A stretch of DNA of 64,000 nt from NCBI GenBank assembly GCA_023205875.1, contig CP060757.1:620001-684000 (forward strand), given 5' to 3'. This DNA comes from Chloropicon primus (lineage: Eukaryota). This document shows positions 1 to 64,000 of the stretch, piece after piece. Numbering within the stretch: position 1 is the stretch's first letter; each line of letters starts with the position of its first letter. Both the position numbers and the translations under genes were made by a program. The notes beneath the pieces are model-generated. The model ran no database searches. It saw nothing but the letters and a program-made list of their open reading frames with translations, and was not told the origin of the DNA.

Positions 1-852
1 GAGATCGACGTGCACGACATGCCGGTCTTGCTTCCGCTGTTCAGAAAGTTCGAGTCCTACCAAAAGTTGTTCGTCGAGGGGTTGGACATGGGGGACTATG
101 ACGAGAGCTGCGGCTCGGCGTTTCGAGACGCTACGAGCCCCAAGCTCGATTTCAACGAGACCTTTTATCGCGAGAAGGAATACCAGCTGCATTACTACAA
201 CATAAACAGAACTGGGGAGCTCGCTTCCCCGGTTTGCGACAGGGAGGCCCCGCTCGGGTGCTGCTTCAATTGCCACTTGCCTCGAGGTGGGTGCTGTCTG
301 TGCGAGTACGACGGAAAAGCGAGGGTGGCAGACCTGCTTGAGGGGCAAAAGCACCTGCAGGTCCGCTCCACGACAGCCAGGGGGTTCAAGCTCGCCCCGG
401 TTTACGGCAAGCCATTGGCCAAGCTCTACGGGAAGCTGATGAGGAAGCTTGGCTGCACAGTCAAGGGGAAAGCATGGAGCAGGCTCCTCGCCGTGAAGAA
501 CTTGTCCTACTTTCCTCCCGGGGGGTTCTTGATGTGGCACACGAACAGGTTCGACAACAACGCCGTCTCGTTTCGCGTGTACCTGTACTCCGTGGACAAG
601 GATGGACTGTCGTACCTCAAGTACGTTCATCGGAAAGACCAGACGTTGAAGAAAATGTTGGACTTCCATGGCGCCGTGCGGATCTTCACCAACACGATGA
701 GGGATGGGCACGGCGAGGAATCTTTCCTTTGGCACACCGCAGCGAGTGAGGGGGCGCACCGCATGTCCGTCGGCTTCGAGATTTACCCCGAGCAGATCGT
801 CTCGATTCTGGATTCCTGCGAGCTGTGCTGGGAGAAATTCTTGAATATCTAA
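1..852 (+). CDS. Hypothetical protein with 2OG-Fe(II)/cupin-like double-stranded beta-helix motifs (probably 5'-truncated by the window edge)
   Basis: The frame is open from base 1. Motifs YFPPGGFLMWHTN and FLWHTAASEGAHRMSVGF resemble the H-x-(D/N)...H...R jelly-roll pattern. Confidence 0.5.
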   Translation, partial: EIDVHDMPVLLPLFRKFESYQKLFVEGLDMGDYDESCGSAFRDATSPKLDFNETFYREKEYQLHYYNINRTGELASPVCDREAPLGCCFNCHLPRGGCCLCEYDGKARVADLLEGQKHLQVRSTTARGFKLAPVYGKPLAKLYGKLMRKLGCTVKGKAWSRLLAVKNLSYFPPGGFLMWHTNRFDNNAVSFRVYLYSVDKDGLSYLKYVHRKDQTLKKMLDFHGAVRIFTNTMRDGHGEESFLWHTAASEGAHRMSVGFEIYPEQIVSILDSCELCWEKFLNI

Positions 853-880
853 ATAAATAAGAAAACAGGCGGTGTTTCAT

Positions 881-2743
881 TCAAAGACTGGCGTTATTGC
901 GTGCGAGGTTCACCACCACCTTTCCCTGAGATCGTCCCGAGTGCAGGTGCTCGACTGCTCCCACAACAGACTCAAGGCCCTCAAAGTTCGTTGGGTCCAT
1001 CGCAACTTTCAGCTGACCCGACTGGTACAAACTGACCAAATTTTGCAAGTGACGAGAAAACCTTTTTGCGTGGTGCAGCAAGAAGAAGCCCTCAACGCTC
1101 CCAGATTTCCAAAGGAGCTTCTCGTTCACGCCCTTGTGCATGCTTGGCTTCCACCCGGTCGTGTAATTCCCCCCGCCGATCTGGCCAATCACCAGAAGTT
1201 TCCCACCTATTGCGAGGTTGTTGACAGCGTTTTCGAACATTTGCCCACCCACGCCGTCGTAGACCAAGTCCACCCCTCGCTTGTACTCCCGCCTGAGAAC
1301 CTTTCCCAGGTCCTCCCTCTGCGGCCCCTTGTACTGCACGATTCGATCGGCTCCCAAGCTCCTCAGAAGATCGGCCTTTTCTGGCGTTCCGCACGTTGCT
1401 ATCACATGCTTGCCCGCGACCTTCGCCAGCTGGACAGCGAATTGGCCGGTTCCACCTGCTGCCGCCGTGACAAGCACGGTCTTCCTCCTCTTCATTCCCG
1501 CAACCTCCAATGCAATGCTTGCGGTCAAGCCACTCGTGAGCAAGGCGACCATTTCTCCAGAGGCCTCCGGTAACCTGATCAGGCGGGAGGCCTTCAGTAT
1601 TCCGTACTCCGAAAAGGCTCCATACTCCAAAGTGGCGACCGGGCTCCCCAACGGAGGAATCGCTGCACCCGCACCCCTTGCGACAACGACGCCAACACAC
1701 TCAAATCCGGCACCGAACGGAAGCATCTTCTCCGCTTTTTTCCCAAAGTACCTCCCCGCGCTGAAGTTGCTGTCGCTCGCATTGACCCCGCAGAAGAGCC
1801 TCCGCACGACAACGTGGCCATCCGGGACAACCTGTGGCATGGGCTCCATCACGATCCTCACCGCATCTCTGAACTGGTCCGAGAGCCTCACGACCTTCAA
1901 GGCGCGAAACGTCTTTGGGAGTCCCGCGATGGGCACGGAATGCTCGCTAGCGGTCGCAACTTCCGAGACCTTCGCCGGCGCAACGTAAGGGCTGAGCCTT
2001 GGCTGCTTCACCGTGAAGAGCCGGGAGCCTGGGGCAATCAGAAGCGCTTGCCCGTGCAGCTTCGGGTCGGCGAGCGCCTGAAGGGTGAGCTCACCGACGG
2101 CGTCAATGCCGATGAGCTTTCCCTTTGTGACCTCCAGGACGTGCCTTTTGAACGCGGCGTCTGCGGCCATGCCCTTGAGGACCATGGGGGTCTCCACATA
2201 CGAGGGGCACAGCGCAAGCACTCGCAGGTTACGCCGCTTGACCTCGCTGTGAGCGGCGAGAGAACGAACAAAGTGCAGGGCTCCGGCCTTGCTCGCGGCG
2301 TAGGCAGGGGCAAAGGGCATGGGGTACACTGCACCGAATGACGCTACCAGAATGATCGAGCCCGATCCTTGCATGGAACGAACCGCAAGGCGTGCTCCCT
2401 CCATCTGAGATTGAAGATTTATCTCGATGATCTCCTTCCACTTCTTGCTATCCGCCAGTGACGCGGTCTCGCCACCGATTCCCGCGTTGCAAATGGCCAC
2501 GTCAAGGCCACCCCACATACGCACGTGCCCCTCGAACACCTGCGCCAGCCTCTCCGCGTCCCGAACGTCACAATCCTCGAATACCGCCTCCCTCGCTCCC
2601 AGCGCCTTGGCTTCCCTCGCTGCCTCCTCCCCAGCCACGCGGTCCAGATCGACCACAGTGATCGCATACCCGGACCGTGCGAGCGCCCTCACGCAACCCT
2701 TCCCTATCCCCTTCCCTCCCCCAGTCACTATCGCGCTCCTCAT
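881..2743 (-). CDS. SDR plus MDR (prostaglandin reductase 3 / quinone oxidoreductase-like) fusion protein, plant ARP/NQR type
   Basis: N-terminal TGGGKGIG, NAG and YAASK (SDR). C-terminal GVNASD, LLTSGLTASIALE, AAAGGTGQFAVQLAK and GRSQGKVVV (MDR). Ends in ASL, a possible PTS1-like tail. Confidence 0.88.
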   Translation of the reverse strand: MRSAIVTGGGKGIGKGCVRALARSGYAITVVDLDRVAGEEAAREAKALGAREAVFEDCDVRDAERLAQVFEGHVRMWGGLDVAICNAGIGGETASLADSKKWKEIIEINLQSQMEGARLAVRSMQGSGSIILVASFGAVYPMPFAPAYAASKAGALHFVRSLAAHSEVKRRNLRVLALCPSYVETPMVLKGMAADAAFKRHVLEVTKGKLIGIDAVGELTLQALADPKLHGQALLIAPGSRLFTVKQPRLSPYVAPAKVSEVATASEHSVPIAGLPKTFRALKVVRLSDQFRDAVRIVMEPMPQVVPDGHVVVRRLFCGVNASDSNFSAGRYFGKKAEKMLPFGAGFECVGVVVARGAGAAIPPLGSPVATLEYGAFSEYGILKASRLIRLPEASGEMVALLTSGLTASIALEVAGMKRRKTVLVTAAAGGTGQFAVQLAKVAGKHVIATCGTPEKADLLRSLGADRIVQYKGPQREDLGKVLRREYKRGVDLVYDGVGGQMFENAVNNLAIGGKLLVIGQIGGGNYTTGWKPSMHKGVNEKLLWKSGSVEGFFLLHHAKRFSRHLQNLVSLYQSGQLKVAMDPTNFEGLESVVGAVEHLHSGRSQGKVVVNLARNNASL

Positions 2744-3002
2744 GACCCTCTCTCTCTCTCTTGGTCCTCCCTGCTGCAGATGTTTCGCTTCTCTTTCGCG
2801 TCCTCAAATCCTCAACCTCGAGGCGTTTGTTTCGACCGAGGGGTCCAACGAAACAGCAGAGGGTGAATCTTCGGGTTTGTCCTTCTGTCCCTCGCCCTCT
2901 CGCCCTCTCGCCCTCCTCCTGCACCAACGTAAAGTGAAGTGAAGTCCAACGCAACTGGGGCGAAGTTCGCCGCTGCAGCAAGTCGATTTGCTGCTGCTGA
3001 TT

Positions 3003-3007
<5 letters not shown>

Positions 3008-3053
<46 letters not shown>
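3008..3053. repeat. (GA)n microsatellite immediately upstream of the EMC4 start
   Basis: Pure AG/GA run read directly from the sequence. Confidence 0.95.
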
Positions 3054-3054
<1 letters not shown>

Positions 3055-3057
<3 letters not shown>

Positions 3058-3766
3058 ACTGCGCAGACGGGGACGTTGCGTCGATGGCGCTCGAGCGTAG
3101 CGGGAAACGGTGGAGGTGATTCGAGTGCGCTGGTTGCCTCGCCTTTGAGTCCGTCGGGATACAACCACTCGGTGTATCTTCAGGCCCTTCGGGAAGGTAC
3201 GCGGCGTAACCCCAATCGGGAGGGACGAGAAGGAAGGACGAAGGAGGGCTTTCCTTTCTCTTTTGTGTGTTGCTCATTGGACTGACAGGCGTTTTTCTCT
3301 GGTTGCTCGTTCGTCCGTTCGCTTTGCGGGTCTTGGTGTTGGAACAGACGCTAATGGGTCTGGATCGGTTGGAGCGAAGGTGAACGTGGACAAGGACGCC
3401 CTCATGGAGCAGAAGGCTTGGGAGTTTGCCCAGTCCACCGTGAAGCAGGTGGGGATGTACGCGTTTATGATGTACATGAGCGGTGGATCCGTGCATATCT
3501 TCAGCATCATGATGACTTTCACGGGGCTCTACCAGCCTCTCATGGCGATCTTCAACTCGGGCAAGGCCTTTGAGAAGTTCTCAAAGGGGACGGAGGGAAG
3601 AGTCAGCACGCTGGGGCCAAGAGCGCTTTACTGCCTCATCCAGATGGGTGGCTTGGGGTTCGCCCTGTACAAGCTGGCGAACATCGGACTCCTTCCAACG
3701 CACATAAGCGACTGGGTCTCTGGGGTCCAGGTCCCCGTCAGCAGAGAATACAGCGCGAGGGCCTGA
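3055..3766 (+). CDS. EMC4: ER membrane protein complex subunit 4; 2 exons (3055-3196, 3348-3766)
   Basis: KAWEFAQS...MYAFMMYMSGGSVHIFSIMM...LYKLANIGLLPTHISDW. The GT-AG intron 3197-3347 joins the exons in frame. Confidence 0.88.
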
Positions 3767-3817
3767 ACTGACGAAGAGACTCCTTGTCTTGCTGTTTCGG
3801 TTTGTAATACTACAACA

Positions 3818-6800
3818 TTAATTATCGTTACAAAGCCTCTTGGCCATGACTATCAGGTGCCTCTTTTTCATCGTCCTGAATCTCTCGCTCCCAAGCATGT
3901 GCTCCCTCCCTCGTTCCGTGTACAGACGCTCAATGTAGTCGAACAGGGTCAGAAAGCTGAGGGAGAGCCCCTCCTTATTCAAGATTTCCAGAGTCTCGAC
4001 GTACAAGCCGCAGCTTAGCAGGATCCCAAGGCCTCTCCACAAGTTCTTCTGCGCCTGGATCACGTGAAGAGCCCACCTCTCCAGGGCCTCTTGCCTCTGG
4101 TCTCCTTCCAAGTACGAAGCGGTCATCGTCGCAGCATGCTCCCACATGCCGACATCCTGGAGCTGGATGACGGCGTCCAGGTTTCTGCCGATAAGCCCAA
4201 GCATCACGATCGAGCTCAGTATGTCTCCCTTGCCAGCGCAGTGGGCAGAAAGGACCTTGGAGGCTTTCTCCTGCAAGCTGTTGGCAGACCCTTGGGATGG
4301 GCTGAAGCTCTCCGCGCCCGTCATCTCGGCGGGGGACGTAAGGCGGAAGGATGCAAGACCCAAGGCTCGCAGGGCATCCTTGTAAAAGGACGAGGAGTCA
4401 TCCGGCGAAGCAGCGAGGAGGAAGGCAATCGCAGATTCTCTGTCTCCCAGGACAAAGTACTCGAGGACCCGCCTCTCCCGCTTGGTCGCGTTCAGCGGCC
4501 CCGTATAAGACTCGTGCCAGTATATGCTCTTTGCTGCCTTTGCCTTCTGCTTGGCTGCGTCCCACAAGCACCCGACCCCTCCATAGTTGCCCTCCATGAC
4601 ATTGTTCAAAGTATCTGCAAGCTTGGCCCAGAAATCAAACTCTTCCGAGGTCCTGCCAAAGTTGCTCGAAAGGAGCTTCATGCAATCCAGGGAACCCAAG
4701 GAAGCAGAGGCGAGGCTGGAGCTGTAATGGTCTATCAGAGCGCTGATGCCATTCTGTCCACCTGTCAACTCGGCAAGACACTTTCTATACGATTCGTGCG
4801 CTTGCTGCATCTCCACATCGGTCAGTTCAAGACCCTCCGCCATGCTTCGGAACTCGCTGGAGTACTGCTGGTCCAAAAGCGCGCCTCCCCCCGATTTTGT
4901 GAGTGGCAGGGATTTCTGCATGTACATCGCCAGCCTATCAGGCATCTTCGGATCGAGCAAGATGTTCTTTATGGTTATCTTGCTGGCCAACCCCGCCTGA
5001 TCAGAATAAATAAAGACGCCATCCCTCGTGCATGTTACATACTGCCGGCCAAGGCAATTTTTCGACCAAATGATGTCCAGAACCTCGGTCCCCGGCGTGT
5101 TGCCCTCCACCCTCACGATCTTAAGCGGCATGTGGTCCACGTTAATCCTGTGGAACATGTTCTTGGCAGACAGGACCAAAAAGTCGCTGGAAATCAAGCA
5201 AGGATCCGAAATAATCTTTCTCACGGAGCCCTCCCAGTTTGCCAGCTTGTAGACACCGAACTGGTCTTTGGATTGGCTCCACACCTTCACCTCCCCGGAG
5301 CTTGTTCCGACAATCAGGTTTTGCTCATTGCAGGCGAGGGCCGAAACAAATTCCCCAGGAGACGCGTCAATCACGGGAAAGTTCGGCTTGATGTCCCTCA
5401 GCTTCTTGGTCTGGCCCGAGACCTCAACGGCACCAAGGCTTCTGTCCGGAAGGGCAAAGAGAAGGATCTCCTTCCCTTGGTTTGAGTTGGTCTCGGCCTG
5501 GGAACCGGACCTGGATCTTGCGTTGCGGTTCTCTGCGCTGGACATCAGGCCCCCGAGGCTGGTGTTCAGCCCCGCCGTGCTGCCATCTAGCGTCGTGGCC
5601 CTCTCCCTACTGAGGAAGAAGGGGGGAATGTCTTGAACGAATTCGATGCACGTGAATGGCAGGTTCATCACCCTGATCCTGGAACAGGCCAGGCTCGGCC
5701 TCTCGAGCCTCCAGATTTCCGTTATGCCGTTCTTAAAGATGAGCAGAAAGTGGTTTCCACTTTTGGATGTCCGAACGCCTCTCAAGGCGGACGGGTCGTT
5801 CCCAGCGCCGCCTCTTACCACCCTCTTCTTCCCCGACGCGGTATCAAGGACCACGAGATGGTTCTTAAAAGCATTCTCGGAAACGTTTTCGACCGCAAAG
5901 GACAGGACCAAGTTCCCTCTCAACCATTTCACCCCGAGAAGAGCGCTTCCGTGAACCCTGAAGGACCTCGCTATTTGCCCGCTCAGGAGATCCACGACTT
6001 CGAGGGTGCCAATGTTGCTGCCGAGGGCAACCTGGTTCGAGTCTCCGTTCTCGCCTGGCGGCTGCAGAGCAAAGGCCGTGCACTGCTGCGGCAAAAGCCT
6101 GAGCATGCTCTCCAACCTAATTTCCTCCAGGCTGCCAAAGTCCCTGGCGCTGAAGAGGTGCAGGTACCCACCCGCTTCCTCGTTGGCCGTGGTCACCAAG
6201 AGCTGAATCTTGTCCCCGAACTCGCTGTCGTGGATCTTCTTGTCAGCGAAGACCTGCACCATCTTGTTCCTCGGGTAAAAGCCGTCAAAGGACACTGTGG
6301 GGACGAGGTGCAGCAAAGTGTACACGCTCTTCGATTCGTTGCATTCCCACGCCGAGACGCTGCCGTCCCGGTGGGAGCACAAGATGTGCTGACCCTGGAA
6401 GTTCACCGCCAGGATGTCCTGGAAGGCGCTGTACTTCCTCGGCAAAACCGCCGACCCGATCGGAATCCCGTAGTCGATGTCGAAGGCGATCAGGGTGTGC
6501 TCCAGCACGATGTGGAGCAGGTTTTCCATCATGCCAAACTGGCACCTCATGAACTTGCTGTCGGAAGCAGAGATCTGGTACTCGACCAGCTGGACCTTCT
6601 CCTCCTCGCTCTCGTTGACGAACATGACGTACACGAGGCCCTGATCGTTCGTCACGCAGAGGCACGTATAGTCCAAGTGGCACCGCACCATGTGGGTGAG
6701 CTCCTGCTTGGGGTTCAGGCAGGACTGCCACACCGGCTGCCCCTTGAGGTAGTCCCAGATGACGACCTCGCTCTTCTCGTACAGGGCGACGAGGAGCCTG

Positions 6801-7216
6801 GAGTCCGTGCCGCTCCAGCAGATGCTCCTGACGGAGCTCCCCCCCTGGCTGTCCCTCGGGGACGTCTCCTGCCTATGCCCCGCCCTGTTGTGGGGGTTCA
6901 GCACGTTCAGCATCTGACCCTCGTGGAGTATCCACGTCACCAGGGTGCCGTGGGTGTCCCCGCTCGCGACCACCACCTTCCTCGCCTGGCTGTTGTCCCC
7001 CCCCAGCTTCGATTGGGTGCACGACACGAAGGTTATCGTGGCCTGCGGCGGGTGTCCACCGGAGAGGCAGTTGGCCACTTTCATGCTCTGCCGCTCGACC
7101 ACGTACAGCGTCGATGCCACTCCGAGAACGCAGAAAGGGCCGAAGCAATCGAAGGCGGACGCATTGTCCGCAACAGGGGTGCTCGGAACCGACCAAAGGG
7201 TCTCCTTCGCCTGCAT
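3818..7216 (-). CDS. WDR11: WD-repeat protein WDR11-like
   Basis: Intronless ORF with multiple WD repeats and a C-terminal helical motif LGLIGRNLDAVIQLQDVGMWEHAATMTASYL typical of WDR11. First ATG at 7216. Confidence 0.75.
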   Translation of the reverse strand: MQAKETLWSVPSTPVADNASAFDCFGPFCVLGVASTLYVVERQSMKVANCLSGGHPPQATITFVSCTQSKLGGDNSQARKVVVASGDTHGTLVTWILHEGQMLNVLNPHNRAGHRQETSPRDSQGGSSVRSICWSGTDSRLLVALYEKSEVVIWDYLKGQPVWQSCLNPKQELTHMVRCHLDYTCLCVTNDQGLVYVMFVNESEEEKVQLVEYQISASDSKFMRCQFGMMENLLHIVLEHTLIAFDIDYGIPIGSAVLPRKYSAFQDILAVNFQGQHILCSHRDGSVSAWECNESKSVYTLLHLVPTVSFDGFYPRNKMVQVFADKKIHDSEFGDKIQLLVTTANEEAGGYLHLFSARDFGSLEEIRLESMLRLLPQQCTAFALQPPGENGDSNQVALGSNIGTLEVVDLLSGQIARSFRVHGSALLGVKWLRGNLVLSFAVENVSENAFKNHLVVLDTASGKKRVVRGGAGNDPSALRGVRTSKSGNHFLLIFKNGITEIWRLERPSLACSRIRVMNLPFTCIEFVQDIPPFFLSRERATTLDGSTAGLNTSLGGLMSSAENRNARSRSGSQAETNSNQGKEILLFALPDRSLGAVEVSGQTKKLRDIKPNFPVIDASPGEFVSALACNEQNLIVGTSSGEVKVWSQSKDQFGVYKLANWEGSVRKIISDPCLISSDFLVLSAKNMFHRINVDHMPLKIVRVEGNTPGTEVLDIIWSKNCLGRQYVTCTRDGVFIYSDQAGLASKITIKNILLDPKMPDRLAMYMQKSLPLTKSGGGALLDQQYSSEFRSMAEGLELTDVEMQQAHESYRKCLAELTGGQNGISALIDHYSSSLASASLGSLDCMKLLSSNFGRTSEEFDFWAKLADTLNNVMEGNYGGVGCLWDAAKQKAKAAKSIYWHESYTGPLNATKRERRVLEYFVLGDRESAIAFLLAASPDDSSSFYKDALRALGLASFRLTSPAEMTGAESFSPSQGSANSLQEKASKVLSAHCAGKGDILSSIVMLGLIGRNLDAVIQLQDVGMWEHAATMTASYLEGDQRQEALERWALHVIQAQKNLWRGLGILLSCGLYVETLEILNKEGLSLSFLTLFDYIERLYTERGREHMLGSERFRTMKKRHLIVMAKRLCNDN

Positions 7217-8053
7217 CGCGACAAAACCCAAAAGCGCCGGCGTCGTCCCCCTACGCACTCGTCCTCCTCCCCACTCTCATTCTCCCGCTCCCCCTGTCGG
7301 TCGCTCCGGGCTGGAGGTCAGAGGATCACCCCCAGGTGATGGGCTCGACCTCGCCCTAAAAGGGGTTCCCTCCCTTCTCTATCCGGGAGCGTATCCCGAG
7401 TACAACCGCTCTGCTCCGCGCAAGAGAGGCACCACTCGAAAGATCGTGAGACGCACGACCGTTCTCTCCGAACCACTCGACACTCTCCCCCACCTCGCTC
7501 TCCCTGTCCGCTCTCCAGTGTGATCGCCCCTCTCCTTCCCTCTCTCTCTCTCCCCTCTCTCTCTCCTTTCCCCTCCTCTCCCGGGATTTTGAATATTTCC
7601 AATATTTCCAAATTCGCATTTTCATACTTCACATTTGAAGTTCGCGCCGCCGCCGAGAGCGAGGAGGGATAGAGAGAAGAAGAGAACTCAACAAAGAAGC
7701 GAAAGGAGAGAGAGGAAGAGAAGAGGAGGTAAGGAGGGGGACGACGAGAGAGAGAGTGAGAGAGGGAGGGTGAGAGGGGGCGGAGGGGAAGGGCCTTTTG
7801 AGCGCGTGATGATCTCTTTGCTTCCGAAGGGGCGAGGCTCTTTTTTGCGGGAGGGGGGGCGTGAGAAGGGAGGCTGGTTTCCGTTTGCCCTCTCTTGCTG
7901 GTCCGCGTGGAGTCGGGGGTGGGGAGCTTGGGACGCACGCTGGAAGGCTTCGCACTGTCCGCCGCAAGACGACCTGCCCAATCCTCGGAACGCGTTCGAG
8001 GAAGAGTGCGAACGAACGAACAAAGGAACTCTCGGGCTAACGAACGAACGAAC

Positions 8054-8097
8054 TCTTTGCCTTGTCTGTCTTTGCCTTGTCTGTCTTTGCCTTGTCT
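8054..8097 (+). repeat. 15-nt tandem repeat (TCTTTGCCTTGTCTG) x ~3 upstream of RPL29
   Basis: Read directly from the sequence. Confidence 0.85.
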
Positions 8098-8110
8098 TGA
8101 CGCAGTCACC

Positions 8111-8401
8111 ATGGCCAAGTCCAAGAACCACACAGCTCACAACCAGTCCTACAAGAACCACAGGAACGGTATCAAGAAGCAGAAGAAGCAGAAGTACTCC
8201 AGCACCAAGGGGGTAAGTCACACGCGCGAGTTGCTGCTGGCCACTGGTTTTCGAGGAGGCGAAACACCCGCTCTCGTTCGCGCCAGGTACTGACTCTCTC
8301 CGTCTCTTCCCTCGTTCGCGCCTCGTTCGCGCTCGCAGATGGACCCAAAGTTCCTTAGAAACCAGAGGTACTGCAAGAAGCACAACAAGACGGCCGCGTA
8401 A
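8111..8401 (+). CDS. RPL29: 60S ribosomal protein L29 (eL29); 2 exons (8111-8212, 8339-8401)
   Basis: [23 protein letters not shown]...[21 protein letters not shown]. Intron GTAAGT...GCAG at 8213-8338. Confidence 0.97.
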
Positions 8402-8593
8402 GCGTCGTGTCGTTGTTGCAAACTGCCAGTTCTTCTTATAATTAAGAGAAAAGGGATACGATATGCGATGATGTATTGTTATCTATTTCTAGCTTAGCTA
8501 ATAATATTACCCCTTCCCCTGCGGGCGGAGCACCCGCGGTCGCTCACGACGTCGTTCTCCTTCTTCGGTGGGAGTTCCCTCGCCGCGTCTGGT

Positions 8594-9420
8594 CTACTTT
8601 TGCTGCTGCTGTTGCTGGAGCCTCGCCGCCACGACCGGGTTTCTCGGACTCTTTTTGAACTGCTTCCAGAGCTTGTCCTTGTACTGCTTCAGCGTCAGGC
8701 CCGGCATCGTCTGCTTGATGATCGGGAGCTCCTCCTCCTCAAACGCCAAGTACGCTGCCCTCAACCTTTTTTCGGGGTGGGGGTCAATGACTGCCTGGTC
8801 GGCGAGCCCAGCGGACTGCAAGCCAGAGATCGCCTGCTCCACAGACTTGGCCTGGATGACGTCGGTCTCGTGGTTCATGTTCGGTCTGGACACCATGGCG
8901 TCGTACTCCTCTTCCGTCACCGTCCTGTCCCTCACTTTCCTGGTTTCCTGCTCTATCTTCAGCTTGAGCTGCTCCTGGTCCTTTTGCTTTTGCTTCTCCA
9001 ACCTGGCGAGAAAAGCGCCGAGTTTGAGAGGAGGGGGCGAGTCAGTTTCGGCCGAGGGCGCGCACACGCTCAGGGGCGCGAGCGCTCTCGCGCATCTATG
9101 TGCAATAATACTCACTCGAATTTGGTCACTTTCTGTGCAACGGAAGCCTTTTGGGGTTTCTTAGGCTTCGCAAGCTTCGCGTCCTCCTCAGCTACGAGTC
9201 TCCGCGCCTCGTCCTTCTTCCGGGCGGCCTCTCTCTTCTTCGCCTCCTGCTCTTGCTTCCTCTTCTGTGCCTTGGAGACCTGACCGTCTCCCTGCGCTTC
9301 CCAATACGCATCGTCCTTCGCCTTCGCAGCCTTCGCGTTCGCGTTCGCTTTGGCCTCCTTCTTCCTGTTCCGGGCGTCCTCGGCCTTGGAATTGACGCCA
9401 CTCTTCTTCAGCTTCCCCAT
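8594..9420 (-). CDS. CCDC124: Coiled-coil domain-containing protein 124 (Lso2/CCDC124 family); 2 exons (9420-9116, 9002-8594)
   Basis: N-terminal GVNSKAEDARNRK...DDAYWE and C-terminal HPEKRLRAAYLAFEEEELP...LWKQFKKSPRNP. The intron 9003-9115 restores the frame. Confidence 0.9.
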
Positions 9421-9435
9421 CTCTCTCTCTCCCTC

Positions 9436-9461
<26 letters not shown>
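9436..9461. repeat. (TG)n microsatellite
   Basis: Read directly from the sequence. Confidence 0.9.
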
Positions 9462-9466
<5 letters not shown>

Positions 9467-9581
9467 GTCCTCGCGGTCCCCCCGACCGACGACGACCCCC
9501 CCGAGCTGTCATCCTCCCATGATCGATCCTCTGCCTTGGTTTGAAGGTGTTTTTGTTACAAAGAAGCTTTACATTAAGTGT

Positions 9582-10594
9582 TCACAGAGGTTTGATTCTC
9601 TTCCCGCTGGCTCTCGTCGGTGTCGTCCTGACCGCTTCAGCACCCCGCTTCAGCACCCCTCTCGGCTTCTCTTCCGTGTTCAGGTTTCTCCTCTTCACTC
9701 TCTTCGCGACAATCCTTTGCTTCTGGTTCTTCGTCTGCAAGGCGAGGTCGCGTGTCAGTCGTCCGGGGTCTACAGGCAAACCAATCGGAATGGCGACTTA
9801 CCGGGTACGCGATCTCAACGTTGTTGTAAAGGCCTTTCCTCTTGAGCTCCTCGACGCCTTTCGAGAACCACCGTGGCGTCATTCCCTCCGGCCACGCCGC
9901 GAACCGGTGTTTATCATAGACATAGTACTGTCTATAGCTTGCGATGGGGTCGTTCTCAATCTTGTACTGCGTAGGGAAGAGGCAAGTGAGGCAGGGGTCA
10001 GCGCACTTGCCAAGGCGAGGACAGCGAGACATTGATTCGGCGGATTCTCGGGTTGCGCACGCTTACCTCCTCAGGCATGGCACACAAGGGCGTGGTGATT
10101 CCGATGTCCTGGAGGCCCCTTGGTTCGTTGACCTTGAGCCACTCGAGGACTGCCTGGGTCTTGTGCGTCTTCCCCCCGAAACGATTCGTGTACTCCTCGC
10201 TGAGATGAAGGCCCATCCTGCAAGCCCAGCGATAATTGTCGAGCGACGTCATCAACCAACGCATCGGAGCCAAGCTGGGCCCAGCGCTCCTCGTGTACTT
10301 GTAAGGAATCGACTCAAGCGGCTCCTCCATGCGGTGGTGCACGTTGCACAGCAACTGCGCAGTCTCCACGACCATCTTCGGCACGTGCTGTAGAGACAGA
10401 GACAAAGGCAGAGAGGAGTTGATGATTTGCGTTTCAGGATGAGACAATCAAGATCAATCCTGCCAAGGTCGCTCGAACGTTTTTCTTCCCACGGGAAGGA
10501 GGATCCCGTCGCCCGCCCTTCGACCTGGACTTACCTTATTGCAGTGCGCTTTCGCGCACTGCTCCTCGTCCTCGTCCAAGTAAAAGAGGTTCAT
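9582..10594 (-). CDS. Pyrimidine-dimer DNA glycosylase / endonuclease V-like protein of the phage/bacterial type; 4 exons (10594-10535, 10387-10067, 9966-9802, 9734-9582)
   Basis: The spliced product reads MNLFYLDEDEEQCAKAHCNK|HVPKMVVETAQLLC...NYRWAC...LSEEYTNRFGGKTHKT...AMPEE|YKIENDPIASYRQYY...AAW...PRWF. All three introns are GTAAG...CAG. Confidence 0.78.
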
Positions 10595-10852
10595 CTTAAC
10601 AACGAGACCTCCACCTGCTGGAGATCCGCCTCTCCTCTCCACAAGTGCGTCCCCAGCAGTGTGCGTCCACTCGCTCGTTCGTTCGCTCGCCTCATGTCGC
10701 CCTCGTCGTGTTGTTCGGGCTCCCGGTGCCTGCCCTGGTCCTCTTCCTCGCTCGCTCGCGTTTGGTTCCCCTCTCCTCTCTCTCTCTCTCTCTCTCAGCT
10801 GCTGGTTGGTGAATTTGAAGGGGAAAAGGTTAGGGCGGCGGTGGGGACGGCG

Positions 10853-13324
10853 ATGGATGGTCCCGGGAAGAGGAAGGCGCCGACGGCGACGGTGCGGTCG
10901 GAGTATGAGGTGGAATCGAAGCTCAAGCCGTTCTACACGGGAGGGAGGGTGAGCGTGTGTCGCTCGAAGAAGCTTGCGGCTTGCGCGTGCGGGGAGGAAG
11001 TGACGATACTTTGCCTGGAGACAGGGAAGGTGAAGCAAACGATACCAGGGGACTCTGCTTTGGTCTCGAGCGTATGCCTGAGTGAGAATGGGAGGGACGT
11101 CTTCATCGCCAGCAGGAGTTTGCAGTGCAGCCAGTGGGACTTGGAGACGCAGAGGTGCACCAGGCGCTTCAAGGGACACAAGGCGCCTATCCTGCACATG
11201 TGCATTGACTCGCAGGGCTTGTACCTCTGCACTGCGGGGGCCGACAACGCGGTCAAGGTGTGGGACATCCAAGAGGGTTACCTCACCCACTCGTTCAAAG
11301 GCCACCAGGGGGTGGTCCTGTTCTCGGCGTTTCACCCTCACCCCAAGAGGTACCACTTGTACACTTGCGGCGACGACACGACGGTGAAGGTCTGGGACCT
11401 GAAGAGCAAGAAGTGCCTCGCCACGCTCAAGGCCCACCTCTCCACCGTGACTTCGCTGTCCCTGTCGCCCTGCGGGGAGTTCTTGCTTTCTTGCGGGCAG
11501 GACAGCATGGCGCACATCTGGAGCGTCCAGAGCCTGAAGAAGGTGTCCAGCATCCCCCTGAACGAGGTGACGAACTCTGCCGTGTTCTTGGCCAGCAAGG
11601 ACATGGTGCTCCACTCCAGGAATTCGGAGGAATCATCTGCGGGGACGAAGCCATCGTGCTACTTTGTCACCGTCGGCCAGTCGGGCAAAGTGAGGTTCTG
11701 GAATCCAAAGAAGTTTTTGTGCGAGCACGAGTTTGGTGTCGATGACACGTGCGAGAAGGAGGGAGGGTGCCTCGACTTTGTGGTTGTGGACAATTCCACG
11801 ATACTGTGCACGACCCTGGACTGCAGGATTCTGACGTACCAGCTCAAGGATGAGATTGAGGCGTTCTCTGACAGCTTGGACACCAGGAGGCCGGACGCGT
11901 TCTGGAAAGGGCTGATCACTGGAAGCGAGCAGCTCGTGGGAAACAACGAGCAGATCACGGATCTCTGCTTCCTCGGCCCCAAGCACTTGGTGATCGCCAC
12001 GAACAGTCAATACATCCGAGTGTATGACGCCGAGACGTTCGCCTGCCTCTCGTCCTGCGCGGGCCACACGGACATTGTTCTGGCTCTGCAGGCGTTCGAA
12101 ATCTCTCCGGAGAGGTACCTTGTGGCCTCGGGGGGGAAGGACAACACCCTGCTCGTCTGGGACTCGACGCTGTCGGTGGACGCCCTCTGCTGCGGCAAAG
12201 CCGAGGGCCACTTCTCCGCGATCGAGTGCCTGGCCTTCCCCGCAAAGGTCGCGGGAAAGACTGTAGATTACGTGTGCTCGGGCGACGGTGACGGCTTCAT
12301 CAAGCTTTGGGACATGTCTTGGTTCTCCCCATCCAGGAAGGAGAAGGAGGCCCACTCCATGACCACGCTCTCGACCACTGCGGGCCACGAGAAGGACGTG
12401 AACACGGTAGCCTTTTCGCCCGACAACAAGCTGATCTGCACGGGTTCCCAGGACAAGTTGGCCAAGCTTTGGAGCGTCCCCTCCCTGGCCCCGGTGAGAA
12501 CCTTTAGGGGGCACTCCAGAGGCATCTGGAGCGTCTGCTTCTCCCCCATCGATCAAATCGTTTGCACGGCCTCGGGGGACAAGACGCTGAGGCTCTGGTC
12601 CATCCAGGACGGCACCTGCCTCCGGAGCTTCCAGGGCCACACCTCGAGCGTCCTGAAGGTTTGCTACATCTCATTCGGGGTTCAGGTCATCTCCACGGGT
12701 GCCGATGGCCTGGTCAAGGTCTGGAACGTGAGCAGCGCCGAGTGCGTCAACACTTTTGACTCTCACGAGGACAAGATTTGGGCTCTGAGCGTTTGTGATC
12801 AGGGGGAGAACTTCGCGAGCGGCAGTGGAGATGGGGAGGTCTTTGTCTGGAAGGACCACACGGACCAAAAGGCTCTCGAGGAGCGGAGGGCGGAGGCCGA
12901 CTTGATCAAAAAGAAGCAGAAGATATCGGACGCCGTGTACAGAGGATCGTACACCTCCGCCTTCAGGCTCGCCCTGGACCTCAAGTACCCCGGGCAGCTC
13001 CACAGAATTATTACGCAGGCCATGAAATCAGAGGAGACGGAGGCGGCCGAGGCGTTCTGGGGAGAGGTCGTCGAGAGCCTCAGCGACGAGGACATCAAGG
13101 AGTGCTTCCGGTACGCCTCGGATTGGAACACCAACTCAAAGCTGTACCTGTGCAGCCAGCTGTTGCAGCACAACATTTTCTCCAGGGTCCACCCGGACAG
13201 ACTCTCGGCGATTTCGGGCCTGGCGGACGTTTGGAACGCCCTCACCGCGTATTCGCAGAGGCACAGCAAGAGGATCGACACCCTGAGGAGGAGCACTTAC
13301 ATGCTCGATTACGCACTCAAATAA
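10853..13324 (+). CDS. UTP13: U3 snoRNP / SSU processome WD40 protein Utp13/TBL3
   Basis: FYTGG start motif, many WD40 repeats and a C-terminal Utp13 domain (WNTNSK...AYSQRHSKRIDTLRRSTYMLDY). Confidence 0.92.
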   Translation: MDGPGKRKAPTATVRSEYEVESKLKPFYTGGRVSVCRSKKLAACACGEEVTILCLETGKVKQTIPGDSALVSSVCLSENGRDVFIASRSLQCSQWDLETQRCTRRFKGHKAPILHMCIDSQGLYLCTAGADNAVKVWDIQEGYLTHSFKGHQGVVLFSAFHPHPKRYHLYTCGDDTTVKVWDLKSKKCLATLKAHLSTVTSLSLSPCGEFLLSCGQDSMAHIWSVQSLKKVSSIPLNEVTNSAVFLASKDMVLHSRNSEESSAGTKPSCYFVTVGQSGKVRFWNPKKFLCEHEFGVDDTCEKEGGCLDFVVVDNSTILCTTLDCRILTYQLKDEIEAFSDSLDTRRPDAFWKGLITGSEQLVGNNEQITDLCFLGPKHLVIATNSQYIRVYDAETFACLSSCAGHTDIVLALQAFEISPERYLVASGGKDNTLLVWDSTLSVDALCCGKAEGHFSAIECLAFPAKVAGKTVDYVCSGDGDGFIKLWDMSWFSPSRKEKEAHSMTTLSTTAGHEKDVNTVAFSPDNKLICTGSQDKLAKLWSVPSLAPVRTFRGHSRGIWSVCFSPIDQIVCTASGDKTLRLWSIQDGTCLRSFQGHTSSVLKVCYISFGVQVISTGADGLVKVWNVSSAECVNTFDSHEDKIWALSVCDQGENFASGSGDGEVFVWKDHTDQKALEERRAEADLIKKKQKISDAVYRGSYTSAFRLALDLKYPGQLHRIITQAMKSEETEAAEAFWGEVVESLSDEDIKECFRYASDWNTNSKLYLCSQLLQHNIFSRVHPDRLSAISGLADVWNALTAYSQRHSKRIDTLRRSTYMLDYALK

Positions 13325-13564
13325 ACTAATTATGTAATCGCGTGTCCAAGGATGACCATCATCGTCTTGCAGAGCACCATTCTCCATCCAATACCCCCCA
13401 CACCCGGACCTTTTCCCAAGCTCAAAACCAAAATTCTGCGGATTACCGCGGTCATCTCGACAAGAGAGAGACGAAGTTGGGGGAGTCGAAAGGGAAGGGG
13501 GGTTGTCTCTCTCGAGTCGAGGGGAGCGCCGCGACGGAAGCAACGACGCGAGGAGGGTCAAGAG

Positions 13565-15334
13565 ATGTCGGGGTATCCGCAAAGGGGCCCGCCGCCGCCG
13601 CAGGTGAGAACTCGAGCCGGCCTTTTCGCTTGGGACGCGGCTTTTTTTTGCGAACTCGGGGAAGGAGCCACCCATTCCGTCTCCATACACAACCCGGAAA
13701 AGAAAAAGTAACAGCTTTTGTGCTAACCTCACTCGGTCGTCCCTTGCCTCTGTCTCACCGTCTGCCTTCCTCTGCTCCTTCCTCTCTCTACGCAGCAGTA
13801 CTATCAGCAGCAAGGCGCAGGCTACGGGAACCAGCAACAGTACAACAACTACAACTATAATGCGGGGTATGGGAACCCGGTTCAAAATCCGTATCAGCAG
13901 CGTGGGGCTCCCACGAACTATGGCGGCCAGCGGCCCGATCTGCAGCAGCCTCCGGCGCAGGCGCAGGGGCGTGCGAGGGACCCGAGGCAGCAGCTTGCGC
14001 AGCTGCAGCGGTATTTGGGACAGGTTCTGTCGCAGGCGGGAAGGGACGCCCTGCCTTACCCGGAGCAGGAGAAGTACATCATCAGGCAGCACATTCTTGA
14101 CGTCGTAAGCGAGTTTCCCTCCCTCGCGGTGTCCGTCACCGGGTTCACCCACAACGACGGGAGGGACGTGAAGATCCTGAAAGTGGAGGGGACGGCTCCG
14201 ATGTATTTCCAAGGGAGGAAATACAACCTGCCGCTGACGCTGTGGCTCCTCGAGGGCTACCCGAGGTCTCCCCCCCGGGTTTACCTCACGCCCACGAAGG
14301 ATATGATCATCAAATCGAACCACAGGTTCGTCGACGCCTCTGGTTGCGTGAACTCCCCGTACCTGGAGCAGTGGTCGTTCCCGTCGAGCAACTTGAGGGA
14401 CCTGACCACGACCCTCTGCATCCATTTCGGGCAGGACCCGCCCTTGTACGCCAAGCCGCCGAACTGGCGGCCCGTGGTCCACGCCGCGCAGAGCTTCCAG
14501 CCACCCCAGGGCGGGGGCTCCCCGTACCCCCAGCAAGCGGGCGGCCACGCCGCCGGCGGGCCCGGGGCTTTCCACGGTTACAACCCCATGGTGAGCCAGC
14601 AGCAGGAGCAGCAGCAGCAGGCCTCCGGCTACCCCGTGCACACCCAGCAGGCCTCCCCGGCCCCCGCGACGCAAGGCAGGCCGCCCCAGGCGCAGGGCGC
14701 TGGAGGGGGAGGCGCCCCACCCGTTCAGGGCGATCCCTCCAAGCTCTTCAAGGAGCAGGCGGTGGACGTCCTGTCGAAGAGGGTGGTCAAGACCTTCCAG
14801 GCCATCGAGAGGCACACCATGCAGTCGGTTGAGGATAGGTTGGGGGAGCAGCAAGTGCTCGAGGAGAGGGCGAGCAAGCTTGCGTCCCTGGCGGATGCGC
14901 TGGCCAAGGAGAGGGACATGATCGACAGCTGCATCCACAAGTACGAGTCGAAGACCTTGGAGCTCGAGGGCTGGCTGGAGAAGCACCGGGAGATCGACCA
15001 CGACATCGAGGCGGACCTTGACGGGGTGTTCATTCCGTCGGACTCGCTTTCGGCCCAGGCCATCCAGGCCATGACGAAGGACTTGGCAATAGAAGACGCG
15101 ATGTACGCGTTGGAGCAGGCCTTGCTGAACGACTCTCTCGACCCCGTGGTCTACCTGAAGCAGGTCAGGTCCCTCTCGAGGAAGCAGTTCTACCACAGGA
15201 AGCTGACCATGAAGATTGCGGAGGTGCAGAAGCAGCAGGCGGCCCAGAACCCCCCGCGGCCACGAGGTGCGAGCCAGACCCAGGACGGGGACTGGGAGAT
15301 CCTGCAGGAGTTCGGCCTGGACCTGAACAAGTGA
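13565..15334 (+). CDS. VPS23: ESCRT-I subunit Vps23/TSG101/ELC; 2 exons (13565-13603, ~13796-15334)
   Basis: UEV domain (GTAPMYFQGRKYNLPLTLWLLEGYPRSPPRVYLTPT), Pro-rich linker, coiled coil and steadiness box (DLAIEDAMYALEQAL...YLKQVRSLSRKQFYHR). Intron 13604-13795 has a NAGNAG acceptor. Confidence 0.92.
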
Positions 15335-15560
15335 TTTTTTTTTTCGAGGGAGCCGGCGACGGCCCCCCGGCCCGCCGCCGTGTAAAGAAATAGGAGGGGT
15401 GGGGGCCGAGAGCCTTGAGTGGGCGTGGGGCGGGAAAATAATATGTAAAACTGTATCAATATTGGGATTGCGATCGGAGAGCGCGATCTACCTCTTTTCT
15501 CTTTTAGCGGCTATTAAAATTACAATGATTGTATATGTAAAACAAAACACACAATAAATC

Positions 15561-16226
15561 CTACTTCTGCTGCTGCGCAGAGCTCAAGCGCTTCTTCAGG
15601 ACCTTGTTCTCCTCCGTCAGCCTCTTCACCTTCTCCGTGAGGTCCTTGATCTTCTTGTCGCTCTCCTTCTTGTTCTTCTCCAGGCCCTGGATGTACTGCT
15701 TCTTCCTCTCCCTCGCGAGCTGCGCCGACACCCTGTTCCTCAGCAACCTCTTCATCCGCTTCACCTCGTGGTCCTCGCTCGCTCCGCCCTCGCTCGAGGC
15801 TCCCAGCGACCCCTTGTCGACCTTCCAGACCTCCCCCTTCTTCACCTTCCCGACGACCGGCTGCTTGTTGGCCTCCTTCCTGGCCCTCTTCTCCGCGCCT
15901 CGCTTCGTCGTCGCCGGCGCAGTCGTCGCCCGCTTCTTCTTGTCGTCCTTCTCCATCACGAGAAGCGAGGACCCAGACGTCGTGGGCACGTTGCCGCTCT
16001 TCGCGTAGTCAACGCCGTCCGGGAACGGGCCGATGTCCGGCGGGAACAGGCCAGAGTGCTCGAAAACCAGCCCAGATCCCTGCTGCATACGACCGAGGTC
16101 CTGCCCGTCCCGCCCGTACGCCTCCCGAAAGCGGAACCCCTCCTCCGGCATCGTGTCGTAGAACGGACAGTCGTACTGAATGTCCATGTAGGTGTTATCG
16201 TTCGGCACCAGCCTGTACCTGTCCAT
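15561..16226 (-). CDS. bZIP transcription factor, HY5-like
   Basis: Basic region KRMKRLLRNRVSAQLARERKKQYIQGLE followed by a leucine zipper. The start is uncertain because upstream exons are possible. Confidence 0.8.
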   Translation of the reverse strand: MDRYRLVPNDNTYMDIQYDCPFYDTMPEEGFRFREAYGRDGQDLGRMQQGSGLVFEHSGLFPPDIGPFPDGVDYAKSGNVPTTSGSSLLVMEKDDKKKRATTAPATTKRGAEKRARKEANKQPVVGKVKKGEVWKVDKGSLGASSEGGASEDHEVKRMKRLLRNRVSAQLARERKKQYIQGLEKNKKESDKKIKDLTEKVKRLTEENKVLKKRLSSAQQQK

Positions 16227-16626
16227 ATGCCCTTCAACCTCGAGGCAAACGCACGCGCACACGCTCCTCGACAAGAACCAAACCAAACCAAATGCAACAA
16301 ATGCGACGCGCGGCGGTTTACAGGTCTATACTCACAGAAGGGCTTGGATCCGTGTCGCGTGTGTCTCCTGCCTCCGCCGTGTCCGTGCCCGTGTCCGTGA
16401 CCGTGTCTCCGCTTCTCTTCCCGTGTCCGTCACGGTGTCTTGGTATGAGGCTGAACACCTCATCTTGAGAATCTGATCTGGATCTCAGAGCAATTCCTGG
16501 CCAGGAGTTTTTGTTCCAATAAGATATTTGAGGATGACAGCGAATCCCACCTCTTCAAAACCACTTGGACTGGGAAGAGAGAGACGACGCGGTGGTTGCC
16601 CAAGAAAGAAAAGACCAAGACGAAGC

Positions 16627-16655
16627 AACCGAACCGAACCGAACCGAACCGAACC
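16627..16655. repeat. (GAACC)n pentanucleotide repeat among other simple repeats in the bZIP/tectonic intergenic region
   Basis: Read directly from the sequence. Confidence 0.85.
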
Positions 16656-17085
16656 GATGCATGAGTTGCATGTATGCGTCGTCTTCTTCTTCGTCTTCTT
16701 CTTCGTCTTCTTCTCGGGTGGTGGTTCCACCCCTTCATCCTCATCCAGAGAGAGAGAGAGAGAGAGAGAGAGCAAGTCTTCCTCGTGCGGGCAGTCTTCC
16801 TCGGGAAAGGGAGAGTCTTCCCTCCCTCCCTCCCACCTTTTCCCCCCGATCAACCTCTCTCCCCAAACCATTTTTTCGTGTCTTCCGGTCGTATTCCTCT
16901 AAGAAGAAGAAGAAGAAAGAAAGAAAGAAGGAAAAAACCCTCCCTTTTCTTTGTGTTTCGGCGGGAAAATCAAAGATGAATACCTTTTCCCTCTTCTCGA
17001 CAGGGAGACAGAGGCCTGAAGAGAGAGCGCGCACGCGTGCTTGCTTGCTTGCGTGCTTGTGTTTTGCTCTTGTTCGGTGAGATAG

Positions 17086-19122
17086 ATGAGAAGAGGGAGG
17101 TCTTCGTCTTCCTCCGCGGGGAGGGGAGCCGCGCTCGTGCTCCTTCTCCTGGTGGCGGTGGCCTCAGCGGAGAACTCCTCGTCGGGGAGGAGGCTGGCGC
17201 AGGCCCTGTACACGACGTCCCTCGGCGGGTACAAGGTCTTCGAGTCGTACCCGACGGACTGGACCGCCGTGGACGCGGCCCCCCAGGCGAGGACGGTGCA
17301 GGTGAATGACATTGGGGCGTGTTACTGCGACCTCACGGCGAACGCCTGCGACACGAACTGCTGCTGCGACGCGGACTGCGGGGCGGAGGACAAGGCCCTC
17401 TTCACGGGCTGCCTCCCGGAGGCGCCCAACAGGCCCCAGCTCACGTACTGCGTGCCCAAGTCCGTGGTCCAGACGGTGAACCTGCAGTCGAGCGGGTCCC
17501 TCGCCGTGGTGTACAAGACGACGCCGAAGAAGGACTTTTTCAGCGAGCTGCTGTGCGTGGAGAAGGACAACAACCCCGCGTTCGGGAACTTCTTCATGGA
17601 CCCCGGCGCCGGGAGCAGCGACAGGCTCACGGACGTCCTCTCCCGGAACCCGGGGGCGACCTACAAGACCTCGGTCTTGGGCTCCCAGCAGGCGGTCTCC
17701 TTCGAGTCGAGCTACAAGGCCAACGAGACCATCGCGGTGGCGTACACGACGTCGACGGGGACCTCTGAGCCCAAGTACGCGGCCCTGTCGCTTCCCGTCG
17801 CCGTCTTCGGGGACGAGTGCAGGGAGGTGGAGCTCGTGGGCTTCCTGGCGAGCGTTCCCGAGGACGCGAGGCAGAACAGCAGGGCGTGCTTGAGGAAAAC
17901 GAGGAGCCTGTCCACGGACTGCTTCGCTGAGAGCCCCTTCCTCTCGGCGCAGTACTACGTCGGCGGCCTCAACGTCGCGACGACGCCGGCCAAGTCCTCT
18001 TACGTGGCCGTCACCGTCTCCAAGGTCTCCACCTTGGACTCGGACACGGGCGCCATCACCACCTCAGGCTCCAAGACCGTGGGCGCCACTTCCTACGACG
18101 CGGTGAGCACGACCTGCTCGAACGTCCTCAAGTCGCTCAAGTACACCATCAAGCACAACGGGAACGGGGTGATCAGCGCGGTGGAGGCCGAGGTCCTTCT
18201 CACGAACGTGAAGGCTCAGGCCGCGGACCTCGCCTCGCTGGAGCAAGAGTTCTCGGTCGTCTTCGAGAGGGAGGGCGTGACCCAGTCGGCCAGGGGGAAG
18301 AGCGGGAACCCGGGCTACCGAGTGAACTACCCGGTGCTGTTCGGGGTGGACACGACTGACGCGGGGACCCAAAAGTCGGCCGTCTCCCAGTTCCTTGCGG
18401 GCTTGCCGATGATCTCCATGGGCGCTCACGGCGAGTGCAGCACGCAGCACACGCGGCCCCTGCCTTACGGGTCCCAGTCCATGGGCTCGTGCAAGATGAA
18501 CTTCTTCAGGGAACAGCTCAAGAAGTTTTGCCAGAAGGACATCTCTGGTTTCGTTGTCCCGGCGGTCCCGTCGTACTGCCCCGTCTCGGAGAGCCAAGAC
18601 ATATCCAGAGCAATCTCCGTGAGGCACCAGCAACTCCTTAGCGAGGCCACGACGCCTCTGCCGATAAAGCTCTTGTCCGGGCTCTTTGGGTCGACCGCCA
18701 TGTCCGGGACGTACGCGGGAAACAAGGCCTACGTTGGGATTTGGGGGGATTCGAGCCCAAGCAACACAGCCGATTGGATCGAGTTTGAGGTGGAGAGCAT
18801 CGACGATGGAATGTCGTGGAACGAGCAGGAGAGCACCTGCTCCAAGGTCGTGTCTGGCATCCAGTACGAGTTCCTGACCGCAAACGTGGGGTCTCAGCAA
18901 AATCCGCAGCAGAAGGTCACCTACGCGAGGGTCAAGTTCACGTACGACGACTGGACCTTCAGCAACCCAAGCCTTGACGCCTGCCCCCAGCCGTTCAATG
19001 TCTACTCTTCCGCTTCGTTTGTGGAGATGGACCAAGAGGTGGACGAGAATGTGAAGCCCCCTGCACCCCCTGTATTTCCAAAGCTACCCGAGGACGCCTT
19101 CTACCCTTTCCTTACCAACTAA
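17086..19122 (+). CDS. TCTN: Tectonic family ciliary transition-zone protein
   Basis: Signal peptide, CYCDLTANACDTNCCCDADC, SGNPGYRVNYPVLFG and C-terminal PKLPEDAFYPF. Confidence 0.88.
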   Translation: MRRGRSSSSSAGRGAALVLLLLVAVASAENSSSGRRLAQALYTTSLGGYKVFESYPTDWTAVDAAPQARTVQVNDIGACYCDLTANACDTNCCCDADCGAEDKALFTGCLPEAPNRPQLTYCVPKSVVQTVNLQSSGSLAVVYKTTPKKDFFSELLCVEKDNNPAFGNFFMDPGAGSSDRLTDVLSRNPGATYKTSVLGSQQAVSFESSYKANETIAVAYTTSTGTSEPKYAALSLPVAVFGDECREVELVGFLASVPEDARQNSRACLRKTRSLSTDCFAESPFLSAQYYVGGLNVATTPAKSSYVAVTVSKVSTLDSDTGAITTSGSKTVGATSYDAVSTTCSNVLKSLKYTIKHNGNGVISAVEAEVLLTNVKAQAADLASLEQEFSVVFEREGVTQSARGKSGNPGYRVNYPVLFGVDTTDAGTQKSAVSQFLAGLPMISMGAHGECSTQHTRPLPYGSQSMGSCKMNFFREQLKKFCQKDISGFVVPAVPSYCPVSESQDISRAISVRHQQLLSEATTPLPIKLLSGLFGSTAMSGTYAGNKAYVGIWGDSSPSNTADWIEFEVESIDDGMSWNEQESTCSKVVSGIQYEFLTANVGSQQNPQQKVTYARVKFTYDDWTFSNPSLDACPQPFNVYSSASFVEMDQEVDENVKPPAPPVFPKLPEDAFYPFLTN

Positions 19123-19223
19123 AGCACAGAGACACGCACAACAAGTGTTTGTTCTTCGTTATACCATATAATACACAAAGCGTTCATAAATCACAACAAT
19201 TTATTCTCTCGTATACACACCAC

Positions 19224-21110
19224 TCAGTTCTCTGCTCCCGCCCGCTTCTCTTCGGGCTTCTCTTCGGGCAAAGTGTAGTTCGTCTCCCTGTTGATCCCGC
19301 AAAAAGTGACGGTCTTCCTTGCCTGCCCCAGACTCGCCATGAGCGCCAGCTCGGCGTCAAAGGAGTGCGTGTCGTCCTCCGCCTGCTGGCCCATCATGTG
19401 AGAAAAGTAATGATAGAATTTCCTGGCGTACCTGGCCCTCGTGAAGTTTCTCCTGATGACCCCAAAGCCGTACAGAGACACTTTGCTGCAAATGTTCAAA
19501 GCGATGACCAAGGCAACGAGCCCGGAGGACGGCGTGTCCCCCCCCTTGAAGAGCACCTTGAGGTTCACCTTTGCCTGCACCTTGTAGGCCTTGAGCAGAA
19601 GTTTCGAGACTCCGATGACCTCTCTGGACAAGAGCCTCACCGAGATGTCGGGCCTGATCTGCCTCAGCTTTTTCACTAGCCTGTCGTAGTCCTTACCAGT
19701 CGTCCTGCTGACGATCACCATGGAATCTTTCTCCAGGGGCAAGAAGGACGTCCTGTCAATGTGGATGTACTTGTAAGTCCACCTGCCGTTCAGAATCCTG
19801 ATCGTTGTCTTCGACCCCGTGTACTTGGCACAGGAGCCATTCGTCGGCGCTTGATTGAGGCGGATGACAACGTGGTGCTTGTCTATCTGCTTGCCAAAGT
19901 CAGGGTTCGAAAAGATCTGACTGCTGCTTCCTACGACTGCGCAAGACAAGGACCTCCTGTTGAACCGTTTCACGAGGTTCTGGTAGGGCTTGAGGACCTG
20001 CCGGGAGTTCAGGGGCAAGGTCGAATTTGCGGTGGAGTTGCACGATTGCGTCAACTCCGTCTGAGCAACGCTGCTGCTGAGGGCCTCCTTCCAGTTCTCG
20101 CAGTGCACGAACAGCTTGGACGCGTCAGGCAGCTTGTACAGGTCAGGCGTGAGCTTGATTGGCAGGCCTGGCGGACCGCACAGCGTCTCGTTGTCATAAA
20201 AGGTGATGTTGTCCGATGCGATTTTGGCAAGAGTCGAGTTGCAAGGGTCCGCGTGGTTGAACTTGGACAGGCTGAAGTTTGCGGGTCTGGCCTGGCTTTC
20301 CTTTTCCCCCTCGAGCATCGGCGGCGGTGGGGGCGTCAGTTCGGGCTCCGGACCATCCGGGTTCCCGCTCTCGGTAGAGTCTGCCTTCTCCTCGGCCACC
20401 CCTCCAGACTCCGTGCCCGGCTCCGTGAGTGTGTCCGCTTCTGTTGGGGTTGGGTCCTCTTCGACCTTAACTGGTTCGACACTTTTTTGCACCTCCTCGA
20501 CTCTCGGGGTCTCTTGGACGACCTCCTCGGCTCTCGGGGTTTCTTGGATGACCTCCTCGACTCTCGGGGTCTCTTGGACGACCTCCTCGGCTCTCGGGGT
20601 CTCTTGGACGACCTCCTCGGCTCTCGGGGTTTCTTGGACGACCTCCTCGGCTCTCGGGGCTTCTTGGACGACCTCCTCGGCTCTCGGGGCTTCTTGGACG
20701 ACCTCCTCGGCTCTCGGGGTCTCTTGGACAACCTCCTCGACTACTTTTTGACGCTTCACCGCCTGCGCTGGCTCGTTGTGCACCACAGCCTTCGCGGCGT
20801 TGGCATTTGTTGCGGCAACGACCGGCGCCGGATCGATGACGTGGTGCGGATGGAAGAACTGATGCTGCAAGAATAGCAGAGCAACAGACAGAAGGGTCAC
20901 GAAGACTATGAATCTTCTGATGCGCACCGTATTCCTTCTCCTGCTCGTCATGGACCCGCTCCGGTTCCGAAGCGGCTGTGGTGGTCGCGGGCTCTCGCTC
21001 GTCTGCCCCTGGTGCTTGCTCCTTTCTTTCCCCTTCGCCTCCCCACCCCACTCCCAGTCCGAGTTCCAGTCCTCCCCCCAGTCCCCCTGTCCTGCTGCAC
21101 CTTTCTTCAT
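19224..21110 (-). CDS. GT29 sialyltransferase-like type II membrane glycosyltransferase with repeat-containing stem
   Basis: N-terminal TM helix. Sialylmotif L (CAVVGSS...GKQIDKHHVVIRLNQAP), S (PSSGLVALVIALNICSKVSLYGF), III (YHYF) and VS (HSFDAE). Confidence 0.88.
   Translation of the reverse strand: MKKGAAGQGDWGEDWNSDWEWGGEAKGKERSKHQGQTSESPRPPQPLRNRSGSMTSRRRNTVRIRRFIVFVTLLSVALLFLQHQFFHPHHVIDPAPVVAATNANAAKAVVHNEPAQAVKRQKVVEEVVQETPRAEEVVQEAPRAEEVVQEAPRAEEVVQETPRAEEVVQETPRAEEVVQETPRVEEVIQETPRAEEVVQETPRVEEVQKSVEPVKVEEDPTPTEADTLTEPGTESGGVAEEKADSTESGNPDGPEPELTPPPPPMLEGEKESQARPANFSLSKFNHADPCNSTLAKIASDNITFYDNETLCGPPGLPIKLTPDLYKLPDASKLFVHCENWKEALSSSVAQTELTQSCNSTANSTLPLNSRQVLKPYQNLVKRFNRRSLSCAVVGSSSQIFSNPDFGKQIDKHHVVIRLNQAPTNGSCAKYTGSKTTIRILNGRWTYKYIHIDRTSFLPLEKDSMVIVSRTTGKDYDRLVKKLRQIRPDISVRLLSREVIGVSKLLLKAYKVQAKVNLKVLFKGGDTPSSGLVALVIALNICSKVSLYGFGVIRRNFTRARYARKFYHYFSHMMGQQAEDDTHSFDAELALMASLGQARKTVTFCGINRETNYTLPEEKPEEKRAGAEN
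20491..20740 (-). repeat. Coding 30-nt minisatellite, 8 near-identical units of VVQE(T/A)PR(A/V)EE plus a partial unit
   Basis: acctcctcggctctcggggtctcttggacg units repeated on the + strand. Confidence 0.95.
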
Positions 21111-21837
21111 CCTCGCATCCAGTGTCGCAGCAGCAACATGTTATTCCAAGGTCCCACCTTTCTTAGCTCACCGATAACCCTGGTGGCATTCCTCCGATGG
21201 TGTTGCCAGAATCACGATCAATGACGGATCAACCACCCCTTCCCCTGCCTTCCTCTCGAGGACTCGACTCGCACGACACACACACAAGCTCCTCCGCTCT
21301 CGCAGCTCCCCTTTTTCCTATACACAAATGCAAAAAGTAAAGTAACCCACCCAGTAAAGGAAGACGAAAAGGAACGGAGCAAGGGAACAAGGGAGCGAGG
21401 GAGCAAGGGAGCCTCCGTCCAGCCCCCCGAGGCATTCCAAGATCCTATCTTGGCATCTTCCGGTTCCGTTTCTGTGTTTGTTGTTGTTCCCCTGGTCCTT
21501 GTGTTTTCGGCCACAACTTTGGGCCACAATTTTATATAAAGGAATGGGGAGAATGGGCAGTAGGCAGGGGAGGAAAGCAGGGAAAGGGGAAGGAGGGTTT
21601 TTTGTTGTAACAGTGTTGCTGCCTGGGAGTCGGGGGCAACCGAAGCGACAGGATCTTTTCCTGAAGAAAGACGGAAGACGAGGATGGCCGTGCTTACGTA
21701 GGGTCCTGCAGACCACTGAGCTTCGACGTGGTGAACGCGCTGGCGTGGAGTCGGAGGGAAAGGAAGGAAAGGAAGAAAGGACTCGGGAGGAGGACGGGTA
21801 GGAAAAGGGCACCTCAACTTGGGCAACAACAGGAAGG

Positions 21838-24796
21838 ATGATATCTCCCACGCGAATTTTGACGCGGTACTCGTATTGGGCCCACAAGAGGCCGGTGAAG
21901 GTAAGGCAGGCGTGAAGAGGAGGAAGACCCGGGCCGATCTTGACTGACGCCACGTCTCGTCGGATAATATGTCTTTGCTCTGCACTATCCTTCGCAGATT
22001 CTCTTGATCGAGTTCTTCATACTTTCGATGATATGCAGCGTCGTTTTCGGCGCAGGGTACTTCCAGTTCTCTCGAGCACAGAGCGGAAGGGAGTGGCTGA
22101 TCAAAGGAGAGAAGACCACGAGCAGGCGAGACGCTGTGGACGAGTCCATCATGGAACTCGAGTCTGCAAGGGATGGATCAGCTCTGGAGAGAAGCAGCCA
22201 GCTTGGGCGCTTCAACGTGTTCTTCTCGTACAGGTCCGTGGCGGGCAACGTGTTCACCCCCGAGAATCTCGCGGTCATGCACGAAGTCGAGAGCATCGTC
22301 ACGGGATACAAAACCAGGGAGGACTATTGCCTGCTGAGATACTCGGAGACGGGCGACTCTCTGGGTTGCCAGCCTGCCTACAGCCCCGCAAGCGCAGTGT
22401 TCGATCCGCAGGGCCAGCTTGTGTCGAACTGGACGGAAGTGATTCGGGAGAAGGCCCAGAACAAGAAGGACCACGGGTACTTCTTCAGCACGGATTTCGA
22501 TCCTGTGCAGGTCAAAGCGGGGCACACGAGATCCATTGTTTTCTCGGGCCTCCCCCTGCAAGGCTTCGTGAACAAGGACGACAGGGGCAACGAGCAGGGG
22601 GACAAGATTATCCGCAACTACCTCGTGAAGGCTGGGAACCAGATCCACAACTACTTGGGGACGAAACAGACGCTTTTCTGGGGGAAGTACATGGACAGCA
22701 AGAACAGGATCAAGGGGGACCTGGAGGTCCTTTGGTGGGGATTCGGCCTGCAACAGGAGCTCTTCTCTGAGGCGGCCATGCAGGACTTCTTCTGGGCCGC
22801 GTTCTCCTTCGTCAGCGTTGGAATTTACATGGGAATCCACACCAAGTCGGCGTTTATCGCGTTGATCGGGATGCTCGAGATCTCGTTCACCATCTGGCTG
22901 GCCTTCTTCTTCTACAGGGTCGTGCTGCAGATCACGTACTTCACCGGAATCCACTTCCTGGCGGCCTTCCTGCTCTTGGGCATAGGCGCGGACGACGTGT
23001 TTGTCTTCGTCGACGCTTTCAAGCAATCAGAGCACATGAGCTCGATCTCTCACAGCCTGCTGAAGAGGTTGGAGTACACCTCGCTCAGGGCGTCCAAGGC
23101 GGTCCTGATCACGTCGTTGACGACCACGGTAGCATTTTTGGCGACGACCTCGTCAAGAGTGATGCCAATCTCGACGTTTGGCATCTACGCTTCCTTGTGC
23201 ATCTTTCTGCTCTACTGGGTCAACGTGATCATCATGCCACCGACCCTCGTCATTTGGGACAGGCTGAGGAAGCGCGGCAAGACGAAGGACGTGGAAAACG
23301 AGATGGAGGCCATTCCCGCGGACGATGGTGCCCTCAAGAAGGACGACGGGGGCACGGCAGAGTCGGGGGTTGAGGGGGACATCGACGTGCAGCAGCTTCG
23401 ATGGATCGAGAAGTACTTCCACGGGTTCCACACGAACATGATCAAGAAGTACGCGTACCCAATCCTCCTCGTTTTTGGTGGCGTGGTCATTGCGGGAATC
23501 TACTTGTGCACTCTGTTGCAGCCGCCCCTGGAGGAGGAGAACTACTTTCCAAAGAAGCACATGTTCTCGGCCTTCAGGAACATCATGGATCTGAACAGCG
23601 GGAAGTCGCCCTACGGGACCTCGTCCCAGGACTACGTCGCGTCCGTGAACGTGGCTTGGGGGCTCGAGGGGATGAGCCTGAAGGGGACAGACAAGTGGAA
23701 CCCGGAGGACCTAGGGAAAGTAACGTACGACGAGGAATTCGACATGTCCTCCCCGGAAGCTCAGGTCCACGTGTACAACGTGTGCCAAGATGTGAAGAGG
23801 GCAGAGTGCTTCGTGGAGGCTTGCGAGAACGGAACCCTCGTGAGGTACGGGGAAGCCCGTTGCTTCATCGAGGGCTTCAAGGATTGGCGGGAGTCTGAGG
23901 GCGAGGCTTTCCCTGTGACCAAGGAGGACTTCCTGCCGGAGCTCAACAGGTGGATGCAACTCCAGTCCACCATGATCAAGTACCGCGACCAGGTCGGGCT
24001 CTACATGGACCACAACGGTGGCTTGAACTTGAAGTTTGTTTCCCTGGAGTTCAACTCGACTTTCACGCCGCCCAAGTCCCAGAAGCGCACGGCGGACGTG
24101 TACAGGGTGTGGGAGGACCTGATGGCGGAGGGGAACGCCGCTGCCCCCGCGGGGGTCGACAACGCTTTCCAGTCCACGGACTTTGCTTGGACGTGGATGA
24201 TCACCCAGGTGGAGCTGGTGGAGGGAGTCAAGCTCGGAGTGACTCTCGTCATGGTCATCGCCTTCGTGGTGATCAACCTGTCCACCCTCAACGTGATCGT
24301 GAGCATTGGGGCGATCTTGGCCATCGGCGGCATCGTCACGACGACGATGGGCTTCGGAGTCGAGCTCCTCATGAGTTACCCCCTGGGGGTCGCCGAGTCC
24401 ATCGCGACTGTGATCCTCATCGGTTTCAGCATGGACTACTGTCTCCACCTCGCGGGTGCCTACGTCGCGAGCAAGAAGGCCACCCGAGAGGAGAGGACGA
24501 GGGAGAGCCTGACGGAGATGGGCGTCTCCGTGACGGCGGGCGCCCTCACCACCGTCTTCAGCGCCGTGTTCCTCTTCGGCACGGTCCTCACCTTCTTCCA
24601 GAAGTTTGCCTTCATCATCATCTTCACGATCGGGGGGTCCTGGCTGTGGTCCACGATCTTCTTCTCCACCTTTTGCATGGTGTTCGGCCCCGAGGGAAAC
24701 GTCGGCGAGTGGCTGCACATCTTGGGTCACATCAAGGGCACGGAGACGAGCGCCAAGGTCGACGCCGACGCCAAACAGGAGGAGGCCGATCCTTGA
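21838..24796 (+). CDS. Patched/Dispatched-family (RND, sterol-sensing domain) membrane protein; 2 exons (21838-21900, 21998-24796)
   Basis: LLLGIGADDVFVFVDAF and IGFSMDYCLHLA motifs in two TM clusters. The intron 21901-21997 (GTAAGG...GCAG) supplies an ATG start. Confidence 0.87.
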
Positions 24797-25255
24797 GGAG
24801 GAGAGAGAGAGGGGGGGGGGCGGGGCTATTTGCTTTTTTTACTGTTTTGCTTGTACAATTATTCCTAGTTTTACTCTTGAGAAGACGACGACTTTCCTTC
24901 TTCTTCTTCCAAGCTTGAGACCTTGATGATGGAACCTGAGCCCATCCATCTCCGCTTGATCTCTCGCGAAATCTACCGAGACCGTTTCATTTTTTGAATT
25001 CTGCGCTAGATCTTCCGTAACGCTCGAGGGGTCGAGAGAGAGAGAGAGGAGAGACGAAAAAAAAAGCCCCATAAGAGAGAGGGCGAGCGAGTCGTCGTCG
25101 TCGTCGCGAACAGCTCGAAACGGAAGGTGAGGAGGGACTTGGAGGCCTTGGACCTGCCGTTGCGCCTGGAGGCCTCGGACTCTGACGAGGGCAAGTCTTT
25201 TTTTCGTTTGTTTCGGTTTTCGTTTCGTTAGGTCAAAACTAAGAGAGGAGCAACC

Positions 25256-25333
25256 CCACGTCCACGTCCACGTCCACGTCCACGTCCACGTCGTCGCCGC
25301 GTCGTCTTGTCCAGACAACAACAACAACAACAA
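25256..25333. repeat. (TCCACG)n and (CAA)n simple repeats in the actin 5' region
   Basis: Read directly from the sequence. Confidence 0.85.
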
Positions 25334-25335
25334 TC

Positions 25336-26472
25336 ATGGCGGAGAACGAGAACGTCCAGGCCCTTGTGGTCGACAACGGTTCGGGGATGTGCAAGGCCGG
25401 GTTCGCGGGCGACGACGCCCCCCGAGCCGTCTTCCCGTCCCTGGTGGGCAGGCCGAAGATCACCGCCACGCGCGCCATGGTGGGCGTGGAGAAGGAGGCC
25501 TACGTGGGGGACGAGGCCCAAGCGAAGAGGGGCATCCTCACCCTCAAGTACCCGATCGAGCACGGCATCGTGACGAACTGGGACGACATGGAGAAGATCT
25601 GGCACCATACCTTCTACAACGAGCTGAGGGTGGCCCCGGAGGAGCACCCCGTCCTCCTGACCGAGGCTCCCCACAACCCAAAGTCCAACAGGGAGAAGAT
25701 GACCCAGATCATGTTCGAGACTTTCGATACCCCGCAGTTGTACGTGGCCATCCAGGCCGTCCTCTCCCTCTATGCTAGCGGAAGGACCACGGGAATGGTG
25801 CTGGATTGCGGAGACGGAGTCTCGCACTGCGTGCCGATCTACGAGGGGTTCTCCCTGCCCCACGCCATCATGAGAATCGACTTGGCGGGCAGGGACATCA
25901 CGGACCACCTCAAGAAGATCCTCACCGAGCGCGGGTACAGCTTCACGACCTCTGCGGAGAGGGAGATCGTGAGGGACTGCAAGGAGAAGCTCTGTTACAT
26001 TGCCTTGGACTACGAGGAGGAGATGTCGAAGGCCGAGAGCAGCTCTTCCCTCGAGAAGGAGTACGAGTTGCCGGACGGCAACGTCATTACCGTCGGAAGC
26101 GAGCGTTTCAGAGCCCCAGAGGTTCTGTTCCAGCCAGCGCTGATTGGAATGGAGCAGGAGGGCGTCCACGAGGCCACGTTCCATTCCATCATGAAGTGCG
26201 ACGTGGACATCAGGAAGGACCTTTATAGCAACATTGTGCTCTCCGGTGGTACCACGATGTATCCAGGTATCCAGGAGCGCCTCCAGAAGGAGATCGCCAC
26301 CATGGCCCCTTCTTCGGTGAAGGTCAAGGTGATCGCTCCTCCGGAGAGAAAGTACTCGGTCTGGATCGGTGGATCCATCCTCGCCTCCTTGACCACTTTC
26401 CAGCAGATGTGGATAGGCAAGGATGAGTACGAGGAGAGCGGTCCCTCGATTGTCCACAGAAAGTGCTTCTAA
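25336..26472 (+). CDS. ACT: Actin (somewhat divergent, intronless)
   Basis: [45 protein letters not shown] and [10 protein letters not shown]. Confidence 0.95.
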
Positions 26473-26574
26473 GCCCTTTTTTTAAAATTCCTTACTGATA
26501 CAAGACAGACGAGCGTATGTTGCACACACGCCGCCCATCATTCACCAAAACGTACTTGCCCCTCTCGACCTTCC

Positions 26575-28609
26575 TCACGCGTCAACGGTGTACTCCCCGG
26601 GTGAGTCAAACTCGATCACTCGAGTCTCGTGCTTAATCACGGTGAAACCCCTCATTCTCTCCTCCTCTCTTGCGCCTTCCGCGCTATCGAGAGGCCTCCA
26701 TTCCCAGCCTTTGTTGTCCACTCGCAGGTTCTTCACGGTCACCCTCGCCCCGTTGCTTGCGCGGATGACCAAAGATCCGTTCAGCGAGAGCCCATTTATG
26801 GTGATGTTCTCCCCCTCAAGGACCAGAGAAGACCCCTGCGACACTTGCAAGGTCTTGCAGTCAATCTTCTTTGAGACCTCTTCGGTCGTGCAGGCGAAGG
26901 ACGGACTCCAAACGATCCGCGGATGCAACTGAATTCAGTGGTTCAAGGGAATCGAAAGAGGATGGTCAGCTTTCTGGGGCGAGTGCAATGCAGCAAGGCC
27001 AGACTTACCTGGACATAAATCCCATTGAAAGTGGTCTTAGCAGGATCTTCTACGCTAGCCCCGAGGTGCTTCAAAACGTTGCAGTTTGCCCTGTATATGT
27101 CCAACTCGCCAGTTGTTGCGCTGTGTGACGGATTCCCTGCCTCTGCCTTTGCGAGAGCTTCCGCCGGGGAATTTTTGACGGGAGAGTACGCCACCCACAC
27201 TTCGAGGAGAGTGAATCCTACTTTTGATGTCGAGGGGATGGTCCTGGGATAATCTTGCATCATGCACTCAAGCCTTGTCGGAGACTTGAAACTCGTCTTG
27301 GTGGAATCCTTGTACTTTGGGTTGACGAACTCCGGCACGTGCCCTTTCGACGACTCGAGCTGCTTGTGATAGTCCGGCACCGAGAAGATCAGCTGATTTA
27401 TGTTTCCGGGGTAGGGGGAGAAGCCCGTGCTCGGATCGTTCACGTCCCCCTCCGGATTCACGGTGCTCCTCAAGAGGGGATCCAGTTGGTTGTATTCGAC
27501 GTTCAGAGTCATGCTTGACTCGGCTTTCACGAGCTTGCAGATGGCCCCTATCGCCTCTTTCGCCTTCCTGGGCACAGCCAGGGAGTTCACCGAGAATTCG
27601 CTCTGCTTGCTGATCGCGAGGGAGGCTGGGATCGCCCTGAAAACGAGAGCATTCGTGTCCTGAAAGAAGCAGACCCATTTTAGCCCGCTCTCGGCCCACC
27701 GCTTCACGACGCCGCTCCTGTGAAGCAAGGCGTGGACGTCCCCGTGCCCGTGGGGCTTGGTCTGGACAGAGTACTTATCGCTGCTGGACAGGGCCAGGGT
27801 GGCCTCGTTATCTGCGAGGCATGGAACCTTGTCTTGCTTCAGGAGCCGAACTTGCGAGGCGTTCATCCCAAAGTAACCGCTGGCTTCGAGCAACGCCTGC
27901 GTCTTTTCGTGGGTATCGTCCGACGTCATGATGACAAAGGTAGGGACACTCAGCAGCTTGTCGCAGTCCTCCCCGCTCTTTTTCTGAAGGGCCAGAATGT
28001 ATTCCACGTACAGCTGGAGGAAGCAAGCCCCCCTGGCGCTCTCGCTTGGAAGCGCTAGTTTGATTCCAGAGTATCCTAGCCTCTCCCCCAGCCCCCCAGC
28101 GACGAGGACGAAGGCCGTCCTTCCGGCCTCCGCCGCGCCAACTCGCTCCAGCCCGACGAACTCATCGCTCCTGCAATTCAAGACCGAACCCGGAGGAACC
28201 TTCGTAGGGCAACACCAGATCGTTCTCAAGTCAGCACCCACTTTTTCATGCACGAACTCCCTCGGGGAGTTCTCGCTCCAGGACCACCGAGGGAGAACTC
28301 CGTTTCTCTATCCGCGAGGCTTACCTCAGGCGTGTACCCTGCGAGGGAATTCTCTCCGTCCTTGGAGGACTTGAGCAGAGCTTTGGCTCTCTCGACGTAC
28401 TCCACGAGGCCTCCAGGCGTTGTCTCATCGAGTCTCGAGAGCTGGCCCACCAACCTCTTTTTGTGTTCAGAATCCTCTCCAGTGGGCGGCCACGAGGAGA
28501 ACAAATGACTCTGCCCCGCTTCGCACAAGTCCGACACGAGCTCTCGCTCACGCTCTCCGAACAGTGACGCGTCGTCCCCCAGCACCTCAGAAGCAGAAGC
28601 CATCGCCAT
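26575..28609 (-). CDS. USP: UDP-sugar pyrophosphorylase; 3 exons (28609-28325, 28199-27009, 26928-26575)
   Basis: [35 protein letters not shown] and EFVNPKYKD...[16 protein letters not shown]...AG introns at 28200-28324 and 26929-27008. Confidence 0.93.
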
Positions 28610-28793
28610 CGAGCTTTTGGATGAGACTGCTCTGAAGGGGAAGGGGAGGCTGAAGTCCCGATGGAAGAGTCTTGGGGGAGAGGGCACGATGTGGTTCTAA
28701 AAAGATCGCTTACAATTACAAAAGATACTACACTAGACAACAGATGCCGTCACGGATTGCACAAACACGGCTGAAGTCCACTCCACCGTATCC

Positions 28794-29871
28794 TTATCCG
28801 TTGAACGATAAGATGTTCGAAGTTGCGCTACTGCCCGTGTTGCTAAGGAAGTTACCGGCTGATCCCGCGCCATCGCTCGCAATGTTAAAGGTTCCAGACA
28901 TGAGCCTGCTCACTGCATACTTGCCCAGGCGGCTGATCTCCAGGCCCGAAGTCATGGCGACGGAGTGCTTGTCCGTGCCGGAGAAGGCGACGGGCATCGT
29001 GAAATTGCACCCAACGCTAAGGTCCACGACCTGGTTGTCATTCGAGACGCACGACGCTTCATCGATGGCACAGGAACGCCCAGCAATGCAGTTGCCAGAG
29101 TTCTTCCCACCGCAAGCGTAGCAGTCCTCCGAATCCCAAAGAAGGTACTTTGGCTTTCCTTTGTCTGTAGGACGTTGAGTTTCCGCGAGCAAGAGCAAAC
29201 TGTCAGTCAAGTTCACGGCGATGGCACCTTGGAATGCGCGAGCGCGCCTCCTTCGTCTCTCTACTCTGGCACTTACCCAACCTAAGTATCAAGACCAGGG
29301 AAGGAATTGTCCCGACGCCCGTGGTGTGAACGGAACTTTGACTCCGTATCGTACGAGCCTCCGACCTCACGAAGTCCTTGCCTCCATGAAAGGCGACCAG
29401 GCTCAACACTTGAGGCTTCTCCGCAGGAATGCCCTCCATGAGTGCGTCCTCCTCGTCTTTTGTGCTCCTCATGAAGGTCAACCTGTCCACGCTCGGCTTG
29501 AACAAAGCGATTTGCACCCCTTCCCGCGCCTGGTTGCGACGAAAGGAAGGAGAAAGAGTTCCCAGGACAGACGAAGAGAACGAAAACAAAGTCAGCTTCC
29601 ACCACCGCCGTCCCCTTGCGGCAAAAGTGCCCAAGCCTCTCGCCTCCCTACTCACCAGCAAGTCGCGGTCTGCCGGCCTGCACGGGTGCAGACCAGTCCA
29701 GTTCACCTCGAGTCCTCCGGGCCAGTAGGCTATGCCGATAGGCACGGGCTCTCCTATCCTGTACGTCGCGTCCACGCAAGGGTTCGCCCAAACCCCATGT
29801 ACGTACAAGATGCCAATCCACGCTAGTAACACCAACAAGGTGTCACGGCTGTTCACCCCACCAGCGGCCAT
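28794..29871 (-). CDS. Secreted conserved green-lineage protein (Expp1-like); 3 exons (29871-29656, 29529-29277, 29164-28794)
   Basis: Signal peptide. PC.D...IGIA, ALFKPSVDRLTF, LILRLDKGKPKYLLW..DCYAC and AFSGTDKH resemble plant Expp1-type proteins. Splice sites are canonical. Confidence 0.7.
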
Positions 29872-30511
29872 GGCGTCCCCTCAAGCACCAAAAGCAAAGT
29901 GTATCCCTCCTCTGGATGCCCTCTCCACGTCCTTCCTCTCTCTCTGCCACTCCTGGACTCCTCCAAGATTGGACAATCGCTGAGGAAAGGCGTGAAGCGA
30001 TTCAAGTGGAGTGGATGCTCGTCAAGAGGACACCTTCTTCTCTGCCCCCCTCTCCTCTCTCTCCCCTGTCTCCTCCTCTTCCTCTCTCTTCTCTTTGGGT
30101 CGTCCTGCTGGTGATGACCGCCTGGGCGATCTTTGAGCTCTGCAGAACCAAGACCAGGAGAGCATCGGGCAAGGTGAGTGAGTGAGTGCTGAGAGGAGGA
30201 GGAGGGACGAGGCAGAGGACAAAGGATGGGGAGAGGGAAAGCTTGCGGAATTGTCGTCTCGTTACCTTTCGTTCGACACCTCTTGAGAAGGAAATGACGG
30301 GCGGGTGAGGAAACAAACTCTGAAAACAAGGTTGTCGTTCGTCGCGTTTGTGGTTTGCAGGGCGTTCAGTTTCTGACGGGGAGGAGGAGTCCGAGGACGC
30401 GAGGGGGTTGGGGATCGTGAGCCCCGTTGAGGGAAGGGGACTGCCGAGTGGAACCCAAGGCCGCCTGGGTTGGGTGGAAGGCAGGAAGCGAGGGAAGAGT
30501 GCCCGAGAACC

Positions 30512-30886
30512 ATGACGGCGGAAGTGGCTCACCTGTTTTGTTTGCAGTGTGGGGACTTGCTGCAGATTGCAGAAAAGGAGAAGGAGGCGAAATGCACGAC
30601 ATGCAACTTCACTCGAGGCGTGAACGAATTTCTTGACGTCGCCATCGTGTCTGAGTCCGGTCCTAGGGAATGGCAGAAGAAGTACGGAGTGCACCCTGTC
30701 ATCAAGGAGAACCCTGAGCTCGAGAAGGAGGTGGAGCACAAGAGGCAAGTCGTGGACGACGACTGCCCCAAGTGCGGCCACAAGGGCCTGGAGTTTTACA
30801 CCCTTCAGCTTCGATCGGTGGACGAGGGGCAGACTGTCTTCTACGAGTGTCCAAAGTGCGGCCACAAGTTCTCGCAGAACACTTGA
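30512..30886 (+). CDS. RPA12: RNA polymerase I subunit RPA12
   Basis: Two Zn ribbons (FCLQCGDLL...CTTC; CPKCGH...TLQLRSVDEGQTVFYECPKCG). Confidence 0.92.
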   Translation: MTAEVAHLFCLQCGDLLQIAEKEKEAKCTTCNFTRGVNEFLDVAIVSESGPREWQKKYGVHPVIKENPELEKEVEHKRQVVDDDCPKCGHKGLEFYTLQLRSVDEGQTVFYECPKCGHKFSQNT

Positions 30887-31068
30887 TTGCGCCTTTGTCG
30901 GCTCGTGGGGACTTTTGACAGGCGCAGAGCTTCCAGCGGGGCGCTTGGGGAAAGCGAAGCTCGGCACGCGCTCGTTTGGCCGAAAGCGTAAAGTACCATC
31001 TTGTAGACTACTATCACACAAACCATTTCTTAATACACGACAGAATACAACAACGCAACAAAGCAAGA

Positions 31069-32613
31069 TCAGGCCGCCTCCAGGGAGGTGTTCCATCGAA
31101 GGGGGTCGGTTGGCACGGGGCAGGGGGATATGTCGCTGTGGCCGCAAGCTCTGACATCGAACTTCTCTATCTGTGGGAGAGACCAAGCATTCGCCAGAGG
31201 CTCGAAGCACCCCGGCCACTTCCGCCTGTCCGGCCTTCTCGCGAAACTCGAGACTTCCCCGATGTGCTCCAACAGAACGTCCCTGTACAAGTACTCTGCC
31301 CGCCCTTCTTCTTCCCGCTTGACCTGGAGCCACTCCTGGTAAAGGAGGTCAGGGGGCAGCCGAGAAATCCCCCTTTGCAGGTAAGCTTTCAGGTCAGCCA
31401 GGGCGTCTTTCCCCAGCAGAATGCCGTTCATGCCAAAGGAGAACCGAATGCTCAAAAAATCAGGGTTCATTCCGCTGACTTTTCGTAGGAGATAATCCAC
31501 GATGGGCAACGCGTTCTCGCACGCCACAAAGTCGTCTTCGAGGAACACAAAGTGGGAGTACGAGCTTGGCTCGTGCTCCAGCAGCGAGATCAGGTCGCAA
31601 GTCTGCTTGCGAACTTGCCTCCCCGGTCTGTCTGTGGGGTTGTTCAGGTCGTCGGGGTCAGGCAAATCTGGGGTCAGGTCCTTGCAGTGGCCAGGGTTCT
31701 CTGCGAAAGTAAAGTAATGCTTTGCCTTCTCGCTCGCTGTCTTCTTGGACATGGTCCACCCGAACTTCAGCCTGTAGAATGCCTCGTGGTTTCCCGGACT
31801 GCCGTTCATCACCAGAACCTTCACCTTGTGGTACAAGGGGTGTCCCTCGTCGTCCGGAAGGCCCTCCAGCAGGGCCGACAGAGTCTTGGTGAGGTAGTCC
31901 GCCTTGTGGCGTGGCACTGTCGAGATTCCGAACAGGATCCTGGGCCCGGCCTGCTCCTGCTGCCTCCTGCTTGCGACCTCTCTGGAGAAATCCCGGGCCT
32001 TCTGGTCCCTGTCCCCCCTCCTCCTTGGGTCTTGGTAAGCCCCACTGCTGGCGGGGCCCTCGTACAGGGACTTGGCGTTCTTGCTCTTGACCCGAGGCCG
32101 GCGACCGGAACAGGTGTCGGCGCAGGTGCCCCTCGGCTCGTCCGAACCATCACAGCAGTCGCACACGCCGTCGTCCACGAACATGCTCGATATGGTTTTC
32201 GGCTTCGACCTGGCATTCTGGCAGTAGAACCTCCCGTTCGCGCACGCGGACGTCCCCGGCTCGTCGCTCCCGTCCTCGCAGTCGCAGTAGTTGTCGTTCA
32301 GGGCCCCGGGCGCGAGGACTTTTGACCCGTCGAAGCACGCGAAGGACGGGGACGAGCCTTCCCCCCCGCGCAGCGCCGCCTCGTACGCCTTCCTCGTGCT
32401 GGGTGAGACGCCTCGAAGAACGTCGGCGGCACCACCACCACGATCACGATCACGACCACCACCCAGAATGCTGGAAGACGACAACAAGGAGGGATCGAAG
32501 TCTTCCGGTCCTCTCAGCCTCCCCCCGCTGAAGAGCTTCCTGTGGTAGCTAAACATCCGAACGGACGCTACGAGGAAGATGAAGAAGAGGGAGGCACGCA
32601 ATCGGCCCTTCAT
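31069..32613 (-). CDS. Type II membrane protein: PRKCSH/glucosidase II beta-like Cys-rich domain fused to a GT54 (MGAT4-like) GT-A domain
   Basis: LNDNYCDCEDGSDEPGTSACANGRFYC...VDDGVCDCCDGSDE, followed by FGISTVPRHKADYLTKTLSAL...FVFLEDDF...LEHIGEVSSF. Confidence 0.78.
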   Translation of the reverse strand: MKGRLRASLFFIFLVASVRMFSYHRKLFSGGRLRGPEDFDPSLLSSSSILGGGRDRDRGGGAADVLRGVSPSTRKAYEAALRGGEGSSPSFACFDGSKVLAPGALNDNYCDCEDGSDEPGTSACANGRFYCQNARSKPKTISSMFVDDGVCDCCDGSDEPRGTCADTCSGRRPRVKSKNAKSLYEGPASSGAYQDPRRRGDRDQKARDFSREVASRRQQEQAGPRILFGISTVPRHKADYLTKTLSALLEGLPDDEGHPLYHKVKVLVMNGSPGNHEAFYRLKFGWTMSKKTASEKAKHYFTFAENPGHCKDLTPDLPDPDDLNNPTDRPGRQVRKQTCDLISLLEHEPSSYSHFVFLEDDFVACENALPIVDYLLRKVSGMNPDFLSIRFSFGMNGILLGKDALADLKAYLQRGISRLPPDLLYQEWLQVKREEEGRAEYLYRDVLLEHIGEVSSFARRPDRRKWPGCFEPLANAWSLPQIEKFDVRACGHSDISPCPVPTDPLRWNTSLEAA

Positions 32614-33311
32614 CGCCCCCTTGCTGCGTTGTGCCGTCCAGTGGGTTGATGGATGTCCATCTCGACGGTTGGCCGCGACCACAACGCCCCGCCGCTCCAC
32701 AGACTGGACACGCGACAAGATCGACCAAAGCTTCCCCCTCAGGAGAGCCGGCGACGGGAGGAAGTGACTCGGGAGTCCCACCCACCCAGCAGCTTCCTCG
32801 ACGACGAGAGGAGACCAGTCCAAGTCCTCCTTCGCCTCCTTCGCCTCGCTCGCTCGATTCAAACAGAGTTCGCGAGTCGCGAATGCTCAAACGACAACGA
32901 ATCCTGTCGCGCGACCGCGGAATCGAAAGCTCGTGAGACGTATTTTCCACCAATCCATCCCACAACAAGATGGACGAAACCTGTCGTCTTCAACCAAGCC
33001 AATGAACTCGCGCGACTTGGGTCTGAGAGAGAGAGAGTCTCGCTCTTGTGAAGGACCGTCCAGGACGCGTGGAACTTCTTTCGTTGCATTTTTGTTTACA
33101 CTCATGTAGGACATGTACATCCTAAAACCGATCCGTGGCTGCGCCGCCGCCCTCTTTTCTCAGCTTTTTCGTTTTCCTGTAGTAAATCCGTGTTGGGAGG
33201 TTGCCAAGGGAAGCCGGCTTGAGAGAGGAGGAGGGAGGAGCCAGGAGGGAGAACAGAATTCACTCCACTGGGAAGCGCTTGCTCTCGCTCGACTTTAAGA
33301 AAGGAACAACC

Positions 33312-34069
33312 ATGCCACCAAAGTTCGACCCTAGTGCGGTTACTTACGTCTACATCAGAGCGACGGGAGGAGAGGTGAGTGGTCTTTTCGAACGACGGGA
33401 CCGAGAGCAGGGGACGAACGAGCGGAGAGCGGGAAGGCTTGATGGGTTCACCACCCTTGACGAGGGGGCGTAGACTTTGTTGTGCCTCCCTCGTTTCGTT
33501 TGAACTGCCCAGGGGCGTCTGCGGCGAGTGGAGAAGTGTGCGGTGTGGCCGTGCAGGGCTGCTCGTTGGAACGCGCGCACGGTTTTGCTGACACTTTTTT
33601 TTCTTCTTCCCTTGTTTGGGTTCTGTCTTAGGTTGGTGCTGCCTCTTCCCTTGCTCCAAAGATTGGACCTCTCGGTCTTTCCCCAAAGAAGATCGGAGAC
33701 CAGATCGCCGCCGCGACCAAGAAGGACTGGTTGGGACTCAAGGTTACCGTCCAGCTTGCCGTTCAGAACCGTCAGGCCACCGTGACCGTCATCCCAAGTG
33801 CCGGCTCCCTCGTCATTAGAGCTCTCAAGGAGCCTCTCAGAGATAGGAAGAAGGAGAAGGACATCAAGCACGACGGAAACCTCTCGCTCGATGACGTCTA
33901 CGAGGTCGCCAGAGAGATGAGGCCTAGGTCCTGCGCCAGGCACTTTTCGGGAACCGTCAAGGAGATCCTTGGAACTTGCTACTCTGTTGGGTGCACTGTC
34001 GACAGAAAGCACCCTTCTGAGGTCCAGAGGATGATCGACGACGGCGAACTCGTTTGCCCAGACGAATAG
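33312..34069 (+). CDS. RPL12: 60S ribosomal protein L12 (uL11); 2 exons (33312-33374, 33632-34069)
   Basis: MPPKFDPS...[28 protein letters not shown]...[10 protein letters not shown]. Intron 33375-33631. Confidence 0.97.
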
Positions 34070-34467
34070 ACACTCTCTTCCATAGATTGGAATTAGCTGG
34101 TTTGCTCTATCTTGCCCGCGAGGCCCTCCATACCTCTTGTTTCTCGTATACCACGGAGGAAGGTTTTGGGAAGGTTTTGGGGGTCAAGAGAGCAAGCAAA
34201 CGGGAAAAAAATTCGATGAAAAAAAAAAGGAACACTGTATAAACTAATTAATGAACGTGAAATGCAAACGCACGCGCTCTTTTCAAAAGTCTCTCCAGGA
34301 CCAGGGCGCCAGTCTCCGCGCCCGGCCTTTTTTTTTCCACCCCGCCGGCGCTCTCGACGTTTGTTGGAGACTTCAATTCTCCGACGACGTGTAAGTAGGA
34401 CTCTTTGGTGTCGTGGCATTTCGTGTGCGAATAGATAACATACAGATTACATGACAGGCCAGGTGCT

Positions 34468-35391
34468 TCACCTTCCCTCCTGCTGTGGCCTTGGCTCCCT
34501 TGGAGCAGCCCACTCCACCCTGAGGATGAGGTTGTCGTAGCCATACCCGTCTAGCTTGTTGATGGCTCTCTGGGCCTCGTCCTTCCTCACAAAGTTAATA
34601 AAAGCAAACCCTCTGCTCTCCCTCGTTTCTCTGTCGTAAGCGATGTAAATCCTCGAAATAGCACCGAAAGGCCCGAAGAGCTCGAGCAAGTCCTGCTCCT
34701 TGGTGTCCTCCGAGAGGTTGGTGACCCTGACGGAGTTCTCGTCCCTCCTGGTGCGCATGGTCTCCCCAGCAGAGGAGGCCCCGGCGCGGAGGCTGGGTGG
34801 AACGTACTGCCCGCTCCCGGGCTTGGCCAGGCTGGAGGGGCCGTCCTCGTCCGGAGGCCTCTCTCCCGGACCCCTGCGCACGGAGGCCGGCACCTTGTAG
34901 GCCTTGTTGGCCCCGAAGGCCGGGCCGTCTGGCTTGCCGCTGATGCCGCTCATACGGAGCAAGGCCTTGGTCGTCGCCAGAGCCTGGAGCTGGTCGAAGT
35001 TCTCGTCCTTCCTAGTGTTGTCCTTCGAGGTCTTCACCCGCTCCAGGAAGATGTCCTCCGTCATGGACATGGTCGTCCTCTCCTGCTCCGCGTTCAAGCC
35101 CACGGCTTCCCCGAACTTTCCGAGGTTCCTGCGCTCCAGGACCCCCTTGTTCGTCTTCATCTGCTTCTTGGTCACTCTGACCTTCTTGGTCACCTTCACC
35201 TTGTGCCCTCCCTCGACCTTGTACTCCACTATGGTCTTCACACCGTCCTTGTCTGGCCCGAAAACCTGCTTCGGCGGGAGCTTCTCCACCTGCTTCGCCG
35301 GCGCAGCGTTCGCCGCTACCAGCGCCTGCGCCGTGAGTTCGTCGAAGTCATCATCCTCGAGGGTATCCCCCCACCTCATCATGCTCACCAT
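34468..35391 (-). CDS. EIF3G: Translation initiation factor eIF3 subunit G
   Basis: RWGD start, YVPPSLR, and an RRM (NSVRVTNLSEDTKEQDLLELF...SRGFAFINF...GYGYDNLILRVEWA). Confidence 0.93.
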   Translation of the reverse strand: MVSMMRWGDTLEDDDFDELTAQALVAANAAPAKQVEKLPPKQVFGPDKDGVKTIVEYKVEGGHKVKVTKKVRVTKKQMKTNKGVLERRNLGKFGEAVGLNAEQERTTMSMTEDIFLERVKTSKDNTRKDENFDQLQALATTKALLRMSGISGKPDGPAFGANKAYKVPASVRRGPGERPPDEDGPSSLAKPGSGQYVPPSLRAGASSAGETMRTRRDENSVRVTNLSEDTKEQDLLELFGPFGAISRIYIAYDRETRESRGFAFINFVRKDEAQRAINKLDGYGYDNLILRVEWAAPREPRPQQEGR

Positions 35392-35589
35392 CGCTCCTCT
35401 GCACACACCGCACGCACACCCTGGTCTCTCTCTCCTCTCTCTCTCCTTCGATCGCCAAGCCCTCTACACAACTCTCTCCCTCCTTCGCATTTTGGCGGCT
35501 GATGTCTCACAATAGGTGTACCGTTTGGCACTGATCCGACGACCCCGGCAGGGAGAGGAGCGCGCAGGAGCACAAGGGAAGAGCGAACG

Positions 35590-36229
35590 ATGATGAGTGC
35601 AGCGGCGTTGTGGAGGGTGAGCGTGGGGAGGTTTTCGGGGTTGGTGACGGGGTCGTCTCCCTCGTGGTGCGGTTCTGCGCCTTCTCTGGCCAGGAAGTTC
35701 GCTGCGTCGGCGTCGACTTCGACGGAGGAGGGGACCAAGGTGGCCGAGGGGAGTGTGGAGGCAAGAAACTCGGAGGAGGGCGAGGGCCTTGGGACCGTGG
35801 AGGAGGTCAAGGTTTCCGCGGGAGCCAAGTCCCACGTCGTCACGAAGGAGTACCTGGACCAGGTTCGCTGGAAGATATTTGGCACGTACGTGGGAAACGG
35901 TCTGAGATCTGGACGAAAAGTTCTGAGGAAGAATTTGATTGGGGACAAGGTGGTGGCGTGGTATCCCCAAATGGAGAGCTACGGCAAGCCGCACCAGGGC
36001 GACAAGCTGTGGGACGACCCTGACCTGTTCATGTAAGTTCGAGTGCAATTGCTCCTTGGGGCTCTCCTTCTCTCTCTCCGCTCGTGTTCGCAGAATTCTC
36101 TCTCTGACTCTGCTTTCTTTCACACCTCCTTTCCTCCACAGCGCGAAGGACAGGCTGGAGAGGTACCAGCGGCGTGGAAAGGGTCCGCCGAAGAAAGGAG
36201 CCGGCAAGCGTGCGAGCCGCAAGAAGTGA
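35590..36229 (+). CDS. MRPS33: Mitochondrial ribosomal protein mS33; 2 exons (35590-36032, 36142-36229)
   Basis: Transit-peptide-like N-terminus, KIFG..VGNGLRSGRKVLRKNLIGDKVVAWYP and RRGKGPPKKGAGKRA. Intron 36033-36141. Confidence 0.85.
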
Positions 36230-36418
36230 TGATTCGTGCCGGAACAGCGCCAGATGTAAATGTAAAAGAAAGTATTTATTTCAAACCCCCGAAGAAAGGC
36301 TCACAAAGTCCAAGCACTTGGTCCCAAGAGCCGTCCCATCTCTGGCGACGCTTGCAAACCAGACTTGGCCCTTTATCCCGCGTTCCCCACTTTTCCTTGG
36401 TCCCCCGCCACGCGCTCC

Positions 36419-37701
36419 TTATGCCTTCTTAATTTTACTGTTCGAGTACAAGTAGGCTCCGAAGATGGCGAGGCCAGTACCAACCCAGTTCAAGGGCGAG
36501 ACGTAGTTCTTGAAGAACAGCACGCTGCTCACGATGACCGCCACTCTCTTCATGGTGTTTCCCACGCTGAAAGTGAGCGGGGAGATACCCGTGAGGGCCT
36601 GGTAGGAGACCTGGTTGTAGAGGTGGTAGAAGACGCCGCCCAAGGCCAGGAGCTGCACGAACTTGGCGTTGCTTCCGAGCGCCTGCGCGGCCGCCGTCCA
36701 GCCCGCTGCCCACGTCGACCCCTCCACGAAGTAGGCCACCGGGGCAAGGTAGCACAAGGAGATGATCGAGATGAGGGCGTACATGTTGATCCCGTCGATG
36801 TAAGTGAACTCGTTGAGCAGCTTCTTGGAGAAGACGTTCCTGAGGACCGACCCCAAGTTCGAGATGAGGGCCCCGTTGAAGCCCCCAATGCTGAAGCTGA
36901 CCTCCTTCATCGCGGCCAAGGAGCATCCCGCCACGATTGGCAGGAGTGAGAGGTACGTCATCGCGGAGAAAGACTCTCCCATGAAGACGGATGTCAAGAT
37001 CACCGAGAACACCGGTTCTGCCGCCTTGACGACGTGTGTGAACGACACGGCCATCTTGGAGAAGGACACGCAAGCGGACACGTGGGCTACGGTGTGGAAC
37101 AGGGCCACCGGTGCCAGGCTGAATATGAGCTTCGGGGACACCTTTGGCACCGGCTGGAGCCTGAGGAGCCACATTCCCGCCATCCAGATCACCCCCGAGG
37201 CCAACTGGATCGTCGAAAGCAGCCAGGGCTTTGGGAATATGTTCAGCGTGCTCTTGTTCAAGATGTTGAAGATGATGTTGAAAGCGTACCACAAGGCGAA
37301 GTAGGTCACGAGCTGCGGTGCGCGAAAACAAGGGGGCAGGGGAGCAAAGTCAGCCAGCCGTGCGGGGCGGATGTGAACGTACGGAGATCTCTCCTGTGCG
37401 CACGACCTACCTTCCAGTTCACGCCCGACGTGCTCGGACTCTCCGCAGAGGACGAAGCGGCGCCAACTACGGACTCCCTCGCGTTCTTCCTCTCAGCGAC
37501 CCTGGCATCTCCTGCCTTCCCGAACCGGGGCGAGCACCCGCGGGCCGCGGCCGAGAGAGAACGTCTTGGAATTTCCTCGAGCACGTTTCTGCATCCCGCG
37601 GCCCGCACTGGACGCCTCGCGCTGTTCCCGCCGCACGCTCTCGCGACCCCAGAAGCCTCCCTCGGCCTCACAATCCTCCCCTTCATCGCCGAACTCGCCA
37701 T
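36419..37701 (-). CDS. XPT: Plastid phosphate translocator (TPT family, most like XPT); 2 exons (37701-37411, 37312-36419)
   Basis: Plastid transit peptide, WYAFNIIFNILNK, SFSKMAVSFTHVVKAAEPVFSV and GVFYHLYNQVSYQAL..ISPLTFSVGNTMKRV. Intron 37313-37410. Confidence 0.85.
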
Positions 37702-37946
37702 TCTTCCCCCGTCGTCCTTCACACACGCGCGCGCGGGACAAACAAACTCCTCTCTTCTCTCTCTCTTGGGCTCTTCGTTGCTCGAGCTTTGAATCAGCTG
37801 TTGGAGGTTTTCCCCTGTTGGTGGGATTCCAGTGTATACCAGTTTGGTCACACCCAAAGGACAACCCACTAAGCGTTTTTCTCGTGTTCACTTGCTGGAC
37901 AAGGCAAATCTATAGTTACGAGGAGTTACGAGGAGGGCAGCGAGTG

Positions 37947-37955
37947 AAACCCTAA
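37947..37955 (+). promoter_or_regulatory. Telo-box-like motif AAACCCTAA 9 nt upstream of the Fanzor ATG
   Basis: Exact match to the plant telo-box/telomere unit. It is a single copy, so function is unproven. Confidence 0.35.
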
Positions 37956-37963
37956 TAACCGTC

Positions 37964-40132
37964 ATGGCGCGATCAGGGAAGCGCCGTAAGAAAAAGGAGA
38001 AGCAGGGGAGTGGCTCGACGAGTTCCACAAGGAGGTCGCACTCTGGCGAGAGTCATGCTCAGGGCGCTTCGAAGTCGGGGCAGGAGTCTCCGACGACGGA
38101 GCCGTTACGTCGGTTCTGGAATCAGGGTTTAGCCTGGCTCTACGCGTTGTGCCTGCTTCCTATCGCGGACGACCCCGCCTCTGCGGGTGAGGGTTCGAGC
38201 ACGCCTCGCAAGAAGCGGGGGGGGAAGCGGAAGGAGAAGCCGCTGGACGACCCCGCCTCTGCTTTCGAGGAGGGTTCGAGCACGCCTCGCAAGAAGCGGG
38301 GGGGGAAGCGGAAGGGGAAGCGGCCGGAGGCGGACGCCTCTGCGGGTGAGAGTTCGAGCTCGTCAGGCAAGCCTCGCAAGAAGCCTCGCAAGAAGGGCAA
38401 GAAGAAGAACAAGAAGAAGGGCAAGAAGAAGAAGAACAAGAGGGGGAAGAAAGCAGGGAAGCAGCCGGGTGGCTTGGCGGACGACAGCGTGAAGAAGACC
38501 TGGTTCTCATCGATCAAGAGAGAACTTGTAGAGGTAAAGTGTCCGAAGACGGGATGGAGGTCGTGCTTGAACCTTCCAGAAGATTCTGTGGTATCCGTCG
38601 AGACATTGCAGTCGCCCGCCAAAAGGAAGAGGGAGCAGAAACTGAAGACCTCCAAGCTATTGTCGGAGCGAACGGTGATACGGACGAGGAAGCTTAGGAT
38701 GCGCTTGAACCCTGAGCAGGCGAAGTGCCTTTGCAACTGGATGGGAGCTGCGCGTTTCACATACAACAAGTGTTTGGAGGCGGTCAAGAAGGAGGGTTTT
38801 CCGCTGGTTTGGACCGTCCTGCTGGACAGATTTGTGACGGCCAAACCGCGACGCCCTGAGGTCTTTGAGGGCCTGGAGAAAGAGCTGAAAGAAATCCAAT
38901 GCTCTCCACGGCCATGGACAAAACAGGAGGCAGAGCTTTTCGCGGCCAGAGAGAAGAGACTCGAGAGCCAAATTGGAGGCAGACGATTTCGCGCCGAAGT
39001 GGCCAAGGACCGGGACTACGTTAGCGGGGCCTTTGTAAATCAGAAGCATCCTTGGCTGAAGGATACCCCCTGTGCCATCAGACAAGCTGCCGTGCGAAGT
39101 CTCATCAAGGCATGGGATTCGAACATCGCGAAGCAGGAAGCGATGAAGGAGCGCGGCGAGGAGAAGGGGCACCGCTTCGTTCTCAAGTATCGTCAACGTC
39201 AGCAACCGAGCTCTTGGACCATTGAAATTGATGCAAGAGAGTTAAAGAACGTGGAGACGATCGAAAGGCCAAACACGAGGCACAAGGATGACACCAAGCA
39301 CAACAAACGACGCAAGTGGACCAAGCTGGAGGTGTTCAAGAAGAAGATGGCCGGCGGGCCCCTGTACTTGACGGAGGAGATCCCCGGGGGCAAGATCGAG
39401 GGTGCCGTGAAGATCACAAGAAATCGCCTTGGGCAGTTCCACATGCACATTCCCATCGCGACGCCATGGGATCGCCTGCCACCCCTGAAGCCTGAGAACA
39501 AGCGGAAGGTTGTCGCCCTGGATCCGGGAGTCAGGACCTTTCAGACGTCGTACTCGCCGCAAGAAGGCGTCGGGGAGTATGCCACGGGCGAGCGAGGCTT
39601 CGCGAGGCTGTTCAACCTCTGCTGGAGGATTGATGAGATCATTTCCGAGCGCAAAGACCCAAAGGTGAAGCTCCCTTACCTCGACCGCCGCGACTTGAAG
39701 AGACAGCAATACGCCTGCATGGAGAAAATTCGAGGTCTGACGAACGAGCTTCACAAAAAGGTAGCCAACGATCTATGCAGGAGGTTCGACACAATCCTCC
39801 TCCCGGAGTTCAAGTCCCAAGACATGGTGAAGAAGAACAACAACGGGAGACGCCGAGTGATCAGGAAGAAGACGGCTCGCACGCTCTTGACGTTGAGGCA
39901 CTATGCGTTCAGAACGTTCTTGGCTTCCAAGGTGCTCTTGCACGGCAGTGAGCTGGCGATCGTGACGGAGGAGTACACCTCCAAGACCTGTGGCAGGTGC
40001 GGACACATCAAGGACAACCTGGGTGGAGCAGAGGTGTACAAGTGCCAGAAGTGTGGCTTCAAGTGCGGTCGGGATGTGAACGGGGCACGCAACGTCCTCC
40101 TGAAGCACTTGCGTCAACCAAAAAGTGTGTAA
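37964..40132 (+). CDS. Fanzor (Fanzor2 / IS607-TnpB-like) RNA-guided RuvC endonuclease
   Basis: TnpB-type N-terminal region RTRKLRMRLNPEQ...WMGAARFTYNKCL. RuvC-I VALDPGVRTF (D520), ILLPEF (Pro in the canonical RuvC-II position), alternative acidic site VTEEYTSKTC (E669), Zn ribbon CGRC...CQKC, and RuvC-III RDVNGARN (D704). The ORF is uninterrupted. Confidence 0.93.
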   Translation: MARSGKRRKKKEKQGSGSTSSTRRSHSGESHAQGASKSGQESPTTEPLRRFWNQGLAWLYALCLLPIADDPASAGEGSSTPRKKRGGKRKEKPLDDPASAFEEGSSTPRKKRGGKRKGKRPEADASAGESSSSSGKPRKKPRKKGKKKNKKKGKKKKNKRGKKAGKQPGGLADDSVKKTWFSSIKRELVEVKCPKTGWRSCLNLPEDSVVSVETLQSPAKRKREQKLKTSKLLSERTVIRTRKLRMRLNPEQAKCLCNWMGAARFTYNKCLEAVKKEGFPLVWTVLLDRFVTAKPRRPEVFEGLEKELKEIQCSPRPWTKQEAELFAAREKRLESQIGGRRFRAEVAKDRDYVSGAFVNQKHPWLKDTPCAIRQAAVRSLIKAWDSNIAKQEAMKERGEEKGHRFVLKYRQRQQPSSWTIEIDARELKNVETIERPNTRHKDDTKHNKRRKWTKLEVFKKKMAGGPLYLTEEIPGGKIEGAVKITRNRLGQFHMHIPIATPWDRLPPLKPENKRKVVALDPGVRTFQTSYSPQEGVGEYATGERGFARLFNLCWRIDEIISERKDPKVKLPYLDRRDLKRQQYACMEKIRGLTNELHKKVANDLCRRFDTILLPEFKSQDMVKKNNNGRRRVIRKKTARTLLTLRHYAFRTFLASKVLLHGSELAIVTEEYTSKTCGRCGHIKDNLGGAEVYKCQKCGFKCGRDVNGARNVLLKHLRQPKSV
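38167..38359 (+). repeat. ~80-nt coding tandem repeat in the Fanzor N-terminus (DDPASA..EGSSTPRKKRGGKRK x2 plus a partial third)
   Basis: ggacgaccccgcctctgc...gggttcgagcacgcctcgcaagaagcggggggggaagcggaagg occurs twice. Confidence 0.9.
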
Positions 40133-40460
40133 CTCCTCAGGGTTGCACATACGTTTGTTAGTACGGGCTGCCGTGCGTGGGCGGAAGTATTCGTTCATGT
40201 ACGGTGGAATGGTCGTGGTAGGGCTGAATTACCCTGCCGAGAAACTTACAAACTCGGTGAAACGACCTTTGCAGAAAACTAACAGGTAAGTAGGGGCCGG
40301 CCTTCTCCGTGTTTCTCTCTTTCAGTGGAAAGGAGAACTTGCCTTTGTGCTTCCAGTATTGACTGTGAATTCCCTACCGTCCTTTCGTGACTTTTTCTGT
40401 GTGCTGTTTTTGATCTGATGTCTGAACATCATAACATCAGCTCGGGCTCTTTTTCAAGCC
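40125..40460 (+). ncRNA. Candidate Fanzor omega-RNA scaffold
   Basis: Stems found by eye: 40125-40150 (11-bp stem across the stop codon), 40161-40176, a three-way junction at 40211-40267, 40303-40337, long-range pairing 40201-10 with 40369-80, and 40415-40440. A position overlapping the 3' end of the ORF is typical for TnpB/Fanzor guide RNAs. Confidence 0.6.
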
Positions 40461-40613
40461 GGCTCGAACGACGAACGAGGTGGGCCCGGCCATGCGCCGC
40501 ATGCGCTGATACTGAAGGCCTTTTTATCGATAATGAAAGGACAATCTTTATTACTTTATCTTTTCCTCTTCTTCTTCTTTACATGATGGACCTCTACACG
40601 CCTCGCCCCCGCC

Positions 40614-41948
40614 TTATTGTTGGATGTCCTTGTCTTTGTGAACGAAGTATGCGCCGCTCAGGATGAAATAAGCGAGGACCAAAGTCAGGCCCTTGAGCCA
40701 GTGCGACTGCCCGTCCCCGATCAGAATGACGGCCGTGATGACAGAGGCGAAGAGGGTGACCGTCTCGAAGGGCTCGAAGTTGAGGTCCAGGGACCTGCCC
40801 GACATCCAAGCGATCACCACGGAGAAGGGTATGACGAAGAGGCAGATCTGGGTGCTTGAACCCACGGCGACCCCGATCGTAATGTCCATCTTGTCCTTCA
40901 TGGCAAACATGACCGCGGCCGCGTGCTCCGCCGCGTTCCCCACAATCGGCAGCAAGATCACGGATATGAAGCTCACGGGAATGCCGATGGACTTGGCCGT
41001 CCCCTCGATCGTGTCCACGATGTAGTCGCTGAGAACGGAGATGAAGATGGTGAACACCCCGAGCCAAACTATGCCGGACCAGAAGGTGATCTCCGGCGCT
41101 TCGTCGTTGTCCCCGTCGTCGTCGTCCCCGTTGTCGTCGAAGAGCTCCGCGTGGGTATTGAGCTGAAAGTGCAAGTAGGCCATGTACATCAGCAGGAGGA
41201 TCATGGAAGAGAAGCGAGAGAGCCCCAGATCCGAAGAGTCCCCGTTGAGCTCCGTGTGCGTGGAATGAAGCACCGCTGGAAGCAGCATTGTCGTCACCCC
41301 GAGCAGCAGCAGGCCGCTGGTCGGCGTCACGCTGTCCCTGCTGAAGCCCTGGATCTTGTGCTTCAGCCCGCCAAAGAAGAAGCCGCACCCGAGAACCAGC
41401 AGCAGGTTCGAGAGTATCGAGCCGAGCAGGGAGAGCTGCACCAGCCGTAGCATGTTCTCCCTTATTGCTATAACGGCAACGATCATCTCCGTCAGGTTGC
41501 CGAAGGTGGCGTTCAGCAAGCCACCCAGAGTCGAATTCGTGTACAGGGCTATCTGCTCCGTGAGGTACCCCAGCCTCTCCGCGAGGGGGCACAGGGCTAT
41601 GAGCGAGAAGACGAAGAGAGTGGAGTCCCCACCCGCTCCACTGATCTTGCACAGTATCGCTATCGGCACAGACGTCAGCAGGAGGTTCAGCTTCGTCCCA
41701 TAGAAAACTGGCCCGATGCTTTCCTTCAAATCTTCCAAGGACAGGGACCTGTTCGGCCCTCCCCTCGCCTGGGAATTCAGCTTGTTAAAAGGCGATAACT
41801 TGGAGTCACACGACAAATCGATCTCCAGACTGTTGGCGTTCTTCTTCAGCAGGGTGTCTTTCACCTCATCCTTGACAAGGTCTCTGTTTCCGTCCAGTCG
41901 ATTTATCTCCAGCGTATTCCCGAGCGCCTGCCCGGTCACCCCTCCCAT
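40614..41948 (-). CDS. CAX: Vacuolar Ca2+/H+ exchanger
   Basis: [42 protein letters not shown] and [10 protein letters not shown]. Confidence 0.95.
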
Positions 41949-42402
41949 CGTGTCTCCCTCCAGACACTCAAGCCTGCACCTCTCCTCCCCCCAAGCGGAG
42001 CGTCCTCCGAGTTGATCTCCTCTTCGCCTCGCCTCGCCTTGTCTCTCGTCTCTCGTCTCTTCTCGTTTCCCGAAAGGACTAAACGATGGACTTCGATTAA
42101 CGCAATTGCGATCTTGGAGTTTACTTAAGGGAAAGGGGGGAGGGGATGGTCGTTGAAAGTTTTGACTCGAGAGAGGGGCGAGGGAGTGTCAGGGCGAGGA
42201 CGGAGCAAGGAACGACCAAGGAGAGTGCTTGGAAGGAAGGTCCTGTCTGCCTGCCTGCGAGACCTGGAGGAGAGAGGACTTGGTGGAGGTGTGGGTGTTT
42301 GTTTGTGCTTGTGTTTGTGTTTGTGTTGGACGGAACAGAAGACGGAAACCCTTGGACCTTGGAAGTAGTGGCGACCCTCAAAGGTACCTACTTGGAGGCG
42401 TC

Positions 42403-45390
42403 ATGGAAGAAGACAAAAAGCAAGCCTTGAGCTTGCATATAGTGCTAGGATTCTCGAGCCAAGTGATTGGAAGCGTGAGCAGCCTGCAGGACGGGGAGAG
42501 GAATGTGATGTGCTACCTTTCAGGGCACGTGCTCGTCGTGCACGACGTGGAGACGGGGAAGCAGAACAAGCTCCTGGGTCACAAGAACGCCATAAGGTGC
42601 TTGAAGACGAGCCCGGACAAGAGCCTCGTGTGCACTGCTGACAGCGGCTTTGACAGTCTCCTCATTGTGTGGGACTCGAAGACTTTGGAGCCGGTGCAGA
42701 TCCTGGAGTCGCCTTACGAGAGCGGCTTCGAGTGCATTGACGTCTCGACTAACGGGAAGCACCTTATCACGACCAGCTCTCCAGACTCTATGAAGAGGCA
42801 GGAGTTCGCTGTGTGGGAGCTGGCCGACTTGGCCAAGGGCCCGCTCTGCACGGCGAGCATATCGAACGGGGACAAGCAGTACAGCGTGGCCTTCAACCCG
42901 GACAACGACAAGGAGTTCATCACGAACGGCAAGGAGACCGCTTGCTTCTGGACCTGGCAGGTCTCCAAGGAGTCTGCCTCCCCAACGAACACGCAGAAGT
43001 TCAGCCAGGACGACCTCGCTTCGTCCATTGCAGGAAGCTTGTCTTACATCTCCCCGTCCTTCAATTCTGCGGACTTCAAGCAGAAGGTGGGCAAGTTCAC
43101 GACCAGCATATTCATGCCTGGGACCAAGACGGCTCTGACGGCGACGTCAGATGGCGACGTGGTGGTGTGGGAGGACGCGAGCATCATTCACCAGACAGCG
43201 GGCGACAGGTTCGCGTCAAAGGTGCTGCGGTTGCACAGTCAGCCCATCGGAGTCCTTGCGTGGCATGGGAGCTACCTCGTCACGGGTGCTGCTGACGGAT
43301 TTGTCAGGTTTTTCGACGACAAGCTCAGGTTGGTGGCTTGGTACGAAGACATGAACGCGGGAGGGGTGACTAGCGTGTCTTTCTCTTCCAAGGAGGTCGA
43401 GCACTGCGCGTTCTCCCCATTCAACTGTAGCGAGTTCATCATCGGCACGGGTTTGGGCCAGGTGGTGCGCCTGCACTCCACGCTCTTCGACGAGGTTTCG
43501 TCGGAGAACCGCAAGGGAGAGTGCCTTTTCAGGGGGATTCCCGGAAAGGTGTCCAGCATGATAGAATCCGTCAACGACTCGGCTGTTATCATCGCGAGCG
43601 ACAAGGGGTCCGTCCACAAGTGGAGCGCCCCGTTCACCTTCTGGAAGGACACTGGCCTTGGGGATGCAAAGATAGCTAGCGAACTGAGCTTGGGCGACGA
43701 GCCCCCGGGGGAGGAGGTCAAAGCGGAGACCAAAGCCCCCGAGCAGCAGGGCCTGTCCCTGATCTACGAAGGGAAGCAGAACGTGATGTGCATGGCGTGG
43801 CTTTCCAAGGACGTCCTGCTCCTGGGCTTGGCGAACGGCATGCTCAAGTTCTACTCCCCGAAGACGAAAGAGGAGACTCACCCCTCGATCAAGATTTCGA
43901 ACGCCCAGCTCAAGAAGATCGTGTACAGCGCGGAGGCCAACGTCATCGCTCTTTACGACATCATGAGCAACCTTTGTATGCTCAAGCTCGGCGCGGGGAA
44001 GTACAAGGACAGGTGGGACTACATCGGCAAGCACGCCGCCCACCTCAAGGCTGCGATTGTGGACATCTGCTTCGTGGACGAGGACAACACGTCGAAGCTT
44101 TATTCCGTAGGCAAGGACGGTATGATGGTGCTTTACGACCTCGAGGGAAGCACCCTGAGGGACGGCATCAAGGTCAAGCAGTACACCCAGATTGGCCAGG
44201 GCGTCGTGCCTTCCGCCTGCACCTTGCTTTCAGGCGCAGTGGACGGCAGCGTGAGCTTCCCTGAGACCAGCAACATGAGCGACAAGCAGAAGATAGAGCT
44301 GAGGAAGAAGAAGCACATGATTTTTGCGGACGACATGGGGAAGTTCAGGGTTTTTGACAATGCCAAGGGGGTGCAGAAGAAGATCGTGCTGTCGCCGGAA
44401 TACGGTGGCACAATCAGCCAAATGTGCGTGTTCTCCTCCAAGTCCGGCGAGGCCGAGCCTGGCAACGAGGAGGAGGAGGCCAACTCCGCCAACGAGACGT
44501 GCTTGGCTTTCGCTGGGAACGGGAAGGTCGTGGGACTCGTGAAGTTCCCGCTGGACGGAGACCCGTACAAGAGCTGCGCGGTCGTTGCCCATCCGCTTAC
44601 CGTGGACTACATGTGCGTGGACCAGAGCACCGGCAAGTACGTCTTCACCTCCGATGGCTACGGGGTCGTGAATCTGTGGAAAGTGAACTTGGACGCCCTC
44701 GATGCGAGCGACTCGCAGGACGGGGCAAAGTCCAGCAAGGTCGAGCGCTACTCCACCCTCCTCGAGGAGGGCATGGGAGGGGAGGAGTTCGTCGACATCA
44801 CGAACTTCTTCTACTACTCGCAGCTCAGGGTTCAGGGCGAGGACACCAGCCACCCCAGGAGCACCCCGGGGAAGGTGCCCCTGTCCGAGGTTCCCTACCT
44901 CATGAAGGCCCTGGGATACTACCTCTCGGAGGGAGACAAGCAGATCATGAGAAGCGACGTCCTGTTCCAGCAAGCCATGAGGGAGGGCAGAGACGCGGAT
45001 AGCACCTCAGACGTCAGGGATGAGGACGTGTACATTACTTTCGAGGACTTTTTTGTCCTTTACGTGAACTACAGGCCGAGCCGGGGCCTTGGGGACGACG
45101 ACCTGAACGCCGCCTTCTCCAAGCTCAAGGCCATCTCCGCGGGGGGAGGCAGGGGCGGCAAGCCCCTGGAGCTGGACACCGAGAAGCTCGTGGAGAGCCT
45201 GTGCTCCCGGGGGGAGAAGATGACTAGGGAGGAGATCGAGCAGTGCCTTTTGGCCTTGCTCGGGGAGGACATCCTGGAGAACGAGCCTCCAGGAACTTCG
45301 ATCATCTCCCTCCTCCCCAAGGTTCTCAACCACAAAACCTTCGCGGAGGACATCCTAGGCTTCTCTCCCGTGGGAGAGAGCGAGGCTTGA
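42403..45390 (+). CDS. CFAP251: Cilia- and flagella-associated protein 251 (WDR66)
   Basis: WD40 repeats, GLVKFPLDGDPYKS..VVAHP, FFYYSQLRVQGEDT...VPLSEVPYLMKALGYY and a degenerate EF-hand C-terminus. Confidence 0.85.
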   Translation: MEEDKKQALSLHIVLGFSSQVIGSVSSLQDGERNVMCYLSGHVLVVHDVETGKQNKLLGHKNAIRCLKTSPDKSLVCTADSGFDSLLIVWDSKTLEPVQILESPYESGFECIDVSTNGKHLITTSSPDSMKRQEFAVWELADLAKGPLCTASISNGDKQYSVAFNPDNDKEFITNGKETACFWTWQVSKESASPTNTQKFSQDDLASSIAGSLSYISPSFNSADFKQKVGKFTTSIFMPGTKTALTATSDGDVVVWEDASIIHQTAGDRFASKVLRLHSQPIGVLAWHGSYLVTGAADGFVRFFDDKLRLVAWYEDMNAGGVTSVSFSSKEVEHCAFSPFNCSEFIIGTGLGQVVRLHSTLFDEVSSENRKGECLFRGIPGKVSSMIESVNDSAVIIASDKGSVHKWSAPFTFWKDTGLGDAKIASELSLGDEPPGEEVKAETKAPEQQGLSLIYEGKQNVMCMAWLSKDVLLLGLANGMLKFYSPKTKEETHPSIKISNAQLKKIVYSAEANVIALYDIMSNLCMLKLGAGKYKDRWDYIGKHAAHLKAAIVDICFVDEDNTSKLYSVGKDGMMVLYDLEGSTLRDGIKVKQYTQIGQGVVPSACTLLSGAVDGSVSFPETSNMSDKQKIELRKKKHMIFADDMGKFRVFDNAKGVQKKIVLSPEYGGTISQMCVFSSKSGEAEPGNEEEEANSANETCLAFAGNGKVVGLVKFPLDGDPYKSCAVVAHPLTVDYMCVDQSTGKYVFTSDGYGVVNLWKVNLDALDASDSQDGAKSSKVERYSTLLEEGMGGEEFVDITNFFYYSQLRVQGEDTSHPRSTPGKVPLSEVPYLMKALGYYLSEGDKQIMRSDVLFQQAMREGRDADSTSDVRDEDVYITFEDFFVLYVNYRPSRGLGDDDLNAAFSKLKAISAGGGRGGKPLELDTEKLVESLCSRGEKMTREEIEQCLLALLGEDILENEPPGTSIISLLPKVLNHKTFAEDILGFSPVGESEA

Positions 45391-45668
45391 GGACTCGGTG
45401 AGGGACGAGGCTCCGTCATCGAATCCATTCCTAAAGACACAACACATGTATTTTCAATATTCAATACACCCGTCATTGCCAAGGCCCCTCCTGCCCCATC
45501 ATCATCTGATCCAAAGATCCAATCCAATCCACTGCCCGTTTGAAAAGCGAAAAAGCGAAAAGCGGTTTCCATCGGGGACGCCGGAGAGAAGAGAGAGAGA
45601 GGCAGGCATAGTCTGGTTGTTGTCACTAGGTTTGAAGAACGTGGACGATTACGCAGGGAGGGAACACG

Positions 45669-47277
45669 ATGATGCAGTGCGCCAAGGTCTTGAAGTCTGC
45701 GACGAGCGGTGCTCTCCGAAACGCGAACTTGAGGTTCTTCTCGGCTTCCTCGGTGCAGCCCAAGCTCCCTGATTTCGATTATACGCCTCGCCCCTACAAT
45801 GGCCCGACGAAGGAGGAGGTACGAGACGAGGCGCGCGCGCCTTGGACCGATGTGCCCTGCATCGGTCAGCCCGTCGCCCGGACGGAGTCGGAGGTGGCGT
45901 GTGACTGACGAAGACTTGTTCGCTTCTCCCTTGTACCTTGGCTTGCGTCTCTTGTAACCCCAACCGACCCCAACCGACCCCAACTTTCGCGTTCTCGCTT
46001 ACGTTGCTGTCCTCCAGGTCCTCGAGACCAGGAAGCAGTTCCTGAACCCGGCGCTGTTCCACTACTACGAGAAGCCCGTGATGATCGTGGAGGGAAAGCA
46101 GCAGTACTTGTATGATGAGACCGGGAGGAGGTACTTGGATGCCTTCGGAGGAATCGTGACTGTCAGTGTTGGCCACTCCCACCCAAAGCTCGTGAAGGCT
46201 GTGAACGACCAGAACGAGCTCATTCAGCACACGACGACCATCTACCTGAACGACCAGGTCGCGTACTTCGGAAAGGAGCTCGCTGCCAAGCTCCCTCCTC
46301 ACCTTGACTGCATTTACTTTGTCAACTCGGGTTCCGAGGCCAACGATTTGGCCATTTTGATGGCACGCCTCTTCACCGGGAACTACGACGTTGTCGCTCT
46401 GAGGAACTGCTACCACGGCATGTCCCTGGGAACCATGGGCCTCACCGCCCACGCCACGTGGAAGTACCCCGTGGCGCACGGCTTTGGCATCCACCACGCG
46501 TTGAACCCTGACCCTTACAGGGGAAGGTTCGGCAACGACGGGGAGGCGTATGCGGCGGACGTGAAGGACTTGTTGGAGACCGGAACCAGCGGCCGAGTCG
46601 CCGCCTTCTTCGCCGAGTCGATCCAAGGCGTGGGAGGAGCGGTCGTCTTGGCGGACGACTACTTGAAGCACACCTACAAGCACATCAGGGACCACGGAGG
46701 CGTGTGCATCGCTGACGAGGTCCAGGCCGGGTTCGGCAGGACTGGAACCCACTACTGGGGTTTTGAGACCCAAGGCGTGCTCCCAGATATCGTGACCATG
46801 GCCAAGGGAATCGGAAATGGCCTTCCCCTCGCCGCCGTGGCGACCACGAAGGAGATAGCGGCCACCCTGCAGAGGAGGATCCACTTCAACACTTACGGAG
46901 GAAACCCGGTGAGCGCTGCTGCTGGTAGGGCTGTGCTCGAGATCATCGACGAGGAGGGCATGCAAGAGAACTGCAAGGTCCTGGGAGACCACTTGCTCGG
47001 AAGGTTCGCCGATTTGGAGGCGAAGCATGACATCATTGGCCACTGCAGAGGCAAGGGCCTCATGCTTGGCATGGAGCTCGTGAAGGACAGGGACACCAAG
47101 GAGCCTGCGGTGGCGGAGACCAAGAAGGTTTTCGAGGACATGAAGGACATGGGCGTGCTCATCGGAAAGGGAGGCCTGTACGGAAACGTCTTTAGAATCA
47201 AGCCACCCATGTGCTGGACCAAGGAGGACGCCGACTTCATGTGCGACGCCTTGGACGTTGCCCTGTCAAGACTCTGA
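45669..47277 (+). CDS. AGT2: Alanine:glyoxylate aminotransferase 2 (class III PLP aminotransferase), mitochondrial; 2 exons (45669-45818, 46018-47277)
   Basis: [40 protein letters not shown] and [15 protein letters not shown]. Intron 45819-46017. Confidence 0.93.
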
Positions 47278-47386
47278 TGAGGCTGCGCTGCCTTAGAGTG
47301 CGCGGCGACGTAGCCGCGTAGCTGAACTAACTTAATCTTTATCAAAACTTATCACCCTAACCAAAAGCGTGTCCCCCCCGAACGAC

Positions 47387-47944
47387 TTAGTCATCCTCGA
47401 GCTCCCTCAACTCCTCTTCTATCATCTGCCTGCTCCTCTGCAGGGCCTCCTTCATGTTGTAGTGCATCCTCCTCTTCTCCTCGAAGAGCTTCTGCTTCTT
47501 CTTCTCCTCCGGGTACCTGGGCTCCAGCTCGGTGCTGGCCTGCCCCTTGTTGCCCGGGGCGAACCTCGTCCGAGGGAAGCTCGAGTCGTCGAGGCTCACG
47601 TCCCTCATCACCTCCACCGCTGGGTATGGAGCCACGACGTCGTCCAAGGTGAGCGCCCTGTCCACCCCCCTAGAAGCTGACGCCTCCCCGCCTCCCTTCT
47701 CCCGGGAAGACAGGTACAGCTTCTCCAGGCCCTCGTCACTCGCAGCGGGCGACCCTGGAGCCGCGAAGGGAGTCTTGGGCTCGTCTATCTTCATCGTACC
47801 ATATTCCCCGCGAAGCACGCTCAACTCGTGCTCCCTTAAGTTTTCCTCGTCCCACTCCACCTTCTTCTCTTTGTCCCCCTCCCCCTTCATCGCCACGCTC
47901 AACCCCCCGGGTCCAGGCACAGGCACAGGCACAGGAGGCGCCAT
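47387..47944 (-). CDS. Protein phosphatase 1 inhibitor-2-like protein
   Basis: KVEWDEENL, MKIDEPKTPF and FEEKRRMHYNM motifs. Confidence 0.85.
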   Translation of the reverse strand: MAPPVPVPVPGPGGLSVAMKGEGDKEKKVEWDEENLREHELSVLRGEYGTMKIDEPKTPFAAPGSPAASDEGLEKLYLSSREKGGGEASASRGVDRALTLDDVVAPYPAVEVMRDVSLDDSSFPRTRFAPGNKGQASTELEPRYPEEKKKQKLFEEKRRMHYNMKEALQRSRQMIEEELRELEDD

Positions 47945-48080
47945 CCTCTCTCCCCTTCCACCAAGGAGCTCGCTCTTCCAAAGAGAGAGAGAGGAGCCCA
48001 AAGCTCAAAAACTCCACACGAAACAAAGAGAAGCAAGAGGGAGAGGGAGTACTACGCGTACGCAAGAGGGGGAGGAGAGG

Positions 48081-48708
48081 ATGGCGGGAGGGTTTCTGTG
48101 GGGGAGGGCGGGAGGGATGCTCGTTGCGGCGGGAGCGAGGGGCTTTGCGAAGAAAGTCAAGGGCGGGAAGGGAAAGGGTGCAGCAGCGGGTGGACTCAAA
48201 GGGATCCAGCCGGACTTGCAGCCGTGGCTCCCGCTCATACTGAAACCAAAACGAGAGAAGGTGAGGCTTCGCGAGGACGCTCTGCTCTTCCGCGTCTTCG
48301 GCACACGTTGGAGCGGCTTTGTCTCTCCCTTTTCTCTCTCTCTCTCTACCCTTCTCTCTCCAAATCTCTCCCCGAGGCCAATGCTAACAAAAGGGTTGGT
48401 CGGTCGCTGTTCTCTCACTCTCACTCTGATTCTTTTCACGCGACAAACCACGATGACAGGTGAAGCACAATTTCACAGAAGAGGAGCTCCAAGATGCGGA
48501 GAGGCGGGCCAAAGAGTACTCGAGGCAAAAGTCGTACCAGAATTTGGCCTGGCGGCGAGACATGGAGGCAAAGTTTCAACTTCGGAACGAGGCCTGGGCG
48601 GCCCTGCCTGAGGCTCTGCAGCACTCGGCGAACCAGCCCGACCTGGAACCCTTCCCACTGACACGGAGGATACCAACAGACTATCCCCCTGCAACTTGGC
48701 CTCTGTAA
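48081..48708 (+). CDS. Mitochondrial ribosomal protein mL40-like; 2 exons (48081-48260, 48460-48708)
   Basis: Transit peptide RGFAKK, AKEYSR...AWAALPEALQHSA..PDLEPFP...PTDYPP. Intron 48261-48459. Confidence 0.72.
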
Positions 48709-48853
48709 ACTTGGCTTCTGTAATTTATTCATTCCTTTGCTTGTTTGGATCGAAAGCCTTCACGCTTTGAAACAATATATATAAAGACGTTTTTTTGTTT
48801 TAGTTGTTGTTACAATGTTTACTTTCCCTCGTGGGAGCTCCTCTCGCAGAGCC

Positions 48854-51800
48854 TTACAAGGGTGCCATCAACAACCCATTCGCATCGGTGGTGTGGAGGA
48901 AGAGACCGTCTTCCATCGGTCCAGCAAAACCGTTATATGGTACAAAGTTTGAGTTGGCTACCGACCAGCCACAGGAGCTGGGCTCAAACTTGTAGATCTT
49001 GGGATCCGCCATTTCAGAGCTCGAGGAACCTCCTCCGTAGACATACACATCGGCGCCGTAGGTGAACATGGAGTGCTCGTACCTCGGCGAGATTCCTACG
49101 TCGAGAACGGACTGACCAAGCTCAAGTGGGCAGCCACCAGTTATGTCGGAGCAGGTGAAAGAGAGGGACCCGCCAAGCACCTGGGGAGTGCATTTCTGGA
49201 ACCTGTTGGAAACGAGTCCGGCGGGCTCCATGCCGCCAAAGACGTACACGTCGCCGCCCGCAGAGGCCGCGGCGAGCCCGAACGCTGGAGAGGCGATCTC
49301 CCCCACCTTGGACCAGGCATTGGTCGAAGTCGTGTACGCCCACATGTCCCTGTGCGCGTTTCCAGCAGAATCACGGCCACCGATCACGACGAAGGTCTCC
49401 CCATCAAGAGCGACGGCGGCGTGATCGTACCTTCCTGATGGACTCGCGCTCGCCACTGGAACGAACGAGAAGGCCGAGGACGCGAAATCGAAGGTCCAGA
49501 GGTCACTGAAGGCGTACCCGCTTCTCTCGCCACCGAAGAGGTAGTAGGTGTCCTTGAGCAAGGACCCCGCTTGACCGTACCTCGCTGTTGGAGACCCAGT
49601 AGTTGCAACAGGTTGCCAGGACCGGTCACTGACCCAGGAGACGCGCTCGTCTCCAGCCGTTCCGGAACTGCTCACCGGCGACAGGCCACTACTATACGGC
49701 ATGACGTAAACGAGGCCATCCGTCACGAATTGGGAGCTCACGGTGACGCCCTCGAACTTTGAGCCCACGCTGTCTTGCTTGATGACAACGCCATCCATGG
49801 TGATCGTCGTCGAGTCCTTTGTGCCCACGATCTCGATCGAGTGGTGTCCTTGGCTCCTGGCCAGGCTCGATGCCTTCCAAGGCGAAGCCGTGCAGTACTT
49901 GTCCGCGTGAGAGACAGTGTGGACGCCAGCCGCAACAAATTCGGTGGAACCGTCCCTGTAATTTGGACTGATCCACTGGGAGGCCGCAGACGCGTGAGAG
50001 TCGTACAAGGTCGCAAGGAGCTTGTATGGCTGAACGGTGGCGGAGCTGGGCGACATGTTGCCCACGTCCTGGACGACGTCAAAGACCTTCTTCGCCTCCT
50101 CCTCGTCAGAAACGCCGCCCGATTCGACCATGTGGGAGTTCCCGTAGTACATGTCAAGGCTGGCCGCTTCGGTTCCTTGAGGGATTCTGAGGAACACCTT
50201 GGTGTCTTCCGCCATGCACCCCGGAATCGGATGGATGTAGTGGGGCAGCTTGTGGCCGTTGTTGGGCAGGGTGAAGACCATGTCCATGCAAGACGATGAC
50301 ATCCTTCCCATGCCAATAATCTCAAGGGTATTCAGGGTCAGCTCGAGAACGACGTCGCCACCAGCGCTCGAAGCCTTCAGGTTGCCCAAGGACCCGATCG
50401 TCCTCTTGTACGCCAGAGAATCCTTCATGGCCAAGCCGTTGCTCAGCTTGTACATGTCTGATTTGTACTCCACGGGCAGGCCCCCCTGTGCCCTGGCGCC
50501 ACCCCAGACGAACAAGTCTTTCCCGTAGGCCACAACAGTGGGCTTCAACCTGTCCGTCTCCGTTGGCGCTTCAAGGCCGTTGGTCAGCGCAGACACCCAG
50601 TCGTCCGCCTGGTTCACCATGACTGAGAACGTGTGAACGGTTGGGTGGGGAGCGGTGTCCGCCTCGATCTCTATCGTGTGATTCCCTGGCGCGTGGAAGA
50701 ACACTCGCATCATGGTGTCAACGCCGTCGTAAACGAAGTCAAAGGCGTGGGAAGTAACCCTCAACTTCTTCAAGTCGTCCGATACCCTTGAGGACTCGGC
50801 AGCCGCGTCGTCGCTGCCAGAGTCCCCGTGGACCAGTTGCGACCAAGATTCCCCACCAAAGTCCGTCTCATGCAAGGAGTCGTAGAACTCGTTGATCGAG
50901 TTTCCGTGGCTGTCCATGAGAACGATACCGAGGGAGCTCGAAACACCGGCCACGATGTTGGCAAAGGCGGGCTGAATCACTTCAAAGGCGGCGAACTCCG
51001 CAGGAGTCACAAGAATCTCGTGCTCCGAAGAGATTTCTCCGCCAACAGAAACGGTGACGCTGTAGTTGCCAGCCTTGGAAAGCTGGGCTGTCACGGAGTT
51101 TGTGCCGTCAATGCCTCCGTTCGTGCCGCACCTGAAATCGATGTTCGGGTAAATGGTGCCCGCAATGGCTTCCCCGATCACGTGCGCTGGCTCTGTCTTC
51201 AAGTACTTTCTTTCAAAGGGCTTGAAATGCACCTTGACTCCCTGAGAATTGTATCCGGGAGAACTTGGGTCCTCCGCCTGAAGGTGAGTCCCCGTGTACC
51301 TGAATCCACACTTGTCCTTCGCTTCCAAGCTCATGATGAAGAGACCCGCCGTGGTCGTGCTCGACATGTCTGCTTTCGTGTAAGCTGCCCCGATGGTTCC
51401 GACGCCCTGTCCAGACGCCGAAGCGTAGGGAGTGTCCGTATCCGTGACCTGGCCAGCCGGCGTTGGACCGACGGCCGTGCCCTTCACGCCAGTGAGGCTG
51501 CCAGAGGTCTTGGTCCCTGTCAGCGCCGTTGGGGCGAGCCCCTCGGACGCCTTGTTGAACCCAACGTACGCGACGAGCTTGGTCTTCTCCAGGAAGGCAG
51601 GACAGTACATGCTCTCCACCACCTGGCTCGCGGATTTACCGTACGAGAACACCTTCACCTCGTCGACCATGCCAGAGAAGCCGTAACCCACCGTCAAAGG
51701 ATGGGAGTAGGGGTTGACGTGCACAGGCTTGCTTTCGGCGAAAGGCTTGGACGCCTTGAGAACGCCGTTCACGTAAACATTCATCTCGGCACCAGTGTAC

Positions 51801-54800
51801 ACCACGGACAGGTGCGTCCAAGTCGTAAAGGAAGAGATCGGGGCGGAAATGGACCTGATTTCTCCGGCACCGACGTAGACGGATGCGGAGACACTCGACA
51901 GGCTGTCCGTGAGCGCCAATTCGTAGCCCTTGATGTACTTGTCCTTCTGCGAGTGAGAATCCTTCAGCAGAATGTAAGCGTCTCTCCCCGAGTCGGAAAG
52001 GGGCTTCACCCAGGCTTCCATGGTCAGACCCGTGTTTCCGTCCAAGGAGAAGGTGTCCCCCGCGTCAGCAAACTCGACGGCGTTATCGCCGTAGAAGTAC
52101 ATGGAGCTTCCCACGCACACCTCGATACAAAAGTGCGTCACGGTCGTGTCGCCAAGCTTCACCTCCACGGTGTATTTTCCCTCCGCAGGCGGGACAAAGG
52201 AAACCTCGTACAGTCCATTCATCGTGTGAACGCCGTTCACGACGAAGCTGTCTGGGCCCGTGATGCTCGCCACCCACTTGTCGCTTCCGTCGATTCCCGA
52301 CTTGCACCCGTAGTCGTCCATGGATTGGATGTTGAACCTCGCAAAGGACCCAAAGCACCCGATGACGTTTGGCGAAGCGATCGAGTTCAAGTCCACGACG
52401 TGGGAGGCCGACGCGCTCGTAGAGCTTGGAGCAACATCCACGGTGAAGGCCTGCACAAGGGTGCCGTTGGAGCTGACGCTCATCTGGTGGGTTCCGCACT
52501 GCAGGCCCAAGTAGGAGACGTGGTAATTTCCGTCGTTGTCGTCCAAAGCACTCATCGTGGTCTTCGTACCGTCGGCGCTGCTCTGGAACTCCACCTCAAA
52601 GTTGTCTCCACCGCCCTTTCGCTTCCTCAGGCAAGCCGTGTTCGCCGTGATCGTGAACCTTCCGGGAGTTCCGCTGGTGGCTTGGGTGAGTCCAGGCCCG
52701 TAGAACGAGGTCGCGGGCAGGTAGGTCGCATCATCAAAAGAAGCGTCCGTCCAAGCACTTTTCTGGGGGATCCGGACACGGACGCCGGACTGGGCGTCGT
52801 ACTCCCCGGAGAATCCTGTGTTCAGGGGGAAGTAAATATCGCCAGATTCCTCCGTGGTCGGGCACTGGGTCGTCGTCCTGTAGCTAGAAGACTTCTTTGC
52901 TGCTGTGGAGAGCCTGATGTCGTAAAGGAGTCCGTCAAAGTCCTCTCCGACTGCCAAGAAGTCGTCGCCATCAAGAGCGCTGTAAGTGCTCAGGGCTTGA
53001 GCGTCCTGGAAAGTCACCTCGTCCACGAGAATGCCATCGACGAAGAAAAGCATGGTCTTGCCAGTGATTCCGATTCCAACGTGCGCCCAAGTGTTGGGCA
53101 TCAAGGTGGCCTTCCAACTGGTGTGCTCCTCGTACGCCAAGCACGAGGTGCAAGTGCAGCCTGACTCGGAGACGTTGACCACGGCGCGCAGAGAGCCACC
53201 GGATCCGGGGGTGCCCGAGAAACCGATCTCGAAGTTGGAAGTCCTCAAGAGCACCGATTCGGTATCGAACGCGGCGGGCTTCACCCAAAACTCGAATGAG
53301 GATACCTGGGGGAACGAAGATTCTCCGGGCAAGCCCAGGTAGACAGGCGTCTTGCTCAGGTCGACGGCCTGGTCGTCAACCTTGTATCTGGCGTCAACCT
53401 CCTCGGCAGTGAGAGTGCGGTCGAACAACCAGACTTCCGCCAGCGTTGCGTCTAGGCCAGCGAGCAAGGTCGTTCCACTGAAGAGAGTCTTCAGCGGCTC
53501 CTGGAGCACGGAGGCCTCCAAAGCAGTCGCTCCCCTGCCGTTCACGTAGACCATGTTGCCCTCCGTTGCGCTCTTCGTGAGGCAGTACAATTTGAACCCC
53601 CCGATAGTCCCAAGGTGAGGTGAAGGGTAATTGACTCTCATGTAAGCACAAGCGGTCTCATCGGTGAGACTACCCCTCGCGCTGATCGCGTTGTAGTAAT
53701 CCGAAGTGGGAACCACCTTGATATCGCTGCCGTCCCCAGACAAAGCAAGGATGGAATCAGGGTTGCTGCTCGCAAACGTTCCCCAAGGCTTGTTTCGCTG
53801 GCCAGTTGCGCCAAGCAGAACCAAAACCACGTCCTGACTGCTTCCCGACGACGACGGGGTCGAGGACGAGGAGGAGCCTGTGGGGGCCCAAGGCACGTCA
53901 GACTTATACTCAGACATACCCTCGATGTCAAAGTTGCTGTCGCCCTTGCTCGTGTAGAAGCTCACCGTGCTTCCCAGGTTGGCGACCACCTGATCGGCTT
54001 CCGCGTTGACGGTCAGTGACTTCACCTGGTCTGCAGACAGTGCGCCCTTGAAGACGTAGACCTCGTCCACAAAGCCGAGGAAGAAGTTTTCCCCTTTGCC
54101 AGACGAATCGAGACCCGCGCAAAGCGTCAGCTTGTTGCTTGGGAATGGCGTCGCCGAAGTCGTGAAATTCTTGGCAAAGTCGCCGTCGAGATAGAGGGTA
54201 CCTTCGCCCTCGTCGTTCACGGTCACGGCGACGTGGTACCAAGCGTTGTACGCGTGCGTGATCTCAGAACGAACCTCTTGAATTTTGTTGTCGTAGTACC
54301 CGAATGCCTTTCCATCGTAGGTGATCGAGGCAGACGTTTGGCCGGCCAAAGTCTGGAACGCCAGAACCGTTTGGGAACCGCCAAAGTGAAGGTAGTCTGA
54401 CTTGGCCCAGAGAGCCATCGAGTAACCATTGTAATTGGTCTCGATCATAGAGGAAGCAGAAGAGAACCCCTCCACGAAGGAGCTTCCGTCGCAACCCAGC
54501 GAGACTTCCATAACCTCGACGCTCACTGGCTCTGGGTGAATGACCTCACCGAAGCCAAGCTTCGTGAGCGCTACATCGTCGAACGCTGGCAGGTCGCACT
54601 TGAACGACTTGTCACTGATCTTGGTCATGTTTGAGCTGACCGTACTGCCGCTTCTGTCAAGCTTGCGCAGATCGGACTGGACTGCGTTGTACGTCCTGCC
54701 GTCCGGCCTGTCCAGCGTTCCTTCCCCGAGGGCCGACCCAACAGCGTTTTTGACGTTCGCCAGGTTTTGCTCCACGGATGGGGTGTGCTCCCCATAGCTT

Positions 54801-57800
54801 CCGAAGTTGCACTTGAGCCACTTGCTTGGTGCCATATTGAAACCCTCGACCACCACCTCTTCACCGCCAACCATGGCGACGTGCATTCGCTCCGACATGC
54901 GCTCCGACACATCGTGAATCTGATTTCGAAGCTTGATGGTCTTGACTGAGACCGGCTCCCACGGCACGGCCGTTGGCACGATGCTCACCGCCGTCTGAAG
55001 CGGAGTAGCTATGTAGCCCGTGTTCGTGTTGAAACGATAGTACACGTCTCCGGTCTGGGCGTACCTCGTAAACATGACGTCGTGCACCTTGGACTGATCC
55101 ACGGCCTCCTTCAAGACCTTCAGCTCGTCCACGTACCCAACAAATCCATTCGCCAAGTTTATCAAAGAGTAACCCCCGAGCACGGAGGCCACGGGTGCTG
55201 GCGAGCTTGCGTCCCCGTCCGTGTACACCCTGGCGTTGTCGTCGTCATCAACGACGACCGTGACGTGATGCCACTCGTTCAAATCCAGGGCACCGGATGT
55301 CGTGAGCACGTTGGACGAATCCATCAGCTTGATTTGCCTGTTCTGCCACAGGACCGCCAAATTGTTGGAAAGGAGAAGCAGGGTCGCGTCCCCCTCCTGC
55401 TCCGGGAGGAACCAGAGCGCGAACGTCTTTCCCTTCGCTTCCGTGGTCAGCTGGACCGAAGCGGTGGCCGAAGTCTTCATGGAGAACTCCGAGTACGTCA
55501 TGTCCTTGTGCTTTGGGCTTCCCGAGATCCCCGCGTCATTGCTCAGGCCCAGATAGTAGGACTGAGAGGGGTAAATCCCCTTTGGCAGCTTGCAGATTGC
55601 CGCCTCGTAAGAGCCGTAGATGAAGCTCTCACGCAAGTTGTTGCCCATCCACGAGTGGTCGGGCATTGCCTGGAAGGGTGGAATGTTTCCGAACCTCATG
55701 TTTCCTCCGCTCGCCGCGGCCTTGTCTTCGGTGGTCACGTGCCAGTCGGACCTGAGCTGGCCCTCGTAAGTCTTCTGCGCCGGGTGCCTATCCGACTCCA
55801 CGACAAGGTGCGGAAGCAGGTCATTGGGCTGGTGGCTCACCGTTGCCGCGGACACCATGACCTGGGAGAGCTCGCTGCCGTCCGAAACAAGGGTGGTGGA
55901 CCCCTCGTTCTTGTACCCGTAATCATAAGCCCCAACATCCGAGGCTGCTCCCGTGTCAAGACCAGAAACGCACTTCATGAAAGGCGACTTGGCGAATCCG
56001 ACGCCGTACAAAACGATCGTGATGTCACCATCGATAGGAAGGCTCGAGTTGTCGACAGTGGTGTGAGTCACCGAAGGCGTGGCCCACGGGACTCCCGTGT
56101 ATACGTACTTCCTGCCGGCGGCAACCGTCACGCCGTCGTCCCTCTCGTCGGCGGTGTCGCCAGTGTAGGCCGATTTCCCGGACTCGTCTGACACTGCGGT
56201 CGACAGGGCAGGACCCTCCGTACACGGGTTGTTGAACCTGGAATAAAGCGTTCTTCCCGCAGCAAAGTCCACCTGATCTCCCCGAGGCCCTTCGAGCTCC
56301 CTGCTAGCGAGGCTCTTTGGCATGTGGAACAACGTGCTCGCCACTTCGTCCTCGTCCAGCACCCTGTTCCACACCGCCACCTCGTCCATCAATCCGTCAA
56401 AGGTGTGCGTCGAGTCGTCCGTGCAGCCCTCGGCCATGCGGAAGGAACAGCAGGATGTGCCAGCAGGGTCCAAGCCAGCCTCGGCCTGCGTGTAGCCGTC
56501 CGTGGCGCTGTACATACCGCCGTACATGTCAGATTGCAAATTCCTCCTCCTCGAAGAAGAAGAAGTGCCGTCGCACTTGTTTGGATACTGGGTCGTCTGG
56601 AAGAAGTTGCCCACGCCCGTTCCCTTATCGTAAGTCGCAGAGTCTGAGGAATCAAGCCCCACGTGAATCTCCAACTCTTGGGTGGCGCCGTCAACGTACA
56701 GCTTTCCCAAACCTCCCTCGTCGATCGAAACCATTGCGTGGTGCCACGTATAGTCCTCGTACGAGCTGGCGGTGTAGTACCGGGAGCTGCCCTCCACCAC
56801 GACAAAGCGCTTCAGGTTCGGCTCCCAATTCAGAGCAAGCTTGCAGTCGAAACGCAGGAGGGTCTCCTCCTCTTTCCCTGGCTTTTCCTGCAAGTGAAGC
56901 TCGATGCAGTAGTAGGGCTCCGCGGTCACAAGGTAATTGTCGGACGCGTAGAAGCACACCAAGCTTTCCGTGGGGCGGGTGTCGGATCCCCCTATGGAAT
57001 CCCACGTGAACTTTCTTCTCACCTTCTTTCCTTGGCTGTCGGACGAGACTTCTGGGGTGGACAAGGTCGCACCCACTGGAAGACCCACGGCGTGGACGCT
57101 CAAATCAGCGCAGTCGTCGGTGTCCACGGCGGTCACGTAAAATTCGAAAGTCTCCCCTAAATACTTCGTAACCGCTGGCTTCTGCTGCGCGCCCGCCTGG
57201 ACCGACTTCTCGTACATGTCCAACCTTGGGTTGTTGAGGATGCCGTTCACGAGGCCAGTCGTAGCAAAAACGGGTGCTGTGTTCATCTTGCAGGCGGACG
57301 TTGGGTTCGGCACGATGCTCGTCTCCAAAATCTGCTCGTGAGAGTTCCACACGGAATGCGTAATTCCACACTCCCCGTCAGCGATCTCGGGGTGGCACGA
57401 GGAGAGGGTCATGTTGCCCTCCCCGTAGCCACAGACGGAGCAAGATTCGTGGACCCCATCCAAGTCCGCATGGGTCGCGAGGCCGGGCTTGAAACCCTTC
57501 TTGCAATTCTTGTCGCAGAAGTGCATGGGGCCGTCGTACAAGTATGTCATGAAGTCGACGGGCACCTTCACGCCAGACGCACGGGCGTCCGATTTGTCGG
57601 ACACCATGACGACCATGTTGTAAAAACCGGAGCGCAGCTTGGCGCAGTCCACGCCCTCCACGGGCGAACCGTGGGCGCAAGGACTCCCGTCCGTCGCTGT
57701 CCAAGTGTTCCACTCCACCAGCCCCGGCACGCTGCTCGTGAACGAGTGTGTGCTCAGGCCGGAGATTTCTTGGGGCTCCCTGTCGCTTGGGCACCGCCCG

Positions 57801-59176
57801 GTCAGGGAGAAGGCCTTGCTCGCGATGTCGCACTCGTAAGGCCCGTACTCGAGACCAAAGTTTGCCAGGATCTTTCCGGTGGTGTCGTAGGACGCCCTGG
57901 CCTGGCCGGTCAGCCCGACGTTCTGGGAGTACGGGAAAGCCTCGGTCTTGCTTCTCGTGATGCCCCCCATCTCGATCTTGTCTCCGAACCTGAAGGTGAG
58001 GGCGTCCCCGTCCGGATCCATCGCCGCGATTTGGAACTTGGCGCGAATTCCAGGAAGCTGGTGTGGAATCGGGAGGACTGGAGGCTGGTGGACGACCGGA
58101 GACCTGTTTCCATCGCCCTTGAGCCACACCTCCACCTCAAGACGGTACCTTCCCTGCTGGTTGTTGTTCAGAAGGACGTTCAGCGAGCCGTCACACGCGC
58201 CCGTGGAGGACAAGGGGTTCGCCGGGTAATCGCACTCGTAAAACCTTTCCCCGCCCGTGAAAAACGCGACGAACGGGTCGGCCGTGTTGCGCTTGTAGGC
58301 ATGGGTGAAGGTGCCGACTCCAGTCACAGAGTTTCCCAATCTGCTGCTGTCGTCAGAGTTCACATCAGTCACCTCAAGCTCGATCGTCTTTGAAGAACCG
58401 TCCCCCATGAACATGCCGTAAAGTTCGCTCCAAGGGGCGCACTTTCCGGCGTCCTTGGTCGGGTTGTTCCCGTAATCGTCGCACAGGGCTGACGCCACGG
58501 TGTTCGCCTCCGTCGTAAACGTCGTGGACCTCGGGTACTCGGAGCTCGTCTCGGCCTTGGCCGCGTCGCAGTGGAAAGGCGAGGGGCAGGGCACCACATC
58601 AGTCGTACCGTCGTTCTGCTTCTTCGGTGGGAATCGGATGAAGAACCTCTCCCCGAACACACCGTTCCCGGACGAATCCGTTGTCTTGTAGTCCACGTGG
58701 GGACTGGTGTACTCGCACCCAAAGTAGCCCGCCGTGGACCCCGCTGGGCAATTGAAGCAAGCGTTCTGAGTGAACACGTTGCTCAGGGCCTCGTCCGTGC
58801 ACCCAGAGAGGGACTTGTCGAAGCCAGCGGAACCTTCTCTCAGCGCTCCCTCGCTTCCGTAAAACACCTTGGTGCCCGACGACCCCGCCGTTTGAGCCCA
58901 CTGCTCGTTATAATAGGAACCCCACTCGTAGTCCCTGCGAAAGCTTGCCCTGATTGTGAACTCGACCGTCTGGAGGTCGTTCGCACTATCTATCGTATTT
59001 GTCGGAACCCAAGAGAGCGTTCCGTACCGGAAACGCGACGCTCCCACTAAGCCGGAAAGAGCCCCGACAAGGAAAACAAGAGCCAGTGCCAAGCGACACA
59101 AGTGGTTCCTTCCTATCGTCTGGACTCTCCTGGGTCGCCGCGGCGTCCTCGACACCTTGGCGCCTCCTCTATTCAT
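48854..59176 (-). CDS. Giant (3440 aa) intronless secreted multidomain protein: LamG/concanavalin-like repeats, IPT/Ig-like and filamin-like repeats, C-terminal Kelch propeller
   Basis: Signal peptide. At least five LamG-like motifs (WHHV.V..D......Y.DG; F.G..DEV..F). Filamin-like GGDNFEV...DNDGNYHVSY. Kelch repeats (YLFGG, VVIGG, YVFGG, YVYGG). Confidence 0.85.
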   Translation of the reverse strand: MNRGGAKVSRTPRRPRRVQTIGRNHLCRLALALVFLVGALSGLVGASRFRYGTLSWVPTNTIDSANDLQTVEFTIRASFRRDYEWGSYYNEQWAQTAGSSGTKVFYGSEGALREGSAGFDKSLSGCTDEALSNVFTQNACFNCPAGSTAGYFGCEYTSPHVDYKTTDSSGNGVFGERFFIRFPPKKQNDGTTDVVPCPSPFHCDAAKAETSSEYPRSTTFTTEANTVASALCDDYGNNPTKDAGKCAPWSELYGMFMGDGSSKTIELEVTDVNSDDSSRLGNSVTGVGTFTHAYKRNTADPFVAFFTGGERFYECDYPANPLSSTGACDGSLNVLLNNNQQGRYRLEVEVWLKGDGNRSPVVHQPPVLPIPHQLPGIRAKFQIAAMDPDGDALTFRFGDKIEMGGITRSKTEAFPYSQNVGLTGQARASYDTTGKILANFGLEYGPYECDIASKAFSLTGRCPSDREPQEISGLSTHSFTSSVPGLVEWNTWTATDGSPCAHGSPVEGVDCAKLRSGFYNMVVMVSDKSDARASGVKVPVDFMTYLYDGPMHFCDKNCKKGFKPGLATHADLDGVHESCSVCGYGEGNMTLSSCHPEIADGECGITHSVWNSHEQILETSIVPNPTSACKMNTAPVFATTGLVNGILNNPRLDMYEKSVQAGAQQKPAVTKYLGETFEFYVTAVDTDDCADLSVHAVGLPVGATLSTPEVSSDSQGKKVRRKFTWDSIGGSDTRPTESLVCFYASDNYLVTAEPYYCIELHLQEKPGKEEETLLRFDCKLALNWEPNLKRFVVVEGSSRYYTASSYEDYTWHHAMVSIDEGGLGKLYVDGATQELEIHVGLDSSDSATYDKGTGVGNFFQTTQYPNKCDGTSSSSRRRNLQSDMYGGMYSATDGYTQAEAGLDPAGTSCCSFRMAEGCTDDSTHTFDGLMDEVAVWNRVLDEDEVASTLFHMPKSLASRELEGPRGDQVDFAAGRTLYSRFNNPCTEGPALSTAVSDESGKSAYTGDTADERDDGVTVAAGRKYVYTGVPWATPSVTHTTVDNSSLPIDGDITIVLYGVGFAKSPFMKCVSGLDTGAASDVGAYDYGYKNEGSTTLVSDGSELSQVMVSAATVSHQPNDLLPHLVVESDRHPAQKTYEGQLRSDWHVTTEDKAAASGGNMRFGNIPPFQAMPDHSWMGNNLRESFIYGSYEAAICKLPKGIYPSQSYYLGLSNDAGISGSPKHKDMTYSEFSMKTSATASVQLTTEAKGKTFALWFLPEQEGDATLLLLSNNLAVLWQNRQIKLMDSSNVLTTSGALDLNEWHHVTVVVDDDDNARVYTDGDASSPAPVASVLGGYSLINLANGFVGYVDELKVLKEAVDQSKVHDVMFTRYAQTGDVYYRFNTNTGYIATPLQTAVSIVPTAVPWEPVSVKTIKLRNQIHDVSERMSERMHVAMVGGEEVVVEGFNMAPSKWLKCNFGSYGEHTPSVEQNLANVKNAVGSALGEGTLDRPDGRTYNAVQSDLRKLDRSGSTVSSNMTKISDKSFKCDLPAFDDVALTKLGFGEVIHPEPVSVEVMEVSLGCDGSSFVEGFSSASSMIETNYNGYSMALWAKSDYLHFGGSQTVLAFQTLAGQTSASITYDGKAFGYYDNKIQEVRSEITHAYNAWYHVAVTVNDEGEGTLYLDGDFAKNFTTSATPFPSNKLTLCAGLDSSGKGENFFLGFVDEVYVFKGALSADQVKSLTVNAEADQVVANLGSTVSFYTSKGDSNFDIEGMSEYKSDVPWAPTGSSSSSTPSSSGSSQDVVLVLLGATGQRNKPWGTFASSNPDSILALSGDGSDIKVVPTSDYYNAISARGSLTDETACAYMRVNYPSPHLGTIGGFKLYCLTKSATEGNMVYVNGRGATALEASVLQEPLKTLFSGTTLLAGLDATLAEVWLFDRTLTAEEVDARYKVDDQAVDLSKTPVYLGLPGESSFPQVSSFEFWVKPAAFDTESVLLRTSNFEIGFSGTPGSGGSLRAVVNVSESGCTCTSCLAYEEHTSWKATLMPNTWAHVGIGITGKTMLFFVDGILVDEVTFQDAQALSTYSALDGDDFLAVGEDFDGLLYDIRLSTAAKKSSSYRTTTQCPTTEESGDIYFPLNTGFSGEYDAQSGVRVRIPQKSAWTDASFDDATYLPATSFYGPGLTQATSGTPGRFTITANTACLRKRKGGGDNFEVEFQSSADGTKTTMSALDDNDGNYHVSYLGLQCGTHQMSVSSNGTLVQAFTVDVAPSSTSASASHVVDLNSIASPNVIGCFGSFARFNIQSMDDYGCKSGIDGSDKWVASITGPDSFVVNGVHTMNGLYEVSFVPPAEGKYTVEVKLGDTTVTHFCIEVCVGSSMYFYGDNAVEFADAGDTFSLDGNTGLTMEAWVKPLSDSGRDAYILLKDSHSQKDKYIKGYELALTDSLSSVSASVYVGAGEIRSISAPISSFTTWTHLSVVYTGAEMNVYVNGVLKASKPFAESKPVHVNPYSHPLTVGYGFSGMVDEVKVFSYGKSASQVVESMYCPAFLEKTKLVAYVGFNKASEGLAPTALTGTKTSGSLTGVKGTAVGPTPAGQVTDTDTPYASASGQGVGTIGAAYTKADMSSTTTAGLFIMSLEAKDKCGFRYTGTHLQAEDPSSPGYNSQGVKVHFKPFERKYLKTEPAHVIGEAIAGTIYPNIDFRCGTNGGIDGTNSVTAQLSKAGNYSVTVSVGGEISSEHEILVTPAEFAAFEVIQPAFANIVAGVSSSLGIVLMDSHGNSINEFYDSLHETDFGGESWSQLVHGDSGSDDAAAESSRVSDDLKKLRVTSHAFDFVYDGVDTMMRVFFHAPGNHTIEIEADTAPHPTVHTFSVMVNQADDWVSALTNGLEAPTETDRLKPTVVAYGKDLFVWGGARAQGGLPVEYKSDMYKLSNGLAMKDSLAYKRTIGSLGNLKASSAGGDVVLELTLNTLEIIGMGRMSSSCMDMVFTLPNNGHKLPHYIHPIPGCMAEDTKVFLRIPQGTEAASLDMYYGNSHMVESGGVSDEEEAKKVFDVVQDVGNMSPSSATVQPYKLLATLYDSHASAASQWISPNYRDGSTEFVAAGVHTVSHADKYCTASPWKASSLARSQGHHSIEIVGTKDSTTITMDGVVIKQDSVGSKFEGVTVSSQFVTDGLVYVMPYSSGLSPVSSSGTAGDERVSWVSDRSWQPVATTGSPTARYGQAGSLLKDTYYLFGGERSGYAFSDLWTFDFASSAFSFVPVASASPSGRYDHAAVALDGETFVVIGGRDSAGNAHRDMWAYTTSTNAWSKVGEIASPAFGLAAASAGGDVYVFGGMEPAGLVSNRFQKCTPQVLGGSLSFTCSDITGGCPLELGQSVLDVGISPRYEHSMFTYGADVYVYGGGSSSSEMADPKIYKFEPSSCGWSVANSNFVPYNGFAGPMEDGLFLHTTDANGLLMAPL

Positions 59177-60204
59177 CTTCTACCAACTCCGGAAACAACC
59201 GGCGTTCCGGTCTCTTCCAATTCCCAATCTGACACAAGAGAGACTACCACTCGGCGTTGGTCATGCTATGTCCGTCTGCCTCACTCTCTCTCTTGCTCTC
59301 TCTCTCTCTCTTGCTCTCTCTTGCTCGATCTGTCTCGCTGTCCCAAAGCTCATGCAACGCGCTGGTGTCTCATCAGTCGTCTTGGGTGTTCCTACACCTG
59401 ACGCGCGCGAACCCACCAGCAACAGTAGTGATGGAGTCCAGCAAGCCAATCGCTTGCGTCCTTGGTCACTGCGAAGGTCTCCACCCCCTACCTCTGGTAA
59501 AAGGTAAAGCCTTCCCGCTGCTAAGCCTGGTTTCGATCTTCGAGCCTCTCAAGCTCCTCAAGACAAGAGAGAGAGAGAGGGAGAGGCGGAGGGAGGAGAG
59601 GGAGGGAGGTATTGCTTCAAAAAATTTCCTTGCCACTTTTCATAATTCATGGCAAACCCCAAAGTCAATTCATGGGCAAGAGACCTGACCTTGGTGCAAG
59701 AGGAGTCGAGGACGCGAGGAGTCAAGGGACGCGGGGCCAATTGGAAGTGTCGCGTGGCATGTACCAAACCCATTGCATTGCGTTCTCCGATTCATCGAAA
59801 CGAAACAGACTCCTTTTTATTTTCTTAATCAAGGGTCAAGGTCTTCTTCGTCTTTGCCGCGAAAAAGGAGGAGGAGTTCAAGGCCAATTCAAAATGGTTT
59901 CCCTTTCGGAGACATCGTTACGCTCGTCCGCGGGCCCACGGCATGGATATTCCAACGAAATCCAGGCCGTCGGTGGAAGCCAATCGTCAACTCTTCCCTC
60001 GAAAGCCTCTCACCCCCTTAGGTTTTCCCTCTCCCTTCGCCCAAGGCTCCTCTCTCTCTCTCTCTCTGGCTCCTCTCTCTCTCCTCTCGCTCTCTGGCTC
60101 TCCGCTTGAAAAGGGAGGAAGCGAAATATTTCTCCTCGGCTTGGGTTGACGGGAGCATCAGAGCGAGCGACTTGACTTGTCTTGCTGTGCGAAGACGTGG
60201 CAAG

Positions 60205-61803
60205 ATGGTCGGGAAAGGAGCCAAGATAGTCATTGGTTTGACCCTGTGCGTCCTGCTTACCGCGAGGACCGCGTCCGGGCAGACAATTGACTGGTGCGCA
60301 GACGCGGCGAGCGAGGGAAGCGTGTACGAAGCGTACTACGGGCAGGAGACTTGCATACCTTTGTGCGTGAAGAAGTCTGGGAACTTGAGCTACGACGGGA
60401 ACCTCGGCATCGAGAAGGTGACCCTGGAGAGCCCCGGGGTGTACCCCACCGGAGCGGTTTTCCAGTACCCTTACGATGAGATCAACTTTCCTGCAAGCGG
60501 TGTGCTGAAGACCGTGGCGGGTCACGCGGACACCGACCCTTTCAAGAGGAACTTCTGCTTCACGCCGCAGCACGGAGAGGAATGCGTCTACACGGCGTGC
60601 TTCAAGGGGAAGGACAACGACTCGTCGTCCTCCGCCACGTCTGTGCGTTGCTACAAGATCGAGGTTTACAACCAAGCCCTCGAGTTCACGGGTGCGGAGG
60701 AGGCGAGCTCGGCAGACTTGAGCAAGGAGGTCGGCCCCAAGAACGGCTTCTCCATGGGGGCCTGGGTCTACCCAACCTGCTCCTCCGCCGGGAACCAGAC
60801 GGTGATGTACTTTGGGTCCACGAGAGACTTCGCCACGAGCCTTGGCACCGACACAGGACTTCAAGTCAGGAACGCCATCAAGTACAACACCGACTCGAGC
60901 GGCGAGTCCACCTTCTTCTACTACGATGACTATATTGGCACAGTCTTCGCCGAGAACAAGTACTGCTGCGGGAAGTGGCACTACGTCGGCGTGAGCGTCG
61001 GGAGCGACAACAAGGCCTTCCTGTTCGTGGACGGAGGCATGGCCAAGAGCCAAGTCACGGGTTCCAGGAACACCATCAAGTTTGACGTCAAGTCGTTCGA
61101 GACCGCTTCGAGGCCGGACAACAACTTGGACGGAGATGGCCAGGGGACTTTCAAGGTCGGGCACTACACCGGTGAGGGCTTCAAGGGTATTATTGATGAG
61201 GTCAGCGTGTTTGACAAGGCCTTGACCTCCGCGGAGATGCATTCCAACATGGAAAAGAGAGACTTGTCCGGCAGCGAGAACCTCAAGGGGTACTTCACCA
61301 TGACGGGATCGGGCTTCCCTCTTGCCAACTCCGCAGGAACGGCGACCTTGACCAACTCTGTGGGAACGCCGGCCCTCGTGCCGAAGGCGATTCCTACCAT
61401 GATTCCCTGCGTTCTGGGACTCCAGCACAGCGTTGGACCAAGCGACGGATCTTGCCCAACAGAGGTCTACGGTTGGTCCATGTCCGATGGCCTCGCCACC
61501 GCCTGCTCCTTCGGAGGAAGGGTCATTGGGGGAACCTACGTCGATGACAAGACCATCAAGTGCGAGACCCCTGGACACGTGAGCCCACGATACGTCAACG
61601 TGCTCGCAAGTAACGATGCCGGAACCCAGTTCACGACCTCGCTGGTGGGTAAGGAGGTGAAGCACCTTTACATGGAGTCGAGTCTGTACGTTGATGGCAA
61701 CGGTGGTGGCGCGGAGGCTGACAGCGTCTGCAAAGACCTGCCCACGAGAGCGGTCACTTTCGGAGGATGGTTCTGCCCAAAGTGTGGTCCACCGTCGTCG
61801 TAA
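60205..61803 (+). CDS. Secreted LamG plus IPT/TIG-domain protein, related to the giant neighbour
   Basis: Signal peptide. FSMGAWVYP...KWHYVGVSV...FLFVDG...FKGIIDEVSVFDKAL (LamG). GPSDGSCPTEVYG...CSFG...IKCETP...VLASND (IPT). Confidence 0.85.
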   Translation: MVGKGAKIVIGLTLCVLLTARTASGQTIDWCADAASEGSVYEAYYGQETCIPLCVKKSGNLSYDGNLGIEKVTLESPGVYPTGAVFQYPYDEINFPASGVLKTVAGHADTDPFKRNFCFTPQHGEECVYTACFKGKDNDSSSSATSVRCYKIEVYNQALEFTGAEEASSADLSKEVGPKNGFSMGAWVYPTCSSAGNQTVMYFGSTRDFATSLGTDTGLQVRNAIKYNTDSSGESTFFYYDDYIGTVFAENKYCCGKWHYVGVSVGSDNKAFLFVDGGMAKSQVTGSRNTIKFDVKSFETASRPDNNLDGDGQGTFKVGHYTGEGFKGIIDEVSVFDKALTSAEMHSNMEKRDLSGSENLKGYFTMTGSGFPLANSAGTATLTNSVGTPALVPKAIPTMIPCVLGLQHSVGPSDGSCPTEVYGWSMSDGLATACSFGGRVIGGTYVDDKTIKCETPGHVSPRYVNVLASNDAGTQFTTSLVGKEVKHLYMESSLYVDGNGGGAEADSVCKDLPTRAVTFGGWFCPKCGPPSS

Positions 61804-61925
61804 CTCGAGTCTAAGTTGTGGTGATTACTTTTACCGCTTTTTGTATATTCCAGGATTATCTATATCTATTGAAAAGAAGTGAAAAAGCAAGTCTCAGCAA
61901 GTCTCAAGCACATCTTTTCCCCTCG

Positions 61926-64000
61926 CTACCGGTCTCGCAGCAGCAAGAGGAAGCACATGGTGAAGAAAAAGAAACCGATCATGAAGAGCGCCGAGATGTC
62001 CAGAAGCAGGTTGTTGGCGTTGAAATCGAACAAGTCCAGGACCTCGTCCCCAGTCACGTTCACTCTCAGTCTGCTGTCGGCGTAGGAGTTGAAGTAGTAT
62101 CCCTTGGCGCCGTGAAACTCGTTGATGAGCAACGCCTCGAACGCGAAATTCATGTAGGAGAAGTCCGTTCCAGCTTTGGCGAACCCCCCCATCGTGTGCC
62201 TGCTCAAGATGAACCCGCTGTACATGATGCTCACCAGAACTGCCAGCGACGCAAAAGCGTTGGCAACTTTGGTGTCCGGGAAGCAGGCCCCGATGCACAT
62301 GGACATGGAGACGGAAGCCGCGTTGGCCAAGATCAAAATGACGAGGAAAGTCGGAAAGTGGAGGATCGCATCAGTTGTCGAGGACAGCCCAATCATGAAG
62401 TAGCTCAGGGAGAACATGCACGTGGGAATGATCCTCATCGGCAGGATGTCAAACAGAACCATGGAGGTGAAGTACGCGAATGTGCTGTACGCGCCGCTGG
62501 CCCTCTCCCTCAGGAAGAGCAGCCTGTTCTCGTTCCACACGGGAACAGAGCTCAAGCTAGCGAGACCCAAGTACAGCACGATGAAAAACATCGAGCCCAT
62601 CCGATTTTGGATGCCCCCGAAGTCCACGCTTGTCTTGAAGAAGACTAGGCCGAGCATCAGGGCTACGAGGCAAGTTGAAACGAAATTCAAGTAGACCAGG
62701 AACGGCTGCCTCATGGTGTTCTTCAGCAGGCGCTTGGACAACTCCTTCACCTGCTTGCCGTACCCCACGGTGGACTTTTCCGCCTTTGCAACTCGCGTGC
62801 TCGAGCTGTTCACGTAAATAGTGTTCAGCAACCTGTTCTCCTCTTCTACCGCGGCGCTGTTTTGGTACGCGGTGATAATGGTTTGTAAGGCGTAGTCCCC
62901 AGATTTGATGATAACGTCCAGTATGTAGTCCGCAGTGTTCTCTTTTTCCTTCTTGGCAGGAAGGCCAGGAATTCCACCGAGGAAGCCCAAGAGCATCCTA
63001 GCGGGCCCTGAGTACATCATCTCTCCGTCGGATGACAAGACCAGCACCCTCTCCATCAAACGGAAGATGTCGGACCTCGGCTGCTGAATGCTGAGAATCA
63101 CGTTGATCCCCTTCTCAGCCAGAGACGCGAGGGCCTCAACCATCGTGGCGGCGTTCGTGCTGTCCAAACCCGTCGTGGGCTCGTCCAGAAATAGAATGCT
63201 GGGCCTGTGCAGCAACTCGCTCGCAACGCTCACACGCTTCTTCTCCCCCCCCGAGATCCCACGGGTGTACTCGTCGCCAATGAAGCTGTCCACCACCTTC
63301 ATCAGCCCGAGCTGCAGCACGATGTCCCTCACCCTCACCTTCGTCTCCGTTGGAGTGGTGGTCGGGGGGAGCCTGAGGTTTGCGTGAAACAGGAGGTACT
63401 CCCACACCGTGGACGTTCCGGGAAGGATGTCGCTCTGAGGGGCATACCCCGCAATTTGAGTCATGGTTGCAGGCGTCACGGGCTTTCCATTGACGCGAAT
63501 GTCTCCGGTGACGCTCCCGGTCGTGTTCCTGCCCGCGAGGATGTCCAGCAGCGTGGTCTTCCCCGCACCAGAGGGACCGAGAATGGCAAACAGGCCACTC
63601 GTGTCGTTCCTGGCACACCGGGTTCCCAATCCCGACACCCCGGAAACGTTGTCGAGGATGCTGAGACGAACGGTGCCCCTGAGGGAGGAGGTCTTCGCAA
63701 TTGTCTTCGAGATCTTGAGCCAGGTAAGGCAAAGTTGGTCCTCGAAATCATCCTCAGAGCTGCGCTCGCTGATCAGTGGCGAGCCCATATCACTTGCAGC
63801 CTCGCTACTCACTTGACTGATGTTTCTCTTGTGCATGAAATGAAAGGGGAAGAAAGCATCCGAGTTGCCCTCATTCCTGCCATTCCCCACCTCGCTGCTG
63901 GTCTCAGAGAACGAGAGCAAGGTTTGACCGTAGGAATGCTTCCGCATCGCTTGCCTGCAGGACTTCGTCGCCAGGTAGTACGTTCTGCGCATTCCTTTGA
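61926..64000 (-). CDS. ABCG-family (White/ABCG2-like) transporter, C-terminal part; probably continues beyond the window
   Basis: Walker A GPSGAGKTT, signature ISGGEKKRVS, Walker B LFLDEPTTGLD, followed by an ABC2 membrane domain. Confidence 0.92.
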   Translation of the reverse strand, partial: KGMRRTYYLATKSCRQAMRKHSYGQTLLSFSETSSEVGNGRNEGNSDAFFPFHFMHKRNISQVSSEAASDMGSPLISERSSEDDFEDQLCLTWLKISKTIAKTSSLRGTVRLSILDNVSGVSGLGTRCARNDTSGLFAILGPSGAGKTTLLDILAGRNTTGSVTGDIRVNGKPVTPATMTQIAGYAPQSDILPGTSTVWEYLLFHANLRLPPTTTPTETKVRVRDIVLQLGLMKVVDSFIGDEYTRGISGGEKKRVSVASELLHRPSILFLDEPTTGLDSTNAATMVEALASLAEKGINVILSIQQPRSDIFRLMERVLVLSSDGEMMYSGPARMLLGFLGGIPGLPAKKEKENTADYILDVIIKSGDYALQTIITAYQNSAAVEEENRLLNTIYVNSSSTRVAKAEKSTVGYGKQVKELSKRLLKNTMRQPFLVYLNFVSTCLVALMLGLVFFKTSVDFGGIQNRMGSMFFIVLYLGLASLSSVPVWNENRLLFLRERASGAYSTFAYFTSMVLFDILPMRIIPTCMFSLSYFMIGLSSTTDAILHFPTFLVILILANAASVSMSMCIGACFPDTKVANAFASLAVLVSIMYSGFILSRHTMGGFAKAGTDFSYMNFAFEALLINEFHGAKGYYFNSYADSRLRVNVTGDEVLDLFDFNANNLLLDISALFMIGFFFFTMCFLLLLRDR

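Follow-up and report, generated by a model that had tools for sequence, protein, structure and literature searches.

A multicopy Fanzor2* transposon of Chloropicon primus whose guide may be completed by splicing

Once taken up by a eukaryotic transposon, a Fanzor2 has to link its RNA scaffold to flanking sequence again. A Fanzor2-like gene in the 64,000-nucleotide stretch of Chloropicon primus contig CP060757.1 analyzed here (positions 620,001 to 684,000; the window) raises the question of how this could be achieved, and of whether the gene is mobile or serves its host. An earlier note on this DNA had described a solitary gene with no transposase nearby, either a non-autonomous element mobilized in trans or a host-domesticated enzyme. 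We found that the gene lies in an element with defined ends and a target-site duplication (TSD), which is present in multiple, polymorphic copies; it has an intact catalytic triad and a scaffold that runs to 40285, followed by a perfect splice donor at 40286, where RNA contigs branch. We consider it fairly probable that the window element is a copy of the multicopy non-autonomous C. primus Fanzor2* transposon, whose guide likely arises through spliceosomal removal of its last 151 bp.

Ends, copies and kinship of the element

The following features delimit the element:

37794..37798, no strand: left copy of the TSD, TCAGC
37799..40436, plus strand: non-autonomous transposon of 2,638 bp with degenerate terminal inverted repeats (TIRs), ends TGTT...AACA
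40437..40441, no strand: right copy of the TSD, TCAGC

Read depth gave the first indication of the ends, and a TSD-plus-terminus scan confirmed them: TCAGC was the sole 5-bp TSD with a 4/4 terminal match between both intergenic spaces; a plain TIR scan of the window (12-bp matches) did not pick them up. The left end is supported by a unique DNA contig that stops at 37827 and the right end by an RNA contig with a loose end behind 40436, and TGTT/AACA ends recur in published heterozygous insertions. The element opens 165 bp upstream of the locus as drawn in the earlier note. Its insertion site is intergenic, and the neighboring genes, both on the minus strand and previously named XPT and CAX, hold up at the level of family (triose-phosphate translocator, PF03151; Na/Ca exchanger, PF01699).

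No second copy or short derivative of the element was found within the window. Genome-wide, ~25 Fanzor genes of the element family are annotated on 14 chromosomes, the window protein belongs to a 46-member 90% cluster spread over many C. primus chromosomes, and DNA contigs covering the element are ~27x as deep as those of the flanks (3,573 vs 125-136); the gene is therefore not solitary. Three insertions are heterozygous (presence/absence sites) in this diploid marine green alga, at Chr3:123680, Chr6:369520 and Chr17:327259 of the published reference, with 25-26 extra bases of right flank at heterozygous sites. The copies are mutually 96-99% identical, i.e. young, and 349 of 595 site pairs in the aligned copies fail the four-gamete test, indicating recombination among copies. 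Truncated copies are known (P0005, and P0154 with a foreign C-terminus), and paired indels among copies restore the reading frame (38724/38728 and 38131/38133).

These data bear directly on domestication. That the window site is occupied in a DNA run differing from the window inside the element, and that the gene is expressed, would suit a host-domesticated RNA-guided enzyme. We find this barely credible for the window copy given the dispersed genes, the TSD and TIRs, the three heterozygous insertions and the mosaic copies, where a domesticated gene would be a single copy without transposon ends; for the family as a whole, domestication is already refuted. The other option, a non-autonomous element mobilized in trans, is supported.

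As a non-autonomous element with TIRs, a TSD and Fanzor as its sole gene, the window copy is a Fanzor2*, and the C. primus element has already been described as such in the available portions of PMC10711439 and bioRxiv 10.1101/2023.08.09.552727; it is thus not the new eukaryotic editing system that had been suggested. Table S3 of PMC10711439, in the part available, includes UPR03652.1, which is P0003, a paralogue 99% identical to the window protein over the nuclease part. The accessible text describes the same traits as are seen here (a non-autonomous element whose TIRs are degenerate and whose 5-nt TSD varies, with Fanzor as its only cargo and no autonomous partner detected), and in that text, for both versions, "splic" has no match and no terminal motif, omegaRNA boundary or tnpA relic is given.

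The mobilizer is probably not a serine recombinase or a Y1 enzyme. The reported lack of a nearby transposase was borne out: the 36 window frames scanned, of 90 with at least 200 aa, gave no match to a transposase or integrase Pfam family, a TnpA profile had no match in the six frames of the whole window, and neither the element nor the scanned window frames contain a DDE transposase. TGT...ACA ends with a 5-bp TSD suggest a DDE integrase-like transposase, by comparison with Ginger2 (4-5 bp TSD) and IS481EU (TGT...ACA ends, also discrete TSDs of ~25 bp; PMC10045372). The element shares TGT...ACA termini and a 4-5 bp TSD with Ginger2/TDD and IS481EU transposons but has no DDE transposase in itself or in the scanned frames, the assignment being made from the ends alone. 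The right-end motif had no exact match in viral contigs and none in prokaryote genome contigs.

The nuclease and its N-terminal domain

37964..40132, plus strand: uninterrupted Fanzor2 ORF of 722 aa, with RuvC triad D520/E669/D704 and zinc ribbon C676/C679/C694/C697
38167..38470, plus strand: ~81-bp tandem units and a Lys-rich NLS-like stretch, the unit number differing among copies
38110..38640 (approximate bounds), plus strand: putative remnant of an IS607 tnpA, decayed and lying in a different frame beneath the Fanzor N-terminal domain (tblastn/blastn)

The ORF had been read correctly, and its RuvC and zinc motifs were confirmed both by position and by alignment to ApmFz2, the mimivirus Fanzor2 of PDB 9b0l. 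ALDPG, the DPG motif typical of Fanzor2 RuvC-I, occupies 518-522, followed by ILLPEF (611-616), VTEEYTSKTC (667-676), CGRC (676-679), CQKC (694-697) and RDVNGARN (703-710). P614 stands at the canonical RuvC-II Glu position, and the alternative Glu, E669, lies six residues before the zinc finger in a region fitting Exxxxxx[CH]xxC, as expected of a Fanzor2. D520, P614, E669 and D704 align opposite D324, G416, E467 and D501 of ApmFz2, where D324 and E467 are essential (PMC10530073), and the triad and zinc cysteines are unchanged in 13/13 aligned copies.

The ORF contains Pfam domains PF12323 and PF07282, i.e. a TnpB-like fold with HTH_OrfB_IS605. Structure prediction, which had been proposed as a check of the RuvC fold, gave for paralogue P0003 a model (pLDDT 74.7) with 9b0l as its top fold match (E 1.6e-12, TM 0.57) and Fanzor1 structures only at ranks 45 and 49. 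ApmFz2 was also the closest sequence match of the window protein (E 6e-20). A midpoint-rooted FastTree combined the window protein with 8 database homologues and the first 45 locus proteins of a dereplicated set of 65, without Fanzor1 or a named TnpB outgroup; in it the window protein was nested with TnpA-bearing L003 and L005 (support 1.0). The Fanzor2 identity with its rearranged RuvC site is supported, and the sequence predicts an RNA-guided DNA nuclease of this type. The Lys-rich stretch may act as an NLS; a tandem unit was gained or lost in P0126 (746 aa) and P0131 (695 aa).

In 56/56 relatives, the +1 frame of IS607 tnpA codes for the N-terminal domain of Fanzor2. Where IS607EU has an intact serine-recombinase tnpA, the window element has a weak out-of-frame relic with stops: the best tblastn match of L005 TnpA residues 175-231 in the window lies at 38470-38640 (33%, E 0.001), and blastn to the L002 tnpA-overlap region gave 65% over 237 nt (E 1e-19). 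A TnpA HMM built from 63 loci did not detect the relic, so only comparison with the closest relatives supports it. Around relatives L001 and L002, no TGT..ACA carrier was detected. The window element resembles ApmFz2/IS607EU in triad layout, core RNA helix register and N-terminal SWF-type motif, but differs in having no intact TnpA, a 5-bp TSD where IS607EU has none, an AG scaffold end and a longer, repeat-expanded N-terminus.

Scaffold, splice signals and RNA contigs

40125..40285, plus strand: predicted omegaRNA scaffold overlapping the stop codon, with core helix 40157-40162 paired to 40278-40283
40286..40440, plus strand: predicted spliceosomal intron of 155 nt, with donor GTAAGT at 40286, branch-like CTGAT at 40415-40419 and acceptor AG at 40439-40440 from the TSD

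The scaffold has a fold z of -5.15, matched by 0/200 shuffles. Its terminal core helix of six pairs, picked by eye on a MAFFT alignment of five sequences only, has 30/30 cells paired and compensatory changes in 4/6 pairs, giving the structured 3' omegaRNA with a core helix beside the guide that is characteristic of Fanzor2. An Rfam search with an E limit of 1 came back empty. In ApmFz2, G(-192) pairs with C(-2) and C(-191) with G(-3); these pairs match L003/L005 pairs in alignment A2, a register in which G40286, where the donor starts, is guide position +1. The helix closes at 40283, 153 bp short of the right end of the element, and the scaffold end sits 151 bp inside it. This differs from the statement in the available part of PMC10711439 that TIR and TSD make up part of the scaffold in Fanzor2*s. 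The window scaffold terminates in AG, whereas L001/L002 scaffolds terminate in GG.

A perfect donor, CAG/GTAAGT, falls exactly at the scaffold end (40285/40286); AGGTAAGT was found 3 times in 128 kb (both strands of the window), and relatives L001/L002 have no such donor in register. The species mean intron length is 152 nt, close to the 155 nt predicted here. RNA contigs, which carry no strand or RNA-level information, end at 40285 in run X3 (record 14) and run X5 (record 19), and X7 diverges from the window sequence after 40286. RNA depth falls from 1,888 at 40225 to 105 at 40304-40369 in X3 and from 1,280 to 170-181 at the same positions in X5, a loss of ~86-94% past 40285, whereas DNA contigs run on to the right end. 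X3 record 15 begins at 40438 and carries 26 additional unaligned letters, as a 40285/40441 splice would give. We rejected, on register, a polyA tail and an empty site as origins of these letters: with either one the match would reach 40437 or 40436 rather than stop at 40438. A 40-nt intron to an internal CAG (40325) was likewise rejected, with X3 depth equal at 40304 and 40369 (105.2) and no such joint listed.

The RNA break at 40285 could alternatively stem from copies ending at the old IS607 right end and using ordinary flank guides, with no splicing at all. Position 40285 is the ancestral IS607 end, the truncated copies P0005 and P0154 exist, no 40285-40441 joint occurs among the contig joints listed, and the junction letters of the predicted splice were unseen. 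We nevertheless judge this very unlikely: the full 151-bp tail is present in the window and in both published insertions with a visible right end, at 40304 DNA keeps at least 58% of its depth at 40103-40229 (2,083 vs 3,573) where RNA retains 6-14%, and chance alone would have to account for the donor, the branch-like motif and the AG-free zone. That zone comprises the last 80 bp of the element, an AG-free run reached in 597/20,000 shuffles. An AG occurs within 4 nt in 4/4 right flanks seen (chance 0.20 each), these being the window, one loose end and two heterozygous-insertion rows; one of the four prompted the idea and one is a noisy long-read row; the Chr17 row has no AG among the 4 bases seen before its left end. 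Taken together, the scaffold ending at a donor, the RNA drop, the AG-free tail and the AG-bearing flanks make it likely that splicing joins scaffold to flank and so builds the guide.

A proposed route to the guide and its implications

40441..40461, plus strand: predicted flank-derived guide after splicing, also the genomic target, with a predicted cut near 40459-40461

We propose that an IS607 element (tnpA plus Fanzor2) inserted into a small TIR carrier, and that tnpA then decayed while its +1 frame was retained as the Fanzor N-terminal domain. After insertion into the carrier, the new right end would have lain 151 bp beyond the scaffold, and the guide would therefore be fixed. The element tail would be excised as part of a GT-AG intron that begins at 40286 and closes at whichever AG comes first in the TSD or flank, so that the transcript would read scaffold then flank, like an IS607 right end. 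Fanzor would process this transcript into omegaRNA and cut ~20 nt past an AG-ended TAM, as the model predicts, at a matching site; ApmFz2 nicks at 19-20 and 15/18/21 (PMC10530073). Breaks of this kind would cause the element to home into empty alleles, give rise to resistant deletions and promote gene conversion between copies, and a Ginger2/IS481-like DDE integrase-type transposase elsewhere would mobilize the element. Compared with run X1, the sole differences in ~3 kb of unique flank fall within 40441..40461.

With the acceptor AG inside the TSD, TAM and target would also exist in the filled allele, which implies cutting right beside the element itself. A 3-nt TAM, typical of Fanzor2, could not separate self from empty allele; at this locus the two share an A even at the fifth base upstream. 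A fixed internal guide would avoid such self-cleavage, as CGG does at IS607 ends. Unspliced omegaRNA would then carry guide 40286-40306 and cut cargo-less carriers, converting them to Fanzor-bearing ones, and splicing would only shape the mRNA 3' UTR. Unspliced RNA is indeed present (depth 105 in X3, 170-200 in X5), and internally deleted derivatives are transcribed, one with a 37913-40377 joint in X5 and others with loose ends at 38564 (X3 and X5), in which the ancestral GG end is retained and the same donor comes directly after it. We regard this alternative as unlikely, as unspliced RNA is a minority (~6-14% by contig depth), the internal 20-mer has no other target in the window (best 14/20), and neither the AG-bearing flanks nor the extra right-flank bases at heterozygous sites would be explained.

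The self-targeting problem would also be eased if splicing is real but the guides seldom meet a usable TAM, Fanzor being carried along or binding without productive cutting while the element spreads only through a trans transposase. CrFNuc, a Fanzor1 from an alga, did not cleave in vitro, and since the copies are so similar and young, their intact triad is weak evidence of selection. Such a passenger role seems improbable to us in view of the triad and zinc cysteines preserved in all 13 copies, the intact scaffold helix, the frame-restoring indels and the flank changes located at the predicted cut site.

Returning to the splice-built guide, its fullest form is a spliceosome-programmed OMEGA nuclease, with the donor at guide +1 and the acceptor doubling as TAM, active in the alga, cutting ~20 nt past AG, reaching homozygosity by homing, leaving resistant alleles minus ~21 bp of right flank, and gripping the RNA core with an N-terminal domain overprinted on tnpA. 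We put this forward tentatively, at somewhat less than even chances.

Known systems offer partial parallels. In IStrons, splicing is reportedly in competition with guide RNA. According to the available part of 10.1101/2023.11.20.567912, these IS605/IS607 elements with a group I intron likewise splice an RNA that also encodes the TnpB guide, but they are bacterial and self-splicing, whereas here a spliceosomal intron would create the guide. As in introners, the donor comes from the element and the acceptor AG from the insertion site; unlike introners, which are spliced whole from host genes, the window element has its donor 2.5 kb inside, lies between genes, and would lose only its last 151 bp plus 4 TSD bases, from its own transcript. 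In the literature searched, as far as its text was available, we found no report of a splice-built guide for Fanzor2* or the C. primus element.

The element itself is known, but a guide completed by splicing, as is likely here, would be a new way of aiming such enzymes. The published solution, in the accessible text, is a TIR and TSD recoded into the scaffold; transposon-end splicing, if true, would be a second, eukaryote-specific solution and the reverse of the IStron conflict. The assay proposed in the earlier note, the ORF plus 400 nt, would likely load a fixed internal sequence as guide in a non-splicing host; to reprogram this enzyme, sequence should be swapped from 40286 and not from the element end. 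The tnpA overprint, if true, would explain where the Fanzor2 N-terminal domain came from. Finally, as C. primus is diploid, with ~25 copies and three heterozygous sites, existing reads allow a direct test of Fanzor homing in a native eukaryotic host.

The element and its copies

Checked on the translation, the frame at 37964-40132 is uninterrupted for 722 aa, and all of its motifs lie where the earlier note placed them. Its reading of the protein as Fanzor2-type is supported by mimivirus ApmFz2 (PDB 9b0l), which is the top relative of solved structure (E 6e-20) and ranks first in Foldseek for the AlphaFold model (pLDDT 74.7) of the paralogue P0003. Counting residues along the pairwise alignment, D520/P614/E669/D704 correspond to ApmFz2 D324/G416/E467/D501. 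Pfam domains PF07282 and PF12323 were detected; among NCBIfam models, guided_TnpB scored 91 bits, under its cut-off of 100, and IS607_TnpB well short of its own. In two related proteins, P0030 (947 aa) and P0063 (921 aa), a Fanzor-like zinc ribbon is combined with XPG nuclease domains (PF00752, PF00867). They match the window protein at 52-53% identity across 25-29% of the query and are either true fusions or read-throughs of an insertion. Ten bases upstream of the start codon lies AAACCCTA (37947-37954), presumably resembling the plant telo-box promoter motif. Consistent with the transposase-free surroundings noted earlier, the 36 of 90 long frames of the window that were scanned contained no transposase family, and a TnpA profile gave no matches across its six frames. 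On the minus strand, 48854-59179 is open for 3,441 aa and encodes laminin-G, filamin and kelch domains.

Contrary to the earlier proposal, the locus is not solitary. The nearest proteins bear the name "putative IS605 transposase [Chloropicon primus]", and the 90% cluster has 46 members, spread over many chromosome-sized contigs in two accession series. According to the accessible text of the genome paper (PMC6731263) there are 25 such genes, which its Supplementary Data 6 places on 14 chromosomes; a single best hit is common to 23 of the 25. In the DNA run X1, contigs of unique sequence, at depth 125-136, end just within the repeat while single repeat contigs reach about 3,570, a roughly 27-fold excess, contig depth being no copy number. 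Nor is the suggestion of a new editing system supported: both this family and the TIR/TSD organisation are known, and PMC10711439 and its preprint, in the parts available, describe the Fanzor2* of C. primus as a non-autonomous element that has TIRs and a variable 5-nt TSD and for which no autonomous partner was found. When both intergenic spaces were scanned, one pair of ends combined a 5-bp TSD with matching termini (4/4), delimiting 2,638 bp.

Element ends from the TSD and terminus scan
37799 (+): left end, TCAGC then TGTT
40436 (+): right end, AACA then TCAGC

We are thus highly confident that this is a copy of the C. primus Fanzor2* transposon. Judged by its ends, it may belong to Ginger2 or IS481EU, with which TGT..ACA ends and a 5-bp TSD are compatible according to the available text of PMC10045372. 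In Supplementary Data 8 of PMC6731263, six motifs sought in the first 400 letters of each sequence cell identified three heterozygous insertions of the element (2,707, 2,664 and 2,664 bp) and matched no deletion rows. Two other large heterozygous insertions there, Chr1:974796 (2,531 bp) and Chr3:74671 (1,534 bp), are unlike the element in their first 400 letters and are candidate other mobile elements, possibly including the missing transposase. Internally deleted derivatives are transcribed (joint 37913-40377 in RNA run X5; loose ends at 38564 there and in RNA run X3), which shows that C. primus harbours MITE-like forms. A Fanzor repeat in a different green alga is noted in the accessible part of PMC12633428.

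Probable IS607 ancestry and the tnpA overlap

Among 158 loci retrieved, 89 carry an upstream tnpA; at 82 of them the Fanzor frame extends into it without a stop for 150 nt or more, in the +1 frame every time. After dereplication, 56/56 loci had a +1 frame free of stops over 240 nt or more before the point where tnpA homology ends, compared with 3/56 for the +2 frame. Read in +1, the TnpA segment near HRDRLCRFGFEL gives the conserved FWN..LP..D..SWF. The RuvC-R subdomain at the N terminus of ApmFz2 (N82, S83) touches the RNA pseudoknot (PMC11832414, accessible text), and this motif aligns weakly with KTWF 178-181 of the window protein. The accessible literature searched held no mention of the overlap.

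Whole TnpA ORFs are kept in the related loci L005 (263 aa) and L006 (220 aa); in L001 and L002 tnpA has decayed with the Fanzor frame still intact. The window relic has decayed further (E 0.001 in tblastn, 1e-19 in blastn against L002) and is not matched by the TnpA HMM. The window protein nests with those of L003 and L005 (support 1.0). At L001:1250-3090, a related Fanzor2 (55%) with tnpA reduced to its overlapped 3′ half adjoins what by eye appears to be a eukaryotic gene; we read L001 as an intermediate stage in tnpA loss. Close to the left end, GTTACGAGGA stands twice as a 10-bp direct repeat (37917-37937), and it recurs inverted at 40130-40139, in the first omegaRNA stem; these may be remnants of repeats bound by the TnpA of the ancestral IS607.

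The predicted scaffold end and probable splicing at 40285

The region 40125-40290 folds with z = -5.15. Across the window, L001, L002, L003 and L005, a small set, a 6-bp helix chosen by eye was paired in 30/30 cells with compensatory changes at 4/6 pairs, while control helices slid along the same alignment were 17-63% paired. The outer pairs in L003/L005 (G:C, C:G) equal ApmFz2 G(-192):C(-2) and C(-191):G(-3), in a numbering that sets the scaffold end at 0 and the guide at 1-21 (PMC11832414, accessible text). By homology, C40283 would be -2, G40285 0 and G40286 guide +1. As this predicted scaffold end stands 151 bp short of the right end, the guide would, without splicing, be an invariant sequence within the element.

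A CAG|GTAAGT donor has its intron side starting at 40286; counting both strands of the window, AGGTAAGT occurs three times, this donor included. The last 80 bp of the element are T-rich and AG-free (597 of 20,000 shuffles lacked AG), and CTGAT lies 22 nt ahead of the first downstream AG, which falls in the TSD. The predicted intron is 155 nt, against a species mean of 152 (PMC6731263, accessible text). The host splices ordinary GT-AG introns: a 98-nt intron of the neighbouring TPT-family gene (37313-37410, - strand) is skipped in X3 and X5, which identifies both runs as RNA. The TPT-family RNA contig extends to 37780, 14 bp from the TSD.

Assembled contigs X3 record 14 and X5 record 19 stop at 40285. 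Beyond that point X3 depth declines from 1,888 to 105 and X5 depth from 1,280 to 170-181; DNA contigs reach 40436. Another X3 contig departs at 40287, and X7, an RNA run by automatic guess only, diverges after 40286. X3 record 15 begins at 40438 with 26 letters unaligned, the start predicted by a 40285/40441 splice, given the shared CAG and the difference at base 40437. This joint is absent from those listed for runs aligned to the window, and we infer the junction at this locus. All four right flanks observed carry AG in their first 4 nt: TCAG (window), AGAG (contig loose end), and ACAG and AGGA (Supplementary Data 8 insertions, visible letters); the chance is 0.20 each, or about 0.008 for the three flanks not behind the idea. 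In the derivative with loose ends at 38564, the ancestral GG end is followed by the same donor. We consider splicing at 40285 likely. The 3′ region of a CAX-family transcript (40438-40614, X3 record 15) runs antisense over the predicted guide and target.

No spliceosome-built guide turned up in the accessible literature searched, although subscription papers, figures and bioRxiv supplements may bear on it; in the accessible text, the nearest concepts are IStrons and introners (PMC9860276), in which a TSD-derived splice acceptor is co-opted.

Possible cutting, self-targeting and recombination

ApmFz2 nicks its target at 19-20 and 15/18/21 (PMC10530073). X1 does not differ from the window in 36400-37827 and differs three times in 40399-42000: by substitutions at 40459-40460, the predicted target positions 19-20, and by a one-base insertion between 40438 and 40459, judged from contig end counts. 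Two of the three heterozygous insertions start with 25 and 26 right-flank bases instead of 5; the third, of comparable total length, has only 3 bases ahead of its left end, and its right end lies beyond the visible letters. The element-free allele therefore seems to be missing about 20-23 bases past the AG. Alternatively, a 25-bp TSD would account for the 25-26 bases, but dependence on orientation would not then be expected. These single, post hoc flank observations are hints of cutting in vivo.

Self-targeting is the chief difficulty for this model. Because the acceptor AG lies outside the element, TAM and target are present in the filled allele also, and by a 3-nt TAM, as is typical of Fanzor2 (accessible literature), filled and empty alleles would not be distinguishable. 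Either self-cleavage is tolerated, or the spliced guides are largely inactive, or the working form is the unspliced one. Mosaic copies would fit the first of these. Among 13 of the 15 cluster members listed (P0123 and P0125 were removed as truncated or frameshifted), which may include orthologous pairs, the four-gamete test fails at 349 of 595 informative site pairs but at only 5 of the 26 pairs at most 10 residues apart, a pattern that indicates heavy recombination between element copies. We see roughly even chances that the spliced RNA is the working guide of an active nuclease.

Follow-up and report, generated by a model that had tools for sequence, protein, structure and literature searches.

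The guide RNAs of IS607-type TnpB and Fanzor2 nucleases, termed omega-RNAs or reRNAs, have been described for ISXfa1, ApmFz2, NlovFz2 and MmeFz2. According to the accessible parts of these reports, they are structured RNAs that lie over the end of the ORF and take their guide from the flanking DNA, the last bases of the scaffold are engaged in a long-range pairing, and the TAMs are three nucleotides long, those of Fanzor2 being GGG, CCG and TAG (PMC10432273, PMC11832414). Published Fanzor2 cuts fall after bases 17-19 (PMC10432273). It has also been reported that the IS607 crossover takes place at a shared core, which is included in the scaffold (PMC10711439, in its accessible text). The same paper (Yoon 2023, 10.1101/2023.08.09.552727) describes, in that text, a Fanzor2* family of Chloropicon primus with degenerate inverted ends and a variable 5-nt target-site duplication (TSD); the family is non-autonomous, and an autonomous partner was not found there. 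How Fanzors kept programmable guides in passing from IS607 elements to eukaryotic transposons is an open evolutionary step; published work answers it by having the scaffold absorb the new ends along with the TSD.

In this paper, we have analysed a Fanzor2 locus of C. primus within a stretch of 64,000 nucleotides, hereafter the window (GCA_023205875.1, contig CP060757.1, positions 620,001 to 684,000); all coordinates below are positions in the window. On balance, we lean toward a reading in which a 155-base GT-AG segment is removed from the transcripts of this Fanzor2 transposon, and the RNA joined across the gap likely serves as the functional guide RNA.

The Fanzor2 gene and its element

Both the protein family and the element are already known (Yoon 2023). 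The features that define the locus are as follows.

37964..40132, + strand: Fanzor2 ORF of 722 aa, with PF07282 and PF12323 matches
37799..40436, + strand: multicopy non-autonomous element with ends TGTTGG...ATAACA, the inverted ends short and degenerate
37794..37798, + strand: left target-site duplication TCAGC, the same five bases as at 40437-40441
40437..40441, + strand: right target-site duplication TCAGC, read from the sequence, which supplies the acceptor AG
38470..38640, + strand: remnant of a decayed IS607 serine recombinase (TnpA), overlapping the Fanzor2 N-terminal extension in a different frame

Judged from its sequence, the ORF is a Chloropicon primus Fanzor2. Its best solved relative is the mimivirus Fanzor2 9b0l (E 6e-20), and under the motif definition given in the accessible parts of PMC13565253 and PMC10711439, the RuvC-I DPG, the catalytic E six residues before the zinc finger and the final D are all intact (residues 518-522, 669-676 and 701-707, respectively). 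The three motifs, catalytic and zinc-finger, are kept in 21 of the 23 C. primus proteins examined. The protein cluster has 46 members; 39 of the 40 inspected are named, and the named members listed are C. primus IS605 transposases or hypothetical proteins, in two accession series. A eukaryotic host and a relation to IS607 TnpB, the marks of Fanzor2, are thus indicated by the cluster names, the match to 9b0l and the TnpA remnant. A single-protein scan of viral contigs returned no relatives of this Fanzor2, and alignment scans of viral and prokaryotic contigs returned distant relatives only. The odd C-termini of three proteins (P0004, P0146 and P0135) are gene-model fusions with host sequence and uninformative on the RNA junction.

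The TGTT...AACA ends, the TCAGC duplication and the multicopy state place the element among the Fanzor2* elements, which are defined by TIR/TSD capture. Other copies diverge behind 40436/40437, and the sequence beyond is single-copy host DNA; in the DNA runs X1 and X2 the depth is ~125-147 outside the element limits and in the thousands inside, values that are not a copy number. Within the 64-kb window, no part of the element was found a second time.

The TnpA remnant was recovered by tblastn with the TnpA of a metagenomic relative, L005, at 33% identity (E 6e-5 in a five-sequence database), and a second, weaker piece, interrupted by a stop, lies at 38020-38199. As TnpA is overprinted in decayed form on Fanzor2 here and is intact in L005 (PF00239 and PF00376), the ancestor was an IS607 element. 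The present element lacks the properties of an active one, in that its TnpA is decayed, a TSD is present and the element continues for 151 bases beyond the scaffold. At 37830, 30 bases inside the left end, there is a CAG-TGT sequence. The TG...CA ends and the 5-bp TSD would fit a Copia-like solo LTR or a Ginger-type transposon; there is no obvious PBS in the two other right flanks seen. In the history that we propose, an IS607 element with TnpA and Fanzor2 would have lost TnpA and come to sit between TG...CA ends. The new end would have put 151 fixed bases behind the scaffold, and the same guide in every copy would result.

The probable scaffold and its 3' end

The structured RNA that overlaps the 3' end of the ORF contains the following elements.

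40125..40150, + strand: hairpin 1, 11 bp, spanning the stop codon, in MFE and centroid folds
40155..40162, + strand: 5' strand of the closing helix, pairing with 40278-40285; the same helix occurs in L001-L005
40168..40207, + strand: 18-bp hairpin with 7 G-U pairs, in MFE and centroid folds
40217..40238, + strand: hairpin GGTAGGG/CCCTGCC, in MFE and centroid folds
40278..40285, + strand: 3' strand of the closing helix (ACTAACAG), the putative ancestral IS607 right end and scaffold 3' end, from motif alignment with the ends of L001-L005

A first-pass annotation of this DNA had seen a dense multi-hairpin block over 40125..40510 and had proposed a folding z-score as a check. The whole interval folds better than its shuffled controls (z -3.5; 0 of 100 shuffles as good), and the signal comes from the 5' part: 40125-40288 gives z -5.2 (0 of 200 shuffles as good), whereas 40288-40436 (z -0.69; 44 of 200) and the flank 40437-40560 (z -0.14; 83 of 200) fold at chance level. 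In 120-nt sliding windows the score peaks at z -7.1 at 40120-40239 and is within ~1.5 of zero from 40200 onward. In these fold models, real structure is confined to about 40125-40285, and the folding signal ends where the splice donor begins. At 40436 there is no terminal helix better than 5 bp, and a search of 37500-41000 against Rfam gave no matches at E up to 1.

The motifs quoted in that annotation were found at or near their given positions, and its view of a structured Fanzor 3' RNA that overlaps the stop codon and takes its guide from flanking DNA was right in kind. The 11-bp stem across the stop codon is borne out by the folds, as are the many G-U pairs; relatives L001, L002 and L003 carry a hairpin of unrelated sequence at the place of hairpin 1. 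Of the proposed three-way junction, the GGTAGGG/CCCTGCC arm is in the folds, whereas CCGAG of the other arm shares two bases with CCCTGCC, and the closing pair GGTCGT/ACGACC appears in the 386-nt fold only. Both GTACGG/CCGTGC and the long-range pair ACGGTGGAAT/ATTCCCTACCGT compete with the 18-bp hairpin at 40168-40207, which had been overlooked, and TTCTCC/GGAGAA falls within the part that folds like chance. The stem CTGATGT/ACATCAG cannot be common to the copies, because four of the seven bases of ACATCAG come from the TSD. The closing helix 40155-40162/40278-40285, the element end at 40436, the donor at 40286 and the loss of 40286-40440 from transcripts are absent from the annotation.

The closing helix was located by eye in five close relatives with DNA past the stop codon (L001-L005, from 80 metagenome loci), as MAFFT misaligns it because of inserted hairpins. 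It joins the linker after the first hairpin to a distal motif, which is followed by NG. The helix core is GTTAGT/ACTAAC in the window and in L001, GTTGGT/ACCAAC in L002, GCTGGT/ACTAGC in L003, GCTGAC/GTCAGC in L004 and GCTCTA/TAGAGC in L005, so that 35 of the 36 cells of the six sequences are Watson-Crick pairs and one is G-U. RNAalifold recovered the closing helix only, with two-sided changes in 4 of its 8 pairs (two of the five MAFFT rows were mis-registered). When the 3' region was compared with the 80 metagenome loci by blastn, matches were found in coding DNA only. At the 3' end of the ORF, the locus has what typifies an omega-RNA or reRNA, a conserved RNA structure with a terminal long-range pairing.

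The right ends of L002-L005 were positioned by this motif, not independently. In L001, the bases before the element and those after the helix form one open frame across a shared GG (by eye), from which the L001 end was set, and Pfam gave no matches for the 63-aa frame after the L001 end. More distant relatives give independent support: copy pairs diverge 0-3 bases past a 5-9-bp helix (8 ends checked), and of 57 copy pairs, some of them partial, most that have both ends carry the terminal trinucleotide again at the left junction, as read by eye. The repeated trinucleotide is CTG in cyanobacterial pairs and CAG in L056/L059, which fits the crossover rule of IS607 at a shared core. The old right end ACTAACAG at 40278-40285 lies 151 bases inside the present element, and by this sequence comparison the scaffold most likely ends at 40285. 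In the modelled joined RNA the closing helix has a pairing probability of 0.36 and half of the guide is paired, and in unspliced forms the probability of the helix is 0; hence the fold would need the protein.

Joined transcripts and their interpretation

Directly behind the scaffold end lie the features of an intron and of the flank to which the scaffold is joined.

40286..40440, + strand: GT-AG intron of 155 nt; skipped in X3 and X4, retained in unbroken contigs of X1 and X2
40286-40291, + strand: splice donor GTAAGT, directly after the end of the closing helix
40415-40419, + strand: candidate branch CTGAT, the acceptor being 22 bases after the candidate branch A
40439-40440, + strand: acceptor AG, inside the TSD
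40441..40460, + strand: predicted guide after splicing (host flank), the start of which adjoins the scaffold in X3 and X4; its role as guide is putative
40457..40460, + strand: complex strain difference in X1, X2, X3 and X4, made up of two substitutions and an inserted base

Seven of 21 sequencing runs were compared with the window, their types being partly inferred or guessed, and the evidence consists of assembled, unstranded contigs, for which depth is a poor measure. In X3 (study P2) and X4 (study P1), a contig covering 40438 onward carries, ahead of that position, 25-26 letters that match the scaffold end exactly. There is one such unaligned contig end per run, not listed as a joint, and it is equivalent to joining 40285 to 40441 with removal of 40286-40440. 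The joined form thus occurs in two of the four RNA-like runs, from two studies, and the other two (X5 and X6) are without cover past 40443. The DNA runs X1 and X2, from the sample of X4, have unbroken contigs over 40399-40900 in the long form, and the metagenome run X8 passes the donor unbroken. X4, labelled 'DNA?', was treated as RNA because one of its contigs ends at 37411, precisely the donor of an intron in the neighbouring gene, whereas those of X1 and X2 read through.

In all four RNA-like runs compared (X3-X6), contigs break or depart at 40285-40288. Behind these positions, the scaffold runs on into four other flanks in X3, X4 and X6, which is consistent with one donor and chance matches of G, GT or GTA. 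In total, five different flanks are joined to the scaffold in RNA-like contigs, which show neither RNA ends nor protein binding. Contig depth after versus before the donor is 105 versus 1888 in X3, 1523-2182 versus 8050 in X4, 34 versus 282 in X5, and none versus 28 in X6, and the depth bins of the DNA runs are without a fall at the donor (10948 then 12113 in X1; 6321 then 10441 in X2). Unspliced ends are present in X3, X4 and X5, with other flanks at 40436 and 40437, and the unspliced form is a minority in the RNA-like runs.

CTGAT at 40415 is a candidate branch point. No AG occurs from 40357 to 40438, the last internal one ending at 40356; the joined contigs thus take as acceptor the first AG that follows an AG-free tail of 80 bases. 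Such a tail departs only slightly from expectation, with 3447 of 100000 shuffles having one as long. At the six internal AGs, no joint was seen in the contigs compared. The segment 40286-40440 has the GT donor, the AG acceptor, and the absence from RNA with presence in DNA that define a spliceosomal U2-type intron, with the run types partly inferred, and its removal is very probably splicing by the spliceosome. A donor at the old right end would need no selection if the insertion site of IS607 was CAG|GT.

Splicing of the old scaffold to the flank gives a junction that is well supported and appears to be new. Within mostly open-access papers, Yoon 2023 was the only literature found on this element; its main text has no occurrence of 'splic' or 'intron', and its figures may show a predicted RNA for the element. 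No report of a spliced Fanzor guide RNA was found in the open literature: PMC10530073, in its accessible part, treats Fanzor introns for loci and ORFs, not for the guide RNA, and in PMC10432273 and PMC11423790 'spliceosome' occurs solely in a reference title.

We propose that the spliceosome would remove the segment from the old IS607 right end to the AG of the flank, and that the joined RNA would consist of the scaffold (about 40125-40285) and a guide from each copy's own flank (40441 onward), trimmed to about 15-21 nt. This spliced RNA is probably the form loaded by Fanzor2. At an IS607-type right end the last bases repeat the target core, so that the TAM would end in AG and the splice acceptor would double as TAM; as every acceptor is AG, each spliced guide would adjoin a TAM. 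The right ends of the relatives finish in GG, CCG, CTG or CAG, which together with the known Fanzor2 TAMs makes AG plausible as the end of the TAM, and by this analogy we give a TAM ending in AG about an even chance.

The nuclease would then cut the right flank of empty alleles, and probably that of occupied ones, about 17-21 bases in, and would thereby drive repair in which the element is kept or copied. Since the same AG and protospacer are present in the occupied allele, the model predicts self-cutting, an issue that mollusc Fanzor2* elements (TTAN TSD; TAG TAM) may face as well. The strain difference at 40457..40460 corresponds to guide positions +17 to +20 and is the sole difference in 863 flank bases (399 left, 464 right) in X1. 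It speaks for cutting in the flank, an 8-base window making up about 1% of the bases compared, but it is a single event noticed post hoc, and a guide start at 40442 would fit it equally well. It is tentatively, at somewhat less than even odds, a repair scar. A spliceosome-programmed nuclease in the full sense, in which the choice of 3' splice site by the host sets the guide of each copy, the acceptor AG is the TAM and so assures every guide of a cuttable target next to the insertion, and self-adjacent cuts leave scars that the guide inherits, is a rather doubtful extension. Guide matches within the 64-kb window are at chance level. The spliced guide gave one match (L081, 20 bases, after CCGT, in a phage-like reading frame), which was treated as chance.

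The joined contigs can be read in other ways. The unspliced RNA might be the one loaded, in which case all copies would share a fixed guide from 40286 to about 40305, directed at Fanzor-free copies of the TG...CA host element or at another target; splicing would be an off-switch, as in IStrons, or incidental, and the donor would meet the old right end simply because IS607 inserted at CAG|GT. The unspliced ends in X3, X4 and X5 agree with such a fixed guide, the CAG-TGT at 37830 could be the old left junction, and the first two intron bases lengthen the closing helix in the fold of 40125-40288. However, the three joints listed include no contig joining the left end to 40286, as an empty element would give; the fixed guide has no matches in viral contigs and none beyond chance in the window; and the unspliced form, in which the closing helix has a probability of 0, makes up the smaller share in the RNA-like runs. 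The joined-form contigs lower this reading further, and we regard it as unlikely. It is also conceivable that the RNA-like contigs do not reflect splicing, the joined sequences arising instead from reverse-transcription jumps or from variation in the DNA, either a deletion allele or short copies that stop at the old right end. The run types are guessed, a 3-base repeat, CAG, flanks the skipped part, and the absence of short copies in DNA was judged among the contig ends listed. Against this stand the unbroken long form at the locus in two DNA runs from the very sample of X4, the GT-AG form of the junction with its GTAAGT donor, and the meeting of five flanks at one donor, which together make it very improbable.

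Two further readings place the scaffold end elsewhere. If the scaffold reached the new end and included the inverted end and the TSD (about 40125-40441), the guide would start at 40442 and the intron would be a by-product in the 3' UTR of the mRNA. The accessible text of Yoon 2023 (PMC10711439) states that in Fanzor2* elements the scaffold seems to include TIR and TSD, the ApmFz2 RNA is 247 nt long (PMC11832414, as far as accessible), and the strain difference suits this guide start just as well; yet 40288-40436 folds like chance, no terminal helix of more than 5 bp is found at 40436, and the segment is absent from most of the RNA, and we hold this reading to be quite improbable. The first-pass annotation went further, with a scaffold running to the U-rich tract at 40450-40457 and a guide at 40458-40480. 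A 10-bp pairing does end at 40456, but the element ends at 40436, as indicated by the TSD, the drop in depth and the departure of the other copies, and everything beyond is single-copy host DNA that differs among copies and folds at chance level. That guide would lie 22 bases outside the element, and this placement is hardly credible beside a scaffold end at 40285.

Relation to known systems

Among the closest described systems is the Fanzor2* element of Yoon 2023, which shares with this locus the protein family and the element itself, its non-autonomous state, its degenerate inverted ends and its variable 5-nt TSD. It differs in that TIR and TSD were suggested to join the scaffold, in a text whose accessible part gives no RNA data for the element. 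The likeness to the omega-RNAs of IS607 TnpB and Fanzor2 lies in the structured RNA over the ORF end, the flank-derived guide and the long-range pairing of the last scaffold bases. In those systems, however, the scaffold is contiguous with the flank in DNA, whereas here 155 bases lie between the two and are removed in RNA; furthermore, the closing pairing is nested here and a loop pseudoknot there.

If the proposed reading is true, the locus suggests a second, eukaryote-only answer to the question of how programmable guides were kept, namely that the old scaffold was retained and the new end is spliced away. The maturation of the omega-RNA would then depend on the spliceosome, and the splicing machinery would choose the target of the nuclease. 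The locus would offer a native multicopy system in a small alga, in which Fanzor cutting within the genome is testable by comparing flanks between strains, and it gives a corrected scaffold for cloning this nuclease, of about 160 nt and ending at 40285.

Closest in logic are introners and IStrons. Introners (PMC11282704, in its accessible part) likewise have a transposon-borne donor and an acceptor AG from the TSD, and occur in marine green algae. They are short, are removed whole and restore the host gene, whereas here a 2.6-kb element loses just its last 151 bases, and from its own transcript; the acceptor is TSD-derived, the donor is internal and 2.5 kb of the element stays. IStrons (PMC10690162; review PMC13565253; both in their accessible parts) also have a splice site at the boundary between scaffold and guide, and their splicing competes with the terminal pairing. 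The present element is not an IStron, as there is no Rfam match in 37500-41000 and only its last 151 bases are removed. In IStrons, group I self-splicing excises the whole element and severs the scaffold from the guide, whereas here a GT-AG intron joins the two, so that the locus, if read correctly, would be the mirror image of an IStron.

Host genes beside the insertions

The host flank that follows the element on its right, from which the predicted guide would be drawn (from 40441), leads to a host gene:
40614-41948, minus strand: Ca2+/cation exchanger gene (PF01699)
This gene and the element are convergent. The predicted guide lies just beyond the 3' end of the exchanger gene, and the gene is reached by the contigs in which the scaffold is spliced to the flank (runs X3 and X4). 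Among related proteins, the gene models P0135/P0136 and P0004/P0146 fuse Fanzor with host sequence, which in one case belongs to a SET-domain gene. This suggests that the element has inserted within or next to host genes.

The scaffold, the intron and the region behind the donor

Within the scaffold, a joint in X4, a run labelled 'DNA?' that we treated as RNA-like, skips 85 bases (window 40172-40258, depth 682, ends GT..GG), and may reflect either a deleted version of the sequence or a jump of the reverse transcriptase over the hairpins. Just behind the donor (window 40300-40312), the CCGTGTTTCTCT motif is expanded by additional tandem units in other copies of the element. Another X4 contig (record 15, 739 nt) matches part of the intron (40342-40393) with 3 differences and then diverges into T-rich sequence whose last bases are TAG; it is possibly a variant element copy having its own acceptor. 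In L002, a metagenome locus of a close Fanzor2 relative, GT stands right at the helix end, with a pyrimidine-rich stretch and CAG ~45 bases on (3092-3140); this relative may have an intron of the same sort, or the pattern may be fortuitous.

The Fanzor2 N-terminal extension and the element ends

In this clade (window 37964-38660, and L001, L002, L003 and L005), the N-terminal extension of Fanzor2 is long, basic and Ser-rich, and is overprinted on the gene of the IS607 serine recombinase TnpA. L005 retains an intact TnpA; in L001 and in the window it has decayed. The window extension also contains an 81-bp tandem duplication and Lys-rich repeats (38167-38442), both differing in number between copies. 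Elsewhere, P0029 and P0062 (~920-950 aa) fuse XPG-type nuclease domains (PF00867, PF00752) with a Fanzor-like zinc-finger region.

The element ends (37799-37810 and 40425-40436) read TGTTGGA...ATAACA with a 5-bp TSD, an arrangement similar to Copia LTR or Ginger ends.
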